A DNA stretch of 64,000 nt from a virus. Taxonomy: Duplodnaviria; Heunggongvirae; Uroviricota; Caudoviricetes. Where the stretch lies: the IMG/VR virus record IMGVR_UViG_2778261571_000004; one strand, 5' to 3'. Both the position numbers and the translations under genes were made by a program. Shown one piece after another: positions 1-64,000 of this stretch; positions within the stretch are counted from its first letter, which is position 1; each line of letters starts with the position of its first letter. The notes below the pieces were generated by a model. The model searched no databases, was not told the DNA's origin, and worked only from the letters and a program-made list of their open reading frames with translations.

Positions 1-730
1 TCGCTGCCTCTTTTGAGGCCGCCGCATCCCGGGCTGAGGTGGCAGCTTCTGACGCCTTCGTGGTCGCGGTGGATGCAGAAGTGGCTGCAGATTTTTGTGA
101 CGCTGCAGCATTCGTTTCAGACGTTTTCGCGGCACCGGCACTGGTGGCCGCCGCGCTTTTTGAGGACTCTGCAGCGGATGCACTTTGAGACGCTTGAGAG
201 GCTTTTTCTCCAGCGGTATTGGCGCTTTCTGCTGCTGCGGCAGCACTGGCCGCCGCCTCACGAGCTTTGTCGCCAGCAGCATCAATCGCGTCAGTGTTAT
301 TTTTATACCACTCAACGTTTTCGTTGTGCTCGTTGACGATCTGCATTAGCGGCTTAACGGTCACTTCTGTACCGTCTTCACGCTCGATTGTCACCTCATC
401 CAGAGCAGTCAACCAACTGCGCATGGACTTGGAATCAGCCGACATACGCGACATTAGTGCTGTAAAGCGCGCGCTAAACTGTGTTAAGTCGCCTTCATAG
501 GTCGTAATGATTCGGCACGGAACTTCAGACTGAGTTTCGCCGGTATAAGGTTCTGAGAGAACAATGTTCGTATCGCTTATTACGCGCTTGATCTCATACA
601 GCTTATTGTCGGGGCCAATGACGATCATCCCCGGCAACACACCATTAGCTGTTACGTTCCAGGCTGTCCCTGCCCCAACCAGAGTATTGCTACCCTGTGT
701 AAATGTGATAGTACCTTCCCTGTACCACAT
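1..730 (-). CDS. Tail fibre protein, N-terminal part (gene continues past window start)
   Basis: Own minus-strand translation from ATG at 728-730: MWYREGTITFTQGSNTLVGAGTAWNV..., open to at least position 421; A/S-rich fibre-like sequence directly downstream of the J-like gene; absent from ORF track, presumably because no stop lies in the window. Confidence 0.5.
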   Translation of the reverse strand, partial: MWYREGTITFTQGSNTLVGAGTAWNVTANGVLPGMIVIGPDNKLYEIKRVISDTNIVLSEPYTGETQSEVPCRIITTYEGDLTQFSARFTALMSRMSADSKSMRSWLTALDEVTIEREDGTEVTVKPLMQIVNEHNENVEWYKNNTDAIDAAGDKAREAAASAAAAAESANTAGEKASQASQSASAAESSKSAAATSAGAAKTSETNAAASQKSAATSASTATTKASEAATSARDAAASKEAA

Positions 731-823
731 GTTGAATATGCTCCTTGATTTGGCGGGCTATCCTTGCCCGCCATTAAGTAAATACTTACCTATTTTTACC
801 GATATAAAATTTTTTTTCCACCA

Positions 824-3800
824 TCACAGACGGCCAATTCTTACTCGTAAGACGTTGTTATCGTCATAAACGTCAATCCGCTGACCATTTATAACCAATC
901 GCCCATTGCCGCCGCTATTACCGTTGATCTCAAGCGTTCCATTTTTGCCGAACCGCCATCCAGATCTACCGCTAACAAAATTGGTAGATTGCAGATCGCC
1001 TACTTTTGCATTGGTGATTGTGCCATCCTTGATATACGCTCCATTCATATAGGCGATACTGTTTTCGATAACAAATGGCGTTGTGATCTTCCCGTTAACA
1101 GAGTTGACCAAACCAAACCTGTCCGCCTGAACCAAAAACTGAGATAGCCCAGTGGTGTCGATACCAAGCGCAATACCAGCAACATACTTCTGCCCTCCGC
1201 TCGTTGAAGTTTCCATTTTCAACGTCCACGCGGTTGACACTTTTTTGTTGGTATCAGCAATAGCTGTTGCCTGCTGTTGAATTGTCGCGGTATTTCCATC
1301 CACCTCTGCTTTCAGAGTATCGATTCGCCCACTCAGAGCATTATCTGCCTGCGTTCTCGCTGTCGTTTCAGTTGTTACCGCCGCGGAAATGTTGGCTGCC
1401 GTTTGAGACTCTAAGTTTGTGATTTGAGTCGCCAATGCAGCATCTTGCTCTGTACGCGTTTTCGTTTCGGTTGCTACAGCCGCTTTAATATCCTCTTTGT
1501 ATTGAGAGGTCAGCTTGGTGATCTGAGACGACAACGCCGAGTCAGCATCAGTTCGAGCCTGCGTTTCAACTGCAACGGCCGCACTAATATCTTTCGCTGT
1601 CTGTGCTTTTAAACTTGAAACCTCTTTTGTTAAAGCGGTATCACCATCTGCACGAGCCGTTGTTTCTCTGGCAAGAGACGCCTCGAGATCATTAGCTTTT
1701 GCTGTAAGAGACGTAATCTGGGTAGACAATGCACTATCGGCATCAGTCCTTGCTTTTGTCTCTACAGCAACCGCTGCGGCAATATCAGTTCCGGTTTGTG
1801 CTCGCAGGCTGTTAATTTCTCGTGAGAGCGCCTGGTCAGCACTTGCTCTGGCCTCCTGCTCCTGAGTGATGGCAGCGGATATATCACCGTCAACCTTTGA
1901 CTGAAGCTGGTTTATTTGTTTGGCTAACGCAGAGTCCCCGCTTGCTCGGGCCTCCTGCTCACTACGTATTGCAGCAGAAATATCATCATCAACCTTTGCC
2001 TGAAGTTGGGTGATCTGGCTTGCCAGAGCCGAATCTTCCGTTGCTCGGGCTTCTTGCTCTTCCTTAATAGCTGCGACGATATCGTTGCTTACTTTCGACT
2101 CAAGCTGAGTGATCTGTGTCGTCAGAGCTTCATCGGCAGATGTACGAGCCTCCTGCTCTGTACTAATCGCCGCGCTGATATCTCCTTCAAACTTAGATTG
2201 CAGCTGAGTGACACGCTTTGCCAACGCTTCATCGCCATCGGCACGAGCGGTGGACTCTTCCAGAATACTGGCCTTAATGTCTTCGCCAATTTCTACGCGA
2301 ATTTCCTCAACCTTCGTGGCCATTGCAGACATATCATCAGCAAAGGTTTTCTGTGTTGTTGCGATCTTCGCGTTATTGACCATCTGCTTGTGCTGGTCTT
2401 CATCTTGACGAAGAGCCAGGTCAATATTTGTTTTGGCTAACGCCTCAATGTTCGTAGTCAGTTCTGCACTGGCACGATCGACCTCTGCAACCGTCTTTTT
2501 CATTTCTTCAACGGCAGCGGAGCTTTCCTCTACCGTTGACTGCAACACTTCCAGTTGTTTAGCGTTTGCAGCATCGCCTTCAACACGAGCCTCGCTTTCC
2601 TTAGCAATAAGAGCCGCCGCTTCATCTCTTGCAGCCTTTATTGCCTCGACTGTATTAGCGAGAGCTTTATCGTGTTCAGATACGGTGTTTTCGATTTCAA
2701 CAATTGCAGCATCAGTAGCATCAATTTTTTCAAACGCTTCATTGACCTTGTCAATCGTTGCCGAAACCTCACCTTTAAGCTCGGTTTGTGCGTTCTCCAA
2801 AGCATCGCTACGCTCGTTGAATTTTATTTCAAAATCCGCGAGGTTATCGCTGAACTGCTTATCTAATTCAGCTATATCTTCCTTAACGTCGTTTACCGCC
2901 CCCTCCAAAGATTCGACGCTCTGGTTGATATGCTCATTTAACTCGTCAACTGCTTCTTGAGAGGCTTTGCTGTTGATGTCCTCAAGCAGAGCCTGACCAA
3001 GCTCGGAAGATGTAATTTTGCCAGTCAGGAACGACAGTACATCGCGAGTTGTCGCCTCTGTACCCAAGTTTGAGTTCGGAGGACTTAACATACCTCGCTT
3101 GTTCGATGCTCGAACCCAGTAATACCACGTTTCGCTATCCCCAAGACCAGCATGTGTAAAGGTGGTGCTTGCAGACTCTGCGATCAGTTTCGCCGTATCC
3201 AGATTGTTGGTCTGGGATGCGTAAACATTAATGTGATCAAGGTCTACCGAATCTGGATTAACCCAATTCAGTATCACATTACGATAGTCTCCAACGGCCG
3301 TTAATGACGTTGGGGAATCCGGCGGTGTCATTGTGCCCAACACCTGATAAACGGTACTGATAATCTCTGTTTTTTTACCGTTGAATGAAACCGCATACAG
3401 TTGGAAGTCGTAGCGTCCATTCTCCGCGACATTAACGATTTCGTATTGCTCTTCGGTTACACGCGCCGATTGCCAGTTCGATACATTGTTTTCATCAGAA
3501 CGTCGCCAACTGATCCAATACTCTGGAGATTTCCCTTCCCATGTTGCAGTCAGTTTTACTGACAGGTTGCCAGGGCTTGAGAGATAAGTCCCTTCGGTGA
3601 TTTGCAAATTAGACGGCTTGGAGTAAGTCGGGTCCAATACCGTCGTATTTTGCGGGATAAGCGTTGCACCATTGTCGATCGCCTCATATTTAGACGGATT
3701 GTTCTCAACAGCGGTGATGTCAAAGCTACCCGGCGTTTCCCCCTGCGCGATGTTAACGATGCGAACGCGCATAGGTTCGAGGTCTGGTTCTGTAATAGTC

Positions 3801-5557
3801 CAGACGCCGTTCAAAACAGGCGTTTCAGCCGAAGACAGGGATTTTGAAAACGTAACTTTTGTTATATTTTCGCCAGTTTCAAGAACATCGCGTTCAACGA
3901 TTTTGCCTTCATGATTCAGTATTCGAATAAAGCAGCCGCCTTTGGCTAACGACACCGGCGCATCGAGTGTGACGCTGTTTTTGGTAAACGCCACAATTCG
4001 ACCTGAGTTACGTTTGCCTGCGCGATATTTGTTCTGAATCAGAACGGTTTCACCAGGCATCAGAAATGACGCGTCTAAGCCGGCAGTAAATGTAATTACA
4101 TCCGACTCCATTCTGGCGGTATATAAAAGCCACAAACCAACTCGGTGAGCCTGCCCTCGGCTTGTACAGCCAAATGCTACGACTTCTGTCTTACGCTCAC
4201 CATAACGGCGCATTGCGTCCTGATCTTCAACGTACTCGATGTTTTGCTTATAACCGTCCTCCTTGTTGTTGTAGGTTACGAGCGCAACGGATGGGCGATC
4301 TTTACGCGCAGAACCTTTATAGGTAAACAATCCATCTTTGACGTTAGAGTTGGTAAACATCATTACCGGATCTGATGGGCTATCCTGCATGATGTTAACC
4401 ATCCCACCAGCCCAAAACACCATGCCGCGGAATGCTCCGGCAATATCCTGAATTAGCCGGTATGCGTCCTGTCGACTGGTGATCTGCGTATTGATTGCAA
4501 AGCGTTTCTCTTTGCCACCAAAGCCATCATCGACCTCTTCGTCACAATATCGACCAATCTGGTACAACTGGCCAAGGTCAATCATAGATTCCGACACATA
4601 CTGACCAAGGCCATATCGAGCATTGGTCAGCAAATCAAAGAGAATCCACGCGGGGTTCGAAGAAGACAACAGCTTAAAAGTGCCATCCCATACCCCAGCG
4701 TAAGTGTTACTGGACTCGTTATAGTTTGAAGGTACTCGAATTTTTAGGCCACGCACCAGATAAGAGCGAGATGGCATGGTGCTACCAAACTGCTCAGAAT
4801 TAACCTTCAGACCCACCAGCACAGAGTTTGGGTAGTTCATCGGTGTATCTACAATCTCACCTATTGAGTCCACCCATGTATCGTTATAGAGATACTGGCT
4901 GCTGTTATCATCGGTAATACGGACTACACGAACCTTGTACGCGCGTCCAGGCTTAGGCAGCTTCAGCTCGTAGCTACGGTAATAAACGCCGGTCTTCTTT
5001 GCTGTTAGCTTAATGCCAACGCTTTTTTCACCTTCCGCGACCACATCTACAAATGTTGAGTCGCCATTTGCTATCTGGAACTTGTACTCAACAGTCGTAC
5101 CGTTCGTGTCACCAGTTTTTTTATCTATGCTTCGCAAAGAAGGAAACTTCATGATGACACGAACCCGATCAGCTTCATCGTTATCGATTGAAACCGTTAC
5201 ATAATGTGTTTTTTTTAACTGGATATTGACGGATTTAGGCGTTTCAACGAAATCAAAGCCAGACATTGGAGTCTGGTCTTGTGAACCGTCGCGAAAATCC
5301 CATGTGATTCCGCTGAAGTTGGAGGAACCGTCTTCATTTACAATCGGCAGATCGTCGATAAAAATAGATCTTGCGCCATTTACTAAGCCGCCAATTACCC
5401 CTTCCCCAAGAAGATCGAGGATAGCGGCCATTGCACGAGAATTTACGGTATCGTCGGCTTCAACCGGTGTACGGCTGGAGCTTTTGCTGCTTTTTTTACC
5501 ACCCGCACCTACAATAAACAGCGGTAACTTTTTCTTCTTGAACTGTTCCATGTTCAA
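824..5557 (-). CDS. Central tail fibre / host specificity protein (lambda J family) with long coiled-coil repeat insert
   Basis: 1577 aa; N-terminal two-thirds and the region near residue 1450 (QKYVAGIALGIDTTGLSQFLVQADRF) align by eye to lambda gpJ; residues about 845-1430 are alanine-rich coiled coil with about ten 33-aa repeats (DISAAIxxEQEAR...QLQSKVDG). Confidence 0.85.
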   Translation of the reverse strand: MNMEQFKKKKLPLFIVGAGGKKSSKSSSRTPVEADDTVNSRAMAAILDLLGEGVIGGLVNGARSIFIDDLPIVNEDGSSNFSGITWDFRDGSQDQTPMSGFDFVETPKSVNIQLKKTHYVTVSIDNDEADRVRVIMKFPSLRSIDKKTGDTNGTTVEYKFQIANGDSTFVDVVAEGEKSVGIKLTAKKTGVYYRSYELKLPKPGRAYKVRVVRITDDNSSQYLYNDTWVDSIGEIVDTPMNYPNSVLVGLKVNSEQFGSTMPSRSYLVRGLKIRVPSNYNESSNTYAGVWDGTFKLLSSSNPAWILFDLLTNARYGLGQYVSESMIDLGQLYQIGRYCDEEVDDGFGGKEKRFAINTQITSRQDAYRLIQDIAGAFRGMVFWAGGMVNIMQDSPSDPVMMFTNSNVKDGLFTYKGSARKDRPSVALVTYNNKEDGYKQNIEYVEDQDAMRRYGERKTEVVAFGCTSRGQAHRVGLWLLYTARMESDVITFTAGLDASFLMPGETVLIQNKYRAGKRNSGRIVAFTKNSVTLDAPVSLAKGGCFIRILNHEGKIVERDVLETGENITKVTFSKSLSSAETPVLNGVWTITEPDLEPMRVRIVNIAQGETPGSFDITAVENNPSKYEAIDNGATLIPQNTTVLDPTYSKPSNLQITEGTYLSSPGNLSVKLTATWEGKSPEYWISWRRSDENNVSNWQSARVTEEQYEIVNVAENGRYDFQLYAVSFNGKKTEIISTVYQVLGTMTPPDSPTSLTAVGDYRNVILNWVNPDSVDLDHINVYASQTNNLDTAKLIAESASTTFTHAGLGDSETWYYWVRASNKRGMLSPPNSNLGTEATTRDVLSFLTGKITSSELGQALLEDINSKASQEAVDELNEHINQSVESLEGAVNDVKEDIAELDKQFSDNLADFEIKFNERSDALENAQTELKGEVSATIDKVNEAFEKIDATDAAIVEIENTVSEHDKALANTVEAIKAARDEAAALIAKESEARVEGDAANAKQLEVLQSTVEESSAAVEEMKKTVAEVDRASAELTTNIEALAKTNIDLALRQDEDQHKQMVNNAKIATTQKTFADDMSAMATKVEEIRVEIGEDIKASILEESTARADGDEALAKRVTQLQSKFEGDISAAISTEQEARTSADEALTTQITQLESKVSNDIVAAIKEEQEARATEDSALASQITQLQAKVDDDISAAIRSEQEARASGDSALAKQINQLQSKVDGDISAAITQEQEARASADQALSREINSLRAQTGTDIAAAVAVETKARTDADSALSTQITSLTAKANDLEASLARETTARADGDTALTKEVSSLKAQTAKDISAAVAVETQARTDADSALSSQITKLTSQYKEDIKAAVATETKTRTEQDAALATQITNLESQTAANISAAVTTETTARTQADNALSGRIDTLKAEVDGNTATIQQQATAIADTNKKVSTAWTLKMETSTSGGQKYVAGIALGIDTTGLSQFLVQADRFGLVNSVNGKITTPFVIENSIAYMNGAYIKDGTITNAKVGDLQSTNFVSGRSGWRFGKNGTLEINGNSGGNGRLVINGQRIDVYDDNNVLRVRIGRL

Positions 5558-5569
5558 AAAAATCCTTGT

Positions 5570-6163
5570 TTACATTAGCTGGTCAATCGTGATTGAAGAA
5601 CTCACAACCTGTGAGCCAACCAGAATTTCCTCGCCGTAGATAAGTTGTACTGGGTTGCCCTGGTTTTCTGTATTTTGAGGGCCGTCGAAATAATAAGAGT
5701 TCGAGTTATCTGCCTGTCTCACACTTTCGTTAGTGGCTTGCGGCGATATGATTTGTGATATGCCGCCCATCATCAGTGACAAACCGAGAGGGGCAAGAGC
5801 GGGCAAGCCAAAAAAAGATGCCACCAATAAAGTGGCTCCAACAACCGTCTGAAACCACCCAAAAGCAGATCCGCCACTTCCTCGCGGAACAGGGGTAATG
5901 CGAATTTTGGCAATGTTTTCAGACTGCCCCATCATCTGATATTCACTCTCGTCCACAGACCACTTGTGGCCCTGTTTATTGGTGATCTGGATGTGGTATC
6001 TGTCATAGGTTTTGATATTGCGCTTCATCCATGCTTTAAAACCAGGCTTGTTGGCCTCAATTAAATCCAGAGCCTGTTTTGTATTGCGCACCTTTAGATG
6101 CCAGTGGCGGCCAAAATGTTTGGCCATAGGGCCGCCAAGCTGCACATGAACTAACTCAGACAC
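5570..6163 (-). CDS. Tail assembly protein (lambda I family)
   Basis: 197 aa; hydrophobic central segment and C-terminal ...QLIYGEEILVGSQVVSSSI resemble lambda gpI; position between K-like and J-like genes. Confidence 0.75.
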   Translation of the reverse strand: MSELVHVQLGGPMAKHFGRHWHLKVRNTKQALDLIEANKPGFKAWMKRNIKTYDRYHIQITNKQGHKWSVDESEYQMMGQSENIAKIRITPVPRGSGGSAFGWFQTVVGATLLVASFFGLPALAPLGLSLMMGGISQIISPQATNESVRQADNSNSYYFDGPQNTENQGNPVQLIYGEEILVGSQVVSSSITIDQLM

Positions 6164-6975
6164 GTCTCATCTCCCTTGAGCAAGTCTCTGTGACGCAAGT
6201 GATGCGTCGTATGTTTCTGATACATTCCGCCGTAATAAGCACGACAACTAAGACGGTCGATCTGGTGATGAAGAATCATTCCATCGCCGATATAAACCGC
6301 GCAGTGATCTGGCATTTTCCCGTATTGAATAAAGAAGACGTCCCCACGTTGAGGCTCTGTTCCAGGCGCAAGCCGTACCAATCCCTCGTTTCGGTAGTTC
6401 TGGTCGAGAATGTCGTTATCGCCGGTGTACCACGATGGAATATGCAGGTGTGCGTTCGGGTTAAGCTCGACGTTAAACTCACGCTTCAAATAGTCCCGAC
6501 ACAACATCCAGCAATCGAATACGCCAAATACATACGGTCTACCCAGGTATGGCATTTCGAAACCATCAGGTGTGATCACATTCATCTCGCTAAAATGGAA
6601 AGGGGCATCTCCCTCAACATTCTTGCGAATAGCCAGAATCATCCACGGAACTTCCGTCGCTTCACAGCCTGCACGATCGGCATCAGATGCTTCTGCTGAT
6701 TCATCAGTATGTGAATGCCAGATTGCGATTACGTCACCTGCATCCTCCGCCGCCATAATGTCGTCAACGTGCATTACAAAAGTGTTCTGCGGGTTCTCCG
6801 AAACATTTTGCGCTTCCATAAAGCGATATTTGTCGCCATTAGTTCTCACCAGAAAGCCACACGCTTCATTAGGGTAGCGATTTATGGCGCAGAGATAGAT
6901 TTGCTGCATAACATCAGAGCCAAGCTCAGGGATTGCTTTATTACCCATATCGCGTAGCTCCAATAAACCCGCCAA
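6151..6975 (-). CDS. Tail assembly protein K-like (MPN/JAMM plus NlpC/P60 domains)
   Basis: JAMM motif HSHTDESAEASDAD and NlpC/P60-like Cys/His segment (DCWMLC ... HCAVYIG); synteny L-K-I-J; true start may be internal (MGNKAIPE...). Confidence 0.75.
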   Translation of the reverse strand: MAGLLELRDMGNKAIPELGSDVMQQIYLCAINRYPNEACGFLVRTNGDKYRFMEAQNVSENPQNTFVMHVDDIMAAEDAGDVIAIWHSHTDESAEASDADRAGCEATEVPWMILAIRKNVEGDAPFHFSEMNVITPDGFEMPYLGRPYVFGVFDCWMLCRDYLKREFNVELNPNAHLHIPSWYTGDNDILDQNYRNEGLVRLAPGTEPQRGDVFFIQYGKMPDHCAVYIGDGMILHHQIDRLSCRAYYGGMYQKHTTHHLRHRDLLKGDETCLS

Positions 6976-7672
6976 AATGGATCACTCCGTTGGCAAAATA
7001 ATTCCGACGCGCATTACAGGCGTCATAACGTTTTGTGCAGTAATCAGCACCAGACATAGACGTCTGCTGGTTATTTTTGTCGAAATATGGACCGGTATAG
7101 CCGCATTCTGGCCCTCGGTATTTCCACGGGCAGGTGTTTTTAATGATCTGACGATACGGCAGTTGCACCCCCATCAAATCGAACACACTGGACAATTCAA
7201 ACTCGACAACCTGATGAGTTTCGAGAGTTTTCTGTTCGATAAACCACATTTCATCCGGGAAATGTTGGTTTGGATCTGCTGTTGGGTTGCCGTCTTTAAA
7301 ATTAACGGCATCGAGGAAGCGAGCCAGCGTCATCTTGCGAATAATGCGGCAGCCAACAAGATCGTCGTTCGCCTGAACTTCCGCAGAGACGGTTCCGGCA
7401 AAGTTCGATACCTGAATTTTTGGACGTGGCAACGTTCCCTGGCCAGTTTTGTCAAAGCCTGATGCTTTGATTGGCCACGGCTCGTATGTCACTCCTTGCC
7501 AGACGACCGGTTGCATCAGTTCGTTTGTTCCGGCGTGGAAGAATAACTTCCCCCCTGAAGTTGTGTTCGACATATCCAGTACGAACAACTCAATGAGTGC
7601 AGAGGGAGATAAGCTCTGAATATCAGCTTTAATTCCCATTGTTTCATCCTTGAAATAAGTAGGCGCTAACAT
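6941..7672 (-). CDS. Minor tail protein L-like
   Basis: 243 aa, Cys-rich C-terminus, synteny between M-like and K-like genes. Confidence 0.75.
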   Translation of the reverse strand: MLAPTYFKDETMGIKADIQSLSPSALIELFVLDMSNTTSGGKLFFHAGTNELMQPVVWQGVTYEPWPIKASGFDKTGQGTLPRPKIQVSNFAGTVSAEVQANDDLVGCRIIRKMTLARFLDAVNFKDGNPTADPNQHFPDEMWFIEQKTLETHQVVEFELSSVFDLMGVQLPYRQIIKNTCPWKYRGPECGYTGPYFDKNNQQTSMSGADYCTKRYDACNARRNYFANGVIHFGGFIGATRYG

Positions 7673-7721
7673 CCTGTCAGCGCCACAATGATAGTAAATT
7701 AGTACTTACTTATCCAGATAC

Positions 7722-8057
7722 TTAAGCCTCAAATACTTGTCTGAATGTAGCAGTTAAGACACAGTACCCCTGATATCGCTTGACCGTATGACTGTCACAT
7801 ACAACTACAATCCGTTTTCCTCTTGGATTAACCCAATAGAACGACTCAACGCCTGCTCGCTCAGTCAGGAAGTCATCGATTGCATTAATTTCGTTGTATG
7901 ATCTGGTAAAGGTTAACGACCATTCTTCTTTAATACGATTAAGACCTTGAGCCTGTCGCTGCTCGTAGTCATCACCAAAATTAAGTACCGTTACATTCGG
8001 TTTTACGCTTTTTTCAGATTCGTAATCTGGATACCAATTAAACGTTTGTCTTTCCAT
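7722..8057 (-). CDS. Minor tail protein M-like
   Basis: 111 aa, similar length and pattern to lambda gpM, immediately downstream of tape measure gene. Confidence 0.75.
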   Translation of the reverse strand: MERQTFNWYPDYESEKSVKPNVTVLNFGDDYEQRQAQGLNRIKEEWSLTFTRSYNEINAIDDFLTERAGVESFYWVNPRGKRIVVVCDSHTVKRYQGYCVLTATFRQVFEA

Positions 8058-8072
8058 CTCACATCCTTGTGA

Positions 8073-8094
8073 GACTGCCCCGGTCGGGGCAGTC
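8073..8094 (-). terminator. GC-rich hairpin between tape measure and M-like genes (attenuator or processing site)
   Basis: gactgccccggtcggggcagtc perfect stem-loop in 42-nt intergenic gap. Confidence 0.35.
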
Positions 8095-8099
8095 GATAG

Positions 8100-11000
8100 T
8101 TAGTTACGTTGAGTGTTTGGGTTGAGTGATCCGCCAGGGCGTTTCTCTTGAGCGATAGTCTCAAGCGCGATTGCTTTCATCCGTTGAGCGGCATTGTTCC
8201 ATATGCTTTCTGTATCGCCGGATTCAGTTGTGCTACCGTCACTATGGACGTTGATCTCAATTGATACCGGAGAAAGAACATTTCCTCCTCCACTCATACC
8301 ATCGGTACTGAGCGTTACAGGGATTGTTCGACCATCAGGCAATGGAACATACGCCTCATTCATATCGCCTTCCCCAAACAACGCCAATTGAGGTGAGTTG
8401 GCGATACCGCCTTTCTGGTATGCCCGGAGCGGGATCACGCCGTCTTTTCCGAATATGCCACCATTTGCAAACTTCGGAATTGCAGGAATACCATTCGTGC
8501 CATCGGCAGCAGAACTGGTCAGATTGTTGAACCCGGAAGTTGAGCCAGAAGAACCGGACATCAATCCATCGAATCCACCACCAGCCCATACTGAAACCAA
8601 ACCAGATGCAACTGTCGCGCCGAAATTCAACCACTTATTACCAGAGCCGGAAGCATTAGCTCCAAGCATTGCAAACGCGGCAGACAGCGCGCCGGTAACA
8701 GAACTGAGGTTCTGCATCGAGAAGATGGAGTCCTTCACGGCTTTTGTCTCGGCATCTTTGGCTTCAGTGCTATCAAATAGCCCTGATACCCAGCTACCAA
8801 TCGCATTTGTTGCAGTGCCAATTGCGCTGGTGGTCTGCTGTGTTGTTTGCCCCAATCCAGTTACCGAACTGGACGTCTCCTTCGTGGCTTCTCCTACCGA
8901 CTTGTCGCCATTAACAGTGTTGCTTATGCGCACACCTTGATTGGCAACGGCGGAAGCAACCCCGGTGAGCAAATTACCACTCTGTGAACTACCAGCTGCG
9001 GTGGTTCCCATCCCCAACATGTTCATTAGAGGCAGCGTGATCTGCGACTTCACGACCATATTGGTGATATCTTTCAAAATGGACTGAGACAGGCTGGAGA
9101 AGCTCATCTTCCCGTTAATAACGAAATCAGTCAGGACATCAGTTAAGCCACTAAACAAATCAGTCCAGGTGCTTTCGATCTGCTCTGCCAGGTTTTCGTA
9201 TTCCAGTGCCAACTTCTGCGTCGCAGTCCCCGTCTCTTTAATAAGCGCGGTATTGCCAGCAGCAATAAGTTGATTGATCTTTTTATCGAACAACTCAATC
9301 TGGCTTTGTGAGGCTGTGCCTGACTCAATCGCAGCTTTACGTAAATCCATCAACGCTTTAAGGTTGCGATTATAGGTTTCTTCGAAATCAGCAACTTTCT
9401 CTTCACGAGACGGCGTATAGCCAGCACTAATAATGGAATCCGCCTCCGGTGCCCAAGTGGAGATCATCTGCTCAACATTGCGGCGATTAAACATCTCGCG
9501 ATATTCAGGTGTCGCATTTTTGAGGTCTTCAAGACGTTTTTTCGCCTTGTCGATCATCTCTTGAGTGATGAACTCGTTAGGAACCGCATTAGCCAAATCT
9601 GTCAGCGATTTCGTTGTATCGCGAAGAGACTGATCAAACGATACCGTAGCCTTAGAGCTTTCACCCATTTGCCCCATAAGCTGATCGGCTTTGTCCAGAG
9701 CCTTCTGATATCCGGCCGCCAGTTTCTGTTGCGCTGCCTGTTCTTTCTTTGCTGCTCTCTCGGCTGCTTTTGCGGTACGGTTTGCTGCCTTATCTGCTGC
9801 TTCTGCATCAAGTTCACGAGCTTTTGTCAGAGTCTTAATTACTGCGATGCGGTCATTTTCTGACAACTGCTCTAATTTCACATCACCGTAAATTTTCTTC
9901 TGTCTTAATTGCTCCTTGAGTTGTCGAGGCCCAACAACAGGTTGACCTTGTAAGTCGTATAATGCGGTACCATCGAGATTGACTCTTTGATACCTTTTAG
10001 AGTCCATCTGCTGTTTCCAAAAACCAGTCATAGTTTTGGAATTAGCATCAACTGGTGTGCTTGAAAACTCACCAATTTTACCGCCATTAATAGAAACCAA
10101 GCCGTCCCCAGCTTTCACGCTAAGACTGATTTCAAGGTTCTCCATCCCCTCTTTTACAATCTTCAAAGCCTCGGTGGTGGCGTCTATCTTTGTCTGGGCT
10201 TCTTTTTGCCCCTGCATATCGTTCGACTCTTGGGCCTTTTTGAGCTCTTCAGAGTATGTGGCGAGTTCACCAAGCCCCTTCTCATAACGAGCTTTATACC
10301 CTTTGAGTTTTTGCTCGTCGGCCTGGGCGTACAAACGTCCAAGTTCTGCGTTGTTTTCTGCCCTTAATTTGCTTTTTTCGTGGTCGGACAAGTCCGACCG
10401 CGCGGCAATTTTCTCATTGCTTTTGGTGAGTCTTTCTATCTCTTTGGCGACTGAGGCTATTAATGCATTCCCTTTCTGGTTGGCCGCATCAATACCCTCT
10501 CTATATTTCTTAGTAATGCTTTGTTTGATGGTTTCGGCTATGCCGCCATCAAGAGCTTTGGCGACTTCCTCTCTTTCTTTTCGCGCTTTTTCCAGTTTCT
10601 TTTTGCTGTCGTCAACATCGACACCAACTTCGTACGGTCCCGTGTATGCTGAAAAATGCAAGGTTTTGCCAGTCTCGACTTCTTTTTCCAGTCTGGAGAT
10701 CTCTCGATCTTTCTTGCTCAGTTCGCTTTCCAGCATCGCGCGATCTGCCTGCGTCATCGCTTCAGGGATTTCTCTGACTTTGTTTACAACGTCTTCGACT
10801 TTCTTCCTCAGACTGCTCATGTGCCAGATCAGCGTCGAAACCGCCGTTACCGCAGCAGTAAAGAAGAACCCTATAGGGTTTGCAGCCATGAACGCAGTCA
10901 AGCCAGCAAATGCATTGCGAATAGCAAAAATCAATGCAGGGATGGTAGATAGTCCCATGCGTGAGGCTCGATTGAAGCGTTTAACGGCTGTCGTCGCAAG

Positions 11001-12683
11001 ATCAAATGTCCCCTGTATTGTGGTGGATACCGTAGCAAAGGTGCTGATCATGCTATTAGCAGTGCCAATGACACCAGAAATCCCCGATTTGAGGAGTCTG
11101 AAGGCCATCGTGACAGCGACGGCTTTGCCGAAAGTGACAACAAGCTCCTGGTTTTTAATCAGCCATTTCGCCAGGTCACGCAAACCATCAATAGCCGTCG
11201 TCAATCCGCTTCCCAACGAGTGAGCAAAAGATGTACCCTCTGCGCTATTCATCAGGGAGGTGAGTTCTTTCATTCCCTCTCTTAAAGAAGACAAATAACC
11301 AGTCTGGCCTACTTTGTCCGCGAACAGCGTAAAGGCTGTCTTCATTTGCGCCAACGTACCGGTAAATGTGTTCATCATTTCGGACGCAGCTCCCTCGTTC
11401 TGCATCTTCAACTCTTTGAACATAAGTGCCAGTGCGTTTTTGGCTTCTACCGTTCCAGATGCTACAGCTTTAGTTAACTCGCCCATTGTCAGACCAGCAG
11501 CCTTGGCCATTGCGTTCATTGCTGTCGGAATCGCCTCACCTAATTGCTGGCGAAGCTCTTCCATCGATACAACCCCTTTACCAGACATCTGCTGAACAGC
11601 AATGGATGCACGCTTCAGAAGTTCGCTATCACCACCAAAACGAGCAACGGAGTCCACCAGCGCCTTCAGAGAACCATCGGTTGGATCTAAGCCAGCAGAA
11701 CGAAACTTCACGAAGGAGTCTGTTAACGCCTGCATCGCGAACGGCGCATTTTGAGCCATGTCTACGATGTACTTCATATCATCAGCGGCAGCCTGGCCCG
11801 GGTTGGACTTCTCCTTATTCAACCCTCGAAGCATCACCCGCATACGTTCCATTTCGGCCGCAGCTTCAACAATAGGCTTCTGCCACCCAAACATGATGTC
11901 AGTAACCGTTCTGGCTGCATCTCCGATCTCGCCAAGCAGAAAAATGTTGCCACGAAGGCCAGAGAACATACCTCCTTCGTTACTTTTACCGCTATGGCCA
12001 GAAGCGCCGCTACGCCGCCCGCTACCACCATCGCCACTTCCAGATGTACGAACGCGTACCGGCTTGCTAATCAGTTGCTGACGTCCGATAACTTCGTCCA
12101 TCTGCTCACGAACCTTTTTCAGTCCCTCGGCAGCCTGACTCGTTGTGACACCCCAATTACTGAGTCGCTTCGTCGTGGTATTAAGGCGCGTATTCATGCC
12201 ACTCACGGACACAGAGGCTTCTTTGACCTCCGTACCAAAGCGGCTTGCGCTTTTGCTTGCATAGGTCGCCCAATCAGAGAAATCATTTAGCTCTGATTGC
12301 ACTTTACGTAATGACGCGGTGAGTTTATCTACTGAAGAAGTTGTCGTATCGACGCGCTCAATCAGGGCTTTAAGACCAGAATTGAGGCTGGTGATGTTGC
12401 CACGCATTTTACGCGTAGCATCTGAAGCAAGCTCAAAACCGGCAGCTACATCCTGTAGTTTATCTGCCGTAGAATCGAGCTTGCTTTCCAGAACGCCAAT
12501 GATACGGGCGACCGAACCCAAAGAGCGTTCAAAGGTTTGGATTTTTTGAGCAGGCTTTGTTACCTGCTCACCAAATCGAGTAAGCAGTTTTCCCGCACGA
12601 TCGATTGACGCTGTAAACTGTTTGTCTTCCAGCGACAGGATAAACTCTACGTTTTGTGACATTCCCTTGTCATCCTCTGCCAA
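8100..12683 (-). CDS. Tail tape measure protein
   Basis: 1527 aa, long alpha-helical/coiled-coil protein with Gly-rich and hydrophobic segments, located between chaperone genes and M-like gene. Confidence 0.85.
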   Translation of the reverse strand: MAEDDKGMSQNVEFILSLEDKQFTASIDRAGKLLTRFGEQVTKPAQKIQTFERSLGSVARIIGVLESKLDSTADKLQDVAAGFELASDATRKMRGNITSLNSGLKALIERVDTTTSSVDKLTASLRKVQSELNDFSDWATYASKSASRFGTEVKEASVSVSGMNTRLNTTTKRLSNWGVTTSQAAEGLKKVREQMDEVIGRQQLISKPVRVRTSGSGDGGSGRRSGASGHSGKSNEGGMFSGLRGNIFLLGEIGDAARTVTDIMFGWQKPIVEAAAEMERMRVMLRGLNKEKSNPGQAAADDMKYIVDMAQNAPFAMQALTDSFVKFRSAGLDPTDGSLKALVDSVARFGGDSELLKRASIAVQQMSGKGVVSMEELRQQLGEAIPTAMNAMAKAAGLTMGELTKAVASGTVEAKNALALMFKELKMQNEGAASEMMNTFTGTLAQMKTAFTLFADKVGQTGYLSSLREGMKELTSLMNSAEGTSFAHSLGSGLTTAIDGLRDLAKWLIKNQELVVTFGKAVAVTMAFRLLKSGISGVIGTANSMISTFATVSTTIQGTFDLATTAVKRFNRASRMGLSTIPALIFAIRNAFAGLTAFMAANPIGFFFTAAVTAVSTLIWHMSSLRKKVEDVVNKVREIPEAMTQADRAMLESELSKKDREISRLEKEVETGKTLHFSAYTGPYEVGVDVDDSKKKLEKARKEREEVAKALDGGIAETIKQSITKKYREGIDAANQKGNALIASVAKEIERLTKSNEKIAARSDLSDHEKSKLRAENNAELGRLYAQADEQKLKGYKARYEKGLGELATYSEELKKAQESNDMQGQKEAQTKIDATTEALKIVKEGMENLEISLSVKAGDGLVSINGGKIGEFSSTPVDANSKTMTGFWKQQMDSKRYQRVNLDGTALYDLQGQPVVGPRQLKEQLRQKKIYGDVKLEQLSENDRIAVIKTLTKARELDAEAADKAANRTAKAAERAAKKEQAAQQKLAAGYQKALDKADQLMGQMGESSKATVSFDQSLRDTTKSLTDLANAVPNEFITQEMIDKAKKRLEDLKNATPEYREMFNRRNVEQMISTWAPEADSIISAGYTPSREEKVADFEETYNRNLKALMDLRKAAIESGTASQSQIELFDKKINQLIAAGNTALIKETGTATQKLALEYENLAEQIESTWTDLFSGLTDVLTDFVINGKMSFSSLSQSILKDITNMVVKSQITLPLMNMLGMGTTAAGSSQSGNLLTGVASAVANQGVRISNTVNGDKSVGEATKETSSSVTGLGQTTQQTTSAIGTATNAIGSWVSGLFDSTEAKDAETKAVKDSIFSMQNLSSVTGALSAAFAMLGANASGSGNKWLNFGATVASGLVSVWAGGGFDGLMSGSSGSTSGFNNLTSSAADGTNGIPAIPKFANGGIFGKDGVIPLRAYQKGGIANSPQLALFGEGDMNEAYVPLPDGRTIPVTLSTDGMSGGGNVLSPVSIEINVHSDGSTTESGDTESIWNNAAQRMKAIALETIAQEKRPGGSLNPNTQRN

Positions 12684-12939
12684 ATATTTGCATCAGTTGC
12701 TCTTTGGCGTCAGGGTCTGCCTTATCCTGGCTTGGATCGTAGACTTTATCTGTTACGACTGGTCTTCCAATCCTGAGTTGCAAACCCTCCATGAACGCCT
12801 TCACAGCCTCGCCATCCGCCTGGGACGCACGAGCGACTTGTAAGTTGCGGACATCCTCTTCCGCACGCAGACGGTCTATATTGCGACTGAGCATCCAGAA
12901 CATCGTGAGAGGAACGTTCAGTAGCTCTAATGGCGACAC
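12670..12939 (-). CDS. Tail assembly chaperone, T-like frame (possible -1 frameshift extension of upstream G-like ORF)
   Basis: Own translation shows this frame stays open upstream across the G-like stop at 13020, in the -1 frame relative to G; mirrors lambda G/GT arrangement. Confidence 0.4.
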   Translation of the reverse strand: MSPLELLNVPLTMFWMLSRNIDRLRAEEDVRNLQVARASQADGEAVKAFMEGLQLRIGRPVVTDKVYDPSQDKADPDAKEQLMQIFGRG

Positions 12940-13019
12940 GGCGTAGTGAGCAACTACACGACTGAAATAGAATCCGAGATCTATTGAGACGGTCCTTGTC
13001 CCGGATTCATCGCGGGAAA

Positions 13020-13337
13020 TTACTTTGCCCCTTCGCCAGCCGCTTTTTCGTTTTCTTCATCAATCACTTCCATAGCGAAGGTGAAGATCTGCTGGAGTTG
13101 CGGAACAGTCAGTTTTTCAAGAACTTCGTCAGGTACTGAAGGGATAACCTTACGAACCAGATCTGCATAAGCTGTCACTTGCTCAACAGGAGACATGTTC
13201 ATGAGATCTTTGCCTTCCATCTGCTTGATGGAAACAAAGAGGCCGACGGTCATTTCAACGATGGGATATTCTTTGCCACCAAATTTGATGCTTTTTTTCG
13301 GCGGCAGAATGGAGTCGAGATCGAGTAATTTGGTCAT
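13020..13337 (-). CDS. Tail assembly chaperone (G-like)
   Basis: 105 aa acidic protein directly upstream of tape measure gene and downstream of major tail gene. Confidence 0.5.
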   Translation of the reverse strand: MTKLLDLDSILPPKKSIKFGGKEYPIVEMTVGLFVSIKQMEGKDLMNMSPVEQVTAYADLVRKVIPSVPDEVLEKLTVPQLQQIFTFAMEVIDEENEKAAGEGAK

Positions 13338-13363
13338 GGTTTAAATCCTTTTAAACTCATACA

Positions 13364-13385
13364 GAGGCCCATCCATGGGCCTCTT
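13364..13385 (-). terminator. Stem-loop between major tail and chaperone genes
   Basis: agaggcccatccatgggcctct inverted repeat. Confidence 0.35.
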
Positions 13386-13398
13386 GGGTTATCACAAT

Positions 13399-14145
13399 TT
13401 AGCTTGCGGCAGTTACAGAGACGGCTTTGGTCGCCTTCTTGGCACCGTCATTAGTTGTGAAGGTGATATTGGCTGAACCGACAGCTTTACCAGTTACCAG
13501 TCCGTTCTGATCTACGGTCGCTTTATCAGTCGCATCAGAGCTCCACACGCCAGTCTTATTGGTTGCATCGGCCGGGGTGAAGGTTGCGCTCAATTGAACT
13601 TTAGTGCCCACTTTTACGGTCGGTGAAGACGGGGTCAGCGTGACGCTCTCAACCGGCTTTGGGAGGCTCATTTTCCCCAACACGCCAGCGTCGTCCGGGT
13701 AAGCGGAAAACTCAACTGAGAACACGCGAACGTCGTCAGACTGGTAGGTCATGGTGAAGTTACCCGCGGTTGCTGCTTTAGGGATGGTCAGAACATAATC
13801 CGTCGCATCCTGCGGGGTCAGCACCAACTCTTTCGCAACGTCGATCAGGTTCACTCCCTGCGCAGACGTGATGGTTACGGTATCTTCGCCAGAACTCAGC
13901 GTGGAACCTGGCATCAGATCGACCATGTTTTTCAACACGGATTCAGCCAGCGGCGCAGTAATGGTGATGTTGCGGCCCTGGATCAGCTCGGAGATCGTGG
14001 TCTGGCCCAGCTGGTCTACGGTCACTTTCAGCGTTTCGGTTGCGATTTCAACCTGAACACCACCTTTGGTGTAACCCAAATCCACACCACCAAACGACAC
14101 CTTACAGGCACCAAGTTTGATGTTTTTTACATGGGTATTAGACAT
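13399..14145 (-). CDS. Major tail protein (lambda V-like) with C-terminal Ig-like (Big_2) domain
   Basis: C-terminal about 80 aa Big_2-like pattern (TVKVGTKVQLSATFTPADATNK...VTGKAVGSANITF); start moved to MSNTHVK with AAGGAG-type RBS; ORF track gives 13399-14181. Confidence 0.7.
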   Translation of the reverse strand: MSNTHVKNIKLGACKVSFGGVDLGYTKGGVQVEIATETLKVTVDQLGQTTISELIQGRNITITAPLAESVLKNMVDLMPGSTLSSGEDTVTITSAQGVNLIDVAKELVLTPQDATDYVLTIPKAATAGNFTMTYQSDDVRVFSVEFSAYPDDAGVLGKMSLPKPVESVTLTPSSPTVKVGTKVQLSATFTPADATNKTGVWSSDATDKATVDQNGLVTGKAVGSANITFTTNDGAKKATKAVSVTAAS

Positions 14146-14190
14146 TGATGGAAAACTCCTTTTTCCGTTAATTCTACGCATTCATTGCGC

Positions 14191-14215
14191 TAATAGTAAG
14201 TATATACTTACCAAT
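14191..14215. promoter_or_regulatory. Palindrome, motif family 1, upstream of major tail gene
   Basis: taatagtaagtatatacttaccaat. Confidence 0.4.
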
Positions 14216-14219
14216 TGAG

Positions 14220-14726
14220 TTAATTCAATAAATAGCCAGCAAATTCAACAGGAATGCCTGCTTCTATTAATGCCCCATCATTTTGGGGATAAATGATTGG
14301 CATCGCCATCGGTCGTACAAGTCGAAAATACACACCACCAGATTCCGTTTCCTCTACTGGAAACATCTCAATGATTTTATTGGCTTTCTCAACCGTCGTA
14401 GTAATTGACGAACCACGCACAATGATTGTGAATGATTCGTGATAAAAGCCCTGTAGCTCATGATCGATGCTGATGCCGGTATTTGGATTAATAAGCAGGA
14501 CGCCAGATTTCACATTGGCAGGCAAGTAGTGACAGAAAATGTCAGTCCCGACCGTGCCAATCTTTGCCTTCTGCATCAAACTTGCAAACGCTTCAATAAA
14601 CACATTAACCTCTCGTAAATCCGGCTTTTCTGGCAGCCTCAAGAATCGCTTCTGAGAACTGCTTCTCGCTAATTTCCACCGCTCTTTCCAGAAAGTGTGG
14701 CCCAACACGGGGTTTAACACCGGCAA
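14220..14726 (-). CDS. Putative tail terminator / tail completion protein
   Basis: Position between neck genes and major tail gene; overlaps upstream ORF so true start probably internal. Confidence 0.35.
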   Translation of the reverse strand: MPVLNPVLGHTFWKERWKLARSSSQKRFLRLPEKPDLREVNVFIEAFASLMQKAKIGTVGTDIFCHYLPANVKSGVLLINPNTGISIDHELQGFYHESFTIIVRGSSITTTVEKANKIIEMFPVEETESGGVYFRLVRPMAMPIIYPQNDGALIEAGIPVEFAGYLLN

Positions 14727-15078
14727 TTGGTGGGTTTGTCACGTTCTTCATTCGAGAAAGATAACCGAGTCGGTATTTACCCAGCTCCATGTACTTAGCA
14801 TAGTCACCTACTTCTACACCCGGATGCCCCTGACGTGGTTTTGCTCCAGACACAGAAAGCTCAATGCGCAGCCCTGAATAACCTTCTTTAATCACCCTGG
14901 CAAAGATAGCTGTCTCCAGAGATCCGGTTTCCAGCGGGGCCATTGCACGGCTGAGGCGCTCAACCAAACGCGCCAGCTTTTCCATGTCCCGAATAAGATA
15001 TCGCTTAAATGCTTTCTGGCTGTTGTTGAGTCTATTCCCCGCACGTTTGAACTGATGCGCATCGTATTTCAGACCCAT
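14605..15078 (-). CDS. Putative head-tail joining protein
   Basis: 157 aa ORF in head-tail junction block, position only. Confidence 0.35.
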   Translation of the reverse strand: MGLKYDAHQFKRAGNRLNNSQKAFKRYLIRDMEKLARLVERLSRAMAPLETGSLETAIFARVIKEGYSGLRIELSVSGAKPRQGHPGVEVGDYAKYMELGKYRLGYLSRMKNVTNPPIAGVKPRVGPHFLERAVEISEKQFSEAILEAARKAGFTRG

Positions 15079-15509
15079 ATATTCGCCCCTACTTCAAGAT
15101 GCCCAGGTCTTCCTCGTAGCCCCCAGCGGCGATGAACACTGGACACCTTTAATTTTTGACCTTCAAGGATCAGTACATCATCAAGTTGTACAGCCGCTTC
15201 TAAAGGGACAACTAACACAGCATCAAACAGCTCCAGACTCGCCTTACCACGACTACCAGAGCTATCAGCACGAACTGACGATTTCTCATTACTCTGTTCG
15301 AACTTAACCACGCCGACATTCGTCTTCCTGACGAATTGTAATTGCGCCTCACCGTAAACGTTCTTTGCGCCAAAGCGGTAGATCGCAATTTCTGTTTGCC
15401 ATGAAATATTCATGCTCTCTCCCTGTTGTTGTCGGTCGCTCTCATTACTGGCCAAAAACCCTTTAGACCAAAAGTAAATAATGCGACTGGCGTTACGCAC
15501 GGCGAACAA
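15069..15509 (-). CDS. Putative head-tail adaptor / head completion protein
   Basis: 146 aa ORF in neck region, position only. Confidence 0.35.
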   Translation of the reverse strand: MFAVRNASRIIYFWSKGFLASNESDRQQQGESMNISWQTEIAIYRFGAKNVYGEAQLQFVRKTNVGVVKFEQSNEKSSVRADSSGSRGKASLELFDAVLVVPLEAAVQLDDVLILEGQKLKVSSVHRRWGLRGRPGHLEVGANIWV

Positions 15510-16326
15510 TCATACGGTTGTTGATGTAACTGACCAGCAAGCGCCAGGTACTACGAGCCACATGCACGTTTGCAGCTTTACCGGTACGGTACATGTTGGT
15601 TGTTTCACCGATTGACTCTGACAAAATGCCATCCTCTCGTGCTGCGGCAACATCATTGCCATTTGCGATCTCACACGCTTCGTTGACAACGGCAAGCATC
15701 AACGCTTCTTTGAAGTAGTCAGGGAACTCTTCAAACTTCTCCTGCGTCATCTTTTCCCAATCGACTAAATCATGCCGGTACGCTCCATCTGCTCCCCACG
15801 GAATATCATACACATTCAGCATATTTTGAGGGCGATCGTATCGGTCAAAGTCGATACGTAGAATTTTGCGGATTGAGAACGGTAAAGTTTTAATTCGTCT
15901 GGTAGCCTCAATGAGACGCTTGCGCATTAAGCCTTCACCATCCGACAGCAAAGTGTCCCCATTCAGCATATCGATCGCCTGCATTTGAGCATCAGCGACA
16001 GTTGCAAACGACTGTTCTGGTATCGACAGTTCAAAACTATTCAGCAGAACATACATTTGCCGCTCTTCATGCGTCAGACCCGATGCAACAGCCTTCACAA
16101 TGACGTACCGCAGATCTCGCTCTTTCTCAGAGAGCTGGTTATATTCAGCCGACACGACAACCGGAATCGACATTTGACCGCTGGTAATTTCTAGCGGCTC
16201 GCCATCAACGAGAATAGCCCCGGTGCTGTCCTTTACTGTGTAGGTAGCAGATTCGATATCCAGCACGTTGAAGGCAAATGAAAGGGAAACAGCTTCACCG
16301 CTACGATACGAGTCGATCTGCGCCAT
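15493..16326 (-). CDS. Putative head-tail connector or head completion protein
   Basis: 277 aa ORF between capsid block and neck genes, position only. Confidence 0.3.
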   Translation of the reverse strand: MAQIDSYRSGEAVSLSFAFNVLDIESATYTVKDSTGAILVDGEPLEITSGQMSIPVVVSAEYNQLSEKERDLRYVIVKAVASGLTHEERQMYVLLNSFELSIPEQSFATVADAQMQAIDMLNGDTLLSDGEGLMRKRLIEATRRIKTLPFSIRKILRIDFDRYDRPQNMLNVYDIPWGADGAYRHDLVDWEKMTQEKFEEFPDYFKEALMLAVVNEACEIANGNDVAAAREDGILSESIGETTNMYRTGKAANVHVARSTWRLLVSYINNRMIVRRA

Positions 16327-16760
16327 TACTCACCACCTTGTGCTTTCAGGATGCCGTCAATCATTTCGACAATTCCTTTCGCTTTGACACCAACCTGATT
16401 ACCAATAACTCGTAGACCGGCAATACCTTCGTTGTCTGCAATTGACTCCAGTTCTTCTCGTGTGAAAGTCTGGATCTGTTTGGCCGGTTCATCTGGTGTC
16501 CCACGTTTCATTGGCACAATGTCAGGCGCTGCTGGCTCGGTAATCAGGTCTGCTGTCAATCCACCACGATCACTGTATGCGGCAGACGGAGAAACATTTT
16601 TGCCCTCTACTGTTGATGCTCGCATTGAGGCACAAATCCTTTGCTGATCGATAAAAGGCAACTCCGCTACGGACACCCCGTTCTCGAACTGAACGCCGCA
16701 CAACATTCCCGAATAACCGGAAAATTGCGGTTCTAATAAAACAATTTTTGCTGGTTTCAT
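16326..16760 (-). CDS. Hypothetical head-associated protein
   Basis: 144 aa, translationally coupled to downstream gene. Confidence 0.3.
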   Translation of the reverse strand: MKPAKIVLLEPQFSGYSGMLCGVQFENGVSVAELPFIDQQRICASMRASTVEGKNVSPSAAYSDRGGLTADLITEPAAPDIVPMKRGTPDEPAKQIQTFTREELESIADNEGIAGLRVIGNQVGVKAKGIVEMIDGILKAQGGE

Positions 16761-16776
16761 AACGCTTTCTCTCCAC

Positions 16777-16798
16777 TTGGGCGGCGAAAGCCGCCCAA
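16777..16798 (-). terminator. Stem-loop downstream of Ig-like protein gene
   Basis: ttgggcggcgaaagccgcccaa inverted repeat. Confidence 0.35.
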
Positions 16799-16804
16799 TA
16801 TCGG

Positions 16805-17725
16805 TTATTCCTGTGCGGCAGTAACTTCTACAGTTGCTGTCGCTTTGTGGCTACCATCTTGGGTAGTAACCTCGATTGTGGCAGTACCAGCCGCAACGCC
16901 AGTTACAACACCGGTTTCGCTATCCACCGTTGCAAACTCGGTATTTTTGGATTCCCAAGTAACGGTTTTATTTGTGGCTCCTGCCGGCTCGACATTTGCG
17001 GTCAGCTGAACAGTTTTGTTTGCCTCAACGGTTGTGCTATTTGGGTCGATTTCGACGGCGGTAACAGCCACAACAGGCGCAGTTACTTCCACCGTTGCAG
17101 TTGCCTTTTTGCTGCCATCTTGGGAAACGATCTCAATCGTCGCAGTGCCAACTTCTACACCAGTAACGTTCCCGCTCTGGTCTACCGTTGCCTTATCTTC
17201 ATTTTTTGAAGACCAGGTAACAGCCTTATTCGTCGCATTTGACGGCTGAACATTCGCTTTCAGACTGACTGATTTCCCTTTCTCAACAGAGGTTGAGTCT
17301 GGCGTTACCGTTACGGATTGAACGGCTACCGGATTTACGGTGACTTCCACTGACGCGGAAAGCTGGGTTTCCTGATCAGTTGCAGTAATTTTTACTTTGC
17401 CTGGTGCTACACCAGTTACTAATCCAGTGCCGTTAACGGTTGCAATTTGATCATTCGCTGACTTCCAGGTGAATGAACTGGCACTCTTACCCATACTAAT
17501 ACCTGCACTAAGTTGAACAGTTTTCCCAACCAAAACTGACGGTGAAGCCGGGGTTATGTTTACGGATTGGGAGAGGGGAACCGCCTGCAAACAAGCAGAT
17601 AGCTGACTTTGTTGCCGCTCGGTTAAAGGTTCATCGGAGATAGAATTGGTAAATCCGGCGCGGCACATATGCCCCGTAAAATCCGAAAATGCCTCTTCCG
17701 TAATCTTCATCTTTTGTTCTGGCAT
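16805..17725 (-). CDS. Ig-like (Big_2) repeat protein, probable capsid decoration protein
   Basis: Three tandem Big_2-like units (VTVTPDSTSVEKGKSVSLKANVQPSNATNKAVTWSS...), immediately downstream of putative major capsid gene. Confidence 0.6.
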   Translation of the reverse strand: MPEQKMKITEEAFSDFTGHMCRAGFTNSISDEPLTERQQSQLSACLQAVPLSQSVNITPASPSVLVGKTVQLSAGISMGKSASSFTWKSANDQIATVNGTGLVTGVAPGKVKITATDQETQLSASVEVTVNPVAVQSVTVTPDSTSVEKGKSVSLKANVQPSNATNKAVTWSSKNEDKATVDQSGNVTGVEVGTATIEIVSQDGSKKATATVEVTAPVVAVTAVEIDPNSTTVEANKTVQLTANVEPAGATNKTVTWESKNTEFATVDSETGVVTGVAAGTATIEVTTQDGSHKATATVEVTAAQE

Positions 17726-17739
17726 TTCTTGCTCCTACA

Positions 17740-17768
17740 AAAAGGGTGGGCGTATAGCCCACCCTTTA
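17740..17768 (-). terminator. Stem-loop between capsid and decoration genes
   Basis: aaagggtgggcgtatagcccaccctttaa inverted repeat. Confidence 0.35.
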
Positions 17769-17798
17769 ACATAGATAATTACTTATCTACTGCACTGA

Positions 17799-18674
17799 TT
17801 AAATTTTTACATTGGTCAGTGCAGCGATAGCCTTATCGTGCTTATTCGCCAGAGAGCAGTACCACTTCACACGGGTACGTACTGCGTCTTTGTTCTGTAC
17901 AGTGCCAATGTTTTCAACAACGATACCTGCGTTGTCGCCGCCATACAGACCAGTAACGCCGTTCTCTTCTGACAGATGCAGGCAGTAGATGCTTGCTTTG
18001 CCAGAATCGGTCGGGATGAAGTCGTTGATGATGAACGGAACGCCGTTATGACACAGCATCGGACGACCGAAGTTCTCCATCATGATTTCAGACGGGCCTA
18101 CGTTTACTGTACGCAGCAGCGCACGGTAAGCACGCAGGTGCTCTGAACGCATCATGATGCAGTCAGCACCAAGATCTTTCACCGCATCGACCAGTTCGTC
18201 GAACATAGAGAAAGTCATAGATGCACCGGCGATATCGATCTTCTGATCTGCGTGCATCAGGCGTGGAATGCCGTCAAACGCCTTGTTGTTGGAGCTGGAG
18301 TCACCCAAAATCAGGTTGCGACGGAACGCACGAGCCAGACCTTTAACTTTCTGACGAACCTGAATAGCCAACTGGTTGTTGGTGTCGGCCATAGTGGTCG
18401 CCAGGAATTTATCAACGTCTACGTCACCAGCCAGAATACGCAGTTTCGCAACGCATTCTTCGAAGGTTGCTGCACCTTCAGGGATGGTGTCGTTAACGTC
18501 GATGAAGGTAGCTTCACTCAGCGTTTTTTCACGGTTGTACAGATATGCCTTTGAATTAATTTTCATAAAAGGCAGGATGGCAAACAGGTCATCGCGATCG
18601 ATGATGGTTTCAATCACGCCCTGTTCAAGTTCGTTGTTAGACAGCTTTTCAGCTTCTTCACGCAGTAATGGCAT
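17799..18674 (-). CDS. Putative major capsid protein
   Basis: 291 aa; codon usage looks highly expressed; position after scaffold and portal. Confidence 0.55.
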   Translation of the reverse strand: MPLLREEAEKLSNNELEQGVIETIIDRDDLFAILPFMKINSKAYLYNREKTLSEATFIDVNDTIPEGAATFEECVAKLRILAGDVDVDKFLATTMADTNNQLAIQVRQKVKGLARAFRRNLILGDSSSNNKAFDGIPRLMHADQKIDIAGASMTFSMFDELVDAVKDLGADCIMMRSEHLRAYRALLRTVNVGPSEIMMENFGRPMLCHNGVPFIINDFIPTDSGKASIYCLHLSEENGVTGLYGGDNAGIVVENIGTVQNKDAVRTRVKWYCSLANKHDKAIAALTNVKI

Positions 18675-18699
18675 CTATCAATTCCCTTTGATTTAGATG

Positions 18700-19587
18700 T
18701 TACTTAAGTCCAATTTTCCCCAGACCGGAGGCCAACTTATCCATAGTCGACTTGTTCTTCGGTTGGGATATTGTGTAGCTCGATTTGGAATGTGAGCCTA
18801 CACCCTGCTTGGCTTCGCTACGCATCAATGCGTCAGCTTCCGGATCTGCCCGCACAATGCGTTCAATCGCGGATTCAAACGGCAACGGCTTACCTTCACC
18901 GTCAACCAGAACAGCTCGTTCTTTATGACCTGCCGGTTTGTCATAACCCACTACGCTACCGTCTTCACCCACTTCAAAATGAGAACCGTAGATCACGCGG
19001 GCTTTTGCCGGAGTCATCAGAACTTTGTCACGTAGGAAGAGAGAGTTACTGAAGGAAGCGCCCACGGTCATCTCGACTAATTGAGATTTCAGTGATGCGT
19101 TTTCACTTTCCAGTGCTGCATAACGTTCGTCACGCTGTGCCAGCTCTGCCTGGTGTGCTTCGATCATCTGTTTTTTAACAGCATCGAACTCACCACGACG
19201 CTCCAGTTCAGCTTGCTCCGCCTCACGACGTGCGTTTTCTGCGGCCTGTTCAGCTTCTAAAAGCTGGCGAGCACGCGCCGGGTCGATATCACCGTACTGA
19301 GCAAGCTGATCGGCCAATGTGCGCTCTTTCTCTTTGCGCTTCATGTTCTCTTTCAGCAGTTCAGCACCAGCTTTCTTGGTTTTGCGAAGTTCGGCCAGTA
19401 ACTCTTCATGAGTCATGCCAGCGTATTCGTCATCACCCTTCGGCTGCTCTTTTTGTTCACCCTGTTTGTCAGGATCTTGTGTACTCTGCTCATTATCAGC
19501 AGCTACACCGCCAGCGCCTCCACGCTCATGCGCTTCAGCAACACCCATCAGACCACGACGGGCCAAAAGCATTTGCCACAGTTGCAT
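18700..19587 (-). CDS. Putative scaffolding protein
   Basis: 295 aa, charged coiled-coil segment (EAEQAAENARREAEQAELERR), between portal and capsid genes. Confidence 0.5.
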   Translation of the reverse strand: MQLWQMLLARRGLMGVAEAHERGGAGGVAADNEQSTQDPDKQGEQKEQPKGDDEYAGMTHEELLAELRKTKKAGAELLKENMKRKEKERTLADQLAQYGDIDPARARQLLEAEQAAENARREAEQAELERRGEFDAVKKQMIEAHQAELAQRDERYAALESENASLKSQLVEMTVGASFSNSLFLRDKVLMTPAKARVIYGSHFEVGEDGSVVGYDKPAGHKERAVLVDGEGKPLPFESAIERIVRADPEADALMRSEAKQGVGSHSKSSYTISQPKNKSTMDKLASGLGKIGLK

Positions 19588-19608
19588 AAAAATTCCCTTT
19601 GTTACTTA

Positions 19609-21183
19609 TCACTCGTTCTCTTGAGTAGATGAGTCCCCATTCCCTCGGGGTTGATCTTGCCCGCTTTCTTGGGCTGCGCCTTGATCATAAGTAAGTACTG
19701 ACTTATTTTCAAGAGTATTTAGATCATTTTTTGGCGGAAAATTCAAGAGATCTTTATCAAATTCCTTCTTCATCGCCTCAGTGATGTTCGGGAAAATCTT
19801 CTCAATCAGCATTTCCATCTGGTGACGACGTACAGAGTCCGGTGCCTGAAGTAACGACAGTTTCTCGGCAACAGAAAATTCATCAGTAAGGCCACGAATA
19901 TCGAAACTTTCTGGATACGCAATTAATGAGTGGTCTTCGTCCAGATCTACCCCCATCCATTTCGCAACCAGTAGCATGATTTGGCGTTCAGCCCTTTCCA
20001 GACGCTCTGCTTTTGTGACAAGCAAGCTATTTACACGCTGGAAGTCATACATTTTTGCGGCACCAGATGAGTTATCGATTCCCTGTGCGTTGTCCTGCTT
20101 CGTTCGCTCACCAGCTACACCAACTGAATGGTAGATTTCGTTAATCACCGTCTTAATCGTAGTGATGATCATCTGAGCTTGTTTCGGGTCTGGTGACAGA
20201 TAAAACGGCTGGTTTCCACCTTCAGAATCGTAGGTGAAGACTCGCTTTGTGCCCATTTCAAGCACTTTAGTGTGGTTTTCATCACCAGGTAAAAGCGACT
20301 GTACTGGTATAGCCAACTGGCTAAATGTCTGATCCTGAATAATGGCATCAAGGTTTGACAGATAGTTTGCAACCGCACGATCAAGATAAGCGATATCATC
20401 GATCAACGATGGGCTGAAATACGGTGATTCACTTTCTCCAATACAATCAACAGGAAACACAGGAACTACGCCGAGATTATGCTCACCGCTATCCTCTAAA
20501 ATAACTTTTGCCTGACGGCGACCTGCTCCACCAGCGCCCTTCTTCACTTCCTCACGGAACAGATACCACTCGTTTTGTGTCCACAGACGATAACGTTGGT
20601 ATTCCTGACCTGTAGAAGTAAAAGGATCTGCGTCATCGCGAGCGACTTCCACAATTAACGCCCATAACATATTCCCGTCGTCGTCCCATGCCACATCCAG
20701 CATTTGCTGAGGTGAAATCCAGTAGGCGTAGGCGCGAGCATCTTTCTTTTTCTCGTCAGCTACTGACTCAACATCACCACTCATCGTGCTATCGACAACA
20801 ACCCATATGCGACCGTAAATAGACGACTGCAAATCAATAGCGGCCATAAATGAGTCAATAGAGGCATTCTGGCGAGTCGCACGTTTCCAGAAATTGCGGA
20901 TCTGCTCTGGTGCCTCTTCGATATTTCTATGAATGTCTTCTTTAAAGAGATATTTGTTGATGAGGTTTACCACCTCACGAGTGTGGTTGAAGCGATAAGC
21001 ACGCTCAACTCGCTCCTTAAACTCCTGATCTCCCTCTTTAAAGTAACGAAAGATATTGTCTGTAAACCAACCACGCCCGCCAGCGTAAGTGCTGGCGAGG
21101 AAGTCCCAATGTTCTTTTTTCTTTTCGTATTCCGGGTGGCGTCGCGCCACCAGATCCTTAATTTGTTTGTCGTTCAATTCCAT
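19609..21183 (-). CDS. Portal protein
   Basis: 524 aa, directly downstream of terminase large subunit; size and position typical. Confidence 0.7.
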   Translation of the reverse strand: MELNDKQIKDLVARRHPEYEKKKEHWDFLASTYAGGRGWFTDNIFRYFKEGDQEFKERVERAYRFNHTREVVNLINKYLFKEDIHRNIEEAPEQIRNFWKRATRQNASIDSFMAAIDLQSSIYGRIWVVVDSTMSGDVESVADEKKKDARAYAYWISPQQMLDVAWDDDGNMLWALIVEVARDDADPFTSTGQEYQRYRLWTQNEWYLFREEVKKGAGGAGRRQAKVILEDSGEHNLGVVPVFPVDCIGESESPYFSPSLIDDIAYLDRAVANYLSNLDAIIQDQTFSQLAIPVQSLLPGDENHTKVLEMGTKRVFTYDSEGGNQPFYLSPDPKQAQMIITTIKTVINEIYHSVGVAGERTKQDNAQGIDNSSGAAKMYDFQRVNSLLVTKAERLERAERQIMLLVAKWMGVDLDEDHSLIAYPESFDIRGLTDEFSVAEKLSLLQAPDSVRRHQMEMLIEKIFPNITEAMKKEFDKDLLNFPPKNDLNTLENKSVLTYDQGAAQESGQDQPRGNGDSSTQENE

Positions 21184-21193
21184 TTGAATAACC

Positions 21194-21217
21194 TTAGATA
21201 ATTACTTACCTATCGAG
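21194..21217. promoter_or_regulatory. Palindrome, motif family 1, between terL and portal genes
   Basis: ttagataattacttacctatcgag. Confidence 0.4.
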
Positions 21218-22466
21218 AACCACCAAGAATAACACGGTTTTTGACTGGATACCTACGATGTACTGGATAGCCCAATGCGTCTGCACTATGCTCAATGCCA
21301 CCTGTCTTATCCATATCTCGTGTTCCAGGCTTGTAGATGACTTTTTCCAGTGAATCAATCAAATGCTTGCACTTCGGATCGATATACAGCCGGATATCTC
21401 CAGATGCGGTCATCAGCATTCGGTTAACAGCATTAACACGATCCGCAATTGGCGGGTGCTTTTTCGAATAATCGACACGTAAGAATCCCTTCTCTTTGAA
21501 TATGTCGACGTCAGACTCCCCGCGAGCATGTTGGCGATAAGCACCTGCCGGATCTGGAAATACCGTTATCTGTGATTTCCAGCGCCAGAAGCGTCTCTCA
21601 AGCTCATCACAAACCTCTGCCGTGTTAGAGGAAAAGAGCACCAATTCATCAATTGCCCATAGCTCACCATTTGGCTGAGGTTGCAAAATTACTGAAGACA
21701 TCGGGTCAATGTTGAAGTCCTGCCCTACCCATATAGGCAACCGAGGGTTGAACTGAAGCGGTTTTACATGCACGTTACGATCGAACGGGTAGTAAACGCG
21801 CCCGGACATGTTCTCAAAGCTCGCCAGGTACTCCTGAGCGAACGATTTCGGGTCCATATCGTTCTTAGCAGCTTCAATTTCCGCCGTAGGTACAAACGGA
21901 GAATCGGCAGTTACAAACTGCCAGCTCTTCCACTGTCCCTTTCTTTGCAGCTCTACGTTCTGGCCTATAGTCCACAGTTTGTGAAATTCCGAGAAGCCTT
22001 TTGGCGTACCAATGATCAGTGCACCGCCGCGTGTCGATGAAAGAGTAGGTCGTAACACCTTGTACCAGGTGTCAGCCTTCATATCCTGAAATTCATCAAG
22101 CACTACAAAATGCAACGCTACGCCGCGCAGAGTGTCAGGCTTATCAGCACCTTTGAGGGCGATCTCCGAACCGTTCTTCAACACGATTGTCATCGTGGTG
22201 TCGTTCTTTTTCCTAACCCACTTACGAGGCAGAACTTCCTGTAGATCGTCCCACAAAATCTGACGAGCCATCTGGTAAGTAGGAGCGACATACCAGACCC
22301 TTTGCTTTTTTTCCTTTGCCGCCGCACGAATAATAGTGGAGATCGACAACCGGGATTTTCCCCAGCGTCGACCAGCACAAACAACTTTAAATCGATGCGG
22401 AGACTGGAAGACTTTCATCTGTCCAGAATGCAGTTGCACAAGACTGAGCGAGGACGGGATTGCCAT
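21210..22466 (-). CDS. terL: Terminase large subunit
   Basis: Walker A-like CAGRRWGKS, Walker B-like HFVVLDEF, C-terminal nuclease-like region (VGQDFNIDP); 418 aa. Confidence 0.8.
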   Translation of the reverse strand: MAIPSSLSLVQLHSGQMKVFQSPHRFKVVCAGRRWGKSRLSISTIIRAAAKEKKQRVWYVAPTYQMARQILWDDLQEVLPRKWVRKKNDTTMTIVLKNGSEIALKGADKPDTLRGVALHFVVLDEFQDMKADTWYKVLRPTLSSTRGGALIIGTPKGFSEFHKLWTIGQNVELQRKGQWKSWQFVTADSPFVPTAEIEAAKNDMDPKSFAQEYLASFENMSGRVYYPFDRNVHVKPLQFNPRLPIWVGQDFNIDPMSSVILQPQPNGELWAIDELVLFSSNTAEVCDELERRFWRWKSQITVFPDPAGAYRQHARGESDVDIFKEKGFLRVDYSKKHPPIADRVNAVNRMLMTASGDIRLYIDPKCKHLIDSLEKVIYKPGTRDMDKTGGIEHSADALGYPVHRRYPVKNRVILGGSR

Positions 22467-23098
22467 TATTCGTCCTCCCCTTCACTTCCATCATCTGTCG
22501 CATCAAATTCGCTTAGAGCTTCTTCTTCCAACGTCTCAAGCAATTCGTCATCGATGATTTCAGGCTCGTCGTCTTCCTGACGTAATTTCGCCACCTGGGA
22601 AGGCGTAAGCTCACCAAATACCAGGTTCGGAATTTCTTCCTCGTCATTTTCCGCATGATCCATGCCCAATGCTTTGGACGAAACTTCAAAGCATTTTGCA
22701 AGGGTATTACTGGCTCTCTGTAAGCTCTTGAGAGAATCCTCAATCGCCCCTAAAGGCTTACCCTCACGTTTGGCCGTAGTGACTTCGACCATCACCATCT
22801 GCCCCAACGCATACGCCCAGCCGTCATAACGTGTACGACGTTCTTCTATCTTTTCCGCACGGGCTTTAGCGCGAAGCTCTGCGTCAGATTTAAGAGACTC
22901 ACGAACCATCTTCCCAACAGAGTCCGCGCCTTTCTCTAATCCTCGCTTTTTGAAATGTCTGGAGAGTGTTTCACGACGAATGCCGTACTCTTCCTCCAGC
23001 TTTGAGAGTGTATATTCGCCTGACGTCCATTTGGCTTCAGCTTCGGCCCACTCCGCTGGTGTCAGGCGAGTTTTTACCTCGTCTTTTTCGACCGTCAT
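22466..23098 (-). CDS. terS: Terminase small subunit
   Basis: 210 aa, N-terminal HTH-like segment and acidic C-terminus, overlaps terL start. Confidence 0.65.
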   Translation of the reverse strand: MTVEKDEVKTRLTPAEWAEAEAKWTSGEYTLSKLEEEYGIRRETLSRHFKKRGLEKGADSVGKMVRESLKSDAELRAKARAEKIEERRTRYDGWAYALGQMVMVEVTTAKREGKPLGAIEDSLKSLQRASNTLAKCFEVSSKALGMDHAENDEEEIPNLVFGELTPSQVAKLRQEDDEPEIIDDELLETLEEEALSEFDATDDGSEGEDE

Positions 23099-23137
23099 AG
23101 ATCCCTCTAAAACACACAGAGCGCGTCCATGCGCTCT

Positions 23138-23153
23138 AAAACAACTTGTTTAC
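23138..23153. promoter_or_regulatory. Operator-like palindrome, motif family 2 (AAACAAnTTGTTT), upstream of terS
   Basis: aaaacaacttgtttac; same palindrome recurs upstream of at least eight accessory genes. Confidence 0.4.
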
Positions 23154-23207
23154 TGCATCTGCTAACCAACTTGTTTTCTGGGGTGTTTAATTAGGTCTGG
23201 CATGTCT

Positions 23208-23272
23208 TACGAAGCCTGCTTCCGTATATATTTAATAAGTTACTTATTATTTATATATACAGAAGCAGGTCT
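23208..23272. repeat. Long inverted-repeat element, copy 1
   Basis: agcctgcttccgtatata ... tatatacagaagcaggtct arms around an AT-rich loop; near-identical arms recur at 56455-56515. Confidence 0.6.
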
Positions 23273-23293
23273 TTAAATAAGCTCCCAGACCGA

Positions 23294-23560
23294 TTACATC
23301 ACCAGTAACTTCGCTTTGGCTCGACCTAAAGTAGTTAACCCAAGAGTTCGGCGGTGATAGCGATTGTCACTGCGTTGGCGCGTATGCCCTTTCTCCACCA
23401 GCCCCTTTTTTATCAGAGCGCGAATTGAGAACTGGATACTTTGCTTGGTTGTCTTGTACGGCAAAACTTCAAGCAATTCGTCCAGGTCAAGTAGATGACC
23501 TCGCTCATAACCGAGATTGAGCGTTTTGATGATGTCCTTTTGTTTATCGGTTAACGTCAT
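23294..23560 (-). CDS. Small winged-helix-like DNA-binding protein (last gene of six-gene operon)
   Basis: 88 aa, basic, helix-turn-helix-like segment (TTKQSIQFSIRALIKKGLVEK). Confidence 0.35.
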   Translation of the reverse strand: MTLTDKQKDIIKTLNLGYERGHLLDLDELLEVLPYKTTKQSIQFSIRALIKKGLVEKGHTRQRSDNRYHRRTLGLTTLGRAKAKLLVM

Positions 23561-23569
23561 GGCAAATCC

Positions 23570-24469
23570 TTATGCCGGTAAAGCAATTTCTAACGGTTTA
23601 TCCAAAGGTTGTTTGTCGAATGCCAGCAGTGGCAGCGTGTCAGGCAGTCGACGACCAAAGTCAGGGTTTCGATACACACCATACAACGGAGACGTAAAGC
23701 TCAGGTTGTGAATGTCCTTGAGCAGCTTCACAATGCTGGCCTCGTCCACCAGACTGTCGGCAATGTCCTGAATCGTCGTGCCACGATTCCGCCCAGCTTT
23801 TGCCAGGGAACTGTTCTTGTGGTAGTCCGCCACCAGATCACGCAGTGCACGGCGACGACGAGACTCGCTCATAGCGAACAACTCTTTGACGATCGCCTCG
23901 TTATCACCCGGGTCGGAGCGGAAATGGCGCTGGAACACACGCAGTGCACTTTCATAGCTCTTCGGTCGCTCAGGGCGGATGAACTTAAACCCTGCTTTCA
24001 TGGCGAAGGGATTGTATTTGCTCATCGATGACTGGATCTCAATGATTGGCCGGTCGTGCATCCTGCTAACCAGGTTAATCATTCGATAAGAGACGCCTAC
24101 GCCACGGTACTGAGTATCCACAACTGAGCGGCTGATCACCGCAAAGTTGTTATTCACGTACCGGCCCCAGTACTGGTTAGCCACGGTGGTATTGGTAGTT
24201 GGTTTCAACTTAGGAAACATGCGATGGCGAGGTGCCAGCAGAAGTTTCGGGTAAGCCATAACCACGACGCCCACCAGACGGTCATCCAGTTCGCAGCGAT
24301 AGTATGTTGGCGCGAAAGGTTTGCCGTCTGTTTTGTAGTGAAGCGATTTAAGAGCGTGCCAGTCCTCTACAGTTCCCTTTGTGACAGTCATTCGCTCCAG
24401 AAAGTCCAGATGACGCGGAAACTCTTCAGGGCGGTAGCGTTTGATGATGATATCTGCCATCTCGATCAC
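23570..24469 (-). CDS. Putative acetyltransferase (GNAT-like) domain protein with helical C-terminal extension
   Basis: 299 aa; motif QYRGVGVSYRM resembles GNAT acetyl-CoA binding motif A; assignment by pattern only. Confidence 0.3.
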   Translation of the reverse strand: MIEMADIIIKRYRPEEFPRHLDFLERMTVTKGTVEDWHALKSLHYKTDGKPFAPTYYRCELDDRLVGVVVMAYPKLLLAPRHRMFPKLKPTTNTTVANQYWGRYVNNNFAVISRSVVDTQYRGVGVSYRMINLVSRMHDRPIIEIQSSMSKYNPFAMKAGFKFIRPERPKSYESALRVFQRHFRSDPGDNEAIVKELFAMSESRRRRALRDLVADYHKNSSLAKAGRNRGTTIQDIADSLVDEASIVKLLKDIHNLSFTSPLYGVYRNPDFGRRLPDTLPLLAFDKQPLDKPLEIALPA

Positions 24470-24720
24470 CTGCGCTCGATATTGGCATTGATGAAATCCA
24501 GGCGAAGAGACTCCATCGCCCCTACCATGACATACGGGCGCCCGCCGTTATGCCAGCAATCAAGAACACTGCCGTCGTTGTTGATCATCAACAGCGCCAG
24601 GCTCTGGCTTTTTCCTTCTCTGGCGTGCTGAAGTGCTTCTTCCAGCAGGCGGATGACTTCCACGTTGTTGTTATCAGTCTCTTTCGATGGCTTCAGCTCT
24701 ACGATCTTCAAATCAGGCAT
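24466..24720 (-). CDS. Hypothetical protein
   Basis: 84 aa, 4-nt overlaps with both neighbours (operon member). Confidence 0.3.
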   Translation of the reverse strand: MPDLKIVELKPSKETDNNNVEVIRLLEEALQHAREGKSQSLALLMINNDGSVLDCWHNGGRPYVMVGAMESLRLDFINANIERR

Positions 24721-25351
24721 ATTCCACCTTCACGCGTTCTTTGTAGTGCTTGGTGATCTGCATATCCGGGCGCAGCGCGTTCTTCAGGTCTTCGTGAGTC
24801 GTCGCCACCATTACCGTCGCACCAACCTTTCGAGCGGCACGCTGGAGGTTAGATGCCACAACCTGAGCGGTTACACGGTCGAGAACAGCGCCGAACTCGT
24901 CAGCAGCCCACACTTTAGCGCCTGACTCAATCAGTTTGGCAATCTTGAGACGATATTTCTGACCGTCTGACATTTCAGAAGGCTTGCGAACAAACAGATA
25001 TGCATCGTTCAGACCAGCCATAGATAACAACCCAAGCGCATCACTGGTAGTTTTGCCCAGTTGGTCAATGACGTTAACCTCATTATCGAAGGTAAAATCA
25101 TCGATGGAGGCCACAGATAGCCCTTCATCCTTCATCTGGTGTTGCAGCTCGCGCAGCACAACGGATTTGCCGGAACCGGATTGGCCGGTAATGTACACCA
25201 CATCGCCCTGCTTCACTTCCAGCTCCAGATTGTCGTAAAGCGTCCACTCTTTTTCGTCCAGGCCAAGCCCGAACGACTCAGCGATTTCCAACGTGCGCGT
25301 GGTTTTATTTACGCGTGTCTGAAACGATACGTTGATGATGTATTTGCTCAT
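24713..25351 (-). CDS. Orphan ABC-type ATPase (nucleotide-binding domain only)
   Basis: Walker A GQSGSGKS, signature-like MSDGQKYR, Walker B VWAADEFGA, H-loop ATTHED; no transmembrane partner nearby. Confidence 0.6.
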   Translation of the reverse strand: MSKYIINVSFQTRVNKTTRTLEIAESFGLGLDEKEWTLYDNLELEVKQGDVVYITGQSGSGKSVVLRELQHQMKDEGLSVASIDDFTFDNEVNVIDQLGKTTSDALGLLSMAGLNDAYLFVRKPSEMSDGQKYRLKIAKLIESGAKVWAADEFGAVLDRVTAQVVASNLQRAARKVGATVMVATTHEDLKNALRPDMQITKHYKERVKVEYA

Positions 25352-26016
25352 GCAGCCATCTCCCCGGAAGAGATCTTCTCCGCATATGCCACAAATGCGT
25401 CTACCCCGCTTTCTCCCGTCATTTCTTCCATGTGGGCAAGCAAATCACCAACAACAATGGCAGAGCCAGCAGGGAGCGTTTTAAAGCCCAATACGTCGAC
25501 AACACGTACTTCTTCCGCTGCAACTTCACGACTGATCTCGGTGTGTTCATCCTTCTGTCGTTTAGTTTCTTCGCCAAGATCGATAACTAGCGAGTCGGTG
25601 TCCATTTCTTCTGTCATACTGCCAACGAGAACATTCAACTCACGCTCTTCAAAGCCGAAAACCTCGATATCGTCCAGAACAAGCGACTCAAGCTCTTTCT
25701 GTAGCTTAATTGCATCGTAATCAATGCTGGCAAGTCGGTTATCTTCAAGGCGCTTCGCACGAACCTCGTCATCACTGAGATCATCGCGAACAATAACCGG
25801 TACGCGCTCAAGTCCAGCAAAAATTGCAGCCTCACGGCGGCCGTGGCCAGTAATAATTACGTCGTTCTTATCGACCGTAATTGGCTGGTCAAATCCGCGC
25901 TTTTTAATGGCTGCGGCTAGATCTCGGATCTGCTGTTCATCATGCTTTTTGGCATTCATCTCATAGGGAATAAGATCTGCCGGGTCGCGATATACGATTT
26001 CAAACTTTTTGGTCAT
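25348..26016 (-). CDS. ParB/Srx-like nuclease-domain protein 2
   Basis: ParB N-terminal motif ITGHGRREAAIFAGLERVPV; start set at MTKKFEIVY giving TAATG overlap with upstream stop; ORF track 25348-26049. Confidence 0.6.
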   Translation of the reverse strand: MTKKFEIVYRDPADLIPYEMNAKKHDEQQIRDLAAAIKKRGFDQPITVDKNDVIITGHGRREAAIFAGLERVPVIVRDDLSDDEVRAKRLEDNRLASIDYDAIKLQKELESLVLDDIEVFGFEERELNVLVGSMTEEMDTDSLVIDLGEETKRQKDEHTEISREVAAEEVRVVDVLGFKTLPAGSAIVVGDLLAHMEEMTGESGVDAFVAYAEKISSGEMAA

Positions 26017-26714
26017 TACATACGCTCCTTGTAGTAGTCGACCAGCCACACCAGAGCCTCACCAGCGTTCTCCATTTCATTACCGGTGTTAATAGCCTGC
26101 TCTTTGATGATGTTTTTTATGGTTTCTGCAACACGATCTGACGCATCGAAAGTTACTTTGAAGCGCATGGTCTGATGTTCCGCACCCACACGTTCGGTTT
26201 TCTCTCGTTTGTCGGTATCGACAGGCTCATCACTACCACGAGACAACGCCTCCAGTGCTTCAAGGTCGATTGCCGCCTCTTTTGCTAAAACCATCGAGAT
26301 TTCGTCGTCATACGGGGCGATTTCAGACAGTTGATAGTCAAGTTCTGACTGAATTTCTTCAATGAAGCGTTGCAATGCGATTTGGTCGTCTTCACCGTAT
26401 CGCTCGTTGTCCACCAGTGACATCTGTTTAGCTACGACATCGCTAATTTTGCCCACAGAAAGCACCGGAACCGTTGAAATTCCTTGCTCAATAGCAGCAC
26501 GCCAGCGATGTTCGCCGCCGAGGATTTCAAAAAATCCATCTTCAAGTTCACGAGCCAAAATTGGCTTAAAAAAGCCCAATTTTTCGATAGAACCTTTCAG
26601 TTTTTCAAAATTCTGCGCACCAACCGAATTGGTGTTCCAGGTATTCGGGCGAAGGTTGGCAACATCAACCTGCAAAATCGTGATTTTTACATCCATTTTA
26701 TTGCTACAATCCAC
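26016..26714 (-). CDS. ParB/Srx-like nuclease-domain protein 1
   Basis: ParB N-terminal motif ILGGEHRWRAAIEQGISTVPV; acidic C-terminal half. Confidence 0.6.
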   Translation of the reverse strand: MDCSNKMDVKITILQVDVANLRPNTWNTNSVGAQNFEKLKGSIEKLGFFKPILARELEDGFFEILGGEHRWRAAIEQGISTVPVLSVGKISDVVAKQMSLVDNERYGEDDQIALQRFIEEIQSELDYQLSEIAPYDDEISMVLAKEAAIDLEALEALSRGSDEPVDTDKREKTERVGAEHQTMRFKVTFDASDRVAETIKNIIKEQAINTGNEMENAGEALVWLVDYYKERM

Positions 26715-26778
26715 TAAGTAATCACTTACTTATTATAATAGCCAAATAACATACAAAAGGCACTAAGGAAAGAGGTTT

Positions 26779-28338
26779 ATGACTGTTCGGATTGTATCTA
26801 ACGCAGTTAATGCGCTTATTTCTGGCGCAGATGACAAGGTAAAGCAAATGGTGCAACAGATGTTGAGCTACGAAGTCGAGACTGGCGACTGGAAGGGCAC
26901 AAGCACGATGTTCAACTGGAGTAAAAACTCGTTCCCTGCTGGCTTTGCCAAGCCTGTAGCGGCGAACTTGAACAAGGCGGGCATCAAATGTGTTCATATC
27001 CGCAAAGACAAAGCCCCGGCGCTTGGTAAACCAAATCCGGCGGTTAACCCATTCCCATACAATCCTGATTATGCGTATCAGGATCAGACTGTGGAAACAC
27101 TGGTTCGAGAGGGAATGATGATTGCGCAGATCGCTACTGGTGGCGGGAAATCTAATGTTGCCTGCAAAGCGACTGCACGTATCGGTCGAATGACATTATT
27201 TTTAACAACCCGCTCTGTTCTGATGTTTCAGATGGCCGAAAACTTCCAGAGATCCATCGACTACCGCGCCGAAAATGGCGAACCGTGGTTAAAAGACCAA
27301 AAGGTTGGAGTCATTGGCTCTGGTGAGTTCCAGGTATCACGACATATCAACGTCGCTACAGTTCAAACTCTGGCAAGTTTCCTTGAAGAACCACCACGCG
27401 ATGCAACTCCAGATAAGAAGAGCTACCACCTCAAACGTCGGGACTTGGTGAAACGCTTCCTTTCAAGTGTGTCTCTGCTTATTCTGGAAGAGGCGCATGA
27501 GTCTTCAGGTTCTAATTTCTATGACATTGCCAGATTATGTGTGAACGCAGACTATCGTCTGGCACTTACGGCCACGCCGTTCATGAAGGATTCTACAGAA
27601 GCCAACATGCGTCTGATGGCTGTGGCTGGGCGAATTGAAATCAAAGTCACAGAAAAGTACCTGATTGATCGAGGCATTCTGGCAAAACCGTACTTCCTTT
27701 ATCATAAAGTTGCCTACAAGCCAGACGAGGTCAGAATAAAGGCGGAACTTGCCAACAAACACCTCAATTTTAGAGTAGGTATGAGCACAGCCTACCAAAA
27801 GGCTTATCAGTTGGGGATCGTGTATAATTTGGGACGTAATGAGGCCATTGTTCGCGAAGCATTGCTCTATAAGCAACATTCTCTCAATTGTATGACTCTG
27901 GTTCGTCTTAAACGCCACGGGCAAATCCTGATGGAAATGATGAAAGAGTCCGGCCTTAGAGTTGACTTCATTTATGGGGAATCGAACCAGTCGACAAGGC
28001 AAGCAAAGCTGAACAGTTTAGCGTCTGGTGAAATAGATGTTTTAATAGGCTCGACTATTCTGGATGTTGGTGTTGATGTGCCAAGCGTTGGTGCGGTCAT
28101 TCTTGCTGGTGGTGGGAAAGCAGAAGTTGAAATGAGACAGCGTGTCGGTCGTGGCTTACGAGCCAAGAAGAATCAGGCAAACGTGTGTTTTATCACTGAT
28201 TTCATTGACATTAGCAACAAATACCTGTTGTCTCACTCTTATGAGCGAAAACACATCATCGACACCACACCTGGCTTTGCAGAAGGTGTATTGCCTATTG
28301 ATGGAGCATTCGATTTTGGAGTTCTGAAACGAGATTAG
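26779..28338 (+). CDS. SF2 DNA helicase (DEAH-type, UvsW/D10-like)
   Basis: Motif I ATGGGKS, motif II LILEEAHE, motif VI QRVGRGLR; 519 aa. Confidence 0.7.
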   Translation: MTVRIVSNAVNALISGADDKVKQMVQQMLSYEVETGDWKGTSTMFNWSKNSFPAGFAKPVAANLNKAGIKCVHIRKDKAPALGKPNPAVNPFPYNPDYAYQDQTVETLVREGMMIAQIATGGGKSNVACKATARIGRMTLFLTTRSVLMFQMAENFQRSIDYRAENGEPWLKDQKVGVIGSGEFQVSRHINVATVQTLASFLEEPPRDATPDKKSYHLKRRDLVKRFLSSVSLLILEEAHESSGSNFYDIARLCVNADYRLALTATPFMKDSTEANMRLMAVAGRIEIKVTEKYLIDRGILAKPYFLYHKVAYKPDEVRIKAELANKHLNFRVGMSTAYQKAYQLGIVYNLGRNEAIVREALLYKQHSLNCMTLVRLKRHGQILMEMMKESGLRVDFIYGESNQSTRQAKLNSLASGEIDVLIGSTILDVGVDVPSVGAVILAGGGKAEVEMRQRVGRGLRAKKNQANVCFITDFIDISNKYLLSHSYERKHIIDTTPGFAEGVLPIDGAFDFGVLKRD

Positions 28339-28340
28339 TT

Positions 28341-28619
28341 ATGAGCGAAAAGAAAACAACTTATTGCCAAGTGGCATTGTCTGATAAGGCCAATGAAAAA
28401 CTTGGAAAATTTCAAATAAAACTCAAAGAGAAAAAAATCAAGATGTCTAAGGCTGAAGTTATCAATGCCATTCTGGAGACGATGACTATGGCTGAATTTG
28501 ACAAAGTCACATCTGCCGTTGGGGTTTCCGCTAAGACGCGTGAGAAAATCATGCGCATCTATGAAAACTCCAATATGACAAAAAAAGATTTAGAGGAAAT
28601 ACTGAGCAGGTTGCCGTAA
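28341..28619 (+). CDS. Hypothetical small basic protein, translationally coupled to helicase
   Basis: 92 aa, starts 3 nt after helicase stop. Confidence 0.35.
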   Translation: MSEKKTTYCQVALSDKANEKLGKFQIKLKEKKIKMSKAEVINAILETMTMAEFDKVTSAVGVSAKTREKIMRIYENSNMTKKDLEEILSRLP

Positions 28620-28684
28620 CATTTCATATTTACCCCCTATCTACTAATTCTATGATGTGCTCACTTGTTAGAAAGGAGCACATC

Positions 28685-29251
28685 ATGAGTTGGTTAAAAG
28701 AATTATCATTTGTTGACACCACTGGCGCTAAGAAAAATCATTCTTTCTGGAAAGTCAGCGATCCTTCTGATTTTCTTGTTGGCGCTAATGCTGCTTTTGA
28801 ATTGCTTAACTTTTATCAACGTTATCCTGAAATGAAACACAGTCCACTCCTGTACAGAATAACAAACGATATGAATAGGTCTGGTTTATTATCAAGTGAG
28901 TCAGCGAAAGGCTTTTTTAGCAAAATTACGCCACACATATCATTCGATGCTGCAAACGAAATTGATTATCTATCCACGAAACCTCAAGAACAATTATCTG
29001 TACCACCTGAGAAAAAAGAAAGACGAATTGCCAGCATTGAAAATATATCGAAAGAGCTTCGCACAACAACGTTGAGGCTGCTGAACTTTCTTACGCTACT
29101 AAATTGGATAGATGATCAAACATTGATTCCATCAACCGATGCGTTGGATAACAGAGTACTTAGGCTGAACAAAAAATCGCAATTTGGTTTTGTGTTCACC
29201 AAAAAAGGTGAAGATTTAATCAAAAGAAAATATAGATTATTGAATGATTAA
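28685..29251 (+). CDS. Hypothetical protein (AT-rich moron)
   Basis: Start set at MSWLKEL with AGGAG RBS; ORF track 28652-29251; low GC. Confidence 0.3.
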   Translation: MSWLKELSFVDTTGAKKNHSFWKVSDPSDFLVGANAAFELLNFYQRYPEMKHSPLLYRITNDMNRSGLLSSESAKGFFSKITPHISFDAANEIDYLSTKPQEQLSVPPEKKERRIASIENISKELRTTTLRLLNFLTLLNWIDDQTLIPSTDALDNRVLRLNKKSQFGFVFTKKGEDLIKRKYRLLND

Positions 29252-29395
29252 TAGTCTACATGCAGGTGTATGAGAGCACCTGCATGTGACATTCGTCACA
29301 TTTTTTGAAGTGCACACCTCCGGCTGAAAAAATTTCTTGATTGGCTGAACGATATTTGTAGGCTTCATCGCTGAGTTTGGTCGAAGGGATAGCTA

Positions 29396-29971
29396 ATGGC
29401 TCTTTCAAATACACAACTTCACACGATATTGGATAAAGCTTCATATGTATCAAATGGGACACTTAGCGAAAATAACATTCAGATACAACGGGGGAAAGAA
29501 ACGAAAGATAAAATTCACGCTAAAGGTTTCTACTTCGGAAAGAGTTCAGCATTACGAGAATCTTATTCAAAAAACAACCCTTACCACATTTATTTAATTT
29601 CACCAGACAATGAGGATAGACGAGATGATTATTCATTGGTCATTTTCCCTTTCCAGATAAAAGAAATACTTCCTGTGATTGAAAATATAGATGGTATTAC
29701 CCCTGGATATATTCAGTTAAGCTCAAACTTCAATACGTTCAAAATTCACAATCGCTTAAAAAGTGATTCGTATTGTGGCGTAGGCTACTCTATAAAGGTT
29801 GAGAACGAAGACAGTCTATGGGAACTTATTGTGCAGATCAAGAAAAGGCTTGAGTTACCTAGAGGAGATAAGAACAGACTATCGACGCTACCTCAGAATG
29901 GATTACCTAAGACAAAAGAGGAAAATACACCTCAAAAGCTGATTGTAGATCTGCTCAACAAACGCTCATAA
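29396..29971 (+). CDS. Hypothetical protein (AT-rich moron)
   Basis: 191 aa ORF, no recognisable motif. Confidence 0.3.
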   Translation: MALSNTQLHTILDKASYVSNGTLSENNIQIQRGKETKDKIHAKGFYFGKSSALRESYSKNNPYHIYLISPDNEDRRDDYSLVIFPFQIKEILPVIENIDGITPGYIQLSSNFNTFKIHNRLKSDSYCGVGYSIKVENEDSLWELIVQIKKRLELPRGDKNRLSTLPQNGLPKTKEENTPQKLIVDLLNKRS

Positions 29972-29978
29972 ACTCTCA

Positions 29979-30353
29979 TTGTCAAAGACGGTTAAAAAGA
30001 TGAAGTCTAAAAAAATTCAATTTTTTTCTATGGCATTCTTGGCATTCTATATAGGAAATACAGTAGCCAAACCTTTAACGCCCGTTCAGCAAGATTACAT
30101 TAAAAGTATTCTAGAAAAACAATTACTGGCCCCGGATGCAGCTAAATACAAATTCCCAGATCACGTTGAAGGTAGCAATACATATTGTTTCAAACTAAAT
30201 GCGACTAACTCATATGGTGGGTATACAGGTTACAGATGGGTACAAATTCCTTACAATGACGTGTTAACCAAGAACAGCAACACTATTGTAGATCTAAATA
30301 TCCTACCTAAAGAGGTTTTTGAAGAAAGCTGTAAAGAATTAGGGTATAAGTAG
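29979..30353 (+). CDS. Putative secreted small protein
   Basis: N-terminal signal-peptide-like hydrophobic segment (FFSMAFLAFYIGNTVA). Confidence 0.35.
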   Translation: MSKTVKKMKSKKIQFFSMAFLAFYIGNTVAKPLTPVQQDYIKSILEKQLLAPDAAKYKFPDHVEGSNTYCFKLNATNSYGGYTGYRWVQIPYNDVLTKNSNTIVDLNILPKEVFEESCKELGYK

Positions 30354-30465
30354 CTCATCACTTGGAAGCATACCCTCGACAATATCAGAAAGATTTGTCG
30401 AGGGTTCGGGCTTTCCCTATGTTTGAACGATTAAATGTTAACAGCAATTAAATATTTTGTATATG

Positions 30466-31266
30466 TTATTCTTCTGGTGGCACGACAAAATCATCGAGCT
30501 TATTCTTTTCGTCTCGAAGCAACTTGATTTCTTCTTCTGTTATACATTTGTCATAATCTGTTTGTTCAGAATGGCACAGTGTAACCGCGAATGGATAGCC
30601 GGTATAGGACAGTCCCCTAACAGGTTCTAGTTCACCGTTGTCTTTTTTCCTAAATTTGTAAAAGTCAGGAGTGTCATAATTGGTGACGCTAACAAGAGCA
30701 TATTTATCATTTTCTCTTGCATACACTTCACTAACACCTCTCGATTCGCCCAACTCTCTACTCACATATGTCGAATCACTTGCAGCATCAAACACAGCCT
30801 GACCTAATGGAGTTTTTTTTAAATCATCTATTTTCTCTTTTTCCTTCCTGATTTTAGATTCGTTTTCCAGATAAAGTTTCACACCGTTTTCTTTACATGC
30901 TAGATTTTGGCGTTCAAAACGTAATCGTTCTCTTGCCGAGTTGGTACTTTTATCCATTGTAACGAATACAATCGGGTTACGTTCACGAACATCAAAGATG
31001 TGCGCATTGAATGCGGTCGCACCTGTATAGGCGTTCAAGACGTTTTTGCCATTCACCTCTCCACATACCATATATGAATAGCTATTTTCACCTAACTGAA
31101 TAGCTCGCATATTCGTGAACCGACCAGCATCAGGATCTAGCAGTGTAGAGCGAATATCCTTTTCAACTAGATCTATGGCTCGCTCTTCATCAGAATCACA
31201 ACCTGTTAATAGTAAAGCCGCTATTAACAATGCTAATGAGTATTTTTTATTCACCCCATTCTTCAT
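30466..31266 (-). CDS. Putative lipoprotein
   Basis: Signal peptide with lipobox LLTGC near N-terminus; 266 aa. Confidence 0.5.
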   Translation of the reverse strand: MKNGVNKKYSLALLIAALLLTGCDSDEERAIDLVEKDIRSTLLDPDAGRFTNMRAIQLGENSYSYMVCGEVNGKNVLNAYTGATAFNAHIFDVRERNPIVFVTMDKSTNSARERLRFERQNLACKENGVKLYLENESKIRKEKEKIDDLKKTPLGQAVFDAASDSTYVSRELGESRGVSEVYARENDKYALVSVTNYDTPDFYKFRKKDNGELEPVRGLSYTGYPFAVTLCHSEQTDYDKCITEEEIKLLRDEKNKLDDFVVPPEE

Positions 31267-31368
31267 GAAACTTATTCCATAATCAATTTTTGGTGGAATG
31301 TACGGTTAGTCTGTCTACGCATCATAGAGATGTATATAATGACCAAAAAAGACTTAAAAAGGTAGACT

Positions 31369-31890
31369 ATGGTTAAAGACATCACCTACGGCATACCGGC
31401 TGAAGTCTGGCCGCGAGACTACGAACATGCTGAAAACATACTTATGTTCTGGCGGAAGAACAACATTCCTGTAAGAGTCACGCTTGAAGACGGTCAGGTG
31501 TTTTGCATGTACGTTCAGGGGACAATGCCTTCCCGCAATAAGCTAGATTTATGCCCGCTTCCATATGATAAAGAAAATCGTATAAGACTCCCACTTGAGC
31601 GCATTAGCACAATTGAATCAGGTGTAATCGATGGCATTGCTCGCGAGTTCAAAGGTAGGCTAACAATACATCCAGACTATGTTGACAATCAGCCATCACG
31701 CCGTGACTTTTTTGCGATATGTCGCAAGGCTTATCAAAACGACCAATCTATAAGGGTCTACATGACAGACGGTCGTGAAATAGAAGGGGTGTCAAGAGGC
31801 GTTGATGCTTGCCAGGTCACTCTTAAGTTAGAAGACGGCAGAAAAATACTTGTTTTCTTCGATTGGGTTGAACGAATCCTTCCATTTTAA
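31369..31890 (+). CDS. Hypothetical protein with two beta-rich repeats (weak resemblance to Rof/Sm-like fold)
   Basis: Internal repeat VRVTLEDGQVFCMYVQG / QVTLKLEDGRKILVFFDW; pattern only. Confidence 0.25.
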   Translation: MVKDITYGIPAEVWPRDYEHAENILMFWRKNNIPVRVTLEDGQVFCMYVQGTMPSRNKLDLCPLPYDKENRIRLPLERISTIESGVIDGIAREFKGRLTIHPDYVDNQPSRRDFFAICRKAYQNDQSIRVYMTDGREIEGVSRGVDACQVTLKLEDGRKILVFFDWVERILPF

Positions 31891-31902
31891 ATCTATAAGG
31901 GT

Positions 31903-31930
31903 AATAACCGGCTAAGCCCGGTTATTATTT
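31903..31930 (+). terminator. Rho-independent terminator
   Basis: aataaccggctaagcccggttatt hairpin followed by T-rich run. Confidence 0.5.
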
Positions 31931-32185
31931 TACATGCCATTCATTTAAAACTCTTTCAATGTCACTCTGTATAAATATATAAGGTTAAAAGCCCGAATTG
32001 ATTATTTATTTAGGGAACACCTTCGACGATCTCGCTTTTATTTCTAGGACTTTCATCCCTGCAGAAAATTTAAAAAAAACACTTGCAATCTTTTTTCACG
32101 TATTGATAATTGAACTCGTCGAAAGCGAGCTGGCTAACGACAGTAAAAAATAAATTCATTTTAATTTTTCGTAAGGATGTCCATC

Positions 32186-32836
32186 ATGGCTAACATTATC
32201 ATTTCTAAAAAATCCATCATTGAAGCTGCTGCCATTGTATCCGACGAGCTGCGCGAAAAAGCAGATCTGGCAACTCAAACATATAACGAACATTATAAAA
32301 ATGGTACGCACACCAAAGCAGACAAAGCAAATATGCAAGCTGCGACCACTAAACTTGCTTACTTCATCAACAACGTCGTAAACGCAGTAGAAGACGAAAA
32401 ATTATGCTCTGTTTTCTACTATGCGATTAAAGCAAGCAAACAAGCGCCAGAAGTATTTTTCCGTGATGCAATGACTAATAGTTATTCTCTGGAAAAACTG
32501 GTCTATCTGGTCAAATCAATTAAAGCTGGTAAATGCGTTTATTCCATCGCTGATATGTCAGGATCTCGTGTATTCGCTTTAATCGATATGATTAACGACG
32601 AGATCGACACGTTCACCAATGGCGCTGTTTTCGATTTAATGAATGAAGCGAAAAAAGCGTGTGAAATTAAATTGGACGCTGGCTATACTCAAGCCAACCA
32701 GTTGATCAATCTTTGCGAACGTCTTGGACTTGTTGAAAAAGTCAAAGGAGCTGGGAGCGCGAAAGCTGGTACTCAGCAATATCGCTTTATTAAAAATGAT
32801 TTCTATAACTATCTGGCTGATGCTTTCAAAGCGTAA
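32186..32836 (+). CDS. Hypothetical protein
   Basis: ORF track 32177-32836; start adjusted to MANIIIS; AT-rich. Confidence 0.3.
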   Translation: MANIIISKKSIIEAAAIVSDELREKADLATQTYNEHYKNGTHTKADKANMQAATTKLAYFINNVVNAVEDEKLCSVFYYAIKASKQAPEVFFRDAMTNSYSLEKLVYLVKSIKAGKCVYSIADMSGSRVFALIDMINDEIDTFTNGAVFDLMNEAKKACEIKLDAGYTQANQLINLCERLGLVEKVKGAGSAKAGTQQYRFIKNDFYNYLADAFKA

Positions 32837-32849
32837 TTAATGGAATCTT

Positions 32850-32870
32850 GCGCCCACTATGGGCGCTTTT
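32850..32870 (+). terminator. Rho-independent terminator (identical copy at 33121)
   Basis: gcgcccactatgggcgc hairpin plus T run. Confidence 0.55.
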
Positions 32871-32883
32871 AAGGAGCTTAATC

Positions 32884-33114
32884 ATGTTTATTCTTATCGC
32901 TGGCGTTAACGTGCGCAATGAATATTTTGTTAATCGCATCGCTGGGATCGCTGGTTACGCTGGGCGCGCAGTCGAGTTCATAAATGAAACAACGCGAAAA
33001 ATTGACTTATTGAACGACCAGGAGCGAAAAAAAGCAGACGTGAATGACGCTGATATATTTTTAATGTTAAAAGCGTTTGTAGAAATGGGATTTAAAATCA
33101 GTTTACACAAATAA
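32884..33114 (+). CDS. Hypothetical small protein flanked by identical terminators
   Basis: Start at MFILIAG with AAGGAG RBS; ORF track 32848-33114. Confidence 0.35.
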   Translation: MFILIAGVNVRNEYFVNRIAGIAGYAGRAVEFINETTRKIDLLNDQERKKADVNDADIFLMLKAFVEMGFKISLHK

Positions 33115-33120
33115 AATCGA

Positions 33121-33143
33121 GCGCCCACTATGGGCGCTTTTTT
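33121..33143 (+). terminator. Rho-independent terminator (second identical copy)
   Basis: gcgcccactatgggcgc hairpin plus TTTTTT. Confidence 0.55.
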
Positions 33144-33167
33144 CGTTTCCAATACTCCCACCATAAC

Positions 33168-33192
33168 GCGCCAATGATGGCGCTTTTTTATT
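33168..33192 (+). terminator. Rho-independent terminator-like hairpin
   Basis: gcgccaatgatggcgc hairpin plus T run. Confidence 0.45.
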
Positions 33193-33604
33193 GTCTTTGA
33201 CTCACTCCAACAACATAAAAATAAGCGCCAAAATAACGCCATAGACGCGCTTTTATATCCTTGTCAGTACATACCCATTACTTAACACATTAACGCGCTT
33301 AAAACGCGTTATATTGCGCTATAGAGTATGGTTAATCATTGGCTTTTAGTCTTGCTATGTGATCCGCGTTTATTTGTCGGCGCGGATCGGCTCTTTGTGT
33401 TGTTTTGTATCCGCTCGCGTATTATGTGCGCGTGATTTTTCACATAATCACACCACTTAATCACATATGTGATTACGCTACGAAAGAAATCTGGATGTCT
33501 CAGGCGACGAAAGTCATCATAATTTTCCCCGCTCACCTGTCCGACAACCGCTGGTTGGATTCCACCAGCTTCCCGATGTTTTTTCTACATAAAGGCGAAT
33601 GCAG

Positions 33605-33694
33605 CCGTTTCCCGAAAAAATCCTGGCCGTTCCCCCGTCGGCTCATGAATACGTTCCTCGCCGCTTCTGAAAATTTCCCTGCGGCAGCTGGTGG
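33605..33694. repeat. Short cluster of about 22-bp direct repeats related to the array at 37572-37712, with adjacent Chi octamer
   Basis: CCGTTTCCCGAAAAAATCCTGG then CCGTTCCCCCGTCGG...; GCTGGTGG at 33687-33694. Confidence 0.45.
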
Positions 33695-33730
33695 CTATAG
33701 AGAAAGGGCCGTTTCTGGCCCTCTTCTCAG

Positions 33731-34213
33731 TTACACGCCATCAAGGATGTGGATGCGGTTGCTTGCGTATACATTCAGCATAAAGTTAGCGCAAAACAGT
33801 TTCCATGTATCAACGCCAGCGGTATACGTAATGTTTTTGCATTTAATCGCATTGTTGGCGATCCGCATCCCCTGCGATACTGCTTCATCGTCGGAAAATT
33901 TGAACGACGATTGAGTTTTAATCCAGACAGAAATCTGCGTAGCGAACTCAATCAGCTTGGACTGGCAGAATCGCCCGGAGCGCACCGGAAAGACGAACGT
34001 TCCGAATCCAGAATTTACCACATACGCTTTCTCAAATACCCGCGAGTAACGACGATTGCAAATGATGTCGCGTGCAATAATGCATTTTTCTTGTGCTGAC
34101 AGTTCTACCGTCTCATTGTCGCGCCATGCACCAAGTACTCGTTTTTCAATGTCAGAGAACGTTACAGCGATATTGCCATGTGCGGGTGCGTTTACAGTAG
34201 CGATAAAATTCAT
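33731..34213 (-). CDS. Hypothetical protein (operator-tagged moron)
   Basis: 160 aa; motif family 2 about 25 nt upstream of start. Confidence 0.35.
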   Translation of the reverse strand: MNFIATVNAPAHGNIAVTFSDIEKRVLGAWRDNETVELSAQEKCIIARDIICNRRYSRVFEKAYVVNSGFGTFVFPVRSGRFCQSKLIEFATQISVWIKTQSSFKFSDDEAVSQGMRIANNAIKCKNITYTAGVDTWKLFCANFMLNVYASNRIHILDGV

Positions 34214-34235
34214 GATTAATTCCTTATCGTAAATA

Positions 34236-34250
34236 ACAAATTGTTTTCTT
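34236..34250. promoter_or_regulatory. Operator-like palindrome, motif family 2
   Basis: aacaaattgttttct upstream of gene starting at 34213. Confidence 0.4.
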
Positions 34251-34418
34251 GTTGGTGTTAATTATCGTTGTACGAATAAGGCGTCAAAGTAGAAAGTTAC
34301 GGTAGCCGGACGGGAACAGGTGGGTTTGTCGGTTGCCTGGAGGTAAGAGGTTGGTGTTTTTAGCCTGCGGTAAACAGGATGGTCATTTAAGGCCACCAGC
34401 GTAAACTGGTGGCGTTTG

Positions 34419-35117
34419 TCATGCTGGAATCATATCTAATTGAAAAGATTCCATTATATATGTTGGTTCATCGATGTAGTCCTTCAGCCTATTGTCAAAT
34501 GACTCAAGCGGATTGTGTGGCGGATGATACCAGTCCGAGTATTCATTTAAAAAATGACCCATTATCAGTTCGATACCCACCTTTACTCCTGCAACTCCGA
34601 ACCATGCATTGTGCGTTAGTTGCTGGGCGTCTGTATCCAGTACGCGAATGCCATCAACAAGCTTTATTAGATTCCTGTGGTTTTCGTGTACTGTAACCTC
34701 TCCGCTGGTTAAGTCTATTTCAGCGAGAAAATATGGTCTTTTGCTTCCGTCGGACTTTTTGAAATGACAGTCATAAGCGACAGCAAACCACGCTTTACTA
34801 AAGTCTTTGTTGGCGTAAGTGGTACACATGCAACTAGGATAATCATCAATGTTAAACCAATCAGGAAGCGGATCATCTTTAGACGAGCCAGCAAAATCAT
34901 CAGCTAGTTTGTAGTTAATGTCTGGGTTGTACTTGCTGACAAAATCATCCACATCCTCTACATCCTCAACACCTTTCCAAACTTTACATTTCTCCGACCA
35001 AAAGAATCTCGCAATATCCGAAATGACTGGGAAACGTTTTTCAATTGAATTTATCAACTCTGCATGTTCTTTAAGAGATTTACGCTTGTTGATAAGCTTC
35101 TGAAGATGCGTACTCAT
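34419..35117 (-). CDS. Hypothetical protein
   Basis: 232 aa ORF, acidic N-terminal half, no recognised motif. Confidence 0.35.
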   Translation of the reverse strand: MSTHLQKLINKRKSLKEHAELINSIEKRFPVISDIARFFWSEKCKVWKGVEDVEDVDDFVSKYNPDINYKLADDFAGSSKDDPLPDWFNIDDYPSCMCTTYANKDFSKAWFAVAYDCHFKKSDGSKRPYFLAEIDLTSGEVTVHENHRNLIKLVDGIRVLDTDAQQLTHNAWFGVAGVKVGIELIMGHFLNEYSDWYHPPHNPLESFDNRLKDYIDEPTYIMESFQLDMIPA

Positions 35118-35400
35118 TTTTAATTCCTCGTTTGTTTTCGATGTGATAATTATCGCTGAATGAAATAGGCTAAAAAGAAGATTTATAAGGCTACTATCTG
35201 GAAGTAAGGCAAAGTGTTGTCATTTAAGGCCACCAATGCTGATGGCCTTAATAATTATCGCCCGATTACGCTAAGGATCTTTTCCTCAACTGATTTGTTG
35301 TTGCGACTAAACTGCCTTGCGTATCTGATGACAGAAGAGGCGTTTCGCTTTCTGACCATCTCGGCTCTTTCCTTCAGGCGTTTCTTGAAATCGCCCATAT

Positions 35401-35776
35401 TTACCACCAGGCGCAAAACGTCAGTCTGTTATTGTGAAAGTCGTGGTTCTTAATCAGGTCTTCCACAAGCTCTTTCAACTCCCCCACATCATGCCAGTAA
35501 CCTTCATCGTACTCCTGACTGCCGAAGAAAAAACCTTCCCGGGTAGGCAAGTACTCTTCGCAATTACTTTCGTTTATGTGCATCAAATGAGCCTTCAGAA
35601 AACAAATGTCATTCATCGTTAATTCTAAAAGCTCACAATTTTCGACTTCACCTACGTTGCGCTCCATCCACCCAACGAGCGCATTGAACTTACGGAAGTA
35701 AGCAACCCGCTTTCTGGATGCCTCATTATTCAGATCGTTTTTTGGCTGCGTCTCGATGTAGATATCAAGTCCCATG
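35401..35776 (-). CDS. Hypothetical protein
   Basis: Start set at MGLDIYIE with AAGGA RBS; ORF track 35401-35817 begins at an alternative start. Confidence 0.3.
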
Positions 35777-35892
35777 ATGGTTTCCTTATTAAGTTGCTTC
35801 AGTGAAATCATTTTCACAAATCAGATAAGGCAGAAAACAAATTGTTATCGGGCATAATAAAATGGCGCGGTTTGCGCGCCATTTAAAGAGGA

Positions 35893-36286
35893 TTAAGCGA
35901 ATACGCTTTCAGGGATTAAGGTGTCGGCAGGAATGCCAGAGGTAATGCGCAGACCGTACTGGCCAATCCAGGTGGTGCTGGTGTTCAGGCTGGAGGCGAA
36001 TACGGTGTTAACCATATTCATCATGGTTTCAAACACCTCTTCATCAACCTGGCGGAAGTAGTTCTCGATTTTCAGCAGCAGCGGGTCAGTTGCATCGAGA
36101 ATGGACTGGTATTGAGTCGCGTACTCGCCGTCGGAGTCATCACCTTTACGCACGATCGTACTGGCCTGTACTTCGGCGCCAGTTTCGGTGTTGTACGTAA
36201 CAACGGTGATTTTTGCCACATTCTTACCTTCGGCGGTTTCAGAGGCATAGTAAACATCAACTGTCAGTTTTTCGCGTTTAATGGTC
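35893..36286 (-). CDS. Hypothetical protein
   Basis: Start set at MTIKREK with GGAG RBS; ORF track 35893-36354; terminator hairpin downstream. Confidence 0.35.
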
Positions 36287-36414
36287 ATTTCACTCTCCGT
36301 AGTGTATTGGTTATTTTTATATTCTATGATCGTAAGTATGTACTTACAATACAAAAAAGCCCCGTAAGGATGGCGGGGCTGTCGTACGGTCGACTAATTA
36401 CCACTTGCACATTA

Positions 36415-36726
36415 TCAGGCTATTGCCATCACTGATGCTCTCTGAATCTCTTGCTGGGCCACGCGGTTAACTTCCATCAAAGCCAGTTCGAGCTGATGTT
36501 CCGGCCACATTCTTTGAAATGCCACCCAGCCTTTTCCACGCTGGCGACGAACATTCATTACATAACGAGTAAAGGTGTTTTTATCGAAAGACACCGCTGT
36601 TTCACGGAACAGACGAATAGAGGTTCCATTGGCAACGATGTCCAGCAAAGTTAATTGAGCAACCAGCGCAGGCTTCTCTTTTCTCTTCTGGTCTTTGTCC
36701 AGACCAAGAACCAATGATTTTTTCAT
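36415..36726 (-). CDS. Hypothetical small basic protein
   Basis: Start set at MKKSLVLG with GGAG RBS directly downstream of motif family 2; ORF track 36415-36774. Confidence 0.3.
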   Translation of the reverse strand: MKKSLVLGLDKDQKRKEKPALVAQLTLLDIVANGTSIRLFRETAVSFDKNTFTRYVMNVRRQRGKGWVAFQRMWPEHQLELALMEVNRVAQQEIQRASVMAIA

Positions 36727-36736
36727 CACAACTCCG

Positions 36737-36754
36737 TAAACAACTTGTTTTCTC
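36737..36754. promoter_or_regulatory. Operator-like palindrome, motif family 2
   Basis: taaacaacttgttttctc immediately upstream of RBS. Confidence 0.4.
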
Positions 36755-36879
36755 AATGGCGTAAATAATACCAATAAGAAAACGGCTACAAAGCATAATG
36801 ATCAGGTGCATGAGCGATATGCAGGTTCCTCCCTGCGGCTATAGAGAAATTAAGCCAGCAATGCTGGCTTTGGTTGGGA

Positions 36880-37230
36880 TTACGCGAATACCTCAAGAAA
36901 CTCCTGAACGTCCCAATGCTGGACGAGGTGAAGATAGACCTTAGAAATCACGTCATTTTCGCTATCGCATGTGAAGTAGTACTTCTGGCTGCGGTTGTAT
37001 GTGTCCACACAAAATTCGCTCATATCCATAAAGTCAGCATCTTCACCCATGTCGCAAATCATCAAAGCAGGTGCGTCATCACGAGTCATCAGCTCAAGCA
37101 CCCACCGCGAATTAATCAGAGTGGAAGACCAACCTTCTAACTCATAAAACTGATCAAACTCTTTTTGAGTTAATTTCTTAATTTGGTTGATGTCGATATT
37201 TGCAAACATAAAGCAATCCTTAAACAACAT
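36880..37230 (-). CDS. Hypothetical acidic protein
   Basis: 116 aa, D/E-rich; start codon lies inside a motif family 2 palindrome (gaaaacATGttgttt). Confidence 0.3.
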   Translation of the reverse strand: MLFKDCFMFANIDINQIKKLTQKEFDQFYELEGWSSTLINSRWVLELMTRDDAPALMICDMGEDADFMDMSEFCVDTYNRSQKYYFTCDSENDVISKVYLHLVQHWDVQEFLEVFA

Positions 37231-37571
37231 GTTTTCTTGATGGTGTTATTATCGCAATAACGCAAAGGCGAAAAAGGATTTTATTCCGGTGAATGTGGTT
37301 TTGGCAGTGAGTTTTCAGGTTCAGTACCGAGTACACTTTTTACATTATTCTGATTTAGTGGCCGAAGGTGGCTGGTGGGCAGAATAATCATCTCCCCGAA
37401 AACCTACTGAAATCGATTGTGACCCGTTGGCTGTCTGGCACAATTACGCTGTAACTGGGCATTCAGAGGGAGTCCAACGGTAAGTTAGTCCGCCTACGTG
37501 AGCGCCTCTCTTCTTCCCGCACATTACAGGTGGATAGCCGCAACTCTCCCTCTCGCTATACCGGTACGCCG

Positions 37572-37712
37572 CCGTTCCTGAACCGGCATCGAGCCTTTTC
37601 CCGAAATCCACACAGGCAACTCGACCGTTTCCCTGAAAACCTCCAGCCGTTCCCCGAAGGCAACCCAGCCGTTTCTGTAGCGGGATGCAGCCTTTTCCCT
37701 TATGGACCGGAG
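37572..37712. repeat. Array of six tandem 22-bp direct repeats (iteron-like)
   Basis: CCGTTCCTGAACCGGCATCGAG, CCTTTTCCCGAAATCCACACAG, CCGTTTCCCTGAAAACCTCCAG, CCGTTCCCCGAAGGCAACCCAG, CCGTTTCTGTAGCGGGATGCAG, CCTTTTCCCTTATGGACCGGAG; strict 22-bp register apart from one 9-nt gap. Confidence 0.65.
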
Positions 37713-37859
37713 GCTGACCGTAGGGGTGTTACGGGGGATAAAATCAGGAGTTGAATAAATACGAAAAAGGAGGCGACACCCCTCCTTCCCTCCCCACTTA
37801 TACATACCTGTCTTGTTCGCTATACATGTTGTGTTTTCTTCGTGTTTTATCTGTCTCAA

Positions 37860-38700
37860 CCTCTCTATAGGCGTTAATGCTCACTCCTTCCAGAACGTTC
37901 TATACGGCGACTAATTCTGTTGGTGAATTGGGTGTGTTGTTCTCTCTGTCGGTGTAAATGGTTTCGTTCGTTTTGCGGTGGTTCTTCTATGGGGTGTTCT
38001 CGTCGTTTTGGTGATTGTTCTTCTCCGTCTATGGAGTAATGGCAGGTGGGCGATTGCTTTCGTTATTGTGTTTGAGTTGTTTGTCTGGAGTGTGTGAAAG
38101 GCTTTTGTAGTTATTCGTGTATTGGGTAATGGCGTTTCCCGTGATTGTTATGTTTCGTGTCTTTTGGGGTTGAGAGAAACCTTGCGGTAACAGGCTTCGT
38201 TGGGGTTTCAGTGATTCTGGTGTTTCTTCGCTGTTTGGGGAATGGCGTGTCGTGGGTATCGCGCGTATGAATGTTTTCGGATTGCCTGTGAAAGTTAGGT
38301 TGGTTGTCCGGTAGCCTGGGAAGAAGAGGTGGGTCTTTTCGGTAGCCTGCCATAAAGAGGTTGGTTGTTTTGGGGAATGGCATATGTGTTATTTAGTTGT
38401 TTTGTTATGCCTGAAAATAAGTTGTTTATATGGTTGTGTAACGCAATGGGAGTGATTTTGAGCGTGTGTTTTTGTTGGTAGTGTGTTGGTCGTCTGTGGT
38501 GAAAATTGGACGCTGTGGCGCTGTCTGCTGCGTAGAATTACGGGTATAAGCAGTGATGTGTGAAAACGTCAATTTTTTAGACCAAATCGGGTGAAAGCGT
38601 TGATGTTTCGTTGATCTGTTATTCAGTTGTTTCCTTGATTGTATAAACAACTATAACTTATTGATATTTAAGGGTGTGATTGCAGGTATGGAAGGAGAGT
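37860..38700. other. Non-coding region with extreme GT strand skew and degenerate 100-130-bp repeats
   Basis: About 78 percent G+T on plus strand in sampled 60-mers; recurring words gtaatggc, gggaatggc, cggtagcctg; ORFs here are low-complexity. Confidence 0.5.
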
Positions 38701-38781
38701 AGTGGCGATCAACGGATTCTTATAGAAAAGAATCAAATTGTGACCGCCATTATCAACTGATTGATTTGTTTACTTGTGTAG

Positions 38782-39180
38782 TCAGTTCTCGAAATGAATA
38801 GGGTCAACGTAATGCCGCTCACCGCTTTTACCATTACACAGCACTGTAACTTTCGCCTTTTCACTCCAGGCTGAGTATAGAAAGTTCCCATCAGGTTGAA
38901 CATGGTAACGAGAGAAGTAAACATCGCCGACTGAGGCGTCGAACATGTTCCTATCTTTTTCACTTTGGGCAAGCGAGATGGATATCACCGAATTCCCATT
39001 TGGGGAAACGATTTTAAATTTATTCCCTATATCCATAACAATATTGTAACCAGGTAATTGCTTGTGTGTTTCCGGATCTATTTTCATGCATCGTGGGTAC
39101 ACGATAGTGTTAGGCTCTTCAACTGGCGTGGCATTAGCAGAAAGCACAAAAAATATTAGTGCCAATGGTGCATATTTCAT
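38782..39180 (-). CDS. Putative secreted protein
   Basis: 132 aa with N-terminal signal-peptide-like segment MKYAPLALIFFVLSANA. Confidence 0.4.
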   Translation of the reverse strand: MKYAPLALIFFVLSANATPVEEPNTIVYPRCMKIDPETHKQLPGYNIVMDIGNKFKIVSPNGNSVISISLAQSEKDRNMFDASVGDVYFSRYHVQPDGNFLYSAWSEKAKVTVLCNGKSGERHYVDPIHFEN

Positions 39181-39189
39181 TTATCCCTC

Positions 39190-39481
39190 ACAATTTCCAA
39201 TTTTCCAGACCATCGTCTATTTCAGCGTCAGGGTGGAATTGTACCGCATCAAATCCTACATCGAGCACCTTTCGAATGTTCTTGATGGTTTGCTATGTGA
39301 CACCGTAATCACGCAGCTTTTCTTCCCTCCCCTGACTCCCCCATACTCCGTTTCTGTACCCAATTGAGTCCGAGATCGTATGGTGCTCGAAACAGATATT
39401 TGGTAGACACTCAGAGTCATGCTGTGTAACGAGGGTAGGGCTACTAACTGTCGTCTTATACAATTTGGTGAGTTTCAGCAT
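39190..39481 (-). pseudogene. Possible frameshifted small gene
   Basis: 62-aa ORF 39293-39481 ends at a stop while a second frame continues plausibly (...IKNIRKVLDVGFDAVQFHPDAEIDDGLENWKL) to about 39190. Confidence 0.2.
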
Positions 39482-39723
39482 TTTACCACCCCGTTCGGAA
39501 ACAACTCATTCGCCGTAGTTGATATAACCTCCCAATTAACGCCGACATCAGCGTTATGGCATTGTCTGATTTTTTGCATCACCTGTACGCATTGTTCATC
39601 AGTGAGATCTGTCCTTACTTCAGCAATATCTTCTTTGTGCCACATAACCATGAGTAAGGGTTCGTCTTCTGGATAGTTTTTCAGTTTCTCGATGATTTCT
39701 TTTGCTGTTCCAAACATCTTCAT
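39475..39723 (-). CDS. Hypothetical small acidic protein
   Basis: 82 aa; AGGAG RBS and motif family 2 palindrome directly upstream. Confidence 0.35.
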   Translation of the reverse strand: MKMFGTAKEIIEKLKNYPEDEPLLMVMWHKEDIAEVRTDLTDEQCVQVMQKIRQCHNADVGVNWEVISTTANELFPNGVVKC

Positions 39724-39728
39724 CTCCT

Positions 39729-39746
39729 AAACAATTTGTTTTCTTA
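39729..39746. promoter_or_regulatory. Operator-like palindrome, motif family 2 (second copy at about 39774-39796)
   Basis: taaacaatttgttttctt and gaaaacaaattgtttta, within 100 nt of the metG terminator. Confidence 0.4.
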
Positions 39747-39830
39747 TATGGCTTATTATCTCAATCAACAAAAGGTAGAAAACAAATTGTTTTAGGGCTT
39801 GTGTAAATCAGGAGGGATTGTGTCTATATG

Positions 39831-39856
39831 AAAATGCCCAGCGTATTGCTGGGCAT
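39831..39856 (-). terminator. metG Rho-independent terminator
   Basis: aatgcccagcaatacgctgggcatttt on minus strand, 20 nt downstream of metG stop. Confidence 0.65.
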
Positions 39857-39876
39857 TGTGAAGAATGGTTGCTTAA

Positions 39877-41910
39877 TTACTTAACCTGGTGGCCAGGTTT
39901 AGCACCGACATCCGGGCTTAACAGGAAGATATCTTTCCCGCCAGGGCCAGCAGCCATCACCATGCCTTCGGAGATACCGAAGCGCATTTTACGCGGAGCC
40001 AGGTTAGCCACCATAATGGTGTGACGACCAATCAGTGCCTGTGGGTCTGGATAAGCAGAACGGATGCCTGAGAAGACATTGCGTTTTTCACCGCCGAGAT
40101 CCAGTGTCAGACGCAGCAGCTTGTCAGAACCTTCAACAAACTCTGCGTTTTCGATCAGCGCCACGCGCAGGTCAACTTTGGCGAAGTCGTCAAAGGTGAT
40201 GGTTTCCTGAATCGGGTCGTCAGCCAGTGGGCCAGTTACCGGTGCGGCTGTGGCTTTCACTTCTTCTTTGGATGCTTCCACCAGTGCTTCCACCTGTTTC
40301 ATATCGATACGGTTATACAGTGCCTTGAACGGATTCACTTTATGGCCCAGCAGCGGTTGCTGGATACCATCCCAGGTCAGTTCTGTATTCAGGAATGCTT
40401 CTGCACGTTCAGTCAGTTTCGGCAGTACCGGCTTCAGGTACGTCATCAGCACGCGGAACAGGTTAATGCCCATAGAGCAAATCGCCTGCAGATCGGCATC
40501 GCGTCCTTCCTGCTTCGCCACCACCCACGGAGCCTGTTCATCGACATAGCGGTTAGCCAGGTCAGCCAATGCCATGATTTCACGGATAGCTTTACCAAAT
40601 TCGCGGCTTTCCCATGCTTCGCCAATCACTTCAGCGGCATCAGTAAAGGTTTTGTACAGTTGCGGGTCAGCCAGTTCGTTTGCCAGCACGCCGTCAAAAC
40701 GCTTGTTGATAAAGCCTGCATTACGGGAGGCCAGGTTAACCACTTTGTTCACGATATCGGCATTCACGCGCTGAACGAAATCCTCCAGGTTGAGATCGAT
40801 ATCATCAATGCGCGAAGAGAGTTTCGCAGTGTAGTAGTAACGCAGGCTGTCAGCGTCAAAATGATTCAGCCAGGTGCTGGCTTTAATAAAGGTGCCGCGA
40901 GACTTGGACATCTTCGCGCCGTTCACCGTCACATAGCCATGAACAAACAGGTTGGTCGGCTTGCGGAAGTTGCTGCCTTCCAGCATGGCAGGCCAGAACA
41001 GGCTGTGGAAGTAAACGATATCTTTACCGATGAAGTGGTACAGCTCGGCGGTGGAGTCTTTCTTCCAGTATTCATCGAAGCTGGTGGTATCGCCGCGCTT
41101 GTCGCACAGATTCTTGAAGGAACCCATGTAGCCAATCGGCGCGTCCAGCCAGACGTAGAAATATTTGCCCGGCGCGTCCGGAATTTCAAAACCGAAGTAA
41201 GGCGCATCGCGGGAGATATCCCACTGTTGCAGGCCAGATTCAAACCACTCCTGCATTTTGTTTGCCACCTGCTCCTGCAACGCGCCGCTGCGGGTCCATG
41301 CCTGCAACATTTCGCTGAAAGAAGGCAGATCAAAGAAGAAGTGTTCGGAATCACGCATTACCGGGGTAGCGCCAGAAACCACCGATTTCGGCTCGATCAA
41401 TTCAGTCGGGCTATATGTTGCGCCGCAGACTTCACAGTTATCGCCGTATTGATCTGGCGCTTTACATTTCGGGCAGGTGCCTTTTACAAAACGATCCGGC
41501 AGGAACATGCCTTTTTCCGGGTCGTACAACTGAGAGATAGTGCGGTTTTTAATAAAACCGTTCTCTTTCAGGCGAGTATAGATAAGCTCAGACAACTGAC
41601 GGTTCTCTTCGCTGTGCGTCGAGTGATAGTTGTCATAGCTGATGTTAAAGCCTGCGAAATCAGTCTGGTGTTCCTGACTCATTTCGCCAATCATCTGTTC
41701 CGGTGTGATACCAAGCTGCTGTGCTTTCAGCATGATCGGCGTACCGTGGGCATCGTCGGCACAGATGAAATTAACCTCGTGGCCGCGCATTCGCTGGTAA
41801 CGAACCCAGACATCAGCCTGGATGTGCTCCAGCATATGGCCGAGGTGGATTGAGCCGTTAGCGTACGGCAGCGCGCACGTCACCAGAATTTTCTTCGCGA
41901 CTTGGGTCAT
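39877..41910 (-). CDS. metG: Methionine--tRNA ligase
   Basis: 677 aa from [31 protein letters not shown]; HIGH (HLGH) and KMSKS motifs, zinc knuckle CPKC...CEVC, C-terminal tRNA-binding domain; ORF track start at 42039 is an upstream in-frame extension. Confidence 0.95.
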
Positions 41911-42067
41911 AGTAGGCATTACTTCTTTGTAGTGAAAAGGGGCTTGATAGTAACAAAATGGCCTTATGTCTGCCATGTGATAACAGCATTTCTCATAAAT
42001 GATTAAATGTCGTAGCTGGAGTACACTACAAGGCGACAATTGCGCAAATTAAAATAAAGGAGACGGG

Positions 42068-43168
42068 ATGAGCGAGTCCAAATCGCCGGATGCCCTGAGA
42101 GCAATGGTAGCCGGTACGCTGGCTAATTTTCAGCACCCAACCCTGAAACACAACCTGACTACGCTTAAAGCGTTACACCATGTTGCGTTGATGGATGACA
42201 CACTGCATGTCGAACTAATCATGCCTTTCGTGTGGAATAAGCCTTTTGAAGACCTGAAAGAGCAATGTAGTGGTGATCTGCTCCGTATCACTGGCGCAAA
42301 GGCTATCGACTGGAAGCTGTCGTACAACATTGCCACGCTTAAGCGCGTCAAAAACCAACCAGGCATTAATGGCGTTAAGAACATTATCGCCGTCAGCTCA
42401 GGCAAGGGCGGTGTAGGCAAATCGTCCACAGCAGTAAACTTGGCACTGGCGTTGGCTGCTGAAGGTGCGAAAGTTGGTATTTTGGATGCCGATATCTACG
42501 GTCCATCAATTCCAACCATGCTGGGTGCGGAAAACCAACGTCCAACCTCACCGGACGGCACTCACATGGCACCTATCATGTCTCATGGCCTGGCAACCAA
42601 CTCAATTGGTTATCTGGTCACTGACGACAACGCGATGGTGTGGCGTGGCCCGATGGCGAGCAAGGCGTTGATGCAAATGTTGCAAGAAACCTTATGGCCG
42701 GATCTGGATTATCTGGTGCTCGACATGCCGCCAGGCACCGGTGACATTCAATTGACACTGGCGCAAAACATTCCTGTAACTGGTGCGGTTGTGGTAACTA
42801 CGCCGCAAGACATCGCGCTGATCGATGCGAAGAAAGGCATTGTGATGTTCGAAAAAGTCGAAGTGCCGGTACTAGGTATCGTCGAAAACATGAGTGTGCA
42901 TATTTGCAGTAACTGCGGTCATCACGAGCCAATTTTTGGCACCGGTGGCGCACAGAAACTGGCCGAGAAATACAACACGCAGTTGTTAGGCCAAATGCCA
43001 CTTCATATCTCTCTTCGTGAAGATCTGGATAACGGAACACCAACCGTTATTAGTCGTCCAGATAGCGAATTTACGGCTATTTATCGTGACCTCGCAGATC
43101 GCGTTGCTGCCCAAATGTATTGGCAAGGTGAAGTAATACCTGGCGAAATCGCATTCCGCGCAGTGTGA
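42068..43168 (+). CDS. apbC: Fe-S cluster carrier ATPase ApbC/Mrp
   Basis: Deviant Walker A GKGGVGKSS, CxxC motif (CSNCGHHE), divergent from metG with 157-bp spacer as in enterobacterial chromosomes. Confidence 0.95.
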   Translation: MSESKSPDALRAMVAGTLANFQHPTLKHNLTTLKALHHVALMDDTLHVELIMPFVWNKPFEDLKEQCSGDLLRITGAKAIDWKLSYNIATLKRVKNQPGINGVKNIIAVSSGKGGVGKSSTAVNLALALAAEGAKVGILDADIYGPSIPTMLGAENQRPTSPDGTHMAPIMSHGLATNSIGYLVTDDNAMVWRGPMASKALMQMLQETLWPDLDYLVLDMPPGTGDIQLTLAQNIPVTGAVVVTTPQDIALIDAKKGIVMFEKVEVPVLGIVENMSVHICSNCGHHEPIFGTGGAQKLAEKYNTQLLGQMPLHISLREDLDNGTPTVISRPDSEFTAIYRDLADRVAAQMYWQGEVIPGEIAFRAV

Positions 43169-43170
43169 TA

Positions 43171-43197
43171 AAAAGGCGGTGCAATGCACCGCCTAAT
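43171..43197. terminator. Bidirectional terminator between convergent apbC and umuD-like gene
   Basis: aaaaggcggtgcaatgcaccgcct hairpin. Confidence 0.55.
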
Positions 43198-43205
43198 CAG
43201 CTCTC

Positions 43206-43595
43206 CTACATCACGGGACAATCATCAAACTCGCCACTTCTTGCGTCGTTGATAATGTGAGTGATCACACCAAACACGGCATTGCTGCCCGTGCATCCAT
43301 CGTCATCCTTTGGCAATGCTTCCTTCTTACCGGTTCTTAAATCCTCCAGATGCTGACGTGGGTACTTCCGGTATCTTTTTACGCGATATTCCCCATCCAG
43401 AGCGCATACAAGCAGAGAACCATCAACCGGGGTAAGTGAGGAATCGACCACCAGCAATGCACCCTGTAATATTCCCTCACGATGATGACTATCAGCTGCC
43501 CTCATGAAGTAGGTCGCTGAAGGATGTCTAATTATCTGCTGATCAAGAGAAATACGGCTCTCAGCATAATCCGCCGCAGGAGAAGGGAAGCCCAT
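43206..43595 (-). CDS. humD: UmuD'-like S24 peptidase-fold protein (HumD-like, no UmuC partner in window)
   Basis: 129 aa beginning GFPSPAADY, the position where UmuD is cleaved to UmuD'; Ser (ADSH) and Lys (RVKR) equivalents retained; GAGG RBS. Confidence 0.75.
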   Translation of the reverse strand: MGFPSPAADYAESRISLDQQIIRHPSATYFMRAADSHHREGILQGALLVVDSSLTPVDGSLLVCALDGEYRVKRYRKYPRQHLEDLRTGKKEALPKDDDGCTGSNAVFGVITHIINDARSGEFDDCPVM

Positions 43596-43613
43596 AGCGT
43601 TTTCACCTCAGAA

Positions 43614-43633
43614 TACTGTTTATCCATACAGTA
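43614..43633. promoter_or_regulatory. LexA (SOS) box in promoter of umuD-like gene
   Basis: tactgtttatccatacagta matches CTGT-N8-ACAG consensus, about 20-40 nt upstream of start. Confidence 0.7.
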
Positions 43634-43759
43634 TACATTAAAGATGCTTGAAGTGTGCAATAGCGCGATGCTTTGCGCTCGCCTGGTGGTGCGTTATTTT
43701 TTGGCTATATCTTCTTTCTGATATACCGGATCGTTTCCTTTTGGCAGCAGGAGGCTTAA

Positions 43760-43957
43760 CTACCGGTAGTGCCGTAGCCGTTCCATGAAATAGGTGCGCA
43801 GGTTCTCAGGTTGCTCACGGGCTACCTGTTCCGCTATGACGGGTATGTTCAATCGCTCTTTGTAGGCAACCCCCCTGGCAGCCAGGTCAACGTTAACTTT
43901 ATTCCTTTCTTCCTGGCTTTTAGCTGCTATGTTCCATTCGTTCATATTAAATCCCAT
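43760..43957 (-). CDS. Hypothetical small protein upstream of umuD-like gene
   Basis: 65 aa ORF, same strand, separated from humD-like gene by LexA box region. Confidence 0.3.
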
Positions 43958-44413
43958 CCAGAATAATTGAATAACGGCTATTATTTAGTCGCCGCAATAT
44001 CTTCAAAGTTTTTTTTCTCACCCCATTGCTTTTTGCGCACAGCTTATCTGGCTTGCGGTGCGCGAAATGTAAATTCGCCTTCAGAGTTATCCACAAAGTT
44101 ATGCACTTGCAACGGGGCCATTTTCCTCATACCGTGTTTGCACACACAGGAAATGGATATTTTATTAATTGAATTTTATTAAATAATAATGATAAGGAGA
44201 AAATTTGAGATGTAATCATGACATTAATAGATAGGGCCTGCATTACAGGCCCCAACTACATCAAGGAATTCACAGTTCCCTGATTTTTATACCGAAAACA
44301 TGTGCCGTAAGTTCACGTTAACGACTTTCTTTCACCGAATCCAACTATATAGAGGTTGGGTTTCTACGTCAACGTGAGAGCACGCAGCTTTACATTAGAC
44401 GAGGATTACCCTG

Positions 44414-44551
44414 ATGATTGTATTTTTTCAGTTTCTAAGTGCATTTTTAAATGCGCCTGTTCTTAGCCAAGTGCTGGCGATTGTCTTCATCGTGGTTCTG
44501 ATATGGTTTTTCAAGTCAGTGATAAACAGAGGCGTGCGCTGGCTTATTTAA
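44414..44551 (+). CDS. Putative small hydrophobic peptide (45 aa)
   Basis: Own translation MIVFFQFLSAFLNAPVLSQVLAIVFIVVLIWFFKSVINRGVRWLI; below ORF-track length cutoff; nested inverted repeats upstream. Confidence 0.25.
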   Translation: MIVFFQFLSAFLNAPVLSQVLAIVFIVVLIWFFKSVINRGVRWLI

Positions 44552-44734
44552 TGTCGCGATGAGATATTAATTCCCTTGCTGTTTAACCATTTTTTGTGTG
44601 TGCTGGTGAGCGTGTGAAGGCTCAATTTGTTGCCCACCAGTATTTACTATTTCTAAGCTCCACAGTGTCACTTCCGCACAAACAACTTAGCGCGGAATCA
44701 GTATTCGGCCCAAGATGTAAAAAGCCAACCTGCG

Positions 44735-44959
44735 TTATGGTTCGCATTTCCAAATAGTGTTCTGAACGCCCTTGCCGGGCGCGAGATGTAGATTAGCGTT
44801 CACGCTATGCTGATATACGGCTTTAGACTTTCCATATTGCTGACAGGCTTTATCTGCGGTTTTTTGCAGGCTATCCAGCCCATACCAGCCATCAGACTGG
44901 ATGCTTACCTTTTCACCGTCATTGTATTGCACCATCGCGCACCCAAACATGGCTATCAT
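44735..44959 (-). CDS. Hypothetical small protein
   Basis: 74 aa ORF immediately upstream of hsdM on opposite strand. Confidence 0.25.
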   Translation of the reverse strand: MIAMFGCAMVQYNDGEKVSIQSDGWYGLDSLQKTADKACQQYGKSKAVYQHSVNANLHLAPGKGVQNTIWKCEP

Positions 44960-45083
44960 CGCACCGACAATACCACTTTTCCAAAAAGCTCTAATTAGGT
45001 CATTCGTTACCTAATGTCCGAACTGCTAAAGCATCCAAGTTGCTGTAGAATCACCGCCAATTACATAAGCCTGAAATAAGTGG

Positions 45084-46642
45084 ATGAAAATGACAAGTAT
45101 TCAACAACGTGCAGAGCTTCATCGTCAAATCTGGCAAATTGCTAACGATGTCAGGGGTTCGGTCGATGGATGGGATTTTAAGCAATACGTTCTGGGCGCA
45201 CTTTTCTACCGTTTTATCAGCGAAAATTTTTCCAGTTATATTGAAGCCGGTGATGACAGTATCTGTTATGCGAAACTGGATGACAGCGTAATTACTGATG
45301 ACATTAAAGACGATGCCATCAAAACTAAAGGCTACTTCATCTACCCCAGTCAGCTTTTCTGCAACGTAGCTGCGAAAGCAAATACTAATGACAGACTGAA
45401 TGCAGATTTAAACAGCATCTTCGTTGCTATCGAAAGTTCTGCTTACGGTTATCCTTCAGAAGCAGACATCAAAGGTTTGTTTGCTGATTTCGATACCACC
45501 AGTAACCGCCTGGGTAACACCGTTAAAGATAAAAATGCCCGCCTGGCTGCGGTTCTGAAAGGGGTTGAAGGGTTAAAACTTGGTGACTTCAACGAACATC
45601 AGATTGACCTGTTCGGTGATGCCTATGAGTTCCTGATTTCTAACTATGCGGCAAATGCCGGTAAGTCAGGCGGTGAGTTCTTTACACCGCAGCACGTCTC
45701 CAGGCTGATTGCACAACTGGCAATGCATGGCCAGACCCACGTTAACAAAATCTACGACCCGGCAGCGGGTTCCGGCTCACTGTTGTTGCAGGCGAAAAAA
45801 CAGTTTGATAACCACATCATCGAAGAAGGCTTTTTCGGTCAGGAAATCAACCATACGACCTATAACCTGGCGCGTATGAACATGTTTTTGCACAATATCA
45901 ACTACGACAAGTTTGATATCAAGCTGGGTAATACACTGACTGAGCCGCACTTCAGAGATGAAAAACCGTTTGACGCCATCGTATCTAACCCACCGTATTC
46001 GGTGAAATGGATTGGCAGCGATGACCCGACGCTGATTAACGATGAGCGTTTTGCCCCGGCTGGCGTTCTGGCCCCCAAATCCAAAGCTGACTTTGCGTTT
46101 GTATTACATGCACTGAACTATCTTTCTGCCAAAGGTCGTGCTGCGATTGTCTGCTTCCCGGGTATTTTTTACCGTGGCGGCGCGGAGCAGAAAATCCGTC
46201 AGTATCTGGTCGATAATAACTATGTCGAAACCGTGATTTCACTGGCACCGAACCTGTTCTTTGGCACCACCATTGCAGTAAACATTCTGGTGCTGTCTAA
46301 ACATAAAACGGATACCAACGTTCAGTTTATTGACGCCAGCGAACTGTTCAAAAAAGAGACTAACAACAATATCCTGACCGATGCCCATATCGAACAGATT
46401 ATGCAGGTATTTGCCAGCAAGGAAGATGTTGCTCATCTGGCGAAATCTGTCACGTTTGAGACCGTTGTCGCGAATGACTATAACCTGTCGGTAAGCAGCT
46501 ATGTGGAAGCGAAAGATACTCGCGAAATTATCGATATCGCTGAGTTGAATGCAGAACTGAAAACCACGGTCAGCAAAATCGACCAGTTGCGTAAAGATAT
46601 TGATGCGATTGTGGCTGAAATTGAAGGCTGCGAGGTGCAGAA

Positions 46643-46646
<4 letters not shown>
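45084..46646 (+). CDS. hsdM: Type I restriction-modification methyltransferase subunit (type IC, EcoR124-like)
   Basis: 520 aa; SAM-binding and NPPY (NPPYSVKW) N6-adenine methylase motifs; N-terminus matches remembered EcoR124I HsdM. Confidence 0.9.
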
Positions 46647-47890
<1,244 letters not shown>

Positions 47891-48011
47891 TTGACCATTG
47901 CTACCGACCGGGCCACCTTAACACCCGGTCTGTATATAGACTATTTTTTACGCGCCGGAAGTCACTCTTAACGCCCTTCCGGCCCTTGCCAGGCGGCACA
48001 AAGGATGCGCT

Positions 48012-51000
48012 ATGACTCATCAAACACACACCATTGCTGAATCCAATAACTTTATCGTCCTTGATAAGTACATCAAAGCTGAGCAAACAAGCGACAGCTA
48101 CCAGAGCGAATCGGACCTGGAACGTGAACTGATTCAGGACCTGCGGAATCAGGGTTATGAATTTATTTCCGTAAAATCACAGTCGGCAATGCTGTCCAAT
48201 GTTCGGGAACAGCTTCAGAGCCTCAATGGTGTGATGTTTAATGACAGCGAGTGGCGGCGCTTCACGGAGCAGTATCTGGACAATCCCAGCGATGGTATTC
48301 TGGATAAGACCCGTAAAATCCATATCGACTATATCTGCGACTTTATTTTTGACGACGGGCGTCTTGAGAACATCTATCTGATCGATAAAAAGAATCTCAT
48401 GCGCAACAAAGTGCAGATTATCCAGCAGTTTGAACAGGCAGGTTCTCATGCTAACCGTTATGACGTCACGATCCTGGTTAATGGCTTGCCTCTGGTGCAA
48501 ATCGAACTGAAAAAGCGCGGCGTGGCGATTCGTGAGGCTTTCAACCAGATACATCGTTACAGTAAAGAGAGTTTTAACAGCGAAAACTCCCTGTTTAAGT
48601 ATCTGCAACTGTTTGTCATTTCTAACGGCACCGATACCCGTTATTTTGCCAACACAACAAAGCGCGATAAAAACAGTTTTGATTTCACCATGAACTGGGC
48701 GAAATCAGACAACACGCTGATTAAAGACCTCAAAGACTTTACCGCTACCTTTTTCCAGAAACATACTCTGCTGAATGTTCTGGTGAACTACAGCGTGTTT
48801 GACAGTAGTCAGACGCTACTGGTGATGCGACCGTACCAGATTGCCGCCACCGAGCGCATTCTGTGGAAAATTAAGAGCTCCTTTACAGCGAAGAACTGGT
48901 CAAAACCGGAAAGCGGTGGGTATATCTGGCACACTACCGGTTCTGGTAAAACCCTTACCAGCTTTAAAGCCGCGCGTCTGGCAACAGAGCTGGACTTTAT
49001 TGATAAAGTCTTCTTTGTGGTCGACAGAAAAGACCTCGATTACCAGACCATGAAGGAATATCAGCGTTTTTCGCCAGACAGCGTCAACGGCTCGGAAAAT
49101 ACCGCAGGCCTTAAACGAAATCTGGATAAGGACGATAACAAAATTATCGTCACTACTATTCAGAAACTCAATAACCTGATGAAAGCAGAAAGCGACCTGC
49201 CTGTATATAATCAGCAAGTGGTGTTCATATTTGATGAATGCCACCGCAGCCAGTTTGGAGAAGCGCAGAAAAACCTGAAGAAGAAATTCAAACGCTATTA
49301 TCAGTTTGGTTTTACCGGCACCCCTATTTTCCCGGAAAACGCCTTAGGCTCAGAAACAACCGCCAGCGTATTTGGTCGTGAATTGCATTCGTATGTAATT
49401 ACCGATGCGATTCGTGACGAAAAAGTGCTCAAATTCAAGGTGGACTACAACGATGTGCGGCCACAGTTTAAGTCTTTAGAGACAGAAACTGACGAGAAAA
49501 AACTAAGTGCGGCTGAAAATCAGCAGGCGTTTCTTCATCCCATGCGTATTCAGGAAATCACGCAATATATTCTGAATAATTTCCGCCAGAAAACTCACCG
49601 TACCTTCCCTGGCTCAAAAGGTTTTAATGCTATGTTGGCAGTGAGCAGCGTGGATGCCGCGAAAGCCTATTATGCGACGTTTAAACGGTTACAAGAAGAA
49701 GCCGCTAATAAATCGGCTACCTATAAACCGCTGCGTATTGCGACAATCTTCTCCTTTGCCGCTAATGAAGAACAAAATGCCATTGGTGAAATTTCCGATG
49801 AAACTTTTGATACCAGCGCAATGGACAGCAGTGCTAAAGAGTTTCTGGACGCTGCAATTCGTGAATATAACAGCCATTTTAAAACTAACTTTAGCACCGA
49901 CAGTAACGGTTTTCAGAACTACTATCGTGATTTAGCCCAGCGGGTTAAAAATCAGGATATCGATCTGTTAATTGTCGTTGGGATGTTTTTAACCGGCTTC
50001 GACGCTCCAACATTGAACACGCTATTCGTCGATAAAAACTTGCGTTTTCACGGCCTGATGCAGGCATTTTCCCGCACCAACCGTATTTATGATGCAACTA
50101 AAACCTTCGGTAATATCGTCACTTTCCGGGATCTGGAACGCTCAACCATCGATGCCATAACGCTGTTTGGTGACAAAAACACCAAAAATGTAGTGTTAGA
50201 AAAGAGTTATGCAGAGTATATGGAAGGCTTTACTGATGCTGCTACAGGTGAAGCTAAACGCGGCTTTATGGCAGTAGTTTCAGAACTGGAACAACGGTTC
50301 CCTGACCCTGCCAGTATTGAAAGTGAAAAAGAGAAGAAAGACTTCGTTAAACTGTTTGGCGAATACCTGCGTGCCGAGAACATCCTGCAAAACTATGATG
50401 AATTTGCCACGCTGAAAGCCCTGCAACAAATCGATCTTAGCGATCCTGTTGCGGTAGAAAAATTCAAAGAAGAACATTATGTGGATGATGAAAAGTTCGC
50501 TGAATTGCAAACGATTCGTCTCCCTGCTGAACGCAAGATTCAGGATTATCGTTCTGCCTATAACGATATTCGTGACTGGCAGCGCCGCGAGAAAGAAGCT
50601 GATAAAAAAGAAAAATCAACCACTGACTGGGATGACGTGGTTTTTGAGGTCGATTTGCTGAAGTCTCAGGAAATAAACCTGGATTATATCCTTGGACTGA
50701 TTTTCGAACACAACAGACAAAATAAAGGCAAGGGCGAAATGATCGAAGAGGTCAAACGCTTAATTCGTTCAAGCCTGGGGAACCGGGCGAAAGAGGGCCT
50801 GGTGGTCGATTTTATTCAGCAAACGAACCTGGATGATTTACCAGACAAAGCCAGCATCATTGACGCGTTCTTTACCTTTGCTCAACACGAACAGCTACGT
50901 GAAGCAGAAGCGTTGATTAAAGAAGAAAATCTCAATGAAGAGGCGGCGAAACGCTATATTCGCACGTCTTTAAAACGCGAATACGCCACCGAAAATGGCA

Positions 51001-51128
51001 CAGAATTAAACGAGACATTACCAAAACTTAGTCCGTTAAACCCGCAATATAAAACGAAAAAACAGACGGTTTTCCAGAAAATCGTCACGTTTATTGAAAA
51101 GTTCAAAGGAGTAGGTGGGCAGATATAG
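48012..51128 (+). CDS. hsdR: Type I restriction endonuclease subunit
   Basis: 1038 aa; SF2 helicase motifs (TGSGKT, DECHRS) and N-terminal nuclease region; length equals EcoR124I HsdR. Confidence 0.9.
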
Positions 51129-51186
51129 TGTATTAATCTGAACCAGATCTGGCAGATATCTGTGCAAATTGCAGATAGCTGTCAGA

Positions 51187-51663
51187 TCAAGCCATCGTAG
51201 GGATGTCTGTATCCACTTTGAACTCCGGTACACCAACGAACTCTTTAACCTTCATCTGATAGCCGGTTCTGTCAGTTTTGATGACTTCCTGCTTGCCCTC
51301 GATAAATTGCTCACGCCACTCGTCGCGACGGGAAGCTGGCATGATCAGCAAAACGTTAGTCATATCCGTGACCTTCCTCCAGTACTCGGCCCAAATATTC
51401 TGTTTCACCCATTCCAGATCGACTTTATCCAGCCAAGCTCGATTCAAACGTGAGCGTTCTTCATCTGGTCGATGGTTCAGTTGCAGCAGGCGATTAATCA
51501 TGTTGTGGCGTTCGTCGCCATAAACGAAGTCGTGAACCTGATACATGAAGGCGATCTCTTTCTCGCACTCGGCTACGATTTCGTGGATGACGTTCATTTC
51601 CTGACGATAATCGATAGCAGTGTTTGAGTTGGTATCGTCGATGATGGAAAGAGCTGTATTCAT
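51187..51663 (-). CDS. Hypothetical protein convergent with hsdR
   Basis: 158 aa; 8-bp-arm inverted repeat (aattgcac...gtgcaatt) in its upstream region. Confidence 0.3.
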   Translation of the reverse strand: MNTALSIIDDTNSNTAIDYRQEMNVIHEIVAECEKEIAFMYQVHDFVYGDERHNMINRLLQLNHRPDEERSRLNRAWLDKVDLEWVKQNIWAEYWRKVTDMTNVLLIMPASRRDEWREQFIEGKQEVIKTDRTGYQMKVKEFVGVPEFKVDTDIPTMA

Positions 51664-51766
51664 AATTGCACCATTAAGAAAAGATTTGTTTAATAGTGCA
51701 ATTATTTCAAAAATGAAAAGGTGCTAAATAGAAATTAACAGGCAATCCTTTAAATAAAGGTATTTG

Positions 51767-52665
51767 CTAATCATACTTTGAGGTATTTATAACCAGGATT
51801 TTGTTTGTATAAATCTTCTTAATATCCCATGTGACATTACCGGAATACCATTGACCGTTATATACTTGGTTTCCAGTTGCACCGGTCATAGTTACATAGA
51901 CAGGTCTGTCGTAATCGGTTCGTCTATAGTTATAAACCCCAACCATAGCAGGCATTACTGCGCACGGATACCCCATATCTATTGTAAATTGTGGGTCAGT
52001 AATAGTGATAAGTTTTGCATCAAGGGGCATCATCTCACCGTGATACACCATTGCGCCTGCGCTGTTATACATGGCAATGCCATAGCCAGAATGTGGTAAC
52101 ACCATATCAGAAAAAGCATAAACTGTTATTGTTCCGGGGCTACCATTTACCTGATGCAATCTGAGAGCATTGTATCCGTTACTATGTTCATGAATAAACA
52201 TCATGTTCGCCTTATTGCTGCTTTTTATGAAGAAAAAGCATGATTTGTTTGATGGGATTGATGTTTGAAAAACAGAACCTTTAGATGTAGACATTGTCCC
52301 TTTATTAATCAGATTTTGCGGAGTAAATTCAGGACTCATCCACAAACTTCCATCTGATTGAGTAATTGACATCCCGAACATAATTATCCCCAGTATGTGT
52401 ATATGTAAGAACCAAGCCCCGTATATAAATTTGACCAACTAACCGTATTTCCATTAATAGTAACATTTGGAACAGGTAAATTGATGTAGTTGTCGTTGTT
52501 AAGAGGCATTAATGACCACACGGCATGTAGTGATTTACCCGGTGGCGGATTAGAGTACGTCTTAGAGCCTGATGACGCCGTAAATCGATCAAGAAAAAAA
52601 ATAGGTGTAAGGAAGCCAGTAACGTTAATTCCTTTATTGTTGTAAATCCCTGTACCGTATGCCAT
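51767..52665 (-). pseudogene. Possibly frameshifted gene for an N/Y/G/T-rich protein
   Basis: ORFs 52384-52665 and 51767-52438 overlap in different frames, similar composition, very AT-rich. Confidence 0.3.
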
Positions 52666-52719
52666 TTTTCACCCTTGTTTTTATCAACACAATATGGCCG
52701 ATCATGCGGCCATATCAGA

Positions 52720-53289
52720 TCAATTAGAGCTTTGAAAGACTTTGTGTGGTTGTGTTGCGAGGTTATGTCGATGGCTTAACTCACGCATCATGTCTTCAAG
52801 GCGACTCTTTGTGTCGTCGAGTTGGTCGGCCATTGCTCCCAAAAGCTGACGAACGGCCATCGGATCATCGCTGTTTAGTGATGGCATTTTATAACCCGCC
52901 TGAGAAGACATAAGATTGAACGCAGACATCAACATCGTTAGAGAGGATTTAAGCCCAGCAATTTCACGATCTTTGCTGGCAATAATCGTCTCACTCTTGT
53001 TAGTGTCATCAGTTCGTTGAGTCTCGCTCACCATATCCAAAGTCGCCTGCAACTTATCAGCGCGCTCTTTTTCAGCAAGATAATGAACACCGAAATGATG
53101 TGCTAAAGCTACAACCTGAGTTGGCTCTTCAAAGGTGGACTCAAAATTAAGTGCTGTAACCACTCTCTCAAATATGGAAACGTCTTCTATTCCTCGAAGA
53201 ATGGCTAACATTTTGACCAGTTCATTAGCATCCATTTCTTCGAATAAGGCGTTTTGTTCATCAGCTATCGCTTTGCATTTCTTACACAT
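52720..53289 (-). CDS. Hypothetical coiled-coil protein
   Basis: 189 aa; motif family 2 palindrome about 25 nt upstream. Confidence 0.3.
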   Translation of the reverse strand: MCKKCKAIADEQNALFEEMDANELVKMLAILRGIEDVSIFERVVTALNFESTFEEPTQVVALAHHFGVHYLAEKERADKLQATLDMVSETQRTDDTNKSETIIASKDREIAGLKSSLTMLMSAFNLMSSQAGYKMPSLNSDDPMAVRQLLGAMADQLDDTKSRLEDMMRELSHRHNLATQPHKVFQSSN

Positions 53290-53306
53290 GTGTTTTTCCT
53301 AATTCT

Positions 53307-53326
53307 TAAACAAGTTGTTTTCTTAT
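53307..53326. promoter_or_regulatory. Operator-like palindrome, motif family 2
   Basis: ttaaacaagttgttttctta. Confidence 0.4.
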
Positions 53327-53586
53327 TGGCTTTATTGTGATGTGGCATAAAAGGGGAGCAAGCTAAACGTAAAGGTGCAAACTCTCTATTTCGGTCAACG
53401 AAACACAAGGGCCATTTGGCCCTTGTCATTAACACGTTGCTTTACGGACTAGCGGATAAGCGAAGTAGATCGCCAGACCAATGAGGACGCCATCAGAAAT
53501 GACAGACATCATCTTTCCCGTAAAATCCACCAACACCGCCATCACCAGAAGAGCAATGACGGTCACAAGCCGGAATCTCTCAAGCA

Positions 53587-54012
53587 TTAGAGATAAGCAT
53601 CCAGTGACAACTGAAGCGCCTGGGCGATCTTTTTCAGTGCCTGCTCTTCTTGTTCACCAATGCCGTCCTGGTCGGCAATATCAAGGCACAGACACAGAAC
53701 ATCGACCGCCTCTGGAGTGCCCGCAATATCAGCCAGCTCACGCATAGCCTGCGCATTCGCAGAACGAGGGGACGCTTCGTAACGAGCACGGATATTGGCG
53801 CTCATTTGGGCAATTTCACCAGCAAACGGAGAAAACGCAGGCAGAGCTGCAATTGTCTTCTCAAGAATGGCAATTTCTTTTGCGTCACATGTGCCGTCGG
53901 CATAGGAGATCATGTACGCGCCCCACACGGTGGCCTCAACCGCATCACGGTTCTCCATTTTTTTGACTTCGATAACAGCTTTACGAGTTTTCTTTTTGAA
54001 GAAACCTAACAT
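53587..54012 (-). CDS. TerB-like domain protein
   Basis: 141 aa with paired ADG-containing helices (ISYADGTCDAKEIAILE, LDIADQDGIGEQEEQAL); motif family 2 upstream. Confidence 0.5.
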   Translation of the reverse strand: MLGFFKKKTRKAVIEVKKMENRDAVEATVWGAYMISYADGTCDAKEIAILEKTIAALPAFSPFAGEIAQMSANIRARYEASPRSANAQAMRELADIAGTPEAVDVLCLCLDIADQDGIGEQEEQALKKIAQALQLSLDAYL

Positions 54013-54033
54013 GTGTTTTCCTTTTGTTATTTG

Positions 54034-54052
54034 TCAAAACAAGTTGTTTTAT
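54034..54052. promoter_or_regulatory. Operator-like palindrome, motif family 2
   Basis: tcaaaacaagttgttttat. Confidence 0.4.
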
Positions 54053-54105
54053 AGTTTCATAAATTGCTTACGCAAAGATGGTCAATGCATATGCACTAAC
54101 AGCCG

Positions 54106-54294
54106 TCAGAAATAACCAAGTACCGAACCGACTGGAAAAACAAAAATCCCTACTACACGAGCCAGAGTCATGCCAGCCTGAAACTTGAGATCACCTGAGC
54201 AAACGAGTTTTATAATGTTGGATACCCAACCGGCGGCCATGAGAGCCAGAATTGCCAGCCAAATTTTCCCAAAGTGATTTGAAAGCCAGTTCAT
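54106..54294 (-). CDS. Small membrane protein
   Basis: 62 aa, two hydrophobic segments; 4-nt overlap with upstream small membrane protein gene. Confidence 0.3.
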   Translation of the reverse strand: MNWLSNHFGKIWLAILALMAAGWVSNIIKLVCSGDLKFQAGMTLARVVGIFVFPVGSVLGYF

Positions 54295-54509
54295 ACAACC
54301 ACCTTAGTCACAACATGATCCTGAGTAACTGGATGAACTTGAGGTATCGCATCCACCGTCATCCCATCCAGAGTGACAGGACGCTCTACTGTAGTGGTGG
54401 TAATTGTCGTCGACGGAGGTGTGGTGATGGATGAACCCGGCATCAAAAGGCTCTGGCCGGCTGGAACGGCTACCGTCGCCAGTGAAACTATAATGAGAAC
54501 GTAGGCCAT
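54291..54509 (-). CDS. Small membrane-anchored Pro/Thr-rich protein
   Basis: Start set at MAYVLIIVSLATVA; ORF track 54291-54542. Confidence 0.3.
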   Translation of the reverse strand: MAYVLIIVSLATVAVPAGQSLLMPGSSITTPPSTTITTTTVERPVTLDGMTVDAIPQVHPVTQDHVVTKVVV

Positions 54510-54798
54510 TGGTTTCAGCCTCTTTCTTTGAAAATTTTCCATTCGAACTGTCCTTGTTGTTTTTCTCCTTCACTAAAGGCCGTGTACTTTTCGCTTCGCG
54601 TGAAGAACCAGAGGCAACAATCGCCCCCACGTTCGCAACAACTGACGCTTGATTATCTAAACGTTCATTCAGCAACCGAACGGTAGTCTCTAGTTCATCA
54701 AGACGTGACATAACACGACCGCTAAACAATTCGGCCAAAATTTGACGTAAAGAACGAGGACGTTTAGTTGCAGAAGTGAAATAGGTTTGACGTGCCAT
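54304..54798 (-). CDS. Hypothetical protein; 3' half overlaps small membrane protein gene out of frame
   Basis: N-terminal 100 aa look protein-like, C-terminal part is low complexity; possible frameshift or spurious extension. Confidence 0.2.
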   Translation of the reverse strand: MARQTYFTSATKRPRSLRQILAELFSGRVMSRLDELETTVRLLNERLDNQASVVANVGAIVASGSSREAKSTRPLVKEKNNKDSSNGKFSKKEAETNGLRSHYSFTGDGSRSSRPEPFDAGFIHHHTSVDDNYHHYSRASCHSGWDDGGCDTSSSSSYSGSCCD

Positions 54799-54943
54799 GT
54801 GGACTCCATCCAGTGTCAGAAAGAGTTGCGGCTGGCGATTGCCAGCCGCCTTTCTCGTTCCATCCTGGAACTGTGTCTTACCGACACATTGTCATCCTGA
54901 CGCTGATAAGATACATGATTTAAAATGATAGGTAAACACTTAC

Positions 54944-55537
54944 TTACCACTTGTTATAAACAAAACCAATATCTTTCTTGTGAGGCATATCTGCTGCTGA
55001 AAAAGCTGCGATCTTCGCGAGTCGATCACATATTTCATTTTCACGATGCCCGGCGTGACCTTTAACCCACTTCCAGCGAACATTATGTCGACTTGCGGCC
55101 TCATCCAGACGCTTCCACAGATCAACATTCTTTACCGGTTTTTTGTCAGAAGTCATCCATCCATTGCGTTTCCACCATTTCATCCACTGTGTCATGCCGT
55201 TTTTCAGATACTGGCTATCAGAGTGCAAAATAACGTTGCATGGATATTTCAAACGCTCCAGCCCGATAAGTGCGCCCATCATCTCCATGCGGTTATTGGT
55301 GGTGCTATGAAAACCATCTGAGAACTCGCGTTCCTCACCACGATACTGGAGAACGATACCGTAACCGCCCGGGCCACCCGGATTTTTAAGGCAAGAGCCA
55401 TCACTAAAGATTTTCACGGTTTTGAGCTGGGGATTGAACTCTACGACAGGCGTTGTGGGATTGGTGCGGGGAGAATTTTTGTTTTTGGCTTTTTTGCGAG
55501 TTTTTGCTTGCGATCGGGCTGGTGTCTTCGTCGTCAT
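54944..55537 (-). CDS. rnh: Ribonuclease H (RNase HI family)
   Basis: Strong pattern match to RnhA ([17 protein letters not shown] ... HSDSQYL ... [17 protein letters not shown]); start set at MTTKTP with AGGAG RBS; ORF track 54944-55588. Confidence 0.8.
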
Positions 55538-56119
55538 ATAAACTCCTGAATCAAGCGCCGCGCCGATTTTTTCCTCGCGCGTGCGCACACGCGTGCGTGT
55601 TAATAATTATTAAAATAAACAAATTACTTCCCAGAACAGGTTTTTATAAACCTGAACTGAACGAACGAAGTGAGTGAAGTTCACCTCGAACGAAGTGAGA
55701 GGTTGTCTTTTCAGGTAATACTCTCCCAGGGAGGTGAGTATAAAATTCCTCACCAACCTGGTCGTTTCATAACCTGAAAAGCTATGGTCTAAGTCTACTG
55801 CCAGCTTAGACTTGGGAAGTTATGGATGACAGCACCCCAGAACCGAGATCTTCCCACACTTTATGAAGGGGAGTACTGGATTCAACCTCTCGAAACACCC
55901 CAGACTCGACAATCATAAAGTGACCCTTGTCTCTGCTCACTTTGGTTCCCCCTTCCCCGACACCTATACGGCACCGGTTCTACGCTGGTAGTGAGCTTTT
56001 TTAAACCTGACGCCAGTGACGCTTACCCCCACCCATCAGGTCGAGCCTCCAGTCTACGACTGGAAACTATCATATCTTAGCACTTACAATTCACTTTATG
56101 AATAGTTTGTACTTATCTA

Positions 56120-56374
56120 TCATTGTGATTGATTATTTTCTCGACCATGTAGTTGAACATTCAAGGCAAACACCTCATTGATCAACTCACCTAAAAGCTG
56201 TTCAACAAGTTCGCGATGCTCGCCAAGATGCAAGCACTTAATTGCCCACTCGTACAAGTTGAAAGCCTGCTCACGATCTTTCATCATTTCACGAGCCTGG
56301 GCCAGAAAATCGCTCTCTACGAGCGCAACGACATTAGTCGGGTATGACATGTTGGTTTCCTTAAAGTGGTTCAT
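56120..56374 (-). CDS. Hypothetical small protein
   Basis: 84 aa ORF downstream of inverted-repeat element copy 2. Confidence 0.3.
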   Translation of the reverse strand: MNHFKETNMSYPTNVVALVESDFLAQAREMMKDREQAFNLYEWAIKCLHLGEHRELVEQLLGELINEVFALNVQLHGRENNQSQ

Positions 56375-56454
56375 AAAATCGATTTTAAAGCGTCTGGGAA
56401 GGGGTTCTAGTGGATTCTGTAGTGATGTTCAGGTCTGGAGTCTCTGATACAAAA

Positions 56455-56515
56455 CAGCCTGCTTCCGTATATTAATAATTAATATGTAGTTATTTATATA
56501 TACAGAAGCAGGCTA
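56455..56515. repeat. Long inverted-repeat element, copy 2
   Basis: agcctgcttccgtatat ... atatatacagaagcaggct, same arms as 23208-23272. Confidence 0.6.
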
Positions 56516-56535
56516 ATTACAGACGCCAGAACAAA

Positions 56536-57129
56536 CTAAGCAGCCTTCTTTGATGGTCTTTTTTTCCTGATCACATTCGCAGGATCATACCCTCCCAGAC
56601 TTTTCATGACGTCCAAAGGGATCTTGCTTATAGAGTGCCCAGCGTCCTGACAGAATCCTCGAAAAACAACGAGCATACTGCCACCGGGGTTGATGTTTAC
56701 TTCTACCTGACCCAAATTGACGTCAGGCTCGACAAACGCTACGCGGCCACCAGACAGAATAATCGTCTCATTCGCACACTCTGTTGCACGCTCATACCAC
56801 TTTGTATCGAGGGATTGAGGAATTAGCATCACTGTTGTAACTCCGCGAGCCTGCTCACGTATAGCCGCATCAATCCAGGGGGAGATTTTGGAGTAGGGTG
56901 GATTGAGGAAGGCAATTGTACCTGGCTGTCCCCATTCAGATTTCAAAGCATCACGCTCAACGCCTATGAAATTAGGCAGCTTCGCATTGTCCTTGTTGCA
57001 GGCAACGTCAACATCAAATGTCACTCCAAGATAACGTTGAATGGCAGAAAACAGCCAGTCAGGTGTTCTCCAGAGGTCACGAAGAGAGTTGTCGCGCTTT
57101 CGCTGTTTGATTTTTTCGGCTGCAATCAT
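56536..57129 (-). CDS. dam: DNA N6-adenine methyltransferase (phage Dam-like)
   Basis: 197 aa; motifs DLWRTPDWLF, FDVDVACN and catalytic NPPYS typical of phage N6-adenine methylases. Confidence 0.7.
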   Translation of the reverse strand: MIAAEKIKQRKRDNSLRDLWRTPDWLFSAIQRYLGVTFDVDVACNKDNAKLPNFIGVERDALKSEWGQPGTIAFLNPPYSKISPWIDAAIREQARGVTTVMLIPQSLDTKWYERATECANETIILSGGRVAFVEPDVNLGQVEVNINPGGSMLVVFRGFCQDAGHSISKIPLDVMKSLGGYDPANVIRKKRPSKKAA

Positions 57130-57138
57130 CTTCTTTCT

Positions 57139-57164
57139 CGATAGGTAAGTGATTACCTATTTTT
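57139..57164. promoter_or_regulatory. Palindrome, motif family 1 (TAAGTA-n-TACTTA type)
   Basis: cgataggtaagtgattacctattttt, 10-35 nt upstream of dam-like start. Confidence 0.4.
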
Positions 57165-57312
57165 GCATTTGATTTTATGTCTGGCAATCAAATAAAACGC
57201 GCCAGAAATGCAAACGAGAAGCTCTCTGGCGCGTTTTTGTGGTGCTGGATATGTGATTGGCTTACCCAGCACTATAAAGCTCTCTATGGGCTTTATTTTC
57301 AGTAGGGGGACG

Positions 57313-58122
57313 TCATCCAATAGTGTACTCCGCTACAAACTTCTTAACGATCGGTGATTCTTCGTTCAATGTTAGATTTCCACCGTCTCTAACGGCAATT
57401 CCTGTCGCTGGAAATACAGCCATCATTTGCCCAGCCTGAGTTGACGCAGTGTTAAGCGGATACGGTTTTTCTGGATTGCTCATTAAAGCAATCTTAATAC
57501 TATTACTTGTAGCCTTCTTTTCTGTGAGAAGGTGTCTCATGGAAATTACCGTGTAAACACTAATATCTGGACCTCCGCTAAACCAATTAAGAAGGTTTAA
57601 TATCTTATCCTTTGCTTTGACAGGCGCGTTATCGTAAGCGTCTAAGAAAATATCTGTTTCTAAGCCTGCTTTATTGAAAAACGAATCATCTTTATCACTT
57701 AAAGTAAAACGAGGACCTCTTGCAGTACGCGCTTTTTTATTTGTGTTGCTATCATTTGACTGTTGAACTTTTAATTCATCATTAACATCAACACACTCTT
57801 CAACCTCAATCAATCCCAATTGTTCTGGCTCATTTTCGGCAACTTCACCACTTTCAGTGTTAATTACGTTTATAGGCTCATGAGCTAACTCCAACTCATT
57901 TAAAGCGGAGCTGAAATCACCTGCTTTTTCTTCATTGAACAGTTCTTTGGCAACATCATCAGAACTCATGGCTACGCCAGCATCGAGGCCGAGAAGCAGA
58001 TCGTCAATATCATCAGTATTTTCAACCTGTGCAGCTTTTTTTACTGGTTCATCAAGTGATTGCAACATGGCTGTCAGCTCATCCAGATCATCATTTGTCA
58101 TTACATTTTCAACCGAACTCAT
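57313..58122 (-). CDS. Hypothetical protein with highly acidic N-terminal 120 aa
   Basis: 269 aa; N-terminal region D/E-rich; C-terminal half uncharacterised. Confidence 0.35.
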   Translation of the reverse strand: MSSVENVMTNDDLDELTAMLQSLDEPVKKAAQVENTDDIDDLLLGLDAGVAMSSDDVAKELFNEEKAGDFSSALNELELAHEPINVINTESGEVAENEPEQLGLIEVEECVDVNDELKVQQSNDSNTNKKARTARGPRFTLSDKDDSFFNKAGLETDIFLDAYDNAPVKAKDKILNLLNWFSGGPDISVYTVISMRHLLTEKKATSNSIKIALMSNPEKPYPLNTASTQAGQMMAVFPATGIAVRDGGNLTLNEESPIVKKFVAEYTIG

Positions 58123-58282
58123 GTAAGTCTCCTTCTGTTTAGTTGCATTTGCGTTTCGATGGCTACATTTTGACTAAACCTATCAGGCGGAAAAGTATTA
58201 AATACAGGCAGGAAATGATTGAAAGGCGACTGTTCTTTAAAAGAAAGCCTGCTTCAAACTCTCTTTAAAGCAGGCTTTTGTT

Positions 58283-58840
58283 TTACACAATTTCAGAGGG
58301 TAATTTAAAAAATCCGTATTTATTACGTGCCTTAAAGAAGCATTGCATCATTAAGTTTGTGTCATATAAGGCACTATGTGCTTTGGCATGATCGTATATA
58401 AAGCCAAGAGAGAAGGCCAATTCTTCAAGGCGAGGACGTTTACCGTCTTCTGTGGCCCACAATCCCGATAACATAGTATCTATAACGGGAACGTCTGGCA
58501 GTCTTACTCCATACCCTGAAAACTCGTGTCTAATAAATGGTATATCAAACGCTTCGCCGTTATGAGCAACCCACGCACTACATGCCTCCATATAAGCGCC
58601 AATTTCGCTGGCATGATTTGACAACAAAGGTTCAGCTGCCAGCTGTTCTAATGAAATGCCATGAACGGCTTGAGCTTTCGGATCTATGTTTCTGCGAGGG
58701 TTAAAACGCATCTCCAGACTATCAATATGTCTCTGTGTCTCCAGTTCATAGCGGGTAATTGCGATTTCAATAATTTTATGACCAGCAAGGAAATCCAGTC
58801 CCGTAGACTCGATATCGATGCCTGCAACAATCGTTGTCAT
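58283..58840 (-). CDS. 3'-5' exonuclease (DEDDh / DnaQ-like)
   Basis: Exo motifs GIDIESTGLD, HNGEAFDIPF, HSALYDTNLM. Confidence 0.75.
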   Translation of the reverse strand: MTTIVAGIDIESTGLDFLAGHKIIEIAITRYELETQRHIDSLEMRFNPRRNIDPKAQAVHGISLEQLAAEPLLSNHASEIGAYMEACSAWVAHNGEAFDIPFIRHEFSGYGVRLPDVPVIDTMLSGLWATEDGKRPRLEELAFSLGFIYDHAKAHSALYDTNLMMQCFFKARNKYGFFKLPSEIV

Positions 58841-58849
58841 CAGAACTCC

Positions 58850-59269
58850 TTACAACTTCTTAGCGCCCTTAAGTAGTGCGCTACGTACAAATTGAGCCGC
58901 TTTTTTCAAAGTTTCTTCACTGGTTTCACAGACAATCGGATCTTTCCACTTACCTGACGCAGTGTTGAGAATATTGATTTGGTTGCTATCCAGACAAACA
59001 GAGATATAAAGCACCGTGCCACCAGCCAGCATCAAATGCATAGGAAACAGAGGCTTTTTACTGCCTTCACTGAACTGAGACATGGCGATGTTAATGGCTT
59101 CACCCACTTGTGTACCAACAAGCCCCTGCGCAGTTTCGAATATGGCACGAATAGCCAGACGAGCCTCTCGATCGCTCATAAGCGACCGGGAATGTTCGTC
59201 CGCTACACGAATCAAAGCCTCTGTTGTTTTCCGATCCAGTTCATCTTCAAGCAACATTTCACTAAACAT
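58850..59269 (-). CDS. Hypothetical protein
   Basis: 139 aa ORF, tightly packed between exonuclease and kinase genes. Confidence 0.3.
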   Translation of the reverse strand: MFSEMLLEDELDRKTTEALIRVADEHSRSLMSDREARLAIRAIFETAQGLVGTQVGEAINIAMSQFSEGSKKPLFPMHLMLAGGTVLYISVCLDSNQINILNTASGKWKDPIVCETSEETLKKAAQFVRSALLKGAKKL

Positions 59270-59330
59270 TTTTTATCCTTAACCCATTTTGAGAGTTTTA
59301 TTGTCGCAATGTCGAAGAGGCGAACAATTT

Positions 59331-59975
59331 CTAATGAACGGTTACTCGGCCACAGAACCGGTTTTCTATCTTTTCTACAGCGTTATCTAGCATTCTCATC
59401 ACTGATCTGGCTCTTGCTTCAACCGTGCGATATCGGTTGGAAACGACGAAGGTTTGCAGATCCCCCCTTTGCGGATGCAGGTGAATTTTTGTCAGTTCCC
59501 CGCACATCAACGCATCAATACGAGCGACATACAGACGGTCTAATGATGCTCGTTGTGATCGCAAGTAATCTCGCTCTGAGAGAGCGACTCCCGGGCGTAA
59601 GCCAGCAATGGCGTTAAAGTTTGAAATAGCAGTTTTGTGGCAAAACTTTTCGATATCGAGGGCTAACTCAATACATCGATCTTCATTGGTATGGCCGACC
59701 AAATCCAACGTGTAGGCCATAACATCAGCAGGTGTGCGATCGATAACAAAGCCTTCAACACCACGCGTAAGTAGCTCTATATGCTTTGCTATTTCCATTT
59801 GAATCTGAAGCCGCTCATATAGAGGCATAGACTCACCTACTCGAACACCGAGTCGGCTCATCAAACTTCCGACACCAGCATCCACGTAAGGGATTCCGTA
59901 ATGTTTGTCGATATATTTAGCCAGGGTTGTTTTCCCACTGCCCTGAGCACCAGTGATCCCAATCCGGTAATCCAT
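59331..59975 (-). CDS. P-loop kinase, putative deoxynucleoside monophosphate kinase
   Basis: Walker A GAQGSGKTT at N-terminus; context among nucleotide metabolism genes. Confidence 0.5.
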   Translation of the reverse strand: MDYRIGITGAQGSGKTTLAKYIDKHYGIPYVDAGVGSLMSRLGVRVGESMPLYERLQIQMEIAKHIELLTRGVEGFVIDRTPADVMAYTLDLVGHTNEDRCIELALDIEKFCHKTAISNFNAIAGLRPGVALSERDYLRSQRASLDRLYVARIDALMCGELTKIHLHPQRGDLQTFVVSNRYRTVEARARSVMRMLDNAVEKIENRFCGRVTVH

Positions 59976-60451
59976 TACGACCTTCTGTATACGATCTGCG
60001 AAAAGCCAGGCTCTTCCTCGCTGGCTCGTTGGGTATAAGCTGTTTCAACAGGCACAAAGCCTAAGTTACGCATCATGCTTGCCGGGAAGAATGCATCGGC
60101 GTTTGGTACATCAACGCCGATGTGGGAGAGCCAAATCTCTTCAACATGCGGCATGAATAGCGAGTAAATTTGTTCCCCGCCAATCACCCACACAGGCTCT
60201 GGTAATCGCAACACATCATCCACACCAGCAGGGTAGAATCCATTTGGTACAAAGCCATGAGAGCGCGTCAAAACGAGGTTATGACGCTCTGGAAGAGGGC
60301 GTTTGAGACTTTCCATCGTTTTACGCCCCATAACGACAGTGGCGTTTTTGGTGAGTCTCTTAAATAGCTTCAGATCGGTAGAACAACGCCAGGGCAGTTC
60401 GTTCGCTATGCCGATCTCATAGTTACGGCCAACAGCAGCGATCATCTTCAT
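59975..60451 (-). CDS. frd: Dihydrofolate reductase
   Basis: 158 aa; pattern match to FolA (MIAAVGRNYEIGIANELPW ... VVMGRKTMESLKRPLPER ... VIGGEQIY). Confidence 0.8.
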   Translation of the reverse strand: MKMIAAVGRNYEIGIANELPWRCSTDLKLFKRLTKNATVVMGRKTMESLKRPLPERHNLVLTRSHGFVPNGFYPAGVDDVLRLPEPVWVIGGEQIYSLFMPHVEEIWLSHIGVDVPNADAFFPASMMRNLGFVPVETAYTQRASEEEPGFSQIVYRRS

Positions 60452-60861
60452 TTGCTCACCTCATAGATGACCGGTCGATGGTGAGAGTCGGCTAAAGCGG
60501 CACGGAGTCGAGGATCGTGCACCAGCGCAGCGATAAGCAGATCGCCTTTATGCTCCGCTAATGTGCGCTTAATATGCTTCTCATAACTGGTGCCATTCGG
60601 TACGAGATGAAGCCAGTCATAATCAACGCCAAAATCTTTCAGCCATCGTTTAGTTGGCGCTTCAAGAGTTTCAGAGCGGCTACTGATAAGCACCACTTCA
60701 GCCCCTGAGCGAGCAAAACCACGCAACATACGGCTGGTGGGGAAAATGAGTTCATCACCGGCAATGAGCTGGCCTGCATCCGCGTCAGATACTGATTTAC
60801 GATGGCTGGCATTTGCCAGCACACCTTCAATTTCGCATAAGACATACATACCTCTTGCCAT
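60448..60861 (-). CDS. Hypothetical protein (possible nucleotidase/phosphatase), coupled to thyA and frd
   Basis: Start set at MARGMYV just after thyA stop; ORF track 60448-60909; no firm motif. Confidence 0.25.
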   Translation of the reverse strand: MARGMYVLCEIEGVLANASHRKSVSDADAGQLIAGDELIFPTSRMLRGFARSGAEVVLISSRSETLEAPTKRWLKDFGVDYDWLHLVPNGTSYEKHIKRTLAEHKGDLLIAALVHDPRLRAALADSHHRPVIYEVSK

Positions 60862-60862
60862 A

Positions 60863-61966
60863 TCACACCGCCACTGGAACCTTGATCCACGGTAGAGGGT
60901 CATAGCCAAGAATTAAAACCTCGTCCCATTTGAAATCATCCAACTCTGACCATTCATGAGGGAAAATAACGACCGGATCTGAATGCTCTGGAGCCTGTCG
61001 TTTCATTAGCTCACACACACCTTCCATGTGGTTGTTGTACAAATGCACGTCAAAGCCAAAATGCACAAATGCACCGGCCATGTGACCCGTAATCTTCGCG
61101 AGAAAATGAGTGAGAATGCCATAGCCAGCAATATTGAATGGCATACCAACAAAAGTGTCTACGCTACGCTGTACGAGGCAGGAGTTGAGGATGCGTTTGG
61201 GGATTCCAAGTTCATCCAGTTCAGCTTCAGTAACACTGCCGTCCATATCCAGATCGTATAGCATCTTGGTGTAGATAGACTCGTAACCGAGGCGACTGTG
61301 TTGAAGACCAATGTCAGTTGCCATCGTTAAACGGGTTTCAAAATCCAGCTCACGACTCCACAAAGAGAAGACAAAGTGGCAAGGTGGCAGTTTCATATCC
61401 TCAAGCTCGCCTACGTTCCATGCGTTAAGCATGATGCGACGATCGGTAGGGTTCGTGCGCAGTGTATCGACAATACGCTGTAGCTGATCGATTTCACGGG
61501 ACAGCACTACGCGATCTTCACTGATACCCAGGTATCCCTCGACTTTGTACCCGCGTTCACGGAAAGTAGCGATCTTGCTCAGATATTCACTATGGCTCAC
61601 GATGCGGGTATCTTCCCATCGACGCCACTGCTTACCGTAAACCGGCCCCAAATCGCCATTCTCATCGGCCCATGCATCCCAAATCTTAACGCCGTTATCC
61701 TTGAGAAATTGGATGTTGCCCGTGCCTTTCAGATACCACTCAAGTTCGACAAGTAGTGGCTTAAGATTTACCGCCTTTCCAGAAATAAGCGGCACAGTCC
61801 CACCAGTAAGCATGTAGTAAGAGGGAACGTAGCAGGTGCTTAAAGTACCAGTGCCTGTGCGATCATCAGCCTGCACGCCGCTTTTAAGCACCGTCTCAAT
61901 AACTTTTGCATACGATGCGTTTGTTACCTGACCGTTCGTATGCTCTCGATTCAAAAGGAGTGACAC
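60863..61966 (-). CDS. thyA: Thymidylate synthase (ThyA family) with about 50-aa internal insert and short N-terminal extension
   Basis: DRTGTGT, IWDAWADENGDLGPVYGKQWR, catalytic PPCH, RSVDTFVGMPFNIAGY; insert between PPCH and the PFNIA region. Confidence 0.8.
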   Translation of the reverse strand: MSLLLNREHTNGQVTNASYAKVIETVLKSGVQADDRTGTGTLSTCYVPSYYMLTGGTVPLISGKAVNLKPLLVELEWYLKGTGNIQFLKDNGVKIWDAWADENGDLGPVYGKQWRRWEDTRIVSHSEYLSKIATFRERGYKVEGYLGISEDRVVLSREIDQLQRIVDTLRTNPTDRRIMLNAWNVGELEDMKLPPCHFVFSLWSRELDFETRLTMATDIGLQHSRLGYESIYTKMLYDLDMDGSVTEAELDELGIPKRILNSCLVQRSVDTFVGMPFNIAGYGILTHFLAKITGHMAGAFVHFGFDVHLYNNHMEGVCELMKRQAPEHSDPVVIFPHEWSELDDFKWDEVLILGYDPLPWIKVPVAV

Positions 61967-61980
61967 AAAAACCTCACAAA

Positions 61981-62002
61981 GATAAGTAATTACTTATTCA
62001 TC
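61981..62002. promoter_or_regulatory. Palindrome, motif family 1
   Basis: gataagtaattacttattcatc, 15-36 nt upstream of thyA start. Confidence 0.4.
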
Positions 62003-62136
62003 GTGTGAGTTTACATTCATTGAGAGAACAAGACCAGACAGATAAAAAAATGGTGGCCATAGGCCACCAAAACGAATAGTCATTCCAGAGTTTTATTACG
62101 CATGTTAAATATACACAGATAGATAACTACCTACAA

Positions 62137-63006
62137 TTATTTTTTGATCATTCCGTACATTGCTGAGGCTTTAGCTTGCTCAACAAAGGAGGATAAATCG
62201 ACATCACTATAGGTTGGAGACTTCAGAATCTTTCCATCGGAAATTCGAAAACCGATCATCTTATCGGTGCCATCAGCATGGCGGAATCCCAGATCTGAAG
62301 AGTCGTATTTGCAGTTGGCCACAGCCTGGCGACGTTCCTCAACATCAGCAGGCCATAATTTTGTCATGTTAGACCGATGAATTTCGCCAACCAGCTCGAC
62401 GACATTGATACCGAGGAAATCAGCCAGTCGATAAGTCATCATGCACGCCACATAGATTTTGTTCATGACACGGCGCAGTTCCTGAATCAGCTCAGAATCC
62501 TTAACAGTCTTGTTCTCAAGTTTATCTGCCAGCTCTTCGAGCATACATGACGCCTCACGAGCTTCCTGAAATGGCATTGCCATATCATCGAAAACAGTGT
62601 TACCGGGCACAAAAATTGTCTGCATAAAGCGATCAATGCTCTGTTCCTGCGTGTAATAGGTCATGCCGGTAGAAATACCACCTTTGATGGCGACCATCGT
62701 ACCAACACCAACGTATAAAAAGTCGGCCATTGCATCCAGCAGTTGCTCAATATCCCCATTCATTGCGGCTGGAATACCTTCCACTACAGCTTCTTCATGA
62801 ATCAGGCTTGCACGGAGACGAAGCAGCTCTGGTGTCGGCATAACGCGTCTCGGATGCTGGAAGAGTTCATGAAACTGATCGACCATCTTGTAAATACTTT
62901 CAGTAGCTACACCATGACCTTCATGCAACTCATATGGTTCTGGCTTAAATCCAATGAGACGATCGGTGGCAAGTTTCAGGTGGTCAGTCAGTTTGGTAAA
63001 GTTCAT
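62137..63006 (-). CDS. Hypothetical protein, possibly MazG-like nucleotide pyrophosphohydrolase
   Basis: Helical EExxE...ExxD-like segment (HEEAVVEGIPAAMNGDIEQLLDAMADFL); weak. Confidence 0.3.
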   Translation of the reverse strand: MNFTKLTDHLKLATDRLIGFKPEPYELHEGHGVATESIYKMVDQFHELFQHPRRVMPTPELLRLRASLIHEEAVVEGIPAAMNGDIEQLLDAMADFLYVGVGTMVAIKGGISTGMTYYTQEQSIDRFMQTIFVPGNTVFDDMAMPFQEAREASCMLEELADKLENKTVKDSELIQELRRVMNKIYVACMMTYRLADFLGINVVELVGEIHRSNMTKLWPADVEERRQAVANCKYDSSDLGFRHADGTDKMIGFRISDGKILKSPTYSDVDLSSFVEQAKASAMYGMIKK

Positions 63007-63083
63007 GCTAGTTTTGTTCCTTCTTAATTCTTGTGATCCATTGTGGCCCAGCGTTGCCAGGCCACATAATGCTTTGTATCGGT

Positions 63084-64000
63084 TTACAGGTCTGCAAACT
63101 GGCTTAGAGAAGCCTTATCCACGGTAGAATCGATCTGACCTACCAGATATGTGCTTTGCTCTGCCTCTTGTGGTGCAATTTGCAGTGTGTCGGTTAACAA
63201 CCACTTGTTCATCCAGACCAGCGGATCTGTGGTAACTTCTGGAAATAAAGCCTTCAGGCCAAGACGATTCATAGCCAGATTGGTGCGGTATTTTACATAG
63301 GTCTTCAGAATATCCGCGTTTAAACCAATCATCGAACCGTCTTTGAAGAGATAGTCTGCCCAGTTCATTTCTTGTTCGGCGACTGATTTCATGGTGTCGT
63401 AAATGACGTTTTCTTCATCAGCAGCAATCTCTTTCCACAATAAACCTTCGCGACCGGTACGCATGAAGCGGATCATGCGTTCAGTTCCTTCGCAATGCAG
63501 AGCTTCATCACGGGCAATAAAGCGCATAATTTTGGTGTTACCCTCAAGCAACTTCCGTTCGCCAAAGGCAAACGTACATGCAAAACTTACATAGAAACGG
63601 ATCGCCTCAAGCGCATTAATGGACACCAACGTGCGGAAAAGCTGACGGTGCAAAGGGTATGGCTCCCAGCCATATTCATTTACGTACAGACGTTCAAACT
63701 CTTTCTCACCTAACGACTGGCGCTCGCAGGTCATCCTATAAAGCCTGTCATATTCAGCAGAGATACTGATCGCTCGGTTGATGATTTCTTCATCCGTAAC
63801 AATACCGTCAAAAACAATACTCGGATCGTCCACCATGCCACGAATAATGTGGGTGTAGCTGCGGCTATGGATAGTCTCAGAGAAAGACCATGTTTCAACC
63901 CACGTTTCCAGTTCAGGAATAGAGATAAGCGGCAGCAGCGTTGCATTTGGGCTACGTCCCTGAACTGAATCGAGTAACGTTTGATAACGGAGATTGCTCA
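63084..64000 (-). CDS. nrdB: Ribonucleotide reductase class Ia beta subunit (partial; N-terminus beyond window end)
   Basis: Own translation upstream of track start gives ...YQTLLDSVQGRSPNATLLPLISIPELETWVETWSFSETIHSRSYTHIIRGMVDDPSIVFDG, close to E. coli NrdB; C-terminus ...YLVGQIDSTVD; C-terminal half diverged. Confidence 0.85.
   Translation of the reverse strand, partial: SNLRYQTLLDSVQGRSPNATLLPLISIPELETWVETWSFSETIHSRSYTHIIRGMVDDPSIVFDGIVTDEEIINRAISISAEYDRLYRMTCERQSLGEKEFERLYVNEYGWEPYPLHRQLFRTLVSINALEAIRFYVSFACTFAFGERKLLEGNTKIMRFIARDEALHCEGTERMIRFMRTGREGLLWKEIAADEENVIYDTMKSVAEQEMNWADYLFKDGSMIGLNADILKTYVKYRTNLAMNRLGLKALFPEVTTDPLVWMNKWLLTDTLQIAPQEAEQSTYLVGQIDSTVDKASLSQFADL

Follow-up and report, generated by a model that had tools for sequence, protein, structure and literature searches.

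Two unlike things probably abut at the locus described here: a core helicase operon and a recombination-prone accessory slot. The window, a stretch of 64,000 nucleotides, was identified as an SSU5-supergroup phage-plasmid (SSU5/pLF82 type, E. coli). The region is 96-98% identical to the phages Cyrano (pLF82) and PhiR41_1 and also to many E. coli plasmids. About 790 related plasmids match it, with the same genus distribution as the plasmids carrying the helicase or the 92-aa protein. All the open reading frames described in the initial annotation were recovered, and the helicase motifs I, II (DEAH-like) and VI, which it had named, were located.

The helicase and its genomic context

The helicase gene (26779..28338, + strand) encodes a 519-aa SF2 protein, which was placed in the XPB/UvsW/T5-D10-like clade (phrog_16) by Pfam, PHROG and PDB comparisons. 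Motif I (GGGKS) was found at residue 121, the DEAH-like motif II (EEAH) at 237, motif III (TAT) at 264 and motif VI (QRVGRGLR) at 454. The ResIII (1.6e-14), DEAD (7e-14) and Helicase_C (3.6e-13) families of Pfam matched above their cut-offs, phrog_16 was hit at 2.4e-93, and in the PDB the matches were XPBII (1.8e-12), AfXPB (1.4e-8) and T4 UvsW (2oca, 4.4e-8). The domain and structure searches gave no assignment for the N-terminal domain of approx. 98 aa.

The best PDB sequence matches, Sulfolobus XPBII and A. fulgidus XPB, are archaeal XPB (Rad25) proteins, which share motifs I, II, III and VI and a similar overall size with the helicase. However, the 'RED' motif that follows motif III is missing here (TATPFMKD as against TATPERDD in XPBII), the NCBIfam XPB model scored 49.7 bits vs a cut-off of 610, and the Bax1-like nuclease partner is absent. 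T4 UvsW and T5 D10 are likewise SF2 helicases of the same broad clade, and the Cyrano copy is annotated as 'UvsW helicase', but the similarity to UvsW is limited to residues 231-485, with the N-terminal domain unmatched. The context differs as well, since here the operon belongs to a temperate phage-plasmid and stands beside ParB/ABC and terminase genes.

The helicase was detected by tblastn in 1039 plasmids, among them every SSU5-type plasmid, and throughout the SSU5 supergroup it keeps an amino acid identity of at least 90%. It is a core gene of the supergroup backbone and is vertically inherited. The proposal of the initial annotation, a core replication or recombination enzyme, stands in respect of the core; the protein resembles the XPB/UvsW/D10 clade and not the replicative helicases, and any role in replication is putative.

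The divergent operon upstream (23570..26714, - strand; NCBIfam and PADLOC) encodes a 299-aa protein, p84, a 212-aa ABC-type ATPase and two proteins with ParB/Srx N-terminal domains (233 and 232 aa), and the large terminase gene (21210-22466, Pfam) adjoins it. The order ParB-ParB-ABC, then divergently the helicase and the small ORF, is kept in SSU5, pMT1, pHCM2, Enterobacter and Klebsiella, and also in three further IMG/VR or plasmid lineages, in Acinetobacter and in one Rhizobium phage element. Within the 64-bp divergent intergenic region an inverted repeat, AAGTAA-N4-TTACTT (26716..26739), lies directly 5' of a TATAAT hexamer; together they make a candidate promoter and operator. The motif TAAGTA..CTTACTTA..TATAAT is kept in SSU5, pMT1 and the IMG/VR lineage L004, and a Klebsiella copy (L007) has a degraded -10 (TATTCT). 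All promoter and terminator calls at the locus are consensus matches, and promoter-like sites are no commoner than in shuffled sequence.

The 92-aa partner protein

The helicase stop codon TAG ends at 28338 and the ATG of the 92-aa gene (28341..28619, + strand; phrog_1466) is at 28341, leaving 2 nt between them, and translational coupling of the two genes is predicted. The product is a helical protein and, as noted initially, basic (pI 9.5; K+R 19 vs D+E 13). The junction, AGAGA(T/G)-stop-NN-ATG, has identical spacing throughout the SSU5 supergroup. It had been suggested that this gene was acquired cargo. This was not borne out: the gene was detected by tblastn in 788 of about 790 SSU5-type plasmids, and in all the enterobacterial lineages examined its homologues, even at 29% identity, lie directly 3' of the helicase. 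The 92-aa gene is core and not cargo, and its dN/dS of 0.08-0.09 indicates purifying selection.

The AlphaFold2 model (pLDDT 84.3) consists of an extended N-terminus followed by four helices. The N-terminal part is ribbon-helix-helix-like (strand 7-13, helix 15-30, helix 37-47; two C-terminal helices follow), with alternating hydrophobic residues in the strand. The layout of strand, helix A, short loop with S/T N-cap and helix B is that of Arc/CopG/ParG/PcfF-type proteins, and 'KMSKAEVINAILE' is like the CopG/Arc loop and helix B; in CopG the corresponding sequence is 'GLSKSAMISVALE'. PcfF and Mnt carry a C-terminal helical extension, and the 92-aa protein, which is also small and basic, resembles them in this. 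In hhalign the protein fell into the expected ribbon-helix-helix register with P = 0.016 but a probability of 2.8%. Weak matches were obtained to a similarly patterned N-terminal segment of TTHA0139, and with Foldseek to PcfF and chain C of the Rv0301-Rv0300 toxin-antitoxin complex (E-values >0.3), both of them ribbon-helix-helix proteins. No Pfam ribbon-helix-helix family matched, and the assignment is weak, short of statistical significance.

The mosaic boundary and the variable slot

The initial annotation had pointed to a compositional shift after the helicase, and a break, both compositional and evolutionary, is indeed present there. The helicase gene has a GC content of 46.5% (window, 45.9%), which falls to 38% for the 92-aa gene and to 35-36% for the three ORFs downstream. 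The mosaic boundary maps to the 3' half of the 92-aa gene. In the E. albertii relative L013 the homology stops at 28623, at the 3' end of the gene, and in pHH12, pMT1 and an Enterobacter element near 28589. Along the small gene the identity drops from 98% to 93% and then to 87%. Against L013, dS was 0.118 in the helicase gene and 0.117 in p219, compared with 0.534 in the small gene and 0.70 in FljA. From 28623 up to 31369, where the gene of a FljA-like (Flag1_repress) protein begins (31369..31890, + strand; Pfam 1e-80), the content differs between relatives, and homology to all of them is back at about 31375. The FljA-like gene is the right border of the slot (28620-31370), which is AT-rich (37% GC). 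In other elements the slot holds a phrog_890 lipoprotein (SSU5, pHH12, L004), phrog_2320 or phrog_18942 proteins, or nothing, as in one IMG/VR lineage, where it is empty; the slot gene of pMT1, which has the same length and position as the phrog_890 lipoprotein, is a candidate member of that family.

The three AT-rich ORFs (28652-29251, 29396-29971 and 29979-30353) are accessory, as had been proposed. The first encodes p188 (phrog_13473; 28685..29251, + strand), which is found in 178 of the approx. 790 related plasmids and gave no matches in Pfam, PADLOC, NCBIfam or PDB. The frame is open from 28652 (199 aa), but the most likely start is the ATG at 28685 (188 aa): a Shine-Dalgarno sequence, AAGGAG, lies 7 nt upstream, the same start is annotated in PhiR41_1, and the alignment to the PHROG profile begins at residue 12 of the 199-aa ORF. 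As a 'shell' gene, p188 is inserted after the 92-aa gene and ahead of the operon terminator. After it come two hairpins (29259..29306, + strand), the second of which (29284-29301), followed by a T-run, resembles an intrinsic terminator and is likely the end of the helicase transcription unit.

An RNA hairpin or DNA palindrome, ATGATGTGCTC / GAGCACATCAT plus extensions (28643..28694, + strand), pairs both the Shine-Dalgarno sequence (28673-28678) and the start codon (28685) of p188. Its minimum free energy is -28.5 kcal/mol (z = -7.4; none of 200 shuffles folded as well). The homologues in Klebsiella, Cronobacter and E. coli retain it, apart from a single swap of G-C to C-G, and in L004 a hairpin of other sequence still pairs the Shine-Dalgarno sequence and AUG. 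In that a strong hairpin pairs these two elements in transcripts entering from upstream, the arrangement recalls the fold-back inhibition of read-through translation in the IS10/IS50 transposase mRNAs; however, the analogy is purely structural, and a protein operator is another possible reading of the palindrome. A promoter-like -10 hexamer, TATGAT (28651-28656; a match at chance level), is situated inside the 5' arm, and a locally started p188 transcript would thus lose that arm.

p191 (29396..29971, + strand; phrog_29155) is an accessory protein of SSU5-type elements only, encoded by 77 of about 790 plasmids (13 E. coli, 61 Klebsiella, 3 Cronobacter), with a dN/dS of 0.29 against the Klebsiella homologue. 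p124 (29979..30353, + strand; phrog_2320, 1.7e-23), present in 80 of them (13, 64 and 3, respectively), is predicted to be secreted, as a typical Sec signal peptide (MKSKKIQFFSMAFLAFYIGNTVA/KP) stands at the head of its translation, in agreement with the initial annotation. The 124-aa frame has a TTG start, and the start is probably the ATG at 30000 (117 aa). In Cyrano unrelated DNA takes the place of 29367-30364, i.e. of p191 and p124. A hairpin (30372..30405; -27 kcal/mol by folding), which resembles a bidirectional terminator and is kept in Cyrano, separates p124 from a convergent gene for a 266-aa lipoprotein (30466..31266, - strand; phrog_20234, 8e-188). This protein has the lipobox LLTGC with Asp at +2, and its N-terminal domain also matches phrog_2320 (8e-20).

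Weighing of alternative explanations

The three AT-rich ORFs are real genes and not chance frames. Their low GC content, the failure to find domain matches and the TTG start of the 124-aa frame would suit spurious frames in non-coding or decaying DNA, but this explanation is effectively refuted. Full-length, frameshift-free homologues with 41-70% amino acid identity exist in Klebsiella and Cronobacter elements, where the DNA is barely alignable; pN is below pS against Klebsiella for all three (with p188 and p124 at dS saturation); each aligns along its entire length with a PHROG family; and good Shine-Dalgarno sequences, one signal peptide and flanking terminators accompany them. The outcome that would have spoken against the initial annotation, a conserved core pair followed by non-coding frames, was seen only in its first half: helicase and partner are conserved core, but the downstream ORFs are coding. 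It is possible, though rather doubtful, that p188, p191 and p124 form one accessory system (e.g. a defence, exclusion or envelope-modifying module) and are not independent morons. The trio is collinear in the window, PhiR41_1 and Klebsiella (41-43%, 51-52% and 60-70% identity, depending on the alignment method), and since it is collinear in Klebsiella at such low identity, it must be old and have stayed together; in the Cronobacter element only p188 and a partial adjacent ORF were seen. The distributions of p191 and p124 are also nearly identical. However, p188 occurs without the other two in approx. 100 further plasmids, including Cyrano, a terminator-like site lies between p188 and p191, no PADLOC model matches any of the three at a meaningful score, and profile and structure searches revealed no recognisable enzymatic domain in them. 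Far less probable still is that anti-phage defence or restriction-like cargo is made up of the helicase together with its partner and/or the divergent ParB/ABC genes. The helicase does match the PADLOC PbeA models (9e-23) and NCBIfam 'dnd_restrict_1' (6e-16), and the ParB-like proteins match a type II methyltransferase model, but these matches are confined to the generic SF2 core or to the ParB N-terminal domain and score far under the family cut-offs (e.g. 58 bits vs 600). Neither a nuclease or methyltransferase catalytic domain nor PbeB-D partners were found with Pfam and PADLOC, and PADLOC assigned no defence system at the locus. Moreover, the helicase/ParB/ABC genes occur universally with at least 90% conservation, and every element has them beside the terminase, which is backbone-like; the actual defence cargo of the element is a type I R-M system at 45-51 kb, away from the helicase locus.

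The 92-aa protein might also serve the helicase as a dedicated accessory subunit, functionally analogous to T4 UvsW.1, and not be an autonomous DNA-binding regulator; translational coupling would then set a fixed ratio, and the small protein would modulate the substrate choice of the helicase. We regard this as unlikely, although several observations agree with it. In T4-like phages the gene after uvsW is a 76-aa ORF, uvsW.1, with a terminator behind it (PMC1524935), and UvsW.1 has been termed a potential DNA-binding partner of UvsW (PMC7824862). Here, too, a small helical ORF (~76-92 aa in the two systems) stands immediately 3' in the operon, with a terminator after it in many genomes: elements without p188 have a GC-rich hairpin directly 3' of the 92-aa gene, terminator-like with a clear T-run in SSU5 and less clearly so in pMT1. 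Tight coupling, with the 2-nt spacing and the upstream GAGA kept across the supergroup, and universal linkage to the helicase also fit the role of a subunit, and all homologues with an examinable genomic context are directly 3' of this helicase, several distant ones not being placeable. The candidate operator does not covary with the very divergent alleles of the small protein, which is unexpected for a sequence-specific autoregulator. On the other hand, PDB searches revealed no sequence or fold similarity between UvsW.1 and the 92-aa protein. Divergence is 4-5 times faster in the partner than in the helicase (57% vs 92%, 36% vs 82%), and the dS of the partner matches that of the variable slot, not of the helicase. 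In L006, L004 and Acinetobacter the small ORF lies 41-92 nt downstream, and a terminator-like hairpin intervenes in both L006 and the Acinetobacter element; thus the coupling is not ancestral.

Proposed model

T5 D10 and T4 UvsW, the characterised relatives of the helicase, are branch-migration enzymes (PMC5180179). By this likeness the helicase would be an XPB/UvsW/T5-D10-type SF2 DNA translocase rather than the replicative helicase, and may catalyse branch migration or remodel forks, D-loops and junctions, be it in recombination-dependent replication or in concatemer processing. The core operon would be transcribed from the 64-bp divergent promoter region, shared with the ParB-ParB-ABC-ATPase operon beside the packaging genes. 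The 92-aa protein may be of DNA-binding type, a ribbon-helix-helix dimer with a C-terminal helical extension, acting as a regulator or as a DNA-targeting factor for this region. p188 would be reached by read-through from the helicase operon, its hairpin insulating or gating its translation.

The accessory ('moron') slot starts within the final ~150 nt of the 92-aa gene and ends at the FljA-like gene. Its AT-rich cassettes differ by element, and most occupants across the elements are exported envelope proteins; here it holds p188, a p191-p124 unit, apparently with its own promoter-like site and terminators, and the convergent gene of a putative inner-membrane lipoprotein. Phage moron hotspots with lipoproteins are similar: an AT-rich variable cassette between conserved backbone genes, with its own terminators, a promoter-like site and proteins with a signal peptide or lipobox. 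T5 Llp and the phi80/N15 Cor-type proteins are superinfection-exclusion lipoproteins of phage accessory hotspots. By analogy with such lipoprotein morons, the exported slot proteins would most plausibly modify the envelope for superinfection exclusion or lysogenic conversion. The locus is largely ordinary: the conserved helicase gene pair of a well-known phage-plasmid family, followed by a slot prone to swapping.

Identity of the element and reading frames

Over a 9-kb stretch around the helicase region, the Escherichia phages PhiR41_1 and Cyrano (pLF82 in its phage form) were 96-98% identical to the window, and Salmonella phage SSU5 was approx. 82% identical over the same stretch. The region matched about 790 of the 72,556 PLSDB plasmids, from Klebsiella, Escherichia, Enterobacter, Yersinia (pMT1) and Salmonella (pHCM2), nearly all of them non-mobilisable. 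The high identity to SSU5-type phages and plasmids places the window in the SSU5 supergroup of phage-plasmids, which was described by Pfeifer et al. (PMC7969092). In the phage and plasmid records the helicase is annotated as 'UvsW helicase' or 'DEAD/DEAH box helicase', and the 92-aa, 199/188-aa, 191-aa and 117-aa genes as 'hypothetical protein'.

All the elements listed in the initial annotation could be found, i.e. the 519-aa helicase (26779-28338, + strand) with its motifs, the close 92-aa ORF (28341-28619, +), the AT-rich ORFs and the signal peptide. The TAG stop codon of the helicase ends at 28338 and the ATG of the 92-aa ORF lies at 28341, which leaves a gap of 2 nt. The compositional shift was also confirmed: against a window mean of 45.9%, the helicase has a GC content of 46.5%, the 92-aa gene one of 38% and the three ORFs after it 35-36%. 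The 92-aa protein is indeed basic (pI 9.5), and the signal peptide, which is of the Sec type, stands at the start of the last ORF, the 124-aa frame (p124, 29979-30353, +). This frame probably starts at the ATG at 30000. The 199-aa frame very probably begins at the ATG at 28685, giving a predicted product of 188 aa (p188, 28685-29251, +), since a Shine-Dalgarno sequence (AAGGAG), the PhiR41_1 annotation and a PHROG alignment beginning at residue 12 all point to this start. The locus was described correctly; it is an ordinary stretch, though poorly annotated, of a very common mobile element.

The helicase

The signatures of superfamily 2 were present in the helicase: GGGKS (motif I, residue 121), the DEAH-like EEAH (motif II, 237), TAT (motif III, 264) and QRVGRGLR (motif VI, 454). 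The Pfam models ResIII, DEAD and Helicase_C all scored above their gathering cut-offs, and the best PHROG was phrog_16, 'DNA helicase' (2.4e-93). The closest solved structures were Sulfolobus XPBII (1.8e-12), Archaeoglobus fulgidus XPB (1.4e-8) and T4 UvsW (PDB 2oca, 4.4e-8, over helicase residues 231-485; of UvsW and D10, UvsW was the one compared directly in sequence). A full-length homologue is carried by a Rhizobium phage (40% identity), and 'DhlA' helicases of Staphylococcus, Bacillus and Listeria myophages share the C-terminal half. The N-terminal 98-99 aa or so gave no Pfam and no PDB sequence match. The helicase is related to UvsW, XPB and D10.

Branch migration is the activity of both T4 UvsW and T5 D10, whose substrates are forks, D-loops and Holliday junctions (PMC5180179). 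Because of its membership in this family, of which UvsW and D10 are the characterised viral relatives, we infer from the sequence that the enzyme would have a non-replicative role in recombination or fork remodelling. Three other assignments were considered. Orthology with XPB/Rad25 was rejected on account of the missing RED motif (FMKD stands where XPBII has ERDD) and of the NCBIfam model for XPB, NF045503, which the helicase matched with 49.7 bits against a cut-off of 610. A replicative helicase was dropped because the protein belongs to the SF2 XPB/UvsW clade. A defence function was suggested by the PbeA, Dnd restriction and type IV REase models, and it was also discarded, since these models match the generic SF2 core only. 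TIGR04095 gave 58 bits on the helicase against a cut-off of 600, and the partner genes of the corresponding PADLOC systems (PbeABCD, Dnd/Ssp restriction, type IV REase) were absent.

Conservation of the helicase and its partner

In tblastn searches the 92-aa protein was found in 788 plasmids, whose distribution among genera was that of the 790 plasmids matching the region; the proposal that the partner is acquired cargo could therefore not be upheld. The other suggestion, that the helicase may be a core enzyme of the element, was borne out by its presence and synteny, together with the 92-aa gene, across the SSU5 supergroup. The two genes are part of the core, or backbone, of this supergroup. 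The helicase itself was detected in 1039 plasmids, the excess coming mostly from Acinetobacter phage-plasmids at 42% identity.

The gene order around the pair is constant: a 299-aa protein, an ABC ATPase and two ParBs on one strand diverge from the helicase and the small ORF. This arrangement is kept in SSU5, pMT1, pHCM2, Enterobacter and Klebsiella, including a Klebsiella pRHBSTW-type plasmid with a 71% identical helicase, and in two IMG/VR lineages in which the identities are 82% for the helicase and 36% for the small protein, and 59% and 29%, respectively. In Acinetobacter and Rhizobium elements the module is preserved together with a small ORF after the helicase, the homology of which could not be demonstrated; the hhalign comparison of the 92-aa family with the positionally equivalent Acinetobacter ORF was not significant (P = 0.16). 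Within the SSU5 supergroup the stop-start junction, with its 2 nt and the preceding AGAGA, is invariant. In the more distant lineages 41-92 nt separate the helicase from the small ORF, and in the lineage L006 and the Acinetobacter element a terminator-like hairpin lies in the gap, so the coupling of the helicase and its partner is lineage-specific.

The layout is most like that of T4 UvsW and UvsW.1, in which a small ORF also lies directly 3' of the helicase in one operon, as in the window. However, the partner itself is unrelated to UvsW.1: no search recovered UvsW.1 and no relationship was detectable, T4 UvsW.1 being absent both from the PDB sequence and profile matches (E <= 10) and from the Foldseek PDB matches of the 92-aa protein. 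To our knowledge UvsW.1, the small partner of T4 UvsW, is still uncharacterised.

The divergent module at 23570-26714, seen also in two further loci (L005 and L011), comprises two proteins with ParB/Srx domains, an ABC-type ATPase and the protein of about 300 aa, and adjoins the terminase genes. In Cyrano the last of these proteins is annotated as 'ABC-type ATPase fused to acetyltransferase, MK0520-like'. The module occurs from enterobacterial phage-plasmids to those of Acinetobacter and Rhizobium, with the helicase diverging from it in every case, and is perhaps the more interesting conserved puzzle of the region. Between the 299-aa gene and that of the ABC ATPase lies an 84-aa ORF (24461-24718) that is also found in SSU5, pMT1, pHCM2 and Klebsiella (96-99% identity) and that the nearest E. 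coli relatives (Cyrano, PhiR41_1, pHH12, E. albertii) lack; its presence or absence is a small mosaic indel in an otherwise conserved divergent operon.

Family and fold of the 92-aa partner

The 92-aa protein is a member of phrog_1466. A word-index homology search returned close relatives only, and when 1.8 billion representatives were searched exhaustively with the profile, just 26 clusters were obtained, hence the family is small. Its alignment nevertheless proved too diverse for use as a pattern in locus searches. Three distant homologues used as queries gave no loci in viral contigs, and one of them gave none in genome contigs either. AlphaFold2 modelling with 8 close homologues was unusable (pLDDT 54), thus it was repeated with 19 diverse members (pLDDT 84.3). 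In the resulting model, which is confident, residues 1-14 are extended and four helices follow, at 15-30, 37-47, 50-76 and 81-90.

In the family alignment the N-terminus carries alternating conserved hydrophobic residues (x-C-x-V/L-x-L), followed by an S/T-P/D helix cap, helix A and, after a short loop in which a Ser/Thr is conserved, helix B, 'KMSKAEVINAILE'. This strand, helix A, loop, helix B layout fits the ribbon-helix-helix pattern as in CopG, where the segment that we take to be the counterpart of helix B reads 'GLSKSAMISVALE'. Comparison by hhalign with a small Arc/Mnt/CopG/ParD/NikR alignment gave the expected register, but with P = 0.016 and a probability of 2.8%. The PDB profile search hit TTHA0139 (E = 0.54) on an N-terminal segment of similar pattern. 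By Foldseek the model had no significant counterpart in PDB or BFVD; among the non-significant PDB hits were PcfF and chain C of the Rv0301-Rv0300 toxin-antitoxin complex (E 3.6-5.1), both of which are ribbon-helix-helix proteins. A Pfam scan of every family member produced chance-level matches only, with no ribbon-helix-helix among them. The quantitative support is thus weak, and a ribbon-helix-helix fold is considered slightly more likely than not.

Evolution of the partner gene

In the comparison with pMT1, pHCM2 and SSU5 the amino acid identity was 98% for the ABC ATPase, 92% for the helicase, 87-90% for the ParBs and 57-58% for the 92-aa protein. The dN/dS ratio of the 92-aa gene was 0.08-0.09 in close comparisons, which indicates purifying selection on the protein. 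Its faster change relative to its neighbours is explained by high synonymous divergence: against the E. albertii relative dS was 0.534 for the 92-aa gene and 0.118 for the helicase, the values for the FljA-like gene and p219 being 0.70 and 0.117. In 150-nt windows along the 92-aa gene the identity dropped from 98% through 93% to 87%, and homology stopped at 28623. The gene thus lies at the border of a recombining block, and the deeper history of the adjacent slot is shared by its 3' half. The view that the partner and the compositional shift mark acquired cargo is therefore correct in so far as the edge of the block lies inside the 92-aa gene, the 3' half of which shares its history with the slot, but the pair itself is core.

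The variable slot

Downstream of the pair lies a slot (28620-31370) with a GC content of 37.0% against 45.9% for the window. All relatives are homologous again from about 31375, where the FljA-like gene starts (31369-31890, +; Pfam Flag1_repress, 1e-80). In the window and in PhiR41_1 the slot holds p188, p191 (29396-29971, +), p124 and a 266-aa lipoprotein on the reverse strand (30466-31266). In Cyrano it contains p188 and the lipoprotein, with about 170 bp of unrelated DNA in place of 29367-30364, and the Klebsiella element L007 has homologues of p188, p191 and p124 (41-43%, 51-52% and 60-70% identity by tblastn or codon alignment) and no lipoprotein. SSU5, pHCM2, pMT1 and pHH12 carry one protein of about 117-140 aa, which in SSU5 and pHH12 matches the phrog_890 lipoprotein; the E. 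albertii element has a phrog_18942 protein, and in one IMG/VR lineage the slot is empty. Since p188, p191 and p124 were detected in only 178, 77 and 80 plasmids, respectively, they are shell or cloud genes. With its variable content, deviant composition and terminator-like hairpins, and with promoter sites at the level of consensus matches, this is an accessory ('moron') slot. The AT-rich genes are true accessory genes, and the left border of the hotspot is inside the partner gene.

The products of p188, p191 and p124 had no match in Pfam, NCBIfam, PADLOC or PDB (sequence and profile searches), and homology searches with p188 and p191 returned 'hypothetical protein' entries only, from the same elements. 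Nevertheless, p188, p191 and p124 are genuine genes, because their frames are kept full-length at low identity, pN is lower than pS and they match PHROGs over their full length. Both p124 (1.7e-23) and the N-terminal domain of the 266-aa lipoprotein (8e-20) matched phrog_2320; direct BLASTP of the two found no pairwise similarity, so their link is this common profile match only. No pairwise similarity was found by BLASTP between p188 and p219 either. The lipoprotein has the lipobox LLTGC with Asp at position +2. By the classical rule, Asp at +2 retains a lipoprotein in the inner membrane, and such retention is predicted for this protein. The exported slot proteins most plausibly act on the cell envelope.

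The neighbouring FljA-like gene (Pfam 'repressor of phase-1 flagellin') shows weak similarity to Hfq/LSM and is conserved in these phage-plasmids. Its alleles are deeply diverged (74-79% amino acid identity, dS 0.7-1.4) even among close E. coli elements.

Transcription and translation signals

A single intergenic region of 64 bp serves the helicase and ParB operons, and in it the repeat AAGTAA-N4-TTACTT (26716-26731) abuts a TATAAT hexamer. The repeat is kept across the enterobacterial lineages whatever the 92-aa allele, and the -10 is degraded in Klebsiella. As it does not co-vary with the protein alleles, the repeat was rejected as proof of operator binding by the 92-aa protein. In elements without p188 a GC-rich hairpin, with a clear T-run in SSU5, lies directly 3' of the 92-aa gene. 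In the window p188 occupies this position and a terminator-like site is found 3' of p188 (29284-29306), thus p188 is probably read through from the helicase promoter. The p191 and p124 genes lie between this site and a hairpin at 30372-30405, which is common to them and the convergent lipoprotein gene. An Rfam scan of 26000-33500 found nothing relevant.

A hairpin at 28643-28694 (-28.5 kcal/mol, z = -7.4, none of 200 shuffles being as stable) pairs the Shine-Dalgarno sequence and the start codon of p188. It is kept in the Klebsiella, Cronobacter and E. coli homologues, the proteins of which are approx. 41% identical, with one G-C to C-G swap. Since the element is a DNA palindrome as well (28651-28688), it could serve as an operator. 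However, in the much more distant IMG/VR element L004 the Shine-Dalgarno sequence and the AUG are again paired by different sequences, which favours an RNA structure. The promoter match upstream of p188, at about 28629-28656, was at chance level; its -10 hexamer lies inside the 5' arm of the hairpin, so a locally started transcript would escape the structure. In IS10, read-through translation is subject to fold-back inhibition, and the present arrangement recalls it; as a hypothesis, the p188 hairpin may likewise act by fold-back inhibition of read-through translation. A natural variant is seen in E. coli pGS04EC-1 (L015, 1-432), where an IS5-like ISKpn26 has inserted directly before the p188 homologue; it takes the place of the hairpin region and of the part of the junction towards the 92-aa gene, leaving p188 without the 5' structure.

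A broader model can be imagined, in which the 92-aa protein would be a fast-diversifying ribbon-helix-helix specificity factor that directs or licenses the helicase at element-specific DNA sites, similarly to the ribbon-helix-helix relaxosome accessory proteins guiding their relaxase or helicase. Exchange of its alleles together with the slot would sort the SSU5-type phage-plasmids that circulate side by side into incompatibility or immunity-like types, and p188 would be a translationally gated switch or a toxic protein whose read-through expression is blocked by the hairpin. Taken jointly, these proposals are speculative and rather improbable.

Other cargo of the window

The segment at 39877-43168 carries a divergent gene pair, a full-length metG for methionyl-tRNA synthetase (Pfam 4.6e-166) and a gene for an apbC/mrp-like P-loop NTPase. 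The GC content of 50-52% marks this segment as chromosome-like cargo inside the phage-plasmid, and many related E. coli plasmids have this cargo in their annotation too. The recognisable defence cargo of the element is a complete type I restriction-modification system (hsdM, hsdS, hsdR) at 45084-51128. About 650 bp at 37900-38560 lack an ORF of at least 100 aa and are strongly G+T-rich on the + strand (GC skew +0.32 and AT skew -0.25 at 38001-39000), with no tandem repeats detected; possible readings of this stretch are an origin, the leader of a transcript or a region of non-coding RNA.

Significance

Literature searches found no paper discussing this helicase, its partner or the slot in SSU5-type elements. 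Compared with the database annotations, the new observations are the probable ribbon-helix-helix nature and the fast, mosaic evolution of the 92-aa partner, the precise boundaries of the slot, and the conserved hairpin sequestering the ribosome-binding site of p188. None of these findings overturns the current understanding and their significance is modest. SSU5-type phage-plasmids are, at the same time, very common in clinical Enterobacteriaceae and carry resistance and defence cargo. The distinction between the backbone, made up of the helicase, its 92-aa partner and the ParB/ABC operon, and the slot at 28.6-31.4 kb, with its left border in the partner gene, helps annotation and typing, the choice of safe insertion and deletion sites and the search for lysogenic-conversion or exclusion functions, and the hairpin at the p188 ribosome-binding site offers a concrete, testable regulatory element.

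Follow-up and report, generated by a model that had tools for sequence, protein, structure and literature searches.

Phage P1 lives as a plasmid, and the operator of its C1 repressor is scattered over many promoters, where it guards a DnaB analogue and an antirepressor as well as the route to late transcription. On the conjugative IncP plasmid RK2, the short palindromic operators of KorA and KorB recur at many promoters. The morons of lambdoid phages are as a rule expressed while the prophage is repressed.

The stretch of DNA analysed here (64,000 nucleotides, referred to as the window) belongs to an SSU5/pHCM2-type phage-plasmid of E. coli. We propose, with a probability of roughly 45%, that the small genes lined up in an island within it are transcribed separately and belong to the early or accessory arm of the phage-plasmid, as a putative repressor-gated set resembling the P1 C1 regulon. 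As in P1, a phage living as a plasmid carries one operator-like site at many separate promoters, and among the genes behind it are those for a DnaB analogue and an antirepressor as well as a path to late transcription. The P1 operator is a 17-bp asymmetric sequence, whereas the putative operator of this element is a 15-bp palindrome that is often doubled at exactly 51 bp. The likeness to RK2 lies in recurrent short palindromes, through which one or two repressors would link maintenance with spread, but the operator sequences differ and RK2 is a conjugative plasmid. The element encodes two ParB_N-domain proteins. Like lambdoid morons, the island genes stand singly between conserved genes, have promoters and terminators of their own and occur in only some relatives; unlike morons, five of the island promoters share their operator with lytic and replication genes, and three of the genes (g1, g4 and g5 below) are core genes and not insertions.

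Gene content and conservation of the island

The eight open reading frames (ORFs) listed in an earlier note on this DNA were all present on the minus strand, but several starts had to be corrected: g6 from 37230 to 37209, g8 to 39717, where its homologues also begin, and g3, g4 and g5 to the coordinates listed below. At g6 a putative operator occupies 37221-37235, the homologues have MFANI as their first residues and the RefSeq annotation is 330 nt long. Two genes were added, the 47-aa g2b and an amber-interrupted homologue of SSU5_105. The resulting gene row is:

33731-34213, minus strand: g1, 160 aa, pI 9.1, phrog_1641; hairpin at 33700-33728
34419-35117, minus strand: g2, 232 aa, pI 5.1; -10 GATAAT at 35149-35154, hairpin at 34392-34413
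35255-35775, minus strand: two-gene unit g3-g2b; hairpin at 35225-35250
35401-35775, minus strand: g3, 124 aa, pI 4.8
35255-35398, minus strand: g2b, 47 aa, pI 11.3; start 2 nt past the g3 stop
35893-36288, minus strand: g4, 131 aa, pI 4.3; terminator at 35860-35884
36415-36726, minus strand: g5, 103 aa, pI 10.5; T-run terminator at 36353-36380
36880-37209, minus strand: g6, 109 aa, pI 4.19, net charge -13; hairpin at 36852-36870
38782-39180, minus strand: g7, 132 aa, N-terminus MKYAPLALIFFVLSANA; no operator, no terminator
39197-39481, minus strand: SSU5_105 homologue with an in-frame TAG at 39293-39295; start overlaps the g8 stop
39475-39717, minus strand: g8, 80 aa, pI 4.7, RefSeq label DUF1380, phrog_10258

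The SSU5_105 homologue aligned by tblastn across its TAG stop (55% identity, 104 of 106 residues) and belongs to a family found in about 50 loci; it is probably a pseudogene. Most genes had been credited with their own terminators. GC-rich hairpins do follow g1, g2, g3-g2b, g4, g5 and g6, but a canonical T-run is confined to g4 and g5, and no terminator hairpin was found 3' of g7 or g8.

At least six of the eight ORFs are under purifying selection, with dN/dS in a summary range of 0.0-0.3 for g1, g2b, g3, g4, g5, g6 and g8. Individual ranges were 0.10-0.39 (g1), 0.03-0.11 (g3), 0.09-0.39 (g4), 0.00-0.11 (g5), 0.00-0.15 (g6) and 0.08-0.13 (g8). For g2b the range of 0.00-0.68 comes from very few differences, and the value against its most divergent relative was 0.04. 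The 0.84 obtained for g2 derives from only 22 differences, and the divergence of g7 was uninformative.

Comparison of 77 related loci bore out the expected variability of the island for g2, g3, g6, g7 and g8, which come and go, but not for g1, g4 and g5, which together with a 1.5-kb CA-rich non-coding element form a core across the supergroup. Gene g1 was present at all 77 loci (67-99% identity), g4 at about 70 (34-98%) and g5 at about 70 of the 77 (54-100%). By comparison, g6 did not occur outside the E. coli clade (about 34 of 77 loci), g2b occurred in about 28 related loci, g8 in about 18-20 of 77 and g7 in five. The ORFan cargo gene g2 was found at a single locus and on one of 72,556 plasmids; a search of 1.84 billion representatives returned only g2 itself and two weak matches. 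In relatives the same zone holds restriction-modification (R-M) systems, methylases, Ivy, resistance genes and IS elements.

A 15-bp palindrome at promoters across the element

The earlier note had assigned each gene its own copy of a repeat, "motif family 2". We take this to be, most probably, the 15-bp palindrome AAAACAAnTTGTTTT, since this repeat lies upstream of the island genes. Allowing up to two mismatches, we counted 12 copies in the window, and SSU5 carries 21, against 0.2 expected from block shuffles. Full copies were found at g1, g3 (upstream type only), g5, g6 and g8 (two copies), but g2 has only a half-site and g4 and g7 have none. The control sites of the island are:

39779-39793, minus strand: upstream putative operator of g8, AAAACAATTTGTTTT, a perfect palindrome centred at about -38 and overlapping the -35; 51 bp from the downstream copy
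39755-39760, minus strand: g8 -10 hexamer GATAAT with TGn ahead (extended -10)
39728-39742, minus strand: downstream putative operator of g8, AAAACAAATTGTTTA, between the -10 and the ribosome-binding site
38414-38428, minus strand: orphan putative operator TAAACAACTTATTTT in non-coding DNA with no gene behind it; SSU5 counterpart at 90739
37221-37235, minus strand: putative operator of g6, AAAACATGTTGTTTA, 12 nt past the extended -10 TGcGATAAT (37248-37256)
36737-36751, minus strand: putative operator of g5, AAAACAAGTTGTTTA, past the extended -10 TGgTATTAT (36765-36773)
36321-36349, minus strand: sigma-70-like g4 promoter (TTGTAA, 17 nt, TAGAAT), no operator
35834-35848, minus strand: upstream-type putative operator of the g3-g2b unit, ATAACAATTTGTTTT, no downstream copy
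35131-35139, minus strand: g2 half-operator GAAAACAAA, no full copy
34233-34247, minus strand: putative operator of g1, AAAACAATTTGTTAT, past the -10 GATAAT (34261-34266) and -35 TTGACG (34282-34287)

The palindrome lies 11-12 bp past an extended -10, directly before the ribosome-binding site and 10-25 nt ahead of the ATG, and this downstream copy is always in the leader and in a single orientation. A second copy often stands exactly 51 bp upstream. Paired copies were spaced only at 51 bp (49 unique contexts, plus three at 50 bp) or 25 bp (17 contexts). The core AAACAAnTTGTTT was nearly invariant over 252 unique sites from the 77 loci, and the palindrome is retained in a Klebsiella element too. 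When the island was compared with SSU5 by megablast, the sole match was a 51-bp segment (about 37230-37280) comprising the g6 promoter and part of its operator.

Further sites in the window were located at 23138, 23163, 53307 and 54036, and the palindrome also precedes parA, the dnaB-like helicase gene, SSU5_049, nrdB, the methyltransferase gene SSU5_095, the ant region and the late operon. Since promoters for replication, partition, nucleotide metabolism, methylase and late functions all carry it, it is an element-wide putative operator and not a label of the island. A promoter's own transcript does not include the upstream copy, which favours recognition as DNA. We infer that the site is read by a repressor; an activator could also use it, or it could be read in mRNA.

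An FljA-family gene near the island and a conserved non-coding element within it

Two features near or within the island bear on other readings:

31369-31890, plus strand: FljA-family protein (Pfam Flag1_repress, PF03614), outside the island
37300-38780, minus strand: conserved non-coding element

The FljA-family protein matches the whole family model (Pfam E 1e-80), and its gene is present on 831 plasmids, including pHCM2 and pMT1, and at nearly all of the 77 loci. It is a core gene of the supergroup and a candidate regulator. Unlike FljA it has no flagellin linkage, and even pMT1 of Y. pestis retains it.

The earlier description of the interval as an island of genes holds for the ORFs, but a stretch of about 1.5 kb (37,300-38,780) consists of conserved non-coding DNA. 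On the gene-sense strand, 37,880-38,720 is composed of 38% A, 31% C, 13% G and 18% T, and the SSU5 counterpart has the same composition. Iteron-like GGGAAA(A/C)GG(C/T) units lie at 37,602, 37,633 and 37,699, with one more downstream of g1, and a 36-nt repeat has two copies at 38305-38371 and a third outside the element at 34326-34361. The element is conserved in 48-70 of 78 loci, SSU5 being 66.7% identical over 1.2 kb, and gave no match in Rfam.

Protein properties

The type I R-M system and Dam methylase reported for the element were both confirmed. In view of these, the small acidic proteins had been proposed as DNA mimics or other anti-defence factors. Several are indeed markedly acidic relative to the element: g3, g4, g6 and g8, four of the nine intact island proteins, rank in its top decile for negative charge per residue, with g6 the most acidic, although the charge density of these four is only about half that of Ocr. 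By contrast, g1 and g5 are basic. Searches of Pfam, NCBIfam, PADLOC, PHROGs, the PDB and predicted folds assigned a function to none of the island proteins. None of the eight showed a confident match to a housekeeping or structural function, the homology that would have spoken against the proposal; nor did any island protein match an anti-restriction or defence family, show detectable similarity to known take-over or anti-defence factors, or carry enzyme homology or an enzyme signature. A PDB match to "multicystatin" was rejected as the sum of three insignificant segments. None of this is positive evidence for an anti-defence role, nor does it speak against one. AlphaFold2 gave one good model, g4 (pLDDT 82, pTM 0.78), for which no fold neighbour was found. 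The N-terminus of g7, judged by eye, reads as a signal peptide.

Discussion

Several other explanations have to be weighed. The motif might act in mRNA, with the FljA-family neighbour, encoded 2 kb away, binding 5' leaders as a translational repressor. FljA blocks translation of fliC (PMC2652032), the position of the downstream copy by the ribosome-binding site would suit such a mechanism, and CAAGTTG occurs at -27 in the Salmonella and Citrobacter fliC leaders. We consider this quite improbable: upstream copies, at their fixed 51-bp distance, are not part of the transcript, the fliC leader has a matrix score of -1.1 (p about 0.03) against 19-29 for true sites, the E. coli fliC leader has no match, the sequence allows at best a 5-bp A-U stem, and the same motif persists in an element with an FljA-like protein of only 36% identity. 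That the island genes are morons, made in the plasmid state for lysogenic conversion, superinfection exclusion or abortive infection, would account for their own promoters and hairpins, their patchy presence and the R-M systems and Ivy in the same zone of relatives; g4, with a near-consensus promoter, and g7, with its signal-peptide-like N-terminus, both lack the operator, and exclusion or abortive infection may fit these two best. For the row as a whole it is unlikely, as an operator common to lytic and replication genes on five of eight promoters points to co-repression, PADLOC found no defence family, and g4 is core and not variable.

It is likewise doubtful, though suggested by their synteny across the supergroup, that g1, g4, g5 and the non-coding element form a replication, partition or copy-control module into which the variable genes were inserted as passengers. 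The iteron-like units (37,602-37,699 and downstream of g1), the basic g1 and g5 and the adjoining helicase and ParB_N-domain proteins agree with such a module. Even by profiles, however, g1 and g5 have no homology to replication or partition proteins, the repeats are few and irregularly spaced, and the RepA-type gene SSU5_069 and parA lie elsewhere in the genome, judging from the SSU5 annotation. For the core genes themselves, placed beside a conserved element with iteron-like repeats, a maintenance role fits as well as an accessory one. Very improbable, finally, is the idea that g6 (pI 4.2) and g8 (pI 4.7) are DNA mimics of the Ocr (T7 gp0.3) or ArdA type that block type I restriction enzymes. 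Both are small, acidic, mobile-element-encoded, variable among relatives and placed behind the putative operator, and g8 carries the DUF1380 label, a name also found in the leading regions of conjugative plasmids. But neither has sequence similarity to an anti-restriction family in Pfam, NCBIfam or PHROGs, g8 stays below the Pfam DUF1380 threshold (best E 0.03), and the g6 model is unusable (pLDDT 49). Their net charge per residue is -0.12 (g6) and -0.075 (g8), compared with about -0.24 for Ocr.

The repressor-gated set is our preferred reading, although the full site is missing from three of the eight genes (g2, g4 and g7). In a full module, an upstream copy of the putative operator (centred at about -38) is followed by a TGn-extended -10 (GATAAT or TATTAT) accompanied by a weak -35, then by a second copy (about +13), the ribosome-binding site and gene, and a GC-rich hairpin. 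We propose that the element encodes a dimeric DNA-binding repressor, which would occupy one or both copies and block RNA polymerase, and the same site would guard about twenty promoters elsewhere, including those of parA, the dnaB-like helicase, nrdB, the DNA methyltransferase, ant and the late-operon leader. Expression of parA is required in the plasmid state although this gene, too, carries the site, so that repression would be at most partial, or the regulator would not be the immunity repressor.

In the plasmid state the island genes would thus be throttled along with the lytic and replication programme; the operator-less g4 and the apparently secreted g7 are more likely to be made at this stage. 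Upon infection or induction the genes would be released together, and their products, small and mostly acidic cytoplasmic proteins, may bind host or competitor proteins and serve host take-over or counter-defence.

Gene content and variability of the island

Positions 33,500-39,900 of the window were matched in 245 of 5,426 complete E. coli genomes, every time on plasmids of ~95-115 kb and never on the chromosome, and the phages Cyrano, CMS-2020a and PhiR41_1 matched the same stretch at 94-98% identity. The flanks of the interval encode terminase, portal, helicase, ParB_N-domain proteins, metG and apbC, and the gene order equals that of the reference phage SSU5 (SSU5_103 to SSU5_117, then SSU5_120, SSU5_121 and the helicase). 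Judged by these matches, the window belongs to the SSU5/pHCM2 supergroup of phage-plasmids described previously (PMC7969092).

All eight small ORFs (g1-g8) claimed earlier for 33731-39723 are present on the minus strand. Four gene starts were corrected on the basis of homologue N-termini and of the way RefSeq annotates a plasmid of 98% identity, and two features were added. Related loci came from one IMG/VR scan with g1, which returned 77 loci, and gene presence was scored by tblastn.

Genes of the island: coordinates, strand, length, pI, and presence and identity among the 77 related loci
g1: 33731-34213, minus, 160 aa, pI 9.1; 77/77 loci, 67-99% identity
g2: 34419-35117, minus, 232 aa, pI 5.1; 1/77 loci
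g2b (added): 35255-35398, minus, 47 aa, pI 11.3, start 2 nt past the g3 stop; ~30/77 loci
g3: 35401-35775, minus, 124 aa, pI 4.8; ~37/77 loci
g4: 35893-36288, minus, 131 aa, pI 4.3; ~70/77 loci, 34-98% identity
g5: 36415-36726, minus, 103 aa, pI 10.5; ~70/77 loci, 54-100% identity
g6: 36880-37209, minus, 109 aa, pI 4.2; ~34/77 loci, E. coli clade only
g7: 38782-39180, minus, 132 aa, pI 6.4; 5/77 loci
SSU5_105 homologue (added): 39197-39481, minus, in-frame TAG where relatives read TGG
g8: 39475-39717, minus, 80 aa, pI 4.7; ~20/77 loci

The SSU5_105 family (106 aa) occurs in ~50 related loci, and the TAG in the homologue marks a pseudogene or stems from a sequencing error. Pairwise comparison with diverged orthologues gave dN/dS values of 0.0-0.3 for g1, g2b, g3, g4, g5, g6 and g8, which shows them to be genuine genes and subject to purifying selection. 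No diverged relatives of g7 were found for this comparison, and the value of 0.84 between g2 and its sole known relative derives from 22 nucleotide differences, too weak for interpretation. g2 was found in 1 of 72,556 PLSDB plasmids, and a HMMER scan of 1.84 billion representative proteins retrieved only g2 itself and two weak matches.

Variability among related elements, which the earlier note had raised, was seen for g2, g3, g6, g7 and g8, whereas g1, g4 and g5 are conserved. The island thus consists of a conserved core and variable inserts, and the variable genes show the patchy presence at the same position expected of morons, which g1, g4 and g5 do not. Another moron hallmark, an own promoter and terminator, is found at g1, g2, g3-g2b, g4, g5 and g6, where promoter-like -10 elements and hairpins occur, and is lacking at g7. 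That most genes have their own terminators held in part: GC-rich hairpins follow six transcription units, but a proper T-run is present only after g4 and g5.

The corresponding zone of relatives contains type I restriction-modification (R-M) systems, Dam and DUF4942 methylases, Ivy, an invasin-like protein, SbcCD and TerB, as well as AAC(6')-Ib, dihydrofolate reductase and IS elements; known anti-defence families were not found there. In three loci (L044, L055 and L057), genes for AAC(6')-Ib, dihydrofolate reductase and an IS3-family transposase lie within 9 kb upstream of g1. Given these resistance and transposase genes near g1, resistance cargo also enters through this zone.

The type I R-M genes at 45084-51663 (hsdM, hsdS and an EcoR124-like hsdR) adjoin a 158-aa ORF (51187-51663) that corresponds to only the first 157 residues of SSU5_095, a 561-aa DUF4942-type methyltransferase; from this truncation, insertion of the R-M genes seems to have disrupted an SSU5_095-type gene. 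The segment at 39877-43595, with metG, apbC and a UmuD-like S24 peptidase, is present in only ~20 of the 77 loci, which all belong to the E. coli clade, and looks like a metG-apbC fragment captured from a chromosome.

A putative element-wide operator with fixed geometry

The repeat positioned upstream of island genes, previously named motif family 2, was taken as the 15-bp palindrome AAAACAAnTTGTTTT. Allowing up to two mismatches, a search counted 12 copies in the window and 21 in the complete SSU5 genome, compared with 0.2 in block shuffles. Read in gene direction, the common form is aAG-AAAACAAnTTGTTTA. This downstream copy starts 11-12 nt past a GATAAT or TATTAT hexamer, usually preceded by TGn, and 10-25 nt separate its end from the start codon. 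A second, upstream copy of the form TAAACAAnTTGTTTTCT(A/G)CCTT is frequent. Across the window, SSU5 and the 77 related loci, neighbouring copies are 51 bp apart in 49 unique contexts, 50 bp in 3 and 25 bp in 17, with two other spacings occurring once each. Assuming a transcription start 7 nt past the -10 element, the centres of paired copies fall near -38 and +13, on either side of the core promoter. The upstream copy falls outside the transcript, and we therefore infer that AAAACAAnTTGTTTT is recognised as DNA and is a putative operator for a dimeric protein.

The earlier statement that each of the eight genes carries its own copy was right for five of them. g1, g5, g6 and g8 have the downstream copy, g8 additionally has the upstream one, and g3 has the upstream copy only; g2 is preceded by a half-site, and g4 and g7 by no copy. 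Nor is the operator confined to the island: it is element-wide. Further window sites lie at 23138 and 23163 (late operon), 53307 and 54036, and in SSU5 copies are found ahead of parA, the dnaB-like helicase gene, SSU5_049, nrdB, SSU5_094, the methyltransferase gene SSU5_095, the ant region and the first late-operon gene.

In the leader of the late (terminase) operon (23100-23177), which contains two operator copies at a 25-bp spacing, a terminator-like hairpin (GAGCGC..GCGCTC and a T-run) lies between these copies and the ATG at 23098. Positions 55-134 of SSU5 have the same layout, and from its sequence this leader looks like a site where repression is combined with antitermination control. 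The hairpins after g2 (34392-34413) and g2b (35225-35250) share a 3' arm and tail, GGTGGCCTTAAATGAC, and in SSU5 similar AAGGCCAC..GTGGCCTT hairpins directly abut upstream operator copies; these may represent a reused terminator-operator cassette.

A conserved non-coding element within the interval

A quarter of the interval is a conserved non-coding element of ~1.5 kb (37,300-38,780), which contains no credible ORF, is conserved in 48-70 of 78 loci and shares 66.7% identity with SSU5 across 1.2 kb. Between 37,880 and 38,720, the gene-sense strand is composed of 38% A, 31% C, 13% G and 18% T, and the SSU5 counterpart is equally biased. The element holds an orphan operator copy (38414), two copies of a 36-nt repeat whose third copy lies upstream of g1 (34326-34361), and a few iteron-like GGGAAA(A/C)GG(C/T) units, one more of which is found at 33613, downstream of g1. 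A search against Rfam returned nothing at the gathering threshold, nor at E <= 1. We considered a CA-rich RNA acting as a decoy rich in operator half-sites and rejected it, as half-sites are not enriched.

Proposed regulation and candidate operator-binding proteins

One operator sequence at many separate promoters, overlapping the core promoter, is the arrangement typical of phage P1, whose C1 repressor has dispersed operators analogous to the 21 sites of SSU5 and the 12 of the window. The sites would most likely serve repressor-gated transcription of early accessory genes. The shared operator argues against expression of five island genes from a repressed prophage.

Three proteins are candidate binders of the putative operator, nominated solely by their conservation: g5, a 219-aa protein (32177-32836) and a FljA-like protein (31369-31890, plus strand). 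The C-terminus of the conserved 219-aa protein resembles a winged helix by eye, and a degenerate operator-like sequence with three mismatches (AAAATAAATTCATTT, 32147-32161) is found just before its gene start. The 'repressor-like' SSU5_116 was rejected because the window lacks a homologue.

The FljA-like protein matches PF03614 (Flag1_repress) over its full length (profile positions 1-170 of 170; E 1e-80, 270 bits versus a cut-off of 24) and has a weak Hfq-like C-terminal match; no flagellin gene is nearby. Its gene belongs to the supergroup core and was found in 831 PLSDB plasmids, among them pHCM2 and the Y. pestis plasmid pMT1. FljA itself represses translation of fliC (PMC2652032). The E. 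coli fliC leader contains no copy of the motif. In Salmonella and Citrobacter the leader carries CAAGTTG at -27 and scores -1.1 on the motif matrix versus 19-29 for real sites (p ~0.03). Alleles 75%, 78% and 99% identical occur in elements whose g1 is 99% identical, and the same operator persists, with 13 copies in 20.7 kb, in a Klebsiella element in which identity of the FljA-like protein drops to 36%. A link between FljA-like allele and operator sequence was accordingly rejected. It is possible that the FljA-like protein reads the motif, but the poor match of the fliC leaders and the constancy of the operator even at 36% identity leave the link unsupported. A broader proposal makes this protein the master reader of AAAACAAnTTGTTTT sites across the SSU5/pHCM2/pMT1 supergroup, derives the Salmonella phase-variation repressor FljA from a phage-plasmid early-gene regulator and counts new counter-defence proteins among the island's early cargo; taken as a whole, we regard it as improbable.

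An 18-nt inverted pair (26006-26023 and 31332-31349; 94% complementary, with ATGACCAAAAA in both) has one arm across the start of a ParB_N gene and its partner across the FljA-like gene's -10 region, and may be due to chance.

Protein function and the anti-defence reading

Consistent with the earlier impression that the island proteins carry no recognisable motif, remote homology and structure prediction assigned them no function. Pfam and NCBIfam gave no significant match, PHROGs gave only families of unknown function, and none of the matches to these three was to an anti-restriction family. PADLOC defence-protein models matched none of the ten proteins scanned. Sequence and profile searches of the PDB with all eight proteins were empty or insignificant. 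An apparent 'multicystatin' match of g6 (E 1e-4) was rejected as a repeat artefact, because it sums three segments that are individually insignificant (E 19-300). Homologue searches with g6, g8 and g4 retrieved only 10-20 close clusters, every one of them in elements of this kind. AF2 gave an unusable model for g6 (pLDDT 49) and a good one for g4 (pLDDT 82, pTM 0.78), which predicts a four-stranded beta meander, two helices and a beta hairpin, for which a fold search found no meaningful neighbour. RefSeq labels g8 'DUF1380', a label that the current Pfam model (PF07128) fails to reproduce: g8 itself gives no match, and 6 of 14 family members match at E 0.03 or worse, short of the gathering threshold. 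We found no functional literature on DUF1380.

The observation that several of the proteins are markedly acidic was borne out. When ~72 window and 114 SSU5 ORFs are ranked by negative charge per residue, g3, g4, g6 and g8 are in the top decile, and a pI below 4.5 is found in just 3-4% of these ORFs. Four of nine intact island proteins (excluding the amber-interrupted SSU5_105 homologue) in this decile is more than expected by chance (binomial p ~0.008). It had been suggested that such proteins could mimic DNA. Mimics of the Ocr/ArdA type are elongated dimers whose carboxylates imitate the phosphates of bent B-DNA. Charge per residue is -0.12 for g6 and -0.075 for g8, short of the ~-0.2 or more along the surface that characterises DNA mimics; measured against Ocr (-0.24), the acidic island proteins have about half its charge density. 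The island proteins share no sequence or profile similarity with Ocr or ArdA. An anti-defence role of the island genes is a guess, and its DNA-mimic form is unlikely.

The earlier observation was largely right, with three corrections: the operator is a property of the whole element, three of the eight genes lack a full copy, and a quarter of the interval is non-coding. Apart from the operator, the island is an ordinary phage stretch of small genes whose function is not known. The S. Typhi plasmid pHCM2 and the Y. pestis plasmid pMT1 are phage-plasmids of the SSU5 type, as are many E. coli and Klebsiella elements that carry resistance genes, and in the literature that could be searched we found no description of their gene regulation. 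One 15-bp operator, present at ~20 promoters in a fixed two-site geometry, offers a handle on the switch between plasmid and phage life and on which genes switch along with it, and as a tag it offers a handle on choosing which small ORFan proteins to test first.

Follow-up and report, generated by a model that had tools for sequence, protein, structure and literature searches.

A conserved array of direct repeats at the head of a non-coding region in SSU5/pHCM2-type phage-plasmids

The repeat array and its genomic setting

We analysed a 64,000-nucleotide stretch of DNA (hereafter the window) that belongs to an SSU5/pHCM2-type phage-plasmid of E. coli. The queried stretch is 97% identical to E. 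coli plasmids of 94-128 kb, such as plasmid A of strain D9 (NZ_CP010153.1), and its matches were to plasmids only, with no chromosomes among them. The annotation of the related plasmids comprises terminase, portal, capsid, tail, nucleotide-metabolism and replication genes, together with a RepB-family initiator, a ParA-like ATPase and toxin-antitoxin pairs, and the gene products of the element include RNase HI, a 5'-3' exonuclease, a ligase and DnaE. In the E. coli lineage of the phage-plasmid, a full-length host-like metG (methionyl-tRNA synthetase) and apbC occupy positions 39877-43168 of the window and are followed by a type I restriction-modification system at 45084-51128. Upstream of the terminase genes, on the minus strand at 24713-26714, lie genes for two adjacent ParB_N-domain proteins and a small ABC-type ATPase; in a comparison of lineages A and E, this ATPase (87% identity) and the 296-aa protein next to it (80%) rank with the best-conserved proteins.

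The array studied here, array 1, forms the left end of a 1.55-kb stretch (37231-38781) that is unannotated in RefSeq. Database records for the region are either blank or filled with spurious ORFs, as in the SSU5 and Cyrano records, which annotate ORFs over the array. The features of the locus are collected in Table 1.

Table 1 Features of the array locus and its surroundings in the window.
Feature	Position	Strand	Remarks
Terminator-like hairpins	33119-33432		GCGCC..GGCGC with T-run; shield array 2 from plus-strand transcription
Convergent Chi pair around array 2	33562-33694		CCACCAGC at 33562-33569 (-), GCTGGTGG at 33687-33694 (+)
Array 2	33605-33672	+	Cores at 33605 and 33627; degenerate units near 33651 and 33662
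Lone strong core match CCTTTTCCA	36530-36538	+	16 bits, PWM scan
Chi octamer upstream of array 1	37371-37378	+	One of 16 in the window
Array 1	37572-37712	+	Six 9-bp cores, CCKTTYCCC
Conserved block right of array 1	37700-37830		GGAGGCTGACCGTAGGGG..GTTACGGGGGATAAAATCAGGAGTTGAATAAATACG..CCCCTCC..CCCACTTATAC
Terminator-like hairpin	37764-37790	-	z = -2.9 in the E. coli lineage; not conserved in SSU5
Rest of the non-coding region	37850-38790		Plus strand G+T-rich, many conserved blocks
Second repeat family, GGKWAATGGCR	38033-38251		Three copies here, up to six elsewhere; irregular spacing of ~90-110 bp
AT-rich TGTTATTYAGTTGTTT repeats, 13-mer-like	38384-38402, 38614-38632		0.7-1 kb right of array 1
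Operator-like palindrome GAAAACAWSTTGTTT, copy in the region	38413-38427		In all lineages
Palindrome GAAAACAWSTTGTTT, positions in the window	23137, 23164, 28352, 30517, 31841, 34234, 35833, 36736, 37222, 38413, 39729, 39778, 53306, 54035

The six cores of array 1 start at 37572, 37594, 37625, 37647, 37669 and 37691, the last ending at 37699. An earlier note on this DNA had described six contiguous 22-bp units; the array is real, as the pattern count and the six plus-strand cores show, but with start-to-start spacings of 22, 31, 22, 22 and 22 bp the units are phased rather than strictly contiguous. The pattern CCKTTYCYS occurs 11 times on the two strands of the window, and six of these matches are the plus-strand cores of array 1. 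Since 7.1 matches are expected per 128 kb of strand, or about 0.007 per 130-nt stretch, chance cannot account for the six found together here. Beyond the 9-bp core the units share a weak preference for a preceding CAG and nothing more, with unit 3 (CCGTTTCCCTGAAAACCTCCAG) the best conserved. Tandem Repeats Finder reported nothing at array 1 because the conservation is limited to the core. The degenerate units that the same note had placed on each side proved weak, TCCCCGAAAACCT at 37393-37405 being the sole candidate.

The Chi octamer upstream of the array, to which attention had also been drawn, is genuine, but we attach no special significance to it. The window holds 16 copies of GCTGGTGG against 1.6 expected, and the whole 114-kb related plasmid (D9) holds 28 against 2.6, an enrichment of about 11-fold that equals the density of the E. 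coli chromosome. As Chi is enriched over the whole plasmid, its nearness to the array carries little information.

Conservation of the array across lineages

A distant-mode search found the array region in 714 plasmids from at least ten enterobacterial genera, among them Klebsiella, Escherichia, Enterobacter, Salmonella (pHCM2), Citrobacter and Cronobacter. The region is also present in phages SSU5 and Cyrano (pLF82) and in several Klebsiella phages. In the most distant matches the alignment shrinks to positions 37538-37803 of the window, covering the array and some 60 bp more. The array is found in 244 complete E. coli genomes, each time on plasmids; the large-terminase gene was found in 216, by a stricter megablast search than that used for the array. 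A 62-kb derivative, apparently without most of the head/tail module over the first 50 kb examined, retains the array region with 96.5% identity. The earlier note had named absence of the array from homologous elements as evidence against its reading; the array is present in essentially all of them.

Core positions are stable in most lineages. Relative to unit 3, the cores stand at offsets of -53, -31, 0, 22, 44 and 66 in E. coli, SSU5, pHCM2, Enterobacter and Citrobacter alike. Klebsiella plasmids have four to five cores, and another lineage has four, one contig of which is without exactly one 22-bp unit. When E. coli and SSU5 are aligned colinearly, 50 of 54 core positions are identical (93%) against 49 of 87 spacer positions (56%; Fisher p = 3e-6). 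The Klebsiella ozaenae plasmid CP027615.1, a divergent form termed lineage E, agrees in synteny, in the 1.5-kb gap and in the core sequence, but its core spacings are irregular (13, 15, 6 and 28 bp).

Yersinia pestis pMT1 shares the backbone of the family and keeps array 2, described below, with its neighbouring 160-aa gene. In pMT1 an IS1541 junction (L182 7700-9700) stands in place of array 1, the G+T-rich region and the genes as far as nrdB. Because pMT1 replicates without array 1, the array is dispensable for RepFIB-driven replication.

A degenerate two-core pattern run against 186k genomes returned mostly chance matches in GC-rich genomes, and two Kluyvera relatives were the only others. 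In an IMG/VR pattern scan the array flanks of all returned loci matched the SSU5-type lineages found in the other comparisons.

The array is non-coding and silent in a lysogen

We considered whether the repeats could be part of a non-coding RNA or of a protein-coding gene, or a product of chance or assembly, and find this highly improbable. In its favour are the ORFs that overlap the array, annotated in the SSU5 and Cyrano records, and the minus strand of the adjoining region, which would give an unstructured, C-rich RNA. However, neither core spacing, 22 or 31 bp, is divisible by three, so that successive cores fall in all three reading frames, and no frame is open over the array in all lineages. 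By tblastn, the overlapping ORFs and two ORFs of the adjoining region have amino-acid identities of 31-50%, whichever strand is read, which is lower than the DNA identity; a genuine neighbouring gene reaches about 70% in the same comparison. The earlier note had suspected that the ORFs at 37524-37859 (-) and 37530-37754 (+) were artefacts, and their lack of conservation across lineages bears this out; nor do the repeats lie within any conserved gene of the relatives, the other finding that it had said would speak against it.

An Rfam scan (E <= 1) gave no relevant match to a structured-RNA family, and the minimum free energy (150-nt windows against dinucleotide shuffles) had z ~0 on both strands over the array and the G+T-rich part. 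Where the gap ends on the right, two windows reached z = -2.6 and -3.5 on the minus strand. Published RNA-seq of an LF82 lysogen gives CYRAN_103, a spurious ORF of the C+A-rich part, no more than the floor value and CYRAN_104, an ORF over the array, barely more than that, while the flanking CYRAN_102 is expressed (PMC9928086, S1 Table). The array region is thus transcriptionally silent in the LF82 lysogen. A sigma-70 promoter scan found no convincing promoter next to array 1. The occurrence of the array in hundreds of independent assemblies counts against chance or an assembly artefact.

The adjoining conserved region

Array 1 heads a conserved non-coding region of ~1.4 kb with a pronounced G+T skew. 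Over a part of ~900 bp the plus strand has a GC skew of +0.4 to +0.58 and an AT skew of about -0.5, and the G+T skew is kept in SSU5, pHCM2 and Klebsiella. No conserved ORF was found between 37850 and 38790. The region holds a second repeat family and AT-rich repeats (Table 1), and RTCAACG boxes stand at its right end. GGKWAATGGCR, the second family, looks like the array core read on the opposite strand, with a single difference (GGGGAATGG compared with GGGGAACGG). Directly beside array 1 we saw neither a DnaA box nor an AT-rich unwinding element, and the whole-genome GC-skew profile of a related plasmid follows gene orientation and gives no origin signal.

The palindrome GAAAACAWSTTGTTT, one copy of which lies in the region, has 21 matches in the window at ~13 loci, against about one expected. 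Several copies that we checked lie shortly upstream of the ribosome-binding sites and start codons of minus-strand genes, and GAAAACAWSTTGTTT is probably the operator of a global repressor of the phage-plasmid. By-eye resemblances to a DnaA box, IHF, KOPS, sigma-54, Tus/Ter, XerCD/ArgR, P1 parS box and PurR sites were dropped as unsupported.

A second array and isolated sites

The same core recurs in a second, co-oriented array, array 2, which lies 4 kb upstream of array 1 in the window and 1.5-4 kb from it across lineages. Array 2 is present in all lineages examined, pMT1 included. It occupies a convergent intergenic gap just past the 3' end and terminator of the conserved 160-aa gene, whose product has no recognisable DNA-binding fold. 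To its left runs a series of three to five terminator-like hairpins, kept even in the divergent lineage E (L179 10535-10876). The convergent Chi pair around array 2 is kept in most lineages examined, the left octamer being missing in pHCM2 and the right one in SSU5 and pMT1; the distance of the left octamer varies between lineages.

Between the two arrays lies a variable cassette of small minus-strand genes, 1.5-4 kb long, and each array stands upstream of a minus-strand promoter-like site. A PWM scan of a whole related plasmid placed the sites of at least 15 bits in the two arrays and at one position between them, all on one strand. The intervening site of the window, CCTTTTCCA, falls inside a minus-strand gene and may be a chance match. 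Pfam, PHROGs and PDB sequence searches with the flanking small proteins returned no function.

At 31369-31890 on the plus strand, 1.7 kb from array 2, a gene encodes a 173-aa protein that matches Pfam Flag1_repress (FljA, repressor of phase-1 flagellin; E = 1e-80). It is present in all lineages, with 36% identity in lineage E, and its C-terminal part has a weak Hfq-like match. Other repeat clusters, apart from the Rep iterons, are the TAATGGC/GATGGCA family of the G+T-rich region, a cluster of GCGCTTTT hairpins and a TATAAGG cluster at 31749-31984; TATAAGG, with six matches against 4.6 expected window-wide, is not enriched.

Replication and partition genes of the element

The earlier note had remarked that no initiator gene adjoins the array. 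Within the window this is true, but the element has a RepB-family initiator outside it, at 70011-71225 of D9, and this is its only Rep-family gene. At least 15 copies of the iteron GTATGCTGTCAGCGGT flank this gene in a P1-like layout; they are unrelated to the array, and the core CCKTTYCCC is absent there. With iterons of its own at RepB, the plasmid origin is accounted for elsewhere. We therefore rejected array 1 as the origin of the plasmid-prophage, given the RepB-family initiator with its unrelated iterons and the absence of array 1 from pMT1.

A further copy of the motif lies at a replication operon. The 114-kb relative has just four exact copies of the 8-mer CCGTTTCC, two in array 2 and one in array 1; the fourth copy, outside the window, precedes by about 75 bp the start codon of a 241-aa gene, the first of a DnaB-like helicase/primase operon. 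A promoter-like -35/-10 pair, read by eye, follows directly downstream. The site is conserved in position in the SSU5 and Klebsiella lineages and degenerate in lineage E, and three 8-mers of this type are expected by chance in the plasmid. The order of 241-aa gene, helicase and primase is kept even in Pseudomonas phage nickie (28% identity). The 241-aa gene has no internal origin-like repeats, and its product retains only 52% identity in lineage E, although the core has not changed there.

Upstream of the operon we also observed a conserved AT-rich palindrome, CCTGCTTCTGTATATA..TATACGGAAGCAGG, with a single CCGTTTCCA (L003 7551-7647; D9 ~106550-106650), and a comparable palindrome lies upstream of the homologue in phage nickie (L185 4826-4905). 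As read from its sequence, this palindrome could be an alternative candidate for a lytic origin.

The partition genes, which encode a type Ib-like pair of a 222-aa ParA and a 117-aa partner, map to 107.6-108.6 kb of D9, and the two arrays to 32.9 and 36.0 kb. The ParA/117-aa pair is missing from pMT1 and from Yersinia plasmids. An AF2 model of the 117-aa partner had a pLDDT of 72 and added no functional assignment.

Discussion

The sequence evidence strongly supports the view that array 1 consists of direct repeats that bind protein at the level of the DNA. This much of the earlier note, which had offered a replication origin, a partition centromere or a multi-site operator, stands firmly. Comparison with known systems indicates how far each of them fits. 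The iteron clusters of P1 oriR/incA, R6K gamma and RK2 oriV have the same co-oriented phasing of ~22 bp, and the R6K gamma origin contains seven 22-bp iterons. As here, such clusters may be multiple and separated by kilobases, and may include a site at a replication-gene promoter. The phased, co-oriented repeats keep the same offsets in four lineages and become irregular in lineage E. However, iterons conserve 17-22 bp per unit against 9-12 bp here, and the array has no adjacent Rep_3/RepB-type initiator, the element's own RepB using unrelated iterons. We saw no DnaA box, and no AT-rich unwinding element lies directly against the array; the AT-rich 13-mer-like repeats stand 0.7-1 kb to its right (Table 1).

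Split phage origins, such as P4 ori/crr and SPP1 oriL/oriR with its G38P-G39P-G40P proteins, offer a second likeness, having two separated clusters of one short motif. As here, the candidate initiator gene may lie directly upstream of that for a DnaB-type helicase, with one cluster far away. Unlike those origins, the present element has a single site and no cluster beside its candidate initiator gene, and the resemblance is read from sequence. Type Ib and dispersed centromeres (the pSM19035 omega heptads, TP228 parH, pB171 parC1/parC2 and the four sites of N15) likewise consist of short direct repeats, with several arrays per replicon and a small basic partner of ParA, as found here. They differ in being typically built of contiguous 4-11-bp repeats, against the wider 22-bp spacing here, and the present arrays lie ~42 kb from the par operon, whose promoter is without the core.

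A remote partition centromere would make the arrays the parS/parC sites of the 222-aa ParA, with the basic 117-aa partner, a putative ribbon-helix-helix protein, predicted to cover the phased repeats and thereby link the plasmid to ParA. An element that encodes ParA and a small partner must have a centromere somewhere, no repeat array adjoins the par genes in any lineage, and the CCGTTTCCC arrays are the main conserved direct-repeat clusters besides the Rep iterons. The putative DNA-reading segment of the partner, I-K/Q-SRTMS-x-EDE, and its helix F-x-RSDVIRAAI are invariant in all lineages, even where the protein is 48% identical, which matches the invariance of the 9-mer. The partner gene occurs in 797 plasmids and array 1 in 714, nearly the same set, and pMT1 is without both. 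Short direct repeats are typical of type Ib centromeres, dispersed centromeres occur in the phage-plasmid N15, and the shielding of the arrays from transcription would fit. Against this, type Ib centromeres normally abut their operon and double as its operator, whereas the arrays are distant from the par genes, overlap no par promoter, and share no core with the highly conserved promoter region of parA. Moreover, pMT1 keeps array 2 without the 117-aa protein, and a centromere leaves both the helicase-primase promoter site and the 1.4-kb region unexplained. We consider a centromere the main rival to the reading preferred below, though rather unlikely on balance. An operator or enhancer function, in which a regulator such as the FljA-like protein would bind both arrays and loop out the cassette, or would activate or repress nearby promoters and that of the helicase-primase operon, strikes us as improbable. 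It draws on the variable cassette that the arrays bracket, the minus-strand promoter-like site downstream of each array, the extra site just ahead of the -35/-10-like pair of the 241-aa gene and the nearby FljA-family gene. But the gap that holds array 2 is convergent and rich in terminators and is no promoter position. Array 1 and the closest start codon are separated by 340-480 bp, strong sites keep to the array locus, and the apparent global operator is a different, palindromic motif. FljA itself is described as an mRNA-binding repressor, which counts against such a role, and its homologue has diverged in lineage E while the core has not. Highly improbable, too, is a packaging (pac) site, where headful packaging would begin with attachment of the small terminase to the repeats. 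Known pac sites often hold short repeated motifs, and no protein is better conserved between lineages than the large terminase (91%); however, known pac and cos sites lie in or beside terS, and the array is about 14 kb from terS/terL, with the TerS-like gene at 22466-23098. The TerS-like protein is 57% identical in lineage E, and the array persists in the 62-kb derivative that, judged by its first 50 kb, apparently lacks most of the head/tail module.

We tentatively prefer to read array 1 as binding sites for a protein of the replication module, which would form a lytic-cycle origin or its control locus; we regard this as possible rather than probable. One sequence-specific DNA-binding protein of the phage-plasmid would recognise each CCKTTYCCC core and, with sites phased by two or three helical turns in most lineages, the bound proteins would line up along one face of the helix. 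Array 1 would act jointly with the co-oriented array 2, sharing its motif with the site upstream of the 241-aa gene. The most economical candidate for the binder is the 241-aa protein, which may serve as both origin binder and autoregulator. Array 1 and the 1.4-kb strand-asymmetric region may then constitute a second replication origin, or a control locus, used in lytic growth, silent in lysogens and separate from the RepFIB-type plasmid origin.

Several observations point towards replication-module sites. The conservation of the core and the stable phasing, including the loss of one whole unit, favour protein sites, and the confinement of strong sites to the two arrays and one position between them, on the same strand, favours this reading. 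So do the unrelated iterons of the RepB-family initiator and the replication of pMT1 without array 1. The position-conserved CCGTTTCC at the helicase/primase promoter suggests a link to replication, as does the constant place of the 241-aa gene ahead of the helicase and primase genes; the 241-aa gene is without internal repeats that might act as an origin of its own. The array heads the conserved non-coding region with its AT-rich 13-mer-like repeats and its G+T skew, a skew that is expected of a strand that is often single-stranded, and this argues for an origin. The silence of the region in the lysogen, together with its copy of GAAAACAWSTTGTTT, is consistent with a lytic origin under repressor control, and terminator-like hairpins shield both arrays from read-through, which also favours the reading. 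We count the RNase HI, 5'-3' exonuclease, ligase and DnaE of the element in favour of a lytic origin as well.

Other observations weigh against it. Some 40 kb separate the arrays from the genes for helicase and primase, and the promoter link depends on a single 8-9-mer of which three are expected by chance. The 241-aa protein has diverged in lineage E while the core has not, and the irregular spacing in that lineage argues against a phased origin. Neither a DnaA box, an AT-rich unwinding element nor a convincing sigma-70 promoter was found directly beside the array, the lytic origin could instead be the AT-rich palindrome upstream of the 241-aa gene, and the 160-aa neighbour of array 2 shows no recognisable DNA-binding fold.

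A more specific proposal, which we think unlikely as it stands, is a lytic origin of unusual build. Its 9-bp-site arrays would be split and remote from the initiator operon, and the ~1-kb region would be opened by strand displacement or an R-loop after a repressor-controlled promoter fires, with the same protein autoregulating the operon through the promoter site.

In the literature on SSU5, pHCM2, iterons, origins and packaging we found no description of the array, of array 2 or of the skewed region. Phased direct-repeat arrays are a familiar kind of element; this particular one, its split layout and the helicase-primase link are new. The analysis also draws attention to ~1.4-1.5 kb of conserved non-coding DNA, blank in RefSeq or occupied by spurious ORFs in other records. 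Phage-plasmids of the SSU5/pHCM2 type, which can carry resistance genes, are frequent in clinical E. coli, Klebsiella, Enterobacter and Salmonella. Array 1, array 2 and the helicase-primase promoter site together form the clearest uncharacterised cis element of the family, and the arrays offer a concrete handle on either its lytic origin or its missing centromere.

What the first reader, a model, noticed from the sequence alone, without database searches (positions are those of the whole stretch)
37860..38700. About 0.8 kb non-coding stretch with extreme GT strand skew and long degenerate repeats
Plus strand is roughly 78 percent G+T in the 60-mers I counted, with recurring words (gtaatggc, gggaatggc, cggtagcctg twice in 40 nt) in units of about 100-130 bp. 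Only low-complexity ORFs occur here. Such skew over this length is unusual for enterobacterial intergenic DNA and could mark a structured non-coding RNA, a single-strand initiation or packaging-related region, or a protein-binding array linked to the adjacent 22-bp repeats.
Basis: seen in the sequence. Interest (0 to 1): 0.45.

Follow-up and report, generated by a model that had tools for sequence, protein, structure and literature searches.

The report
Conserved strand-skewed non-coding module, phage-plasmid
The GT-rich stretch is a real, conserved, non-coding part of the largest gene-free region of a common enterobacterial phage-plasmid family. It carries the same short repeated motif as the neighbouring 22-bp repeats, so it is probably a control region, but what it controls has not been shown.

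Summary
The window is an SSU5/pHCM2-type phage-plasmid of E. coli. The skew is real. G+T is 0.74 over 37920-38500 and 0.69 over the stated 841 bp, z about 9.6. It is the strongest 1-kb outlier on a 97%-identical 114-kb plasmid.

The stretch is non-coding and shows no conserved RNA fold on either strand. It is still under purifying selection: 56-71% identity between clades, while synonymous sites of neighbouring genes are saturated.

Its repeat core, read on the minus strand (GCCATT[A/C]CCC, four copies), is the same motif as the adjacent 22-bp-phased repeats (GCC[G/T]TT[T/C]CCC, plus strand). A mini-array of it lies 4 kb to the left.

This layout recurs in Salmonella, Klebsiella pneumoniae and a distant K. 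oxytoca relative.

Promoter-like sites, a copy of the neighbouring operon's promoter-proximal segment, a downstream terminator and the flanking gene orientation all favour minus-strand transcription. That would give an A+C-rich, G-poor, unstructured RNA.

Best guess (about 0.35): a Rho-sensitive leader or insulator whose read-through is set by an unidentified motif-binding protein.

Rivals: a lytic replication origin, a decoy RNA, or a plus-sense leader with RfaH ops-like sites. Nothing was found in the literature I could search.

The parts
37900..38530 (-). Core of the skewed island. The plus strand is 73-74% G+T, which is 73-74% A+C on the minus strand, the strand of all flanking genes. Non-coding, no conserved RNA structure, under purifying selection.
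   Evidence: Composition. Not coding. No structure. Constraint. Minus-sense C/G median 2.45 per 80 nt, with 50 of 67 windows above 2 against 2.4% of background windows.
38032..38043 (-). Motif copy 1 (GCCATTACTCCA), inside a 26-nt repeat whose plus-strand consensus is TTCTCCGTGTATGGGGTAATGGCGTG.
   Evidence: The coordinates printed are 3 too low.
38122..38133 (-). Motif copy 2 (GCCATTACCCAA).
38235..38246 (-). Motif copy 3 (GCCATTCCCCAA).
   Evidence: Ranked 10th of 128,000 positions by the matrix built from the tandem array alone.
38370..38381 (-). Motif copy 4 (GCCATTCCCCAA).
   Evidence: Ranked 17th of 128,000 positions.
38309..38370 (+). Two tandem 31-nt units, CGGTAGCCTG-N-AAGAGGTGGGT. 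Each holds an RfaH ops-like core on the plus strand (38309-38318 and 38340-38349).
   Evidence: At least one intact CGGTAGNNTG in 24 of 25 representatives; three units in L013.
37764..37790 (-). Hairpin followed by a T-run: an intrinsic terminator for leftward transcription leaving the island.
   Evidence: window; K. pneumoniae. Not canonical in the SSU5 clade and not found in K. oxytoca.
37738..37768 (.). A+T-rich segment between the array and the island, around which the GC skew changes sign. The core CTTGAAT is kept across clades.
37571..37712 (+). Six phased repeats GCC[G/T]TT[T/C]CCC, starting at 37571, 37593, 37624, 37646, 37668 and 37690 (spacing 22, 31, 22, 22, 22). This is the island's motif in the opposite orientation. 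The plus strand is C-rich here (GC skew -0.22).
33604..33650 (+). Mini-array of the same motif (33604 and 33626) at the 3' end of the six-gene leftward operon. It is kept in SSU5, K. pneumoniae, K. oxytoca and Y. pestis pMT1.
38543..38572 (-). Conserved sigma-70-like promoter pointing into the island: TTGACG, 18 nt, TATACC.
   Evidence: 23 of 23 representatives; alignments.
38554..38578 (+). Weak hairpin (TGATGT / ACGTCA) followed by T6. It is terminator-like for rightward transcripts and overlaps the promoter-like site above.
   Evidence: called by the tool in SSU5; plus-sense fold -10 to -17 kcal/mol in the E. coli and SSU5 clades, against -3 to -7 on the minus sense.
38597..38625 (-). Conserved block (plus strand CGTTGAT.TGTTATT) that is a paralogue of the promoter-proximal segment of the six-gene operon.
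   Evidence: K. oxytoca 22/24 nt, z = 10; K. pneumoniae 19/21 nt, z = 6; window weak, z = 2.
38703..38756 (-). Invariant imperfect inverted repeat TGGCGATCAAC ... TGTGACCGCCA, overlapping a second leftward promoter-like site (TTGATA, 16 nt, GATTCT). Conservation ends at about 38760, where the variable cargo begins.
   Evidence: (minus-strand z -3.3 and -4.2).
37245..37261 (-). Palindromic, operator-like GTTATTATCGCAATAAC just upstream of the first gene of the leftward operon (36880..37230). It is the source of the duplicated segment listed above.

Best explanation
What it is. The GT-rich stretch is the plus-strand view of a conserved, non-coding unit of about 0.75 kb that is A+C-rich on the minus strand. 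It belongs to a cis-acting module of about 1.5 kb in SSU5/pHCM2-type phage-plasmids. The module sits between the variable cargo region and a conserved leftward operon of six small genes of unknown function.

How it most likely works (inferred, not shown).
- Transcription enters from the right. It comes either from the cargo genes or from the conserved operator/promoter block at 38540-38760.
- It produces an untranslated RNA that is about 74% A+C and G-poor (C/G about 2.5-2.9). The RNA is essentially unable to fold, because A and C cannot pair with each other. This is the substrate that termination factor Rho prefers.
- Most transcription would therefore be aborted inside the island or at the hairpin at 37790-37764. 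That keeps the six-gene operon insulated and silent.
- The 10-nt C-rich motif GCCNTTNCCC occurs in three places: four to six times in the island in the RNA-sense orientation, as a 22-bp-phased array in the opposite orientation between the island and the operon promoter, and as a mini-array at the operon's far end. I take it to be the binding site of one sequence-specific protein encoded by the phage-plasmid and not yet identified.
- That protein would decide whether transcription gets through. It could act as a repressor or roadblock on the DNA arrays, or by binding the nascent RNA.

What is shown: the anatomy, the conservation, the lack of coding and of RNA structure, the shared motif, and the promoter-like and terminator-like signals.

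What is inferred: that the region is transcribed leftward, that Rho acts on it, and that a protein binds the motif.
For: Identity and reach. The window is 97% identical to E. coli D9 plasmid A, an SSU5-like phage-plasmid. Homologues occur on 833 plasmids and in 12 phage records.

Non-coding. Indels between clades are mostly not multiples of three, the longest ORFs change frame and strand, and peptides that start at the conserved ATGs range from 4 to 110 aa.

Constraint. 45% of alignment columns are at least 95% conserved and clades share 56-71% identity. Synonymous sites of three adjacent genes are saturated (pS 0.60-0.77).

Unstructured, C-rich RNA.
- Consensus folding energies are about 0 to -3 kcal/mol per 150 columns on the minus sense.
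- The single-sequence fold is -0.15 kcal/mol per nt, z -0.87.
- C/G is above 2 in 50 of 67 80-nt windows, against 2.4% of background windows.

Direction of transcription.
- Two leftward sigma-70-like sites are conserved in 23 of 23 representatives, and no conserved rightward site lies left of the island.
- A paralogue of the operon's promoter-proximal segment sits at the island's upstream end in two distant lineages.
- An intrinsic terminator is oriented for leftward transcripts in the E. coli and K. pneumoniae clades.
- All flanking genes are on the minus strand.

Shared motif and layout. The same tripartite layout and an A+C-rich island of about 850 bp occur in K. oxytoca pCAV1015-111, where a neighbouring protein is only 33% identical.

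Position and dispensability.
- The module lies exactly at the border between backbone and cargo.
- It is missing from Y. pestis pMT1, which to my knowledge is not a functional phage, so it is not needed for plasmid maintenance.
Against: - No transcript data were available, so the direction and even the existence of transcription are inferred.
- The -10 elements of the leftward promoter-like sites are weak (TATACC, GATTCT). The general scan tool did not call them.
- A Rho loading site needs only about 80 nt and no particular sequence. A plain rut explanation therefore accounts for neither the 700-nt length nor the strongly conserved 26-nt and 31-nt repeats.
- The intrinsic terminator is not canonical in the SSU5 clade and was not found in K. 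oxytoca.
- 22-bp phasing of the neighbouring array is typical of proteins that bind double-stranded DNA. That fits an origin or operator reading as well as this one.
- The conserved ops-like element lies on the opposite strand and is unexplained here.
- No candidate binding protein was identified. The fold of the best positional candidate gave no significant match.
Confidence: 0.35

Rival explanations
1. Lytic replication origin or another nucleoprotein complex on DNA. The 22-bp-phased repeats act as iterons for a phage initiator. The A+T-rich segment at 37738-37768 is the unwinding element. The inverted, dispersed motif copies and the distant mini-array act as auxiliary sites, as crr does for ori in phage P4. 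The strand-asymmetric flanks give single strands that cannot fold back on themselves, and transcription from the conserved block activates the origin.
For: - Tandem 22-bp phasing, further copies in inverted orientation and a second array 4 kb away are classic origin or iteron features.
- GC skew changes sign from C-rich to G-rich on the plus strand across the A+T-rich centre, which is the polarity expected at an origin.
- The plasmid RepA origin is elsewhere and uses different iterons, so a separate phage origin must exist.
- The element encodes its own DnaE, DnaB-like helicase, primase, RNase HI and ligase.
- This is the largest gene-free region of the element.
- It is lost in pMT1, which to my knowledge no longer grows as a phage.
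Against: - No initiator gene was recognised next to it.
- Only about 10 of each 22 bp are conserved, which is shorter than typical iterons.
- The whole-plasmid cumulative skew shows no turning point here.
- The A+T-rich segment is short (about 30 bp) and only moderately A+T-rich.
- The DnaA-box-like sequences are not conserved.
- Known origins do not need 700 bp of extreme keto/amino skew.
Confidence: 0.2
2. Decoy or sponge RNA. The minus-sense RNA is a long, structure-free scaffold that displays four to six copies of the same motif found in the DNA arrays around the six-gene operon. It would titrate the motif-binding regulator, acting as an RNA anti-repressor. Alternatively it is the native target of the element's FljA-like, Hfq-like RNA-binding protein.
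For: - The same motif appears in the RNA-sense orientation within an unstructured context.
- The promoter region partly duplicates that of the operon it would regulate.
- The primary sequence is conserved without structure or coding.
- A FljA-family protein (Pfam PF03614, E 1e-80, with a weak Hfq-like tail) is core to every phage record that has the island. This includes Klebsiella elements, and Klebsiella, to my knowledge, has no flagellin for it to repress.
Against: - There are only four to six sites in 700 nt, far sparser than in CsrB or CrcZ.
- Proteins that bind duplex DNA rarely recognise the same sequence as RNA.
- Island and array copies differ systematically at two of the ten positions.
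- Similarity to the fliC leader is a single 9-mer in one copy and is probably chance.
- Co-occurrence with the FljA-like gene is expected for any two backbone features.
Confidence: 0.15
3. Plus-sense transcript. The region is a long G+U-rich, C-poor and therefore Rho-resistant leader or non-coding RNA transcribed rightward. It carries one or two RfaH ops-like recruitment sites that would make transcription of the rightward cargo processive, for example the DUF262 plus type I restriction-modification genes in Klebsiella.
For: - CGGTAGCCTG matches the ops positions C3-G8, T11 and G12 that Zuber et al. 2018 (PMC5995543) found important for RfaH function.
- It occurs twice on the plus strand.
- At least one intact copy is kept in 24 of 25 representatives.
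- A hairpin plus T6 on the plus strand lies at the right end.
- Klebsiella elements have plus-strand defence genes downstream.
Against: - No conserved plus-strand promoter lies left of the island.
- The genes immediately to the right are on the minus strand in the E. coli and SSU5 clades.
- G1 and G2 of ops are missing.
- The chance of such a match somewhere in a G+T-rich 700 nt is about 2% by my own estimate, and the window as a whole holds 3 matches against 1.2 expected.
- No RfaH paralogue is annotated on the D9 plasmid.
- The plus-sense hairpin would stop the transcript before it reaches the cargo.
Confidence: 0.1
4. No function of its own. The stretch is decayed tandem repeats whose skew reflects mutation bias, or it encodes a low-complexity protein or small hydrophobic peptides.
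For: - The pattern of base pairs in variable columns is what a neutral process at this base composition would give (with my own calculation).
- The conserved ATG inside each repeat opens short hydrophobic ORFs.
Against: - Identity between clades (56-71%) is far above the roughly 31% expected for saturated sequence of this composition, and above the saturated synonymous sites next door.
- The architecture is kept in a relative whose neighbouring protein is only 33% identical.
- ORF lengths and frames are not conserved, and indels are mostly not multiples of three.
Confidence: 0.05

Closest known systems
Rho utilisation (rut) regions and Rho-dependent attenuating leaders or insulators, such as lambda tR1 and the long Rho-sensitive leaders of enterobacterial genes, together with Rho-mediated silencing of prophage genes
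   Same: Untranslated, C-rich, G-poor, unstructured RNA upstream of a termination point. It lies in horizontally acquired DNA, at a place where read-through into lytic-type genes would be harmful.
   Different: - It is roughly ten times longer than a rut site needs to be.
- It carries strongly conserved 26-nt and 31-nt repeats that rut sites do not need.
- It is paired with arrays of the same motif on DNA.
- Rho dependence is untested.
Iteron-type origins and their auxiliary sites: the 22-bp iterons of R6K and pPS10, and ori plus crr of phage P4
   Same: Tandem repeats phased at 22 bp, further copies in inverted orientation, a second cluster about 4 kb away, and an adjacent A+T-rich segment.
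   Different: - Only about 10 of each 22 bp are conserved.
- No Rep or initiator gene is recognisable nearby.
- The element's RepA uses other iterons at another site.
- Known origins lack a 700-bp strand-skewed flank.
RfaH ops / JUMPStart elements
   Same: CGGTAG..TG core on the non-template strand of a would-be rightward transcript, duplicated, in a long non-coding region of a mobile element carried by hosts that have RfaH.
   Different: - G1 and G2 are absent.
- No upstream promoter and no conserved downstream operon were found.
- The orientation is opposite to the better-supported direction of transcription.
Protein-sponge RNAs (CsrB/CsrC, CrcZ) and the leader-RNA immunity systems of P4, P1 and N15
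   Same: A non-coding RNA with repeated short motifs, located in the regulatory region of a phage-plasmid upstream of early-type genes and followed by a terminator.
   Different: - Motif density is much lower than in the sponges.
- There are no hairpin-presented motifs.
- Complementarity between island and array copies is systematically imperfect (8 of 10), which argues against an RNA-RNA pairing mechanism like that of P4 CI or P1 c4.

Membership tests
Rho-dependent terminator / rut region | C-rich, G-poor RNA of at least about 80 nt | tested here: met
   Minus-sense C 0.33, G 0.115. C/G is above 2 in 50 of 67 80-nt windows, against 2.4% of background windows.
Rho-dependent terminator / rut region | The RNA is unstructured and untranslated | tested here: met
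   No conserved ORF. Consensus fold energies are near zero and the single-sequence z-score is -0.87.
Rho-dependent terminator / rut region | The region is transcribed in that sense, and termination depends on Rho | not testable with these tools
   Only promoter-like and terminator-like sequence signals are available. RNA-seq and bicyclomycin treatment are needed.
Iteron-type replication origin | Tandem direct repeats phased at about two helical turns | tested here: met
   Six copies spaced 22, 31, 22, 22 and 22 bp.
Iteron-type replication origin | Cognate initiator gene adjacent to or overlapping the repeats | tested here: not met
   The neighbouring proteins match no Rep or initiator family in Pfam or PHROGs. 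The element's RepB-family initiator lies about 33 kb away and has different iterons.
Iteron-type replication origin | Adjacent A+T-rich unwinding element and host-factor boxes | tested here: inconclusive
   An A+T-rich segment of about 30 bp is present and partly conserved. The DnaA-box-like and IHF-like matches are not conserved.
Iteron-type replication origin | Replication starts there | not testable with these tools
   Marker-frequency analysis or 2D gels are needed.
RfaH ops element | Core C3 G4 G5 T6 A7 G8 plus the pause-site T11 G12 on the non-template strand | tested here: met
   CGGTAGCCTG at 38309 and 38340. The important positions are taken from PMC5995543.
RfaH ops element | Full 12-mer GGCGGTAGnnTG | tested here: not met
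   The sequences are TCCGGTAGCCTG and TTCGGTAGCCTG, so G1 and G2 are absent.
RfaH ops element | Lies in the transcribed leader of a long operon, downstream of a promoter on the same strand | tested here: not met
   No conserved plus-strand promoter upstream. The downstream genes are on the opposite strand in two of the three main clades.
Structured non-coding RNA (any Rfam family) | Match to a covariance model, or a conserved secondary structure | tested here: not met
   Rfam E-value scan of 30000-45000 gave nothing relevant. The alifold z-scores are within noise across the body.
Protein-coding gene (low-complexity protein or small peptides) | A reading frame conserved among homologues | tested here: not met
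   Indels are mostly not multiples of three, frames shift, and peptide lengths range from 4 to 110 aa.
Protein-sponge RNA (CsrB or CrcZ type) | Many closely spaced copies of the binding motif of a known protein | tested here: not met
   GGA is not enriched and is lost from two of three E. coli copies, by my reading of the sequences. There are only four to six copies of the island's own motif.

The most novel reading that the evidence does not exclude
The island encodes a long, deliberately structure-free RNA that displays the same recognition motif as the DNA operator arrays around the neighbouring six-gene operon. It would act as an RNA decoy (anti-repressor) for a phage-plasmid regulator that reads one sequence on both DNA and RNA. 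One candidate is the element's FljA-like, Hfq-like protein, which is conserved even in Klebsiella hosts that, to my knowledge, lack flagella. This would be a new kind of switch between plasmid state and lytic growth in a very widespread family of phage-plasmids.
Probability: 0.12. Interest if true: 0.8.

Novelty: new variant of a known kind. Interest (0 to 1): 0.5.

Why it matters
SSU5/pHCM2-type phage-plasmids are common. Homologues of this region occur on 833 plasmids of Klebsiella, Escherichia, Enterobacter, Salmonella and Citrobacter and in 240 of 5,426 complete E. coli genomes. These elements carry cargo such as restriction systems, an extra methionyl-tRNA synthetase and resistance genes.

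I could find no published account of how they choose between plasmid life and lytic growth, or of where lytic replication starts.

This module is their largest gene-free region. It is under selection as strong as that on the neighbouring genes, and it sits exactly where cargo is exchanged.

If it is a Rho-based insulator plus operator array, it explains how arbitrary cargo can be inserted without switching on phage genes. If it is the lytic origin or a decoy RNA, it is the missing control element of the family.

In either case it gives a defined target of about 1.5 kb for deletion, transcript-mapping and protein-binding experiments.

Tried and rejected
- **Known RNA family.** Rfam E-value scan, both strands: nothing relevant. 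No tRNA or tmRNA in the window.
- **Structured RNA.** Folding either strand is no better than shuffles. Consensus folding with column shuffles shows no signal in the body.
- **Tandem repeats.** Tandem Repeats Finder found nothing. The repeats are dispersed and degenerate.
- **Coding.** Long ORFs, small ORFs starting at the conserved ATGs and low-complexity proteins are all rejected. An exact look-up of the 90-aa ORF in public gene calls found nothing.
- **RepA iterons.** The element's RepA iterons are GTATGCTGTCAGCGGT, at a P1-like origin about 33 kb away. They are unrelated to the 22-bp repeats.
- **Chi sites next to the arrays.** Chi is over-represented everywhere on the plasmid (28 sites against 3.5 expected), so these are not special.
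- **Replication-skew turning point.** None at the island.
- **CsrA sponge.** GGA is not enriched and not conserved in the repeats, by my reading of the sequences.
- **Mimic of, or antisense to, the fliC leader.** Only one 9-mer is shared, in one copy per clade, and Klebsiella to my knowledge has no fliC.
- **RNA-RNA pairing between island and array copies.** Complementarity is systematically 8 of 10, with two A·A mismatches, by my own calculation from the sequences.
- **CTTATAC at both ends as a special promoter or terminal repeat.** It is not enriched in the window.
- **Literature.** Searches on SSU5, pHCM2 and phage-plasmid non-coding features found nothing about this region. One search with loose term matching was wasted.
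- **Metagenome scan with an 18-mer.** It returned mostly the same family plus chance matches, added no new distant clade and gave no transcript-like contigs.
Full report
**What the window is.** The 1.4 kb around the finding is 96-97% identical to plasmids of about 95-115 kb in 240 of 5,426 complete E. coli genomes, and is never chromosomal. It is also 92-97% identical to Escherichia phages Cyrano, CMS-2020a and PhiR41_1, about 67% identical to Salmonella phage SSU5, and about 70% identical in part to Klebsiella phage-plasmids.

The best-matching record, E. coli D9 plasmid A, carries phage structural genes, a replisome (DnaE, DnaB-like helicase, primase, RNase HI, ligase), nucleotide-metabolism genes and a RepB-family plasmid initiator. 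The window is therefore an SSU5/pHCM2-type phage-plasmid. A more sensitive search finds the region on 833 plasmids of Klebsiella, Escherichia, Enterobacter, Salmonella, Citrobacter and Cronobacter.

- G+T on the plus strand is 0.69 over the stated 37860-38700 and 0.74 over the core 37920-38500. The best 200-nt window reaches 0.775.
- The 600-nt maximum lies 9.6 sd above the rest of the window.
- On the 114-kb D9 plasmid, the corresponding 1-kb bin is the strongest outlier in both GC and keto skew.
- The recurring words are there.
- The skew is present in every one of 43 measurable homologues (0.62-0.74).

**It is not a gene.**
- NCBI's annotation pipeline (PGAP) leaves a 1.4-1.9-kb gap here in every relative examined. 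Phage depositors annotate short ORFs that disagree in position and strand.
- Between clades, indels are mostly not multiples of three, and the longest open frames change frame and strand.
- The ATG inside each repeat is conserved, but the peptides it opens range from 4 to 110 residues.

**It is not a structured RNA.** Rfam finds nothing. Neither strand folds better than shuffled sequence (z -0.87 and +0.39). Consensus folding of 23 representatives gives energies close to zero across the body, with z-scores within noise. The only signals are the hairpins at the two ends.

**It is nevertheless under selection.**
- The homologues fall into three main clades: E. coli; SSU5, Enterobacter and Citrobacter; and K. 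pneumoniae. There are also recombinants.
- Clades share 56-71% identity in the island, and 45% of columns are at least 95% conserved.
- In three adjacent backbone genes the synonymous sites are saturated (pS 0.60-0.77).
- Variable columns still hold 66% G+T, so composition is maintained as well as sequence.

**The island and the adjacent 22-bp repeats use one motif.**
- The island contains a 26-nt repeat, plus-strand consensus TTCTCCGTGTATGGGGTAATGGCGTG. It has three strong and one to three weak copies, all in the same orientation.
- Read on the minus strand, its invariant core is GCCATT[A/C]CCC.
- The neighbouring repeats at 37571-37699 are GCC[G/T]TT[T/C]CCC on the plus strand, spaced 22, 31, 22, 22 and 22 bp. 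Two more copies lie at 33604 and 33626.
- A weight matrix built only from the tandem copies ranks two island copies 10th and 17th among 128,000 positions of the window.
- With a joint matrix, the 114-kb D9 plasmid shows clusters only at these three places.
- SSU5 and K. pneumoniae elements have the same tripartite layout with the same orientations.
- The array is C-rich on the plus strand (GC skew about -0.2) and the island is C-rich on the minus strand (plus-strand GC skew +0.27 to +0.46). The switch falls at a short A+T-rich segment plus a hairpin.

**A distant relative keeps the architecture.** K. oxytoca pCAV1015-111 has a different replicon type, and its orthologue of a neighbouring protein is only 33% identical. 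At the same position it has:
- a gene-poor gap of about 1.5 kb;
- about 850 bp that are 67% A+C on the gene-sense strand;
- dispersed GCCATC.CCCAA copies on that strand;
- 22-bp-phased and GGGAAACGG-type arrays in the opposite orientation.

Y. pestis pMT1 is a relative that, to my knowledge, is no longer a functional phage. It has lost the island and the main array but keeps the mini-array next to the neighbouring gene. The module is therefore not needed for plasmid maintenance.

**Direction of transcription (inferred).**
- All flanking genes are on the minus strand.
- The conserved block to the right of the island (38540-38760) holds two leftward sigma-70-like sites present in 23 of 23 representatives. 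One of them overlaps an invariant inverted repeat that looks like an operator. The block also holds one rightward site that points away from the island.
- No conserved rightward promoter lies to the left of the island.
- The block contains a paralogue of the promoter-proximal segment of the six-gene leftward operon: 22/24 nt in K. oxytoca, 19/21 nt in K. pneumoniae, and weak in the window.
- A hairpin with a T-run oriented for leftward transcripts closes the island in the E. coli and K. pneumoniae clades, but not in the other two.
- Together these favour a minus-sense RNA. Such an RNA would be 74% A+C with C/G about 2.5. It could hardly fold, because A and C cannot pair with each other.

**Best explanation and its limits.** An untranslated, unstructured, C-rich, G-poor RNA is the preferred substrate of termination factor Rho (established knowledge). 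Its position between arbitrary cargo and a conserved block of small phage genes is where an insulator or attenuator would be useful.

I therefore propose a Rho-sensitive leader or insulator whose read-through is set by a protein that recognises GCCNTTNCCC, on the DNA arrays and perhaps on the RNA. My confidence is about 0.35. The proposal does not explain the length of the region, the strong conservation of the 26-nt and 31-nt repeats, or the ops-like element, and nothing here shows that the region is transcribed.

**Rivals.**
- A lytic origin fits the 22-bp phasing, the inverted and distant extra sites, the A+T-rich centre and the sign change of the skew. It lacks a recognisable initiator and has no support from the global skew.
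- A decoy RNA fits the shared motif and the unstructured scaffold. A FljA-family protein with a weak Hfq-like tail is core to all of these elements, including those of Klebsiella, which to my knowledge lacks flagella. The link to the island is unproven.
- A plus-sense leader with RfaH ops-like sites fits the conserved CGGTAGCCTG. It has no promoter, no conserved downstream operon and no RfaH paralogue annotated on the D9 plasmid.
- Neutral decay and coding are essentially excluded.

**Novelty.** I found no description of this region in the searchable literature. I class it as a new variant of a known kind: a cis-regulatory or origin-type non-coding module with an unusual strand-asymmetric design. 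Its function remains to be shown.

**Note on coordinates.** Window positions printed are 3 too low. One search established the correct offset, and the coordinates in this report are corrected.

Noticed in passing
window 31369-31890 (+): A 173-aa protein of the FljA family (Pfam PF03614, E 1e-80), the post-transcriptional repressor of phase-1 flagellin, with a weak Hfq-like C-terminal match. It is a core gene of all 12 SSU5-like phage records, including those of Klebsiella, which to my knowledge lacks flagella, so its target there cannot be flagellin mRNA.
   Followed up: partly
window 39877-42039 (-) and rightward; D9 plasmid record 38305-48769: The cargo next to the module includes a full methionyl-tRNA synthetase (metG), apbC, an S24 peptidase, a DNA polymerase III theta homologue and a type I restriction-modification system. 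The cargo differs between clades. Klebsiella carries DUF262 plus a type I restriction-modification system.
   Followed up: partly
whole D9 plasmid (L055, L001, L007, L056); window sites e.g. 33687 and 37371: Chi (GCTGGTGG) is about eight-fold over-represented on the phage-plasmid, with 28 sites in 114 kb against 3.5 expected, in both orientations.
   Followed up: partly
window 33459-33474: A perfect 16-bp palindrome, AATCACATATGTGATT, with nearby TCACA repeats. It lies in the intergenic region just left of the mini-array and looks like an operator.
   Followed up: no
window 38703-38749: An imperfect inverted repeat, TGGCGATCAAC ... TGTGACCGCCA, invariant from E. coli to Klebsiella. It lies immediately before the point where backbone conservation stops and the variable cargo begins. 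It could be an operator or a recombination site for cargo exchange.
   Followed up: partly
L005 4717-6000 and L006 (large K. pneumoniae / K. variicola IncFIB-type plasmids): These 180-300-kb plasmids carry the right-hand ~530 bp of the island plus the conserved block and DUF262 with a restriction-modification system. The segment is 95% identical to a K. pneumoniae SSU5-like element. The recombination junction therefore lies inside the skewed island.
   Followed up: partly
L007 20880-21100 and 22220-22760 (D9 plasmid record about 69900-71760): A P1/RepFIB-like plasmid origin: a DnaA box, a GATC cluster and two arrays of GTATGCTGTCAGCGGT iterons flanking the RepB-family initiator gene.
   Followed up: no
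L021 (IMG/VR contig, 19.7 kb) and L013: In L021 an IS3-family element replaces the left part of the island. L013 has a third tandem copy of the 31-nt unit that contains the ops-like core.
   Followed up: no
L176 5216-5292 (K. oxytoca pCAV1015-111): An extra 22-bp-phased array of TTTGGGAAG sits in a 150-bp stretch with G 0.38 and C 0.07 on the gene-sense strand, between the island and the GGGAAACGG array. There are G-clusters every two helical turns.
   Followed up: no
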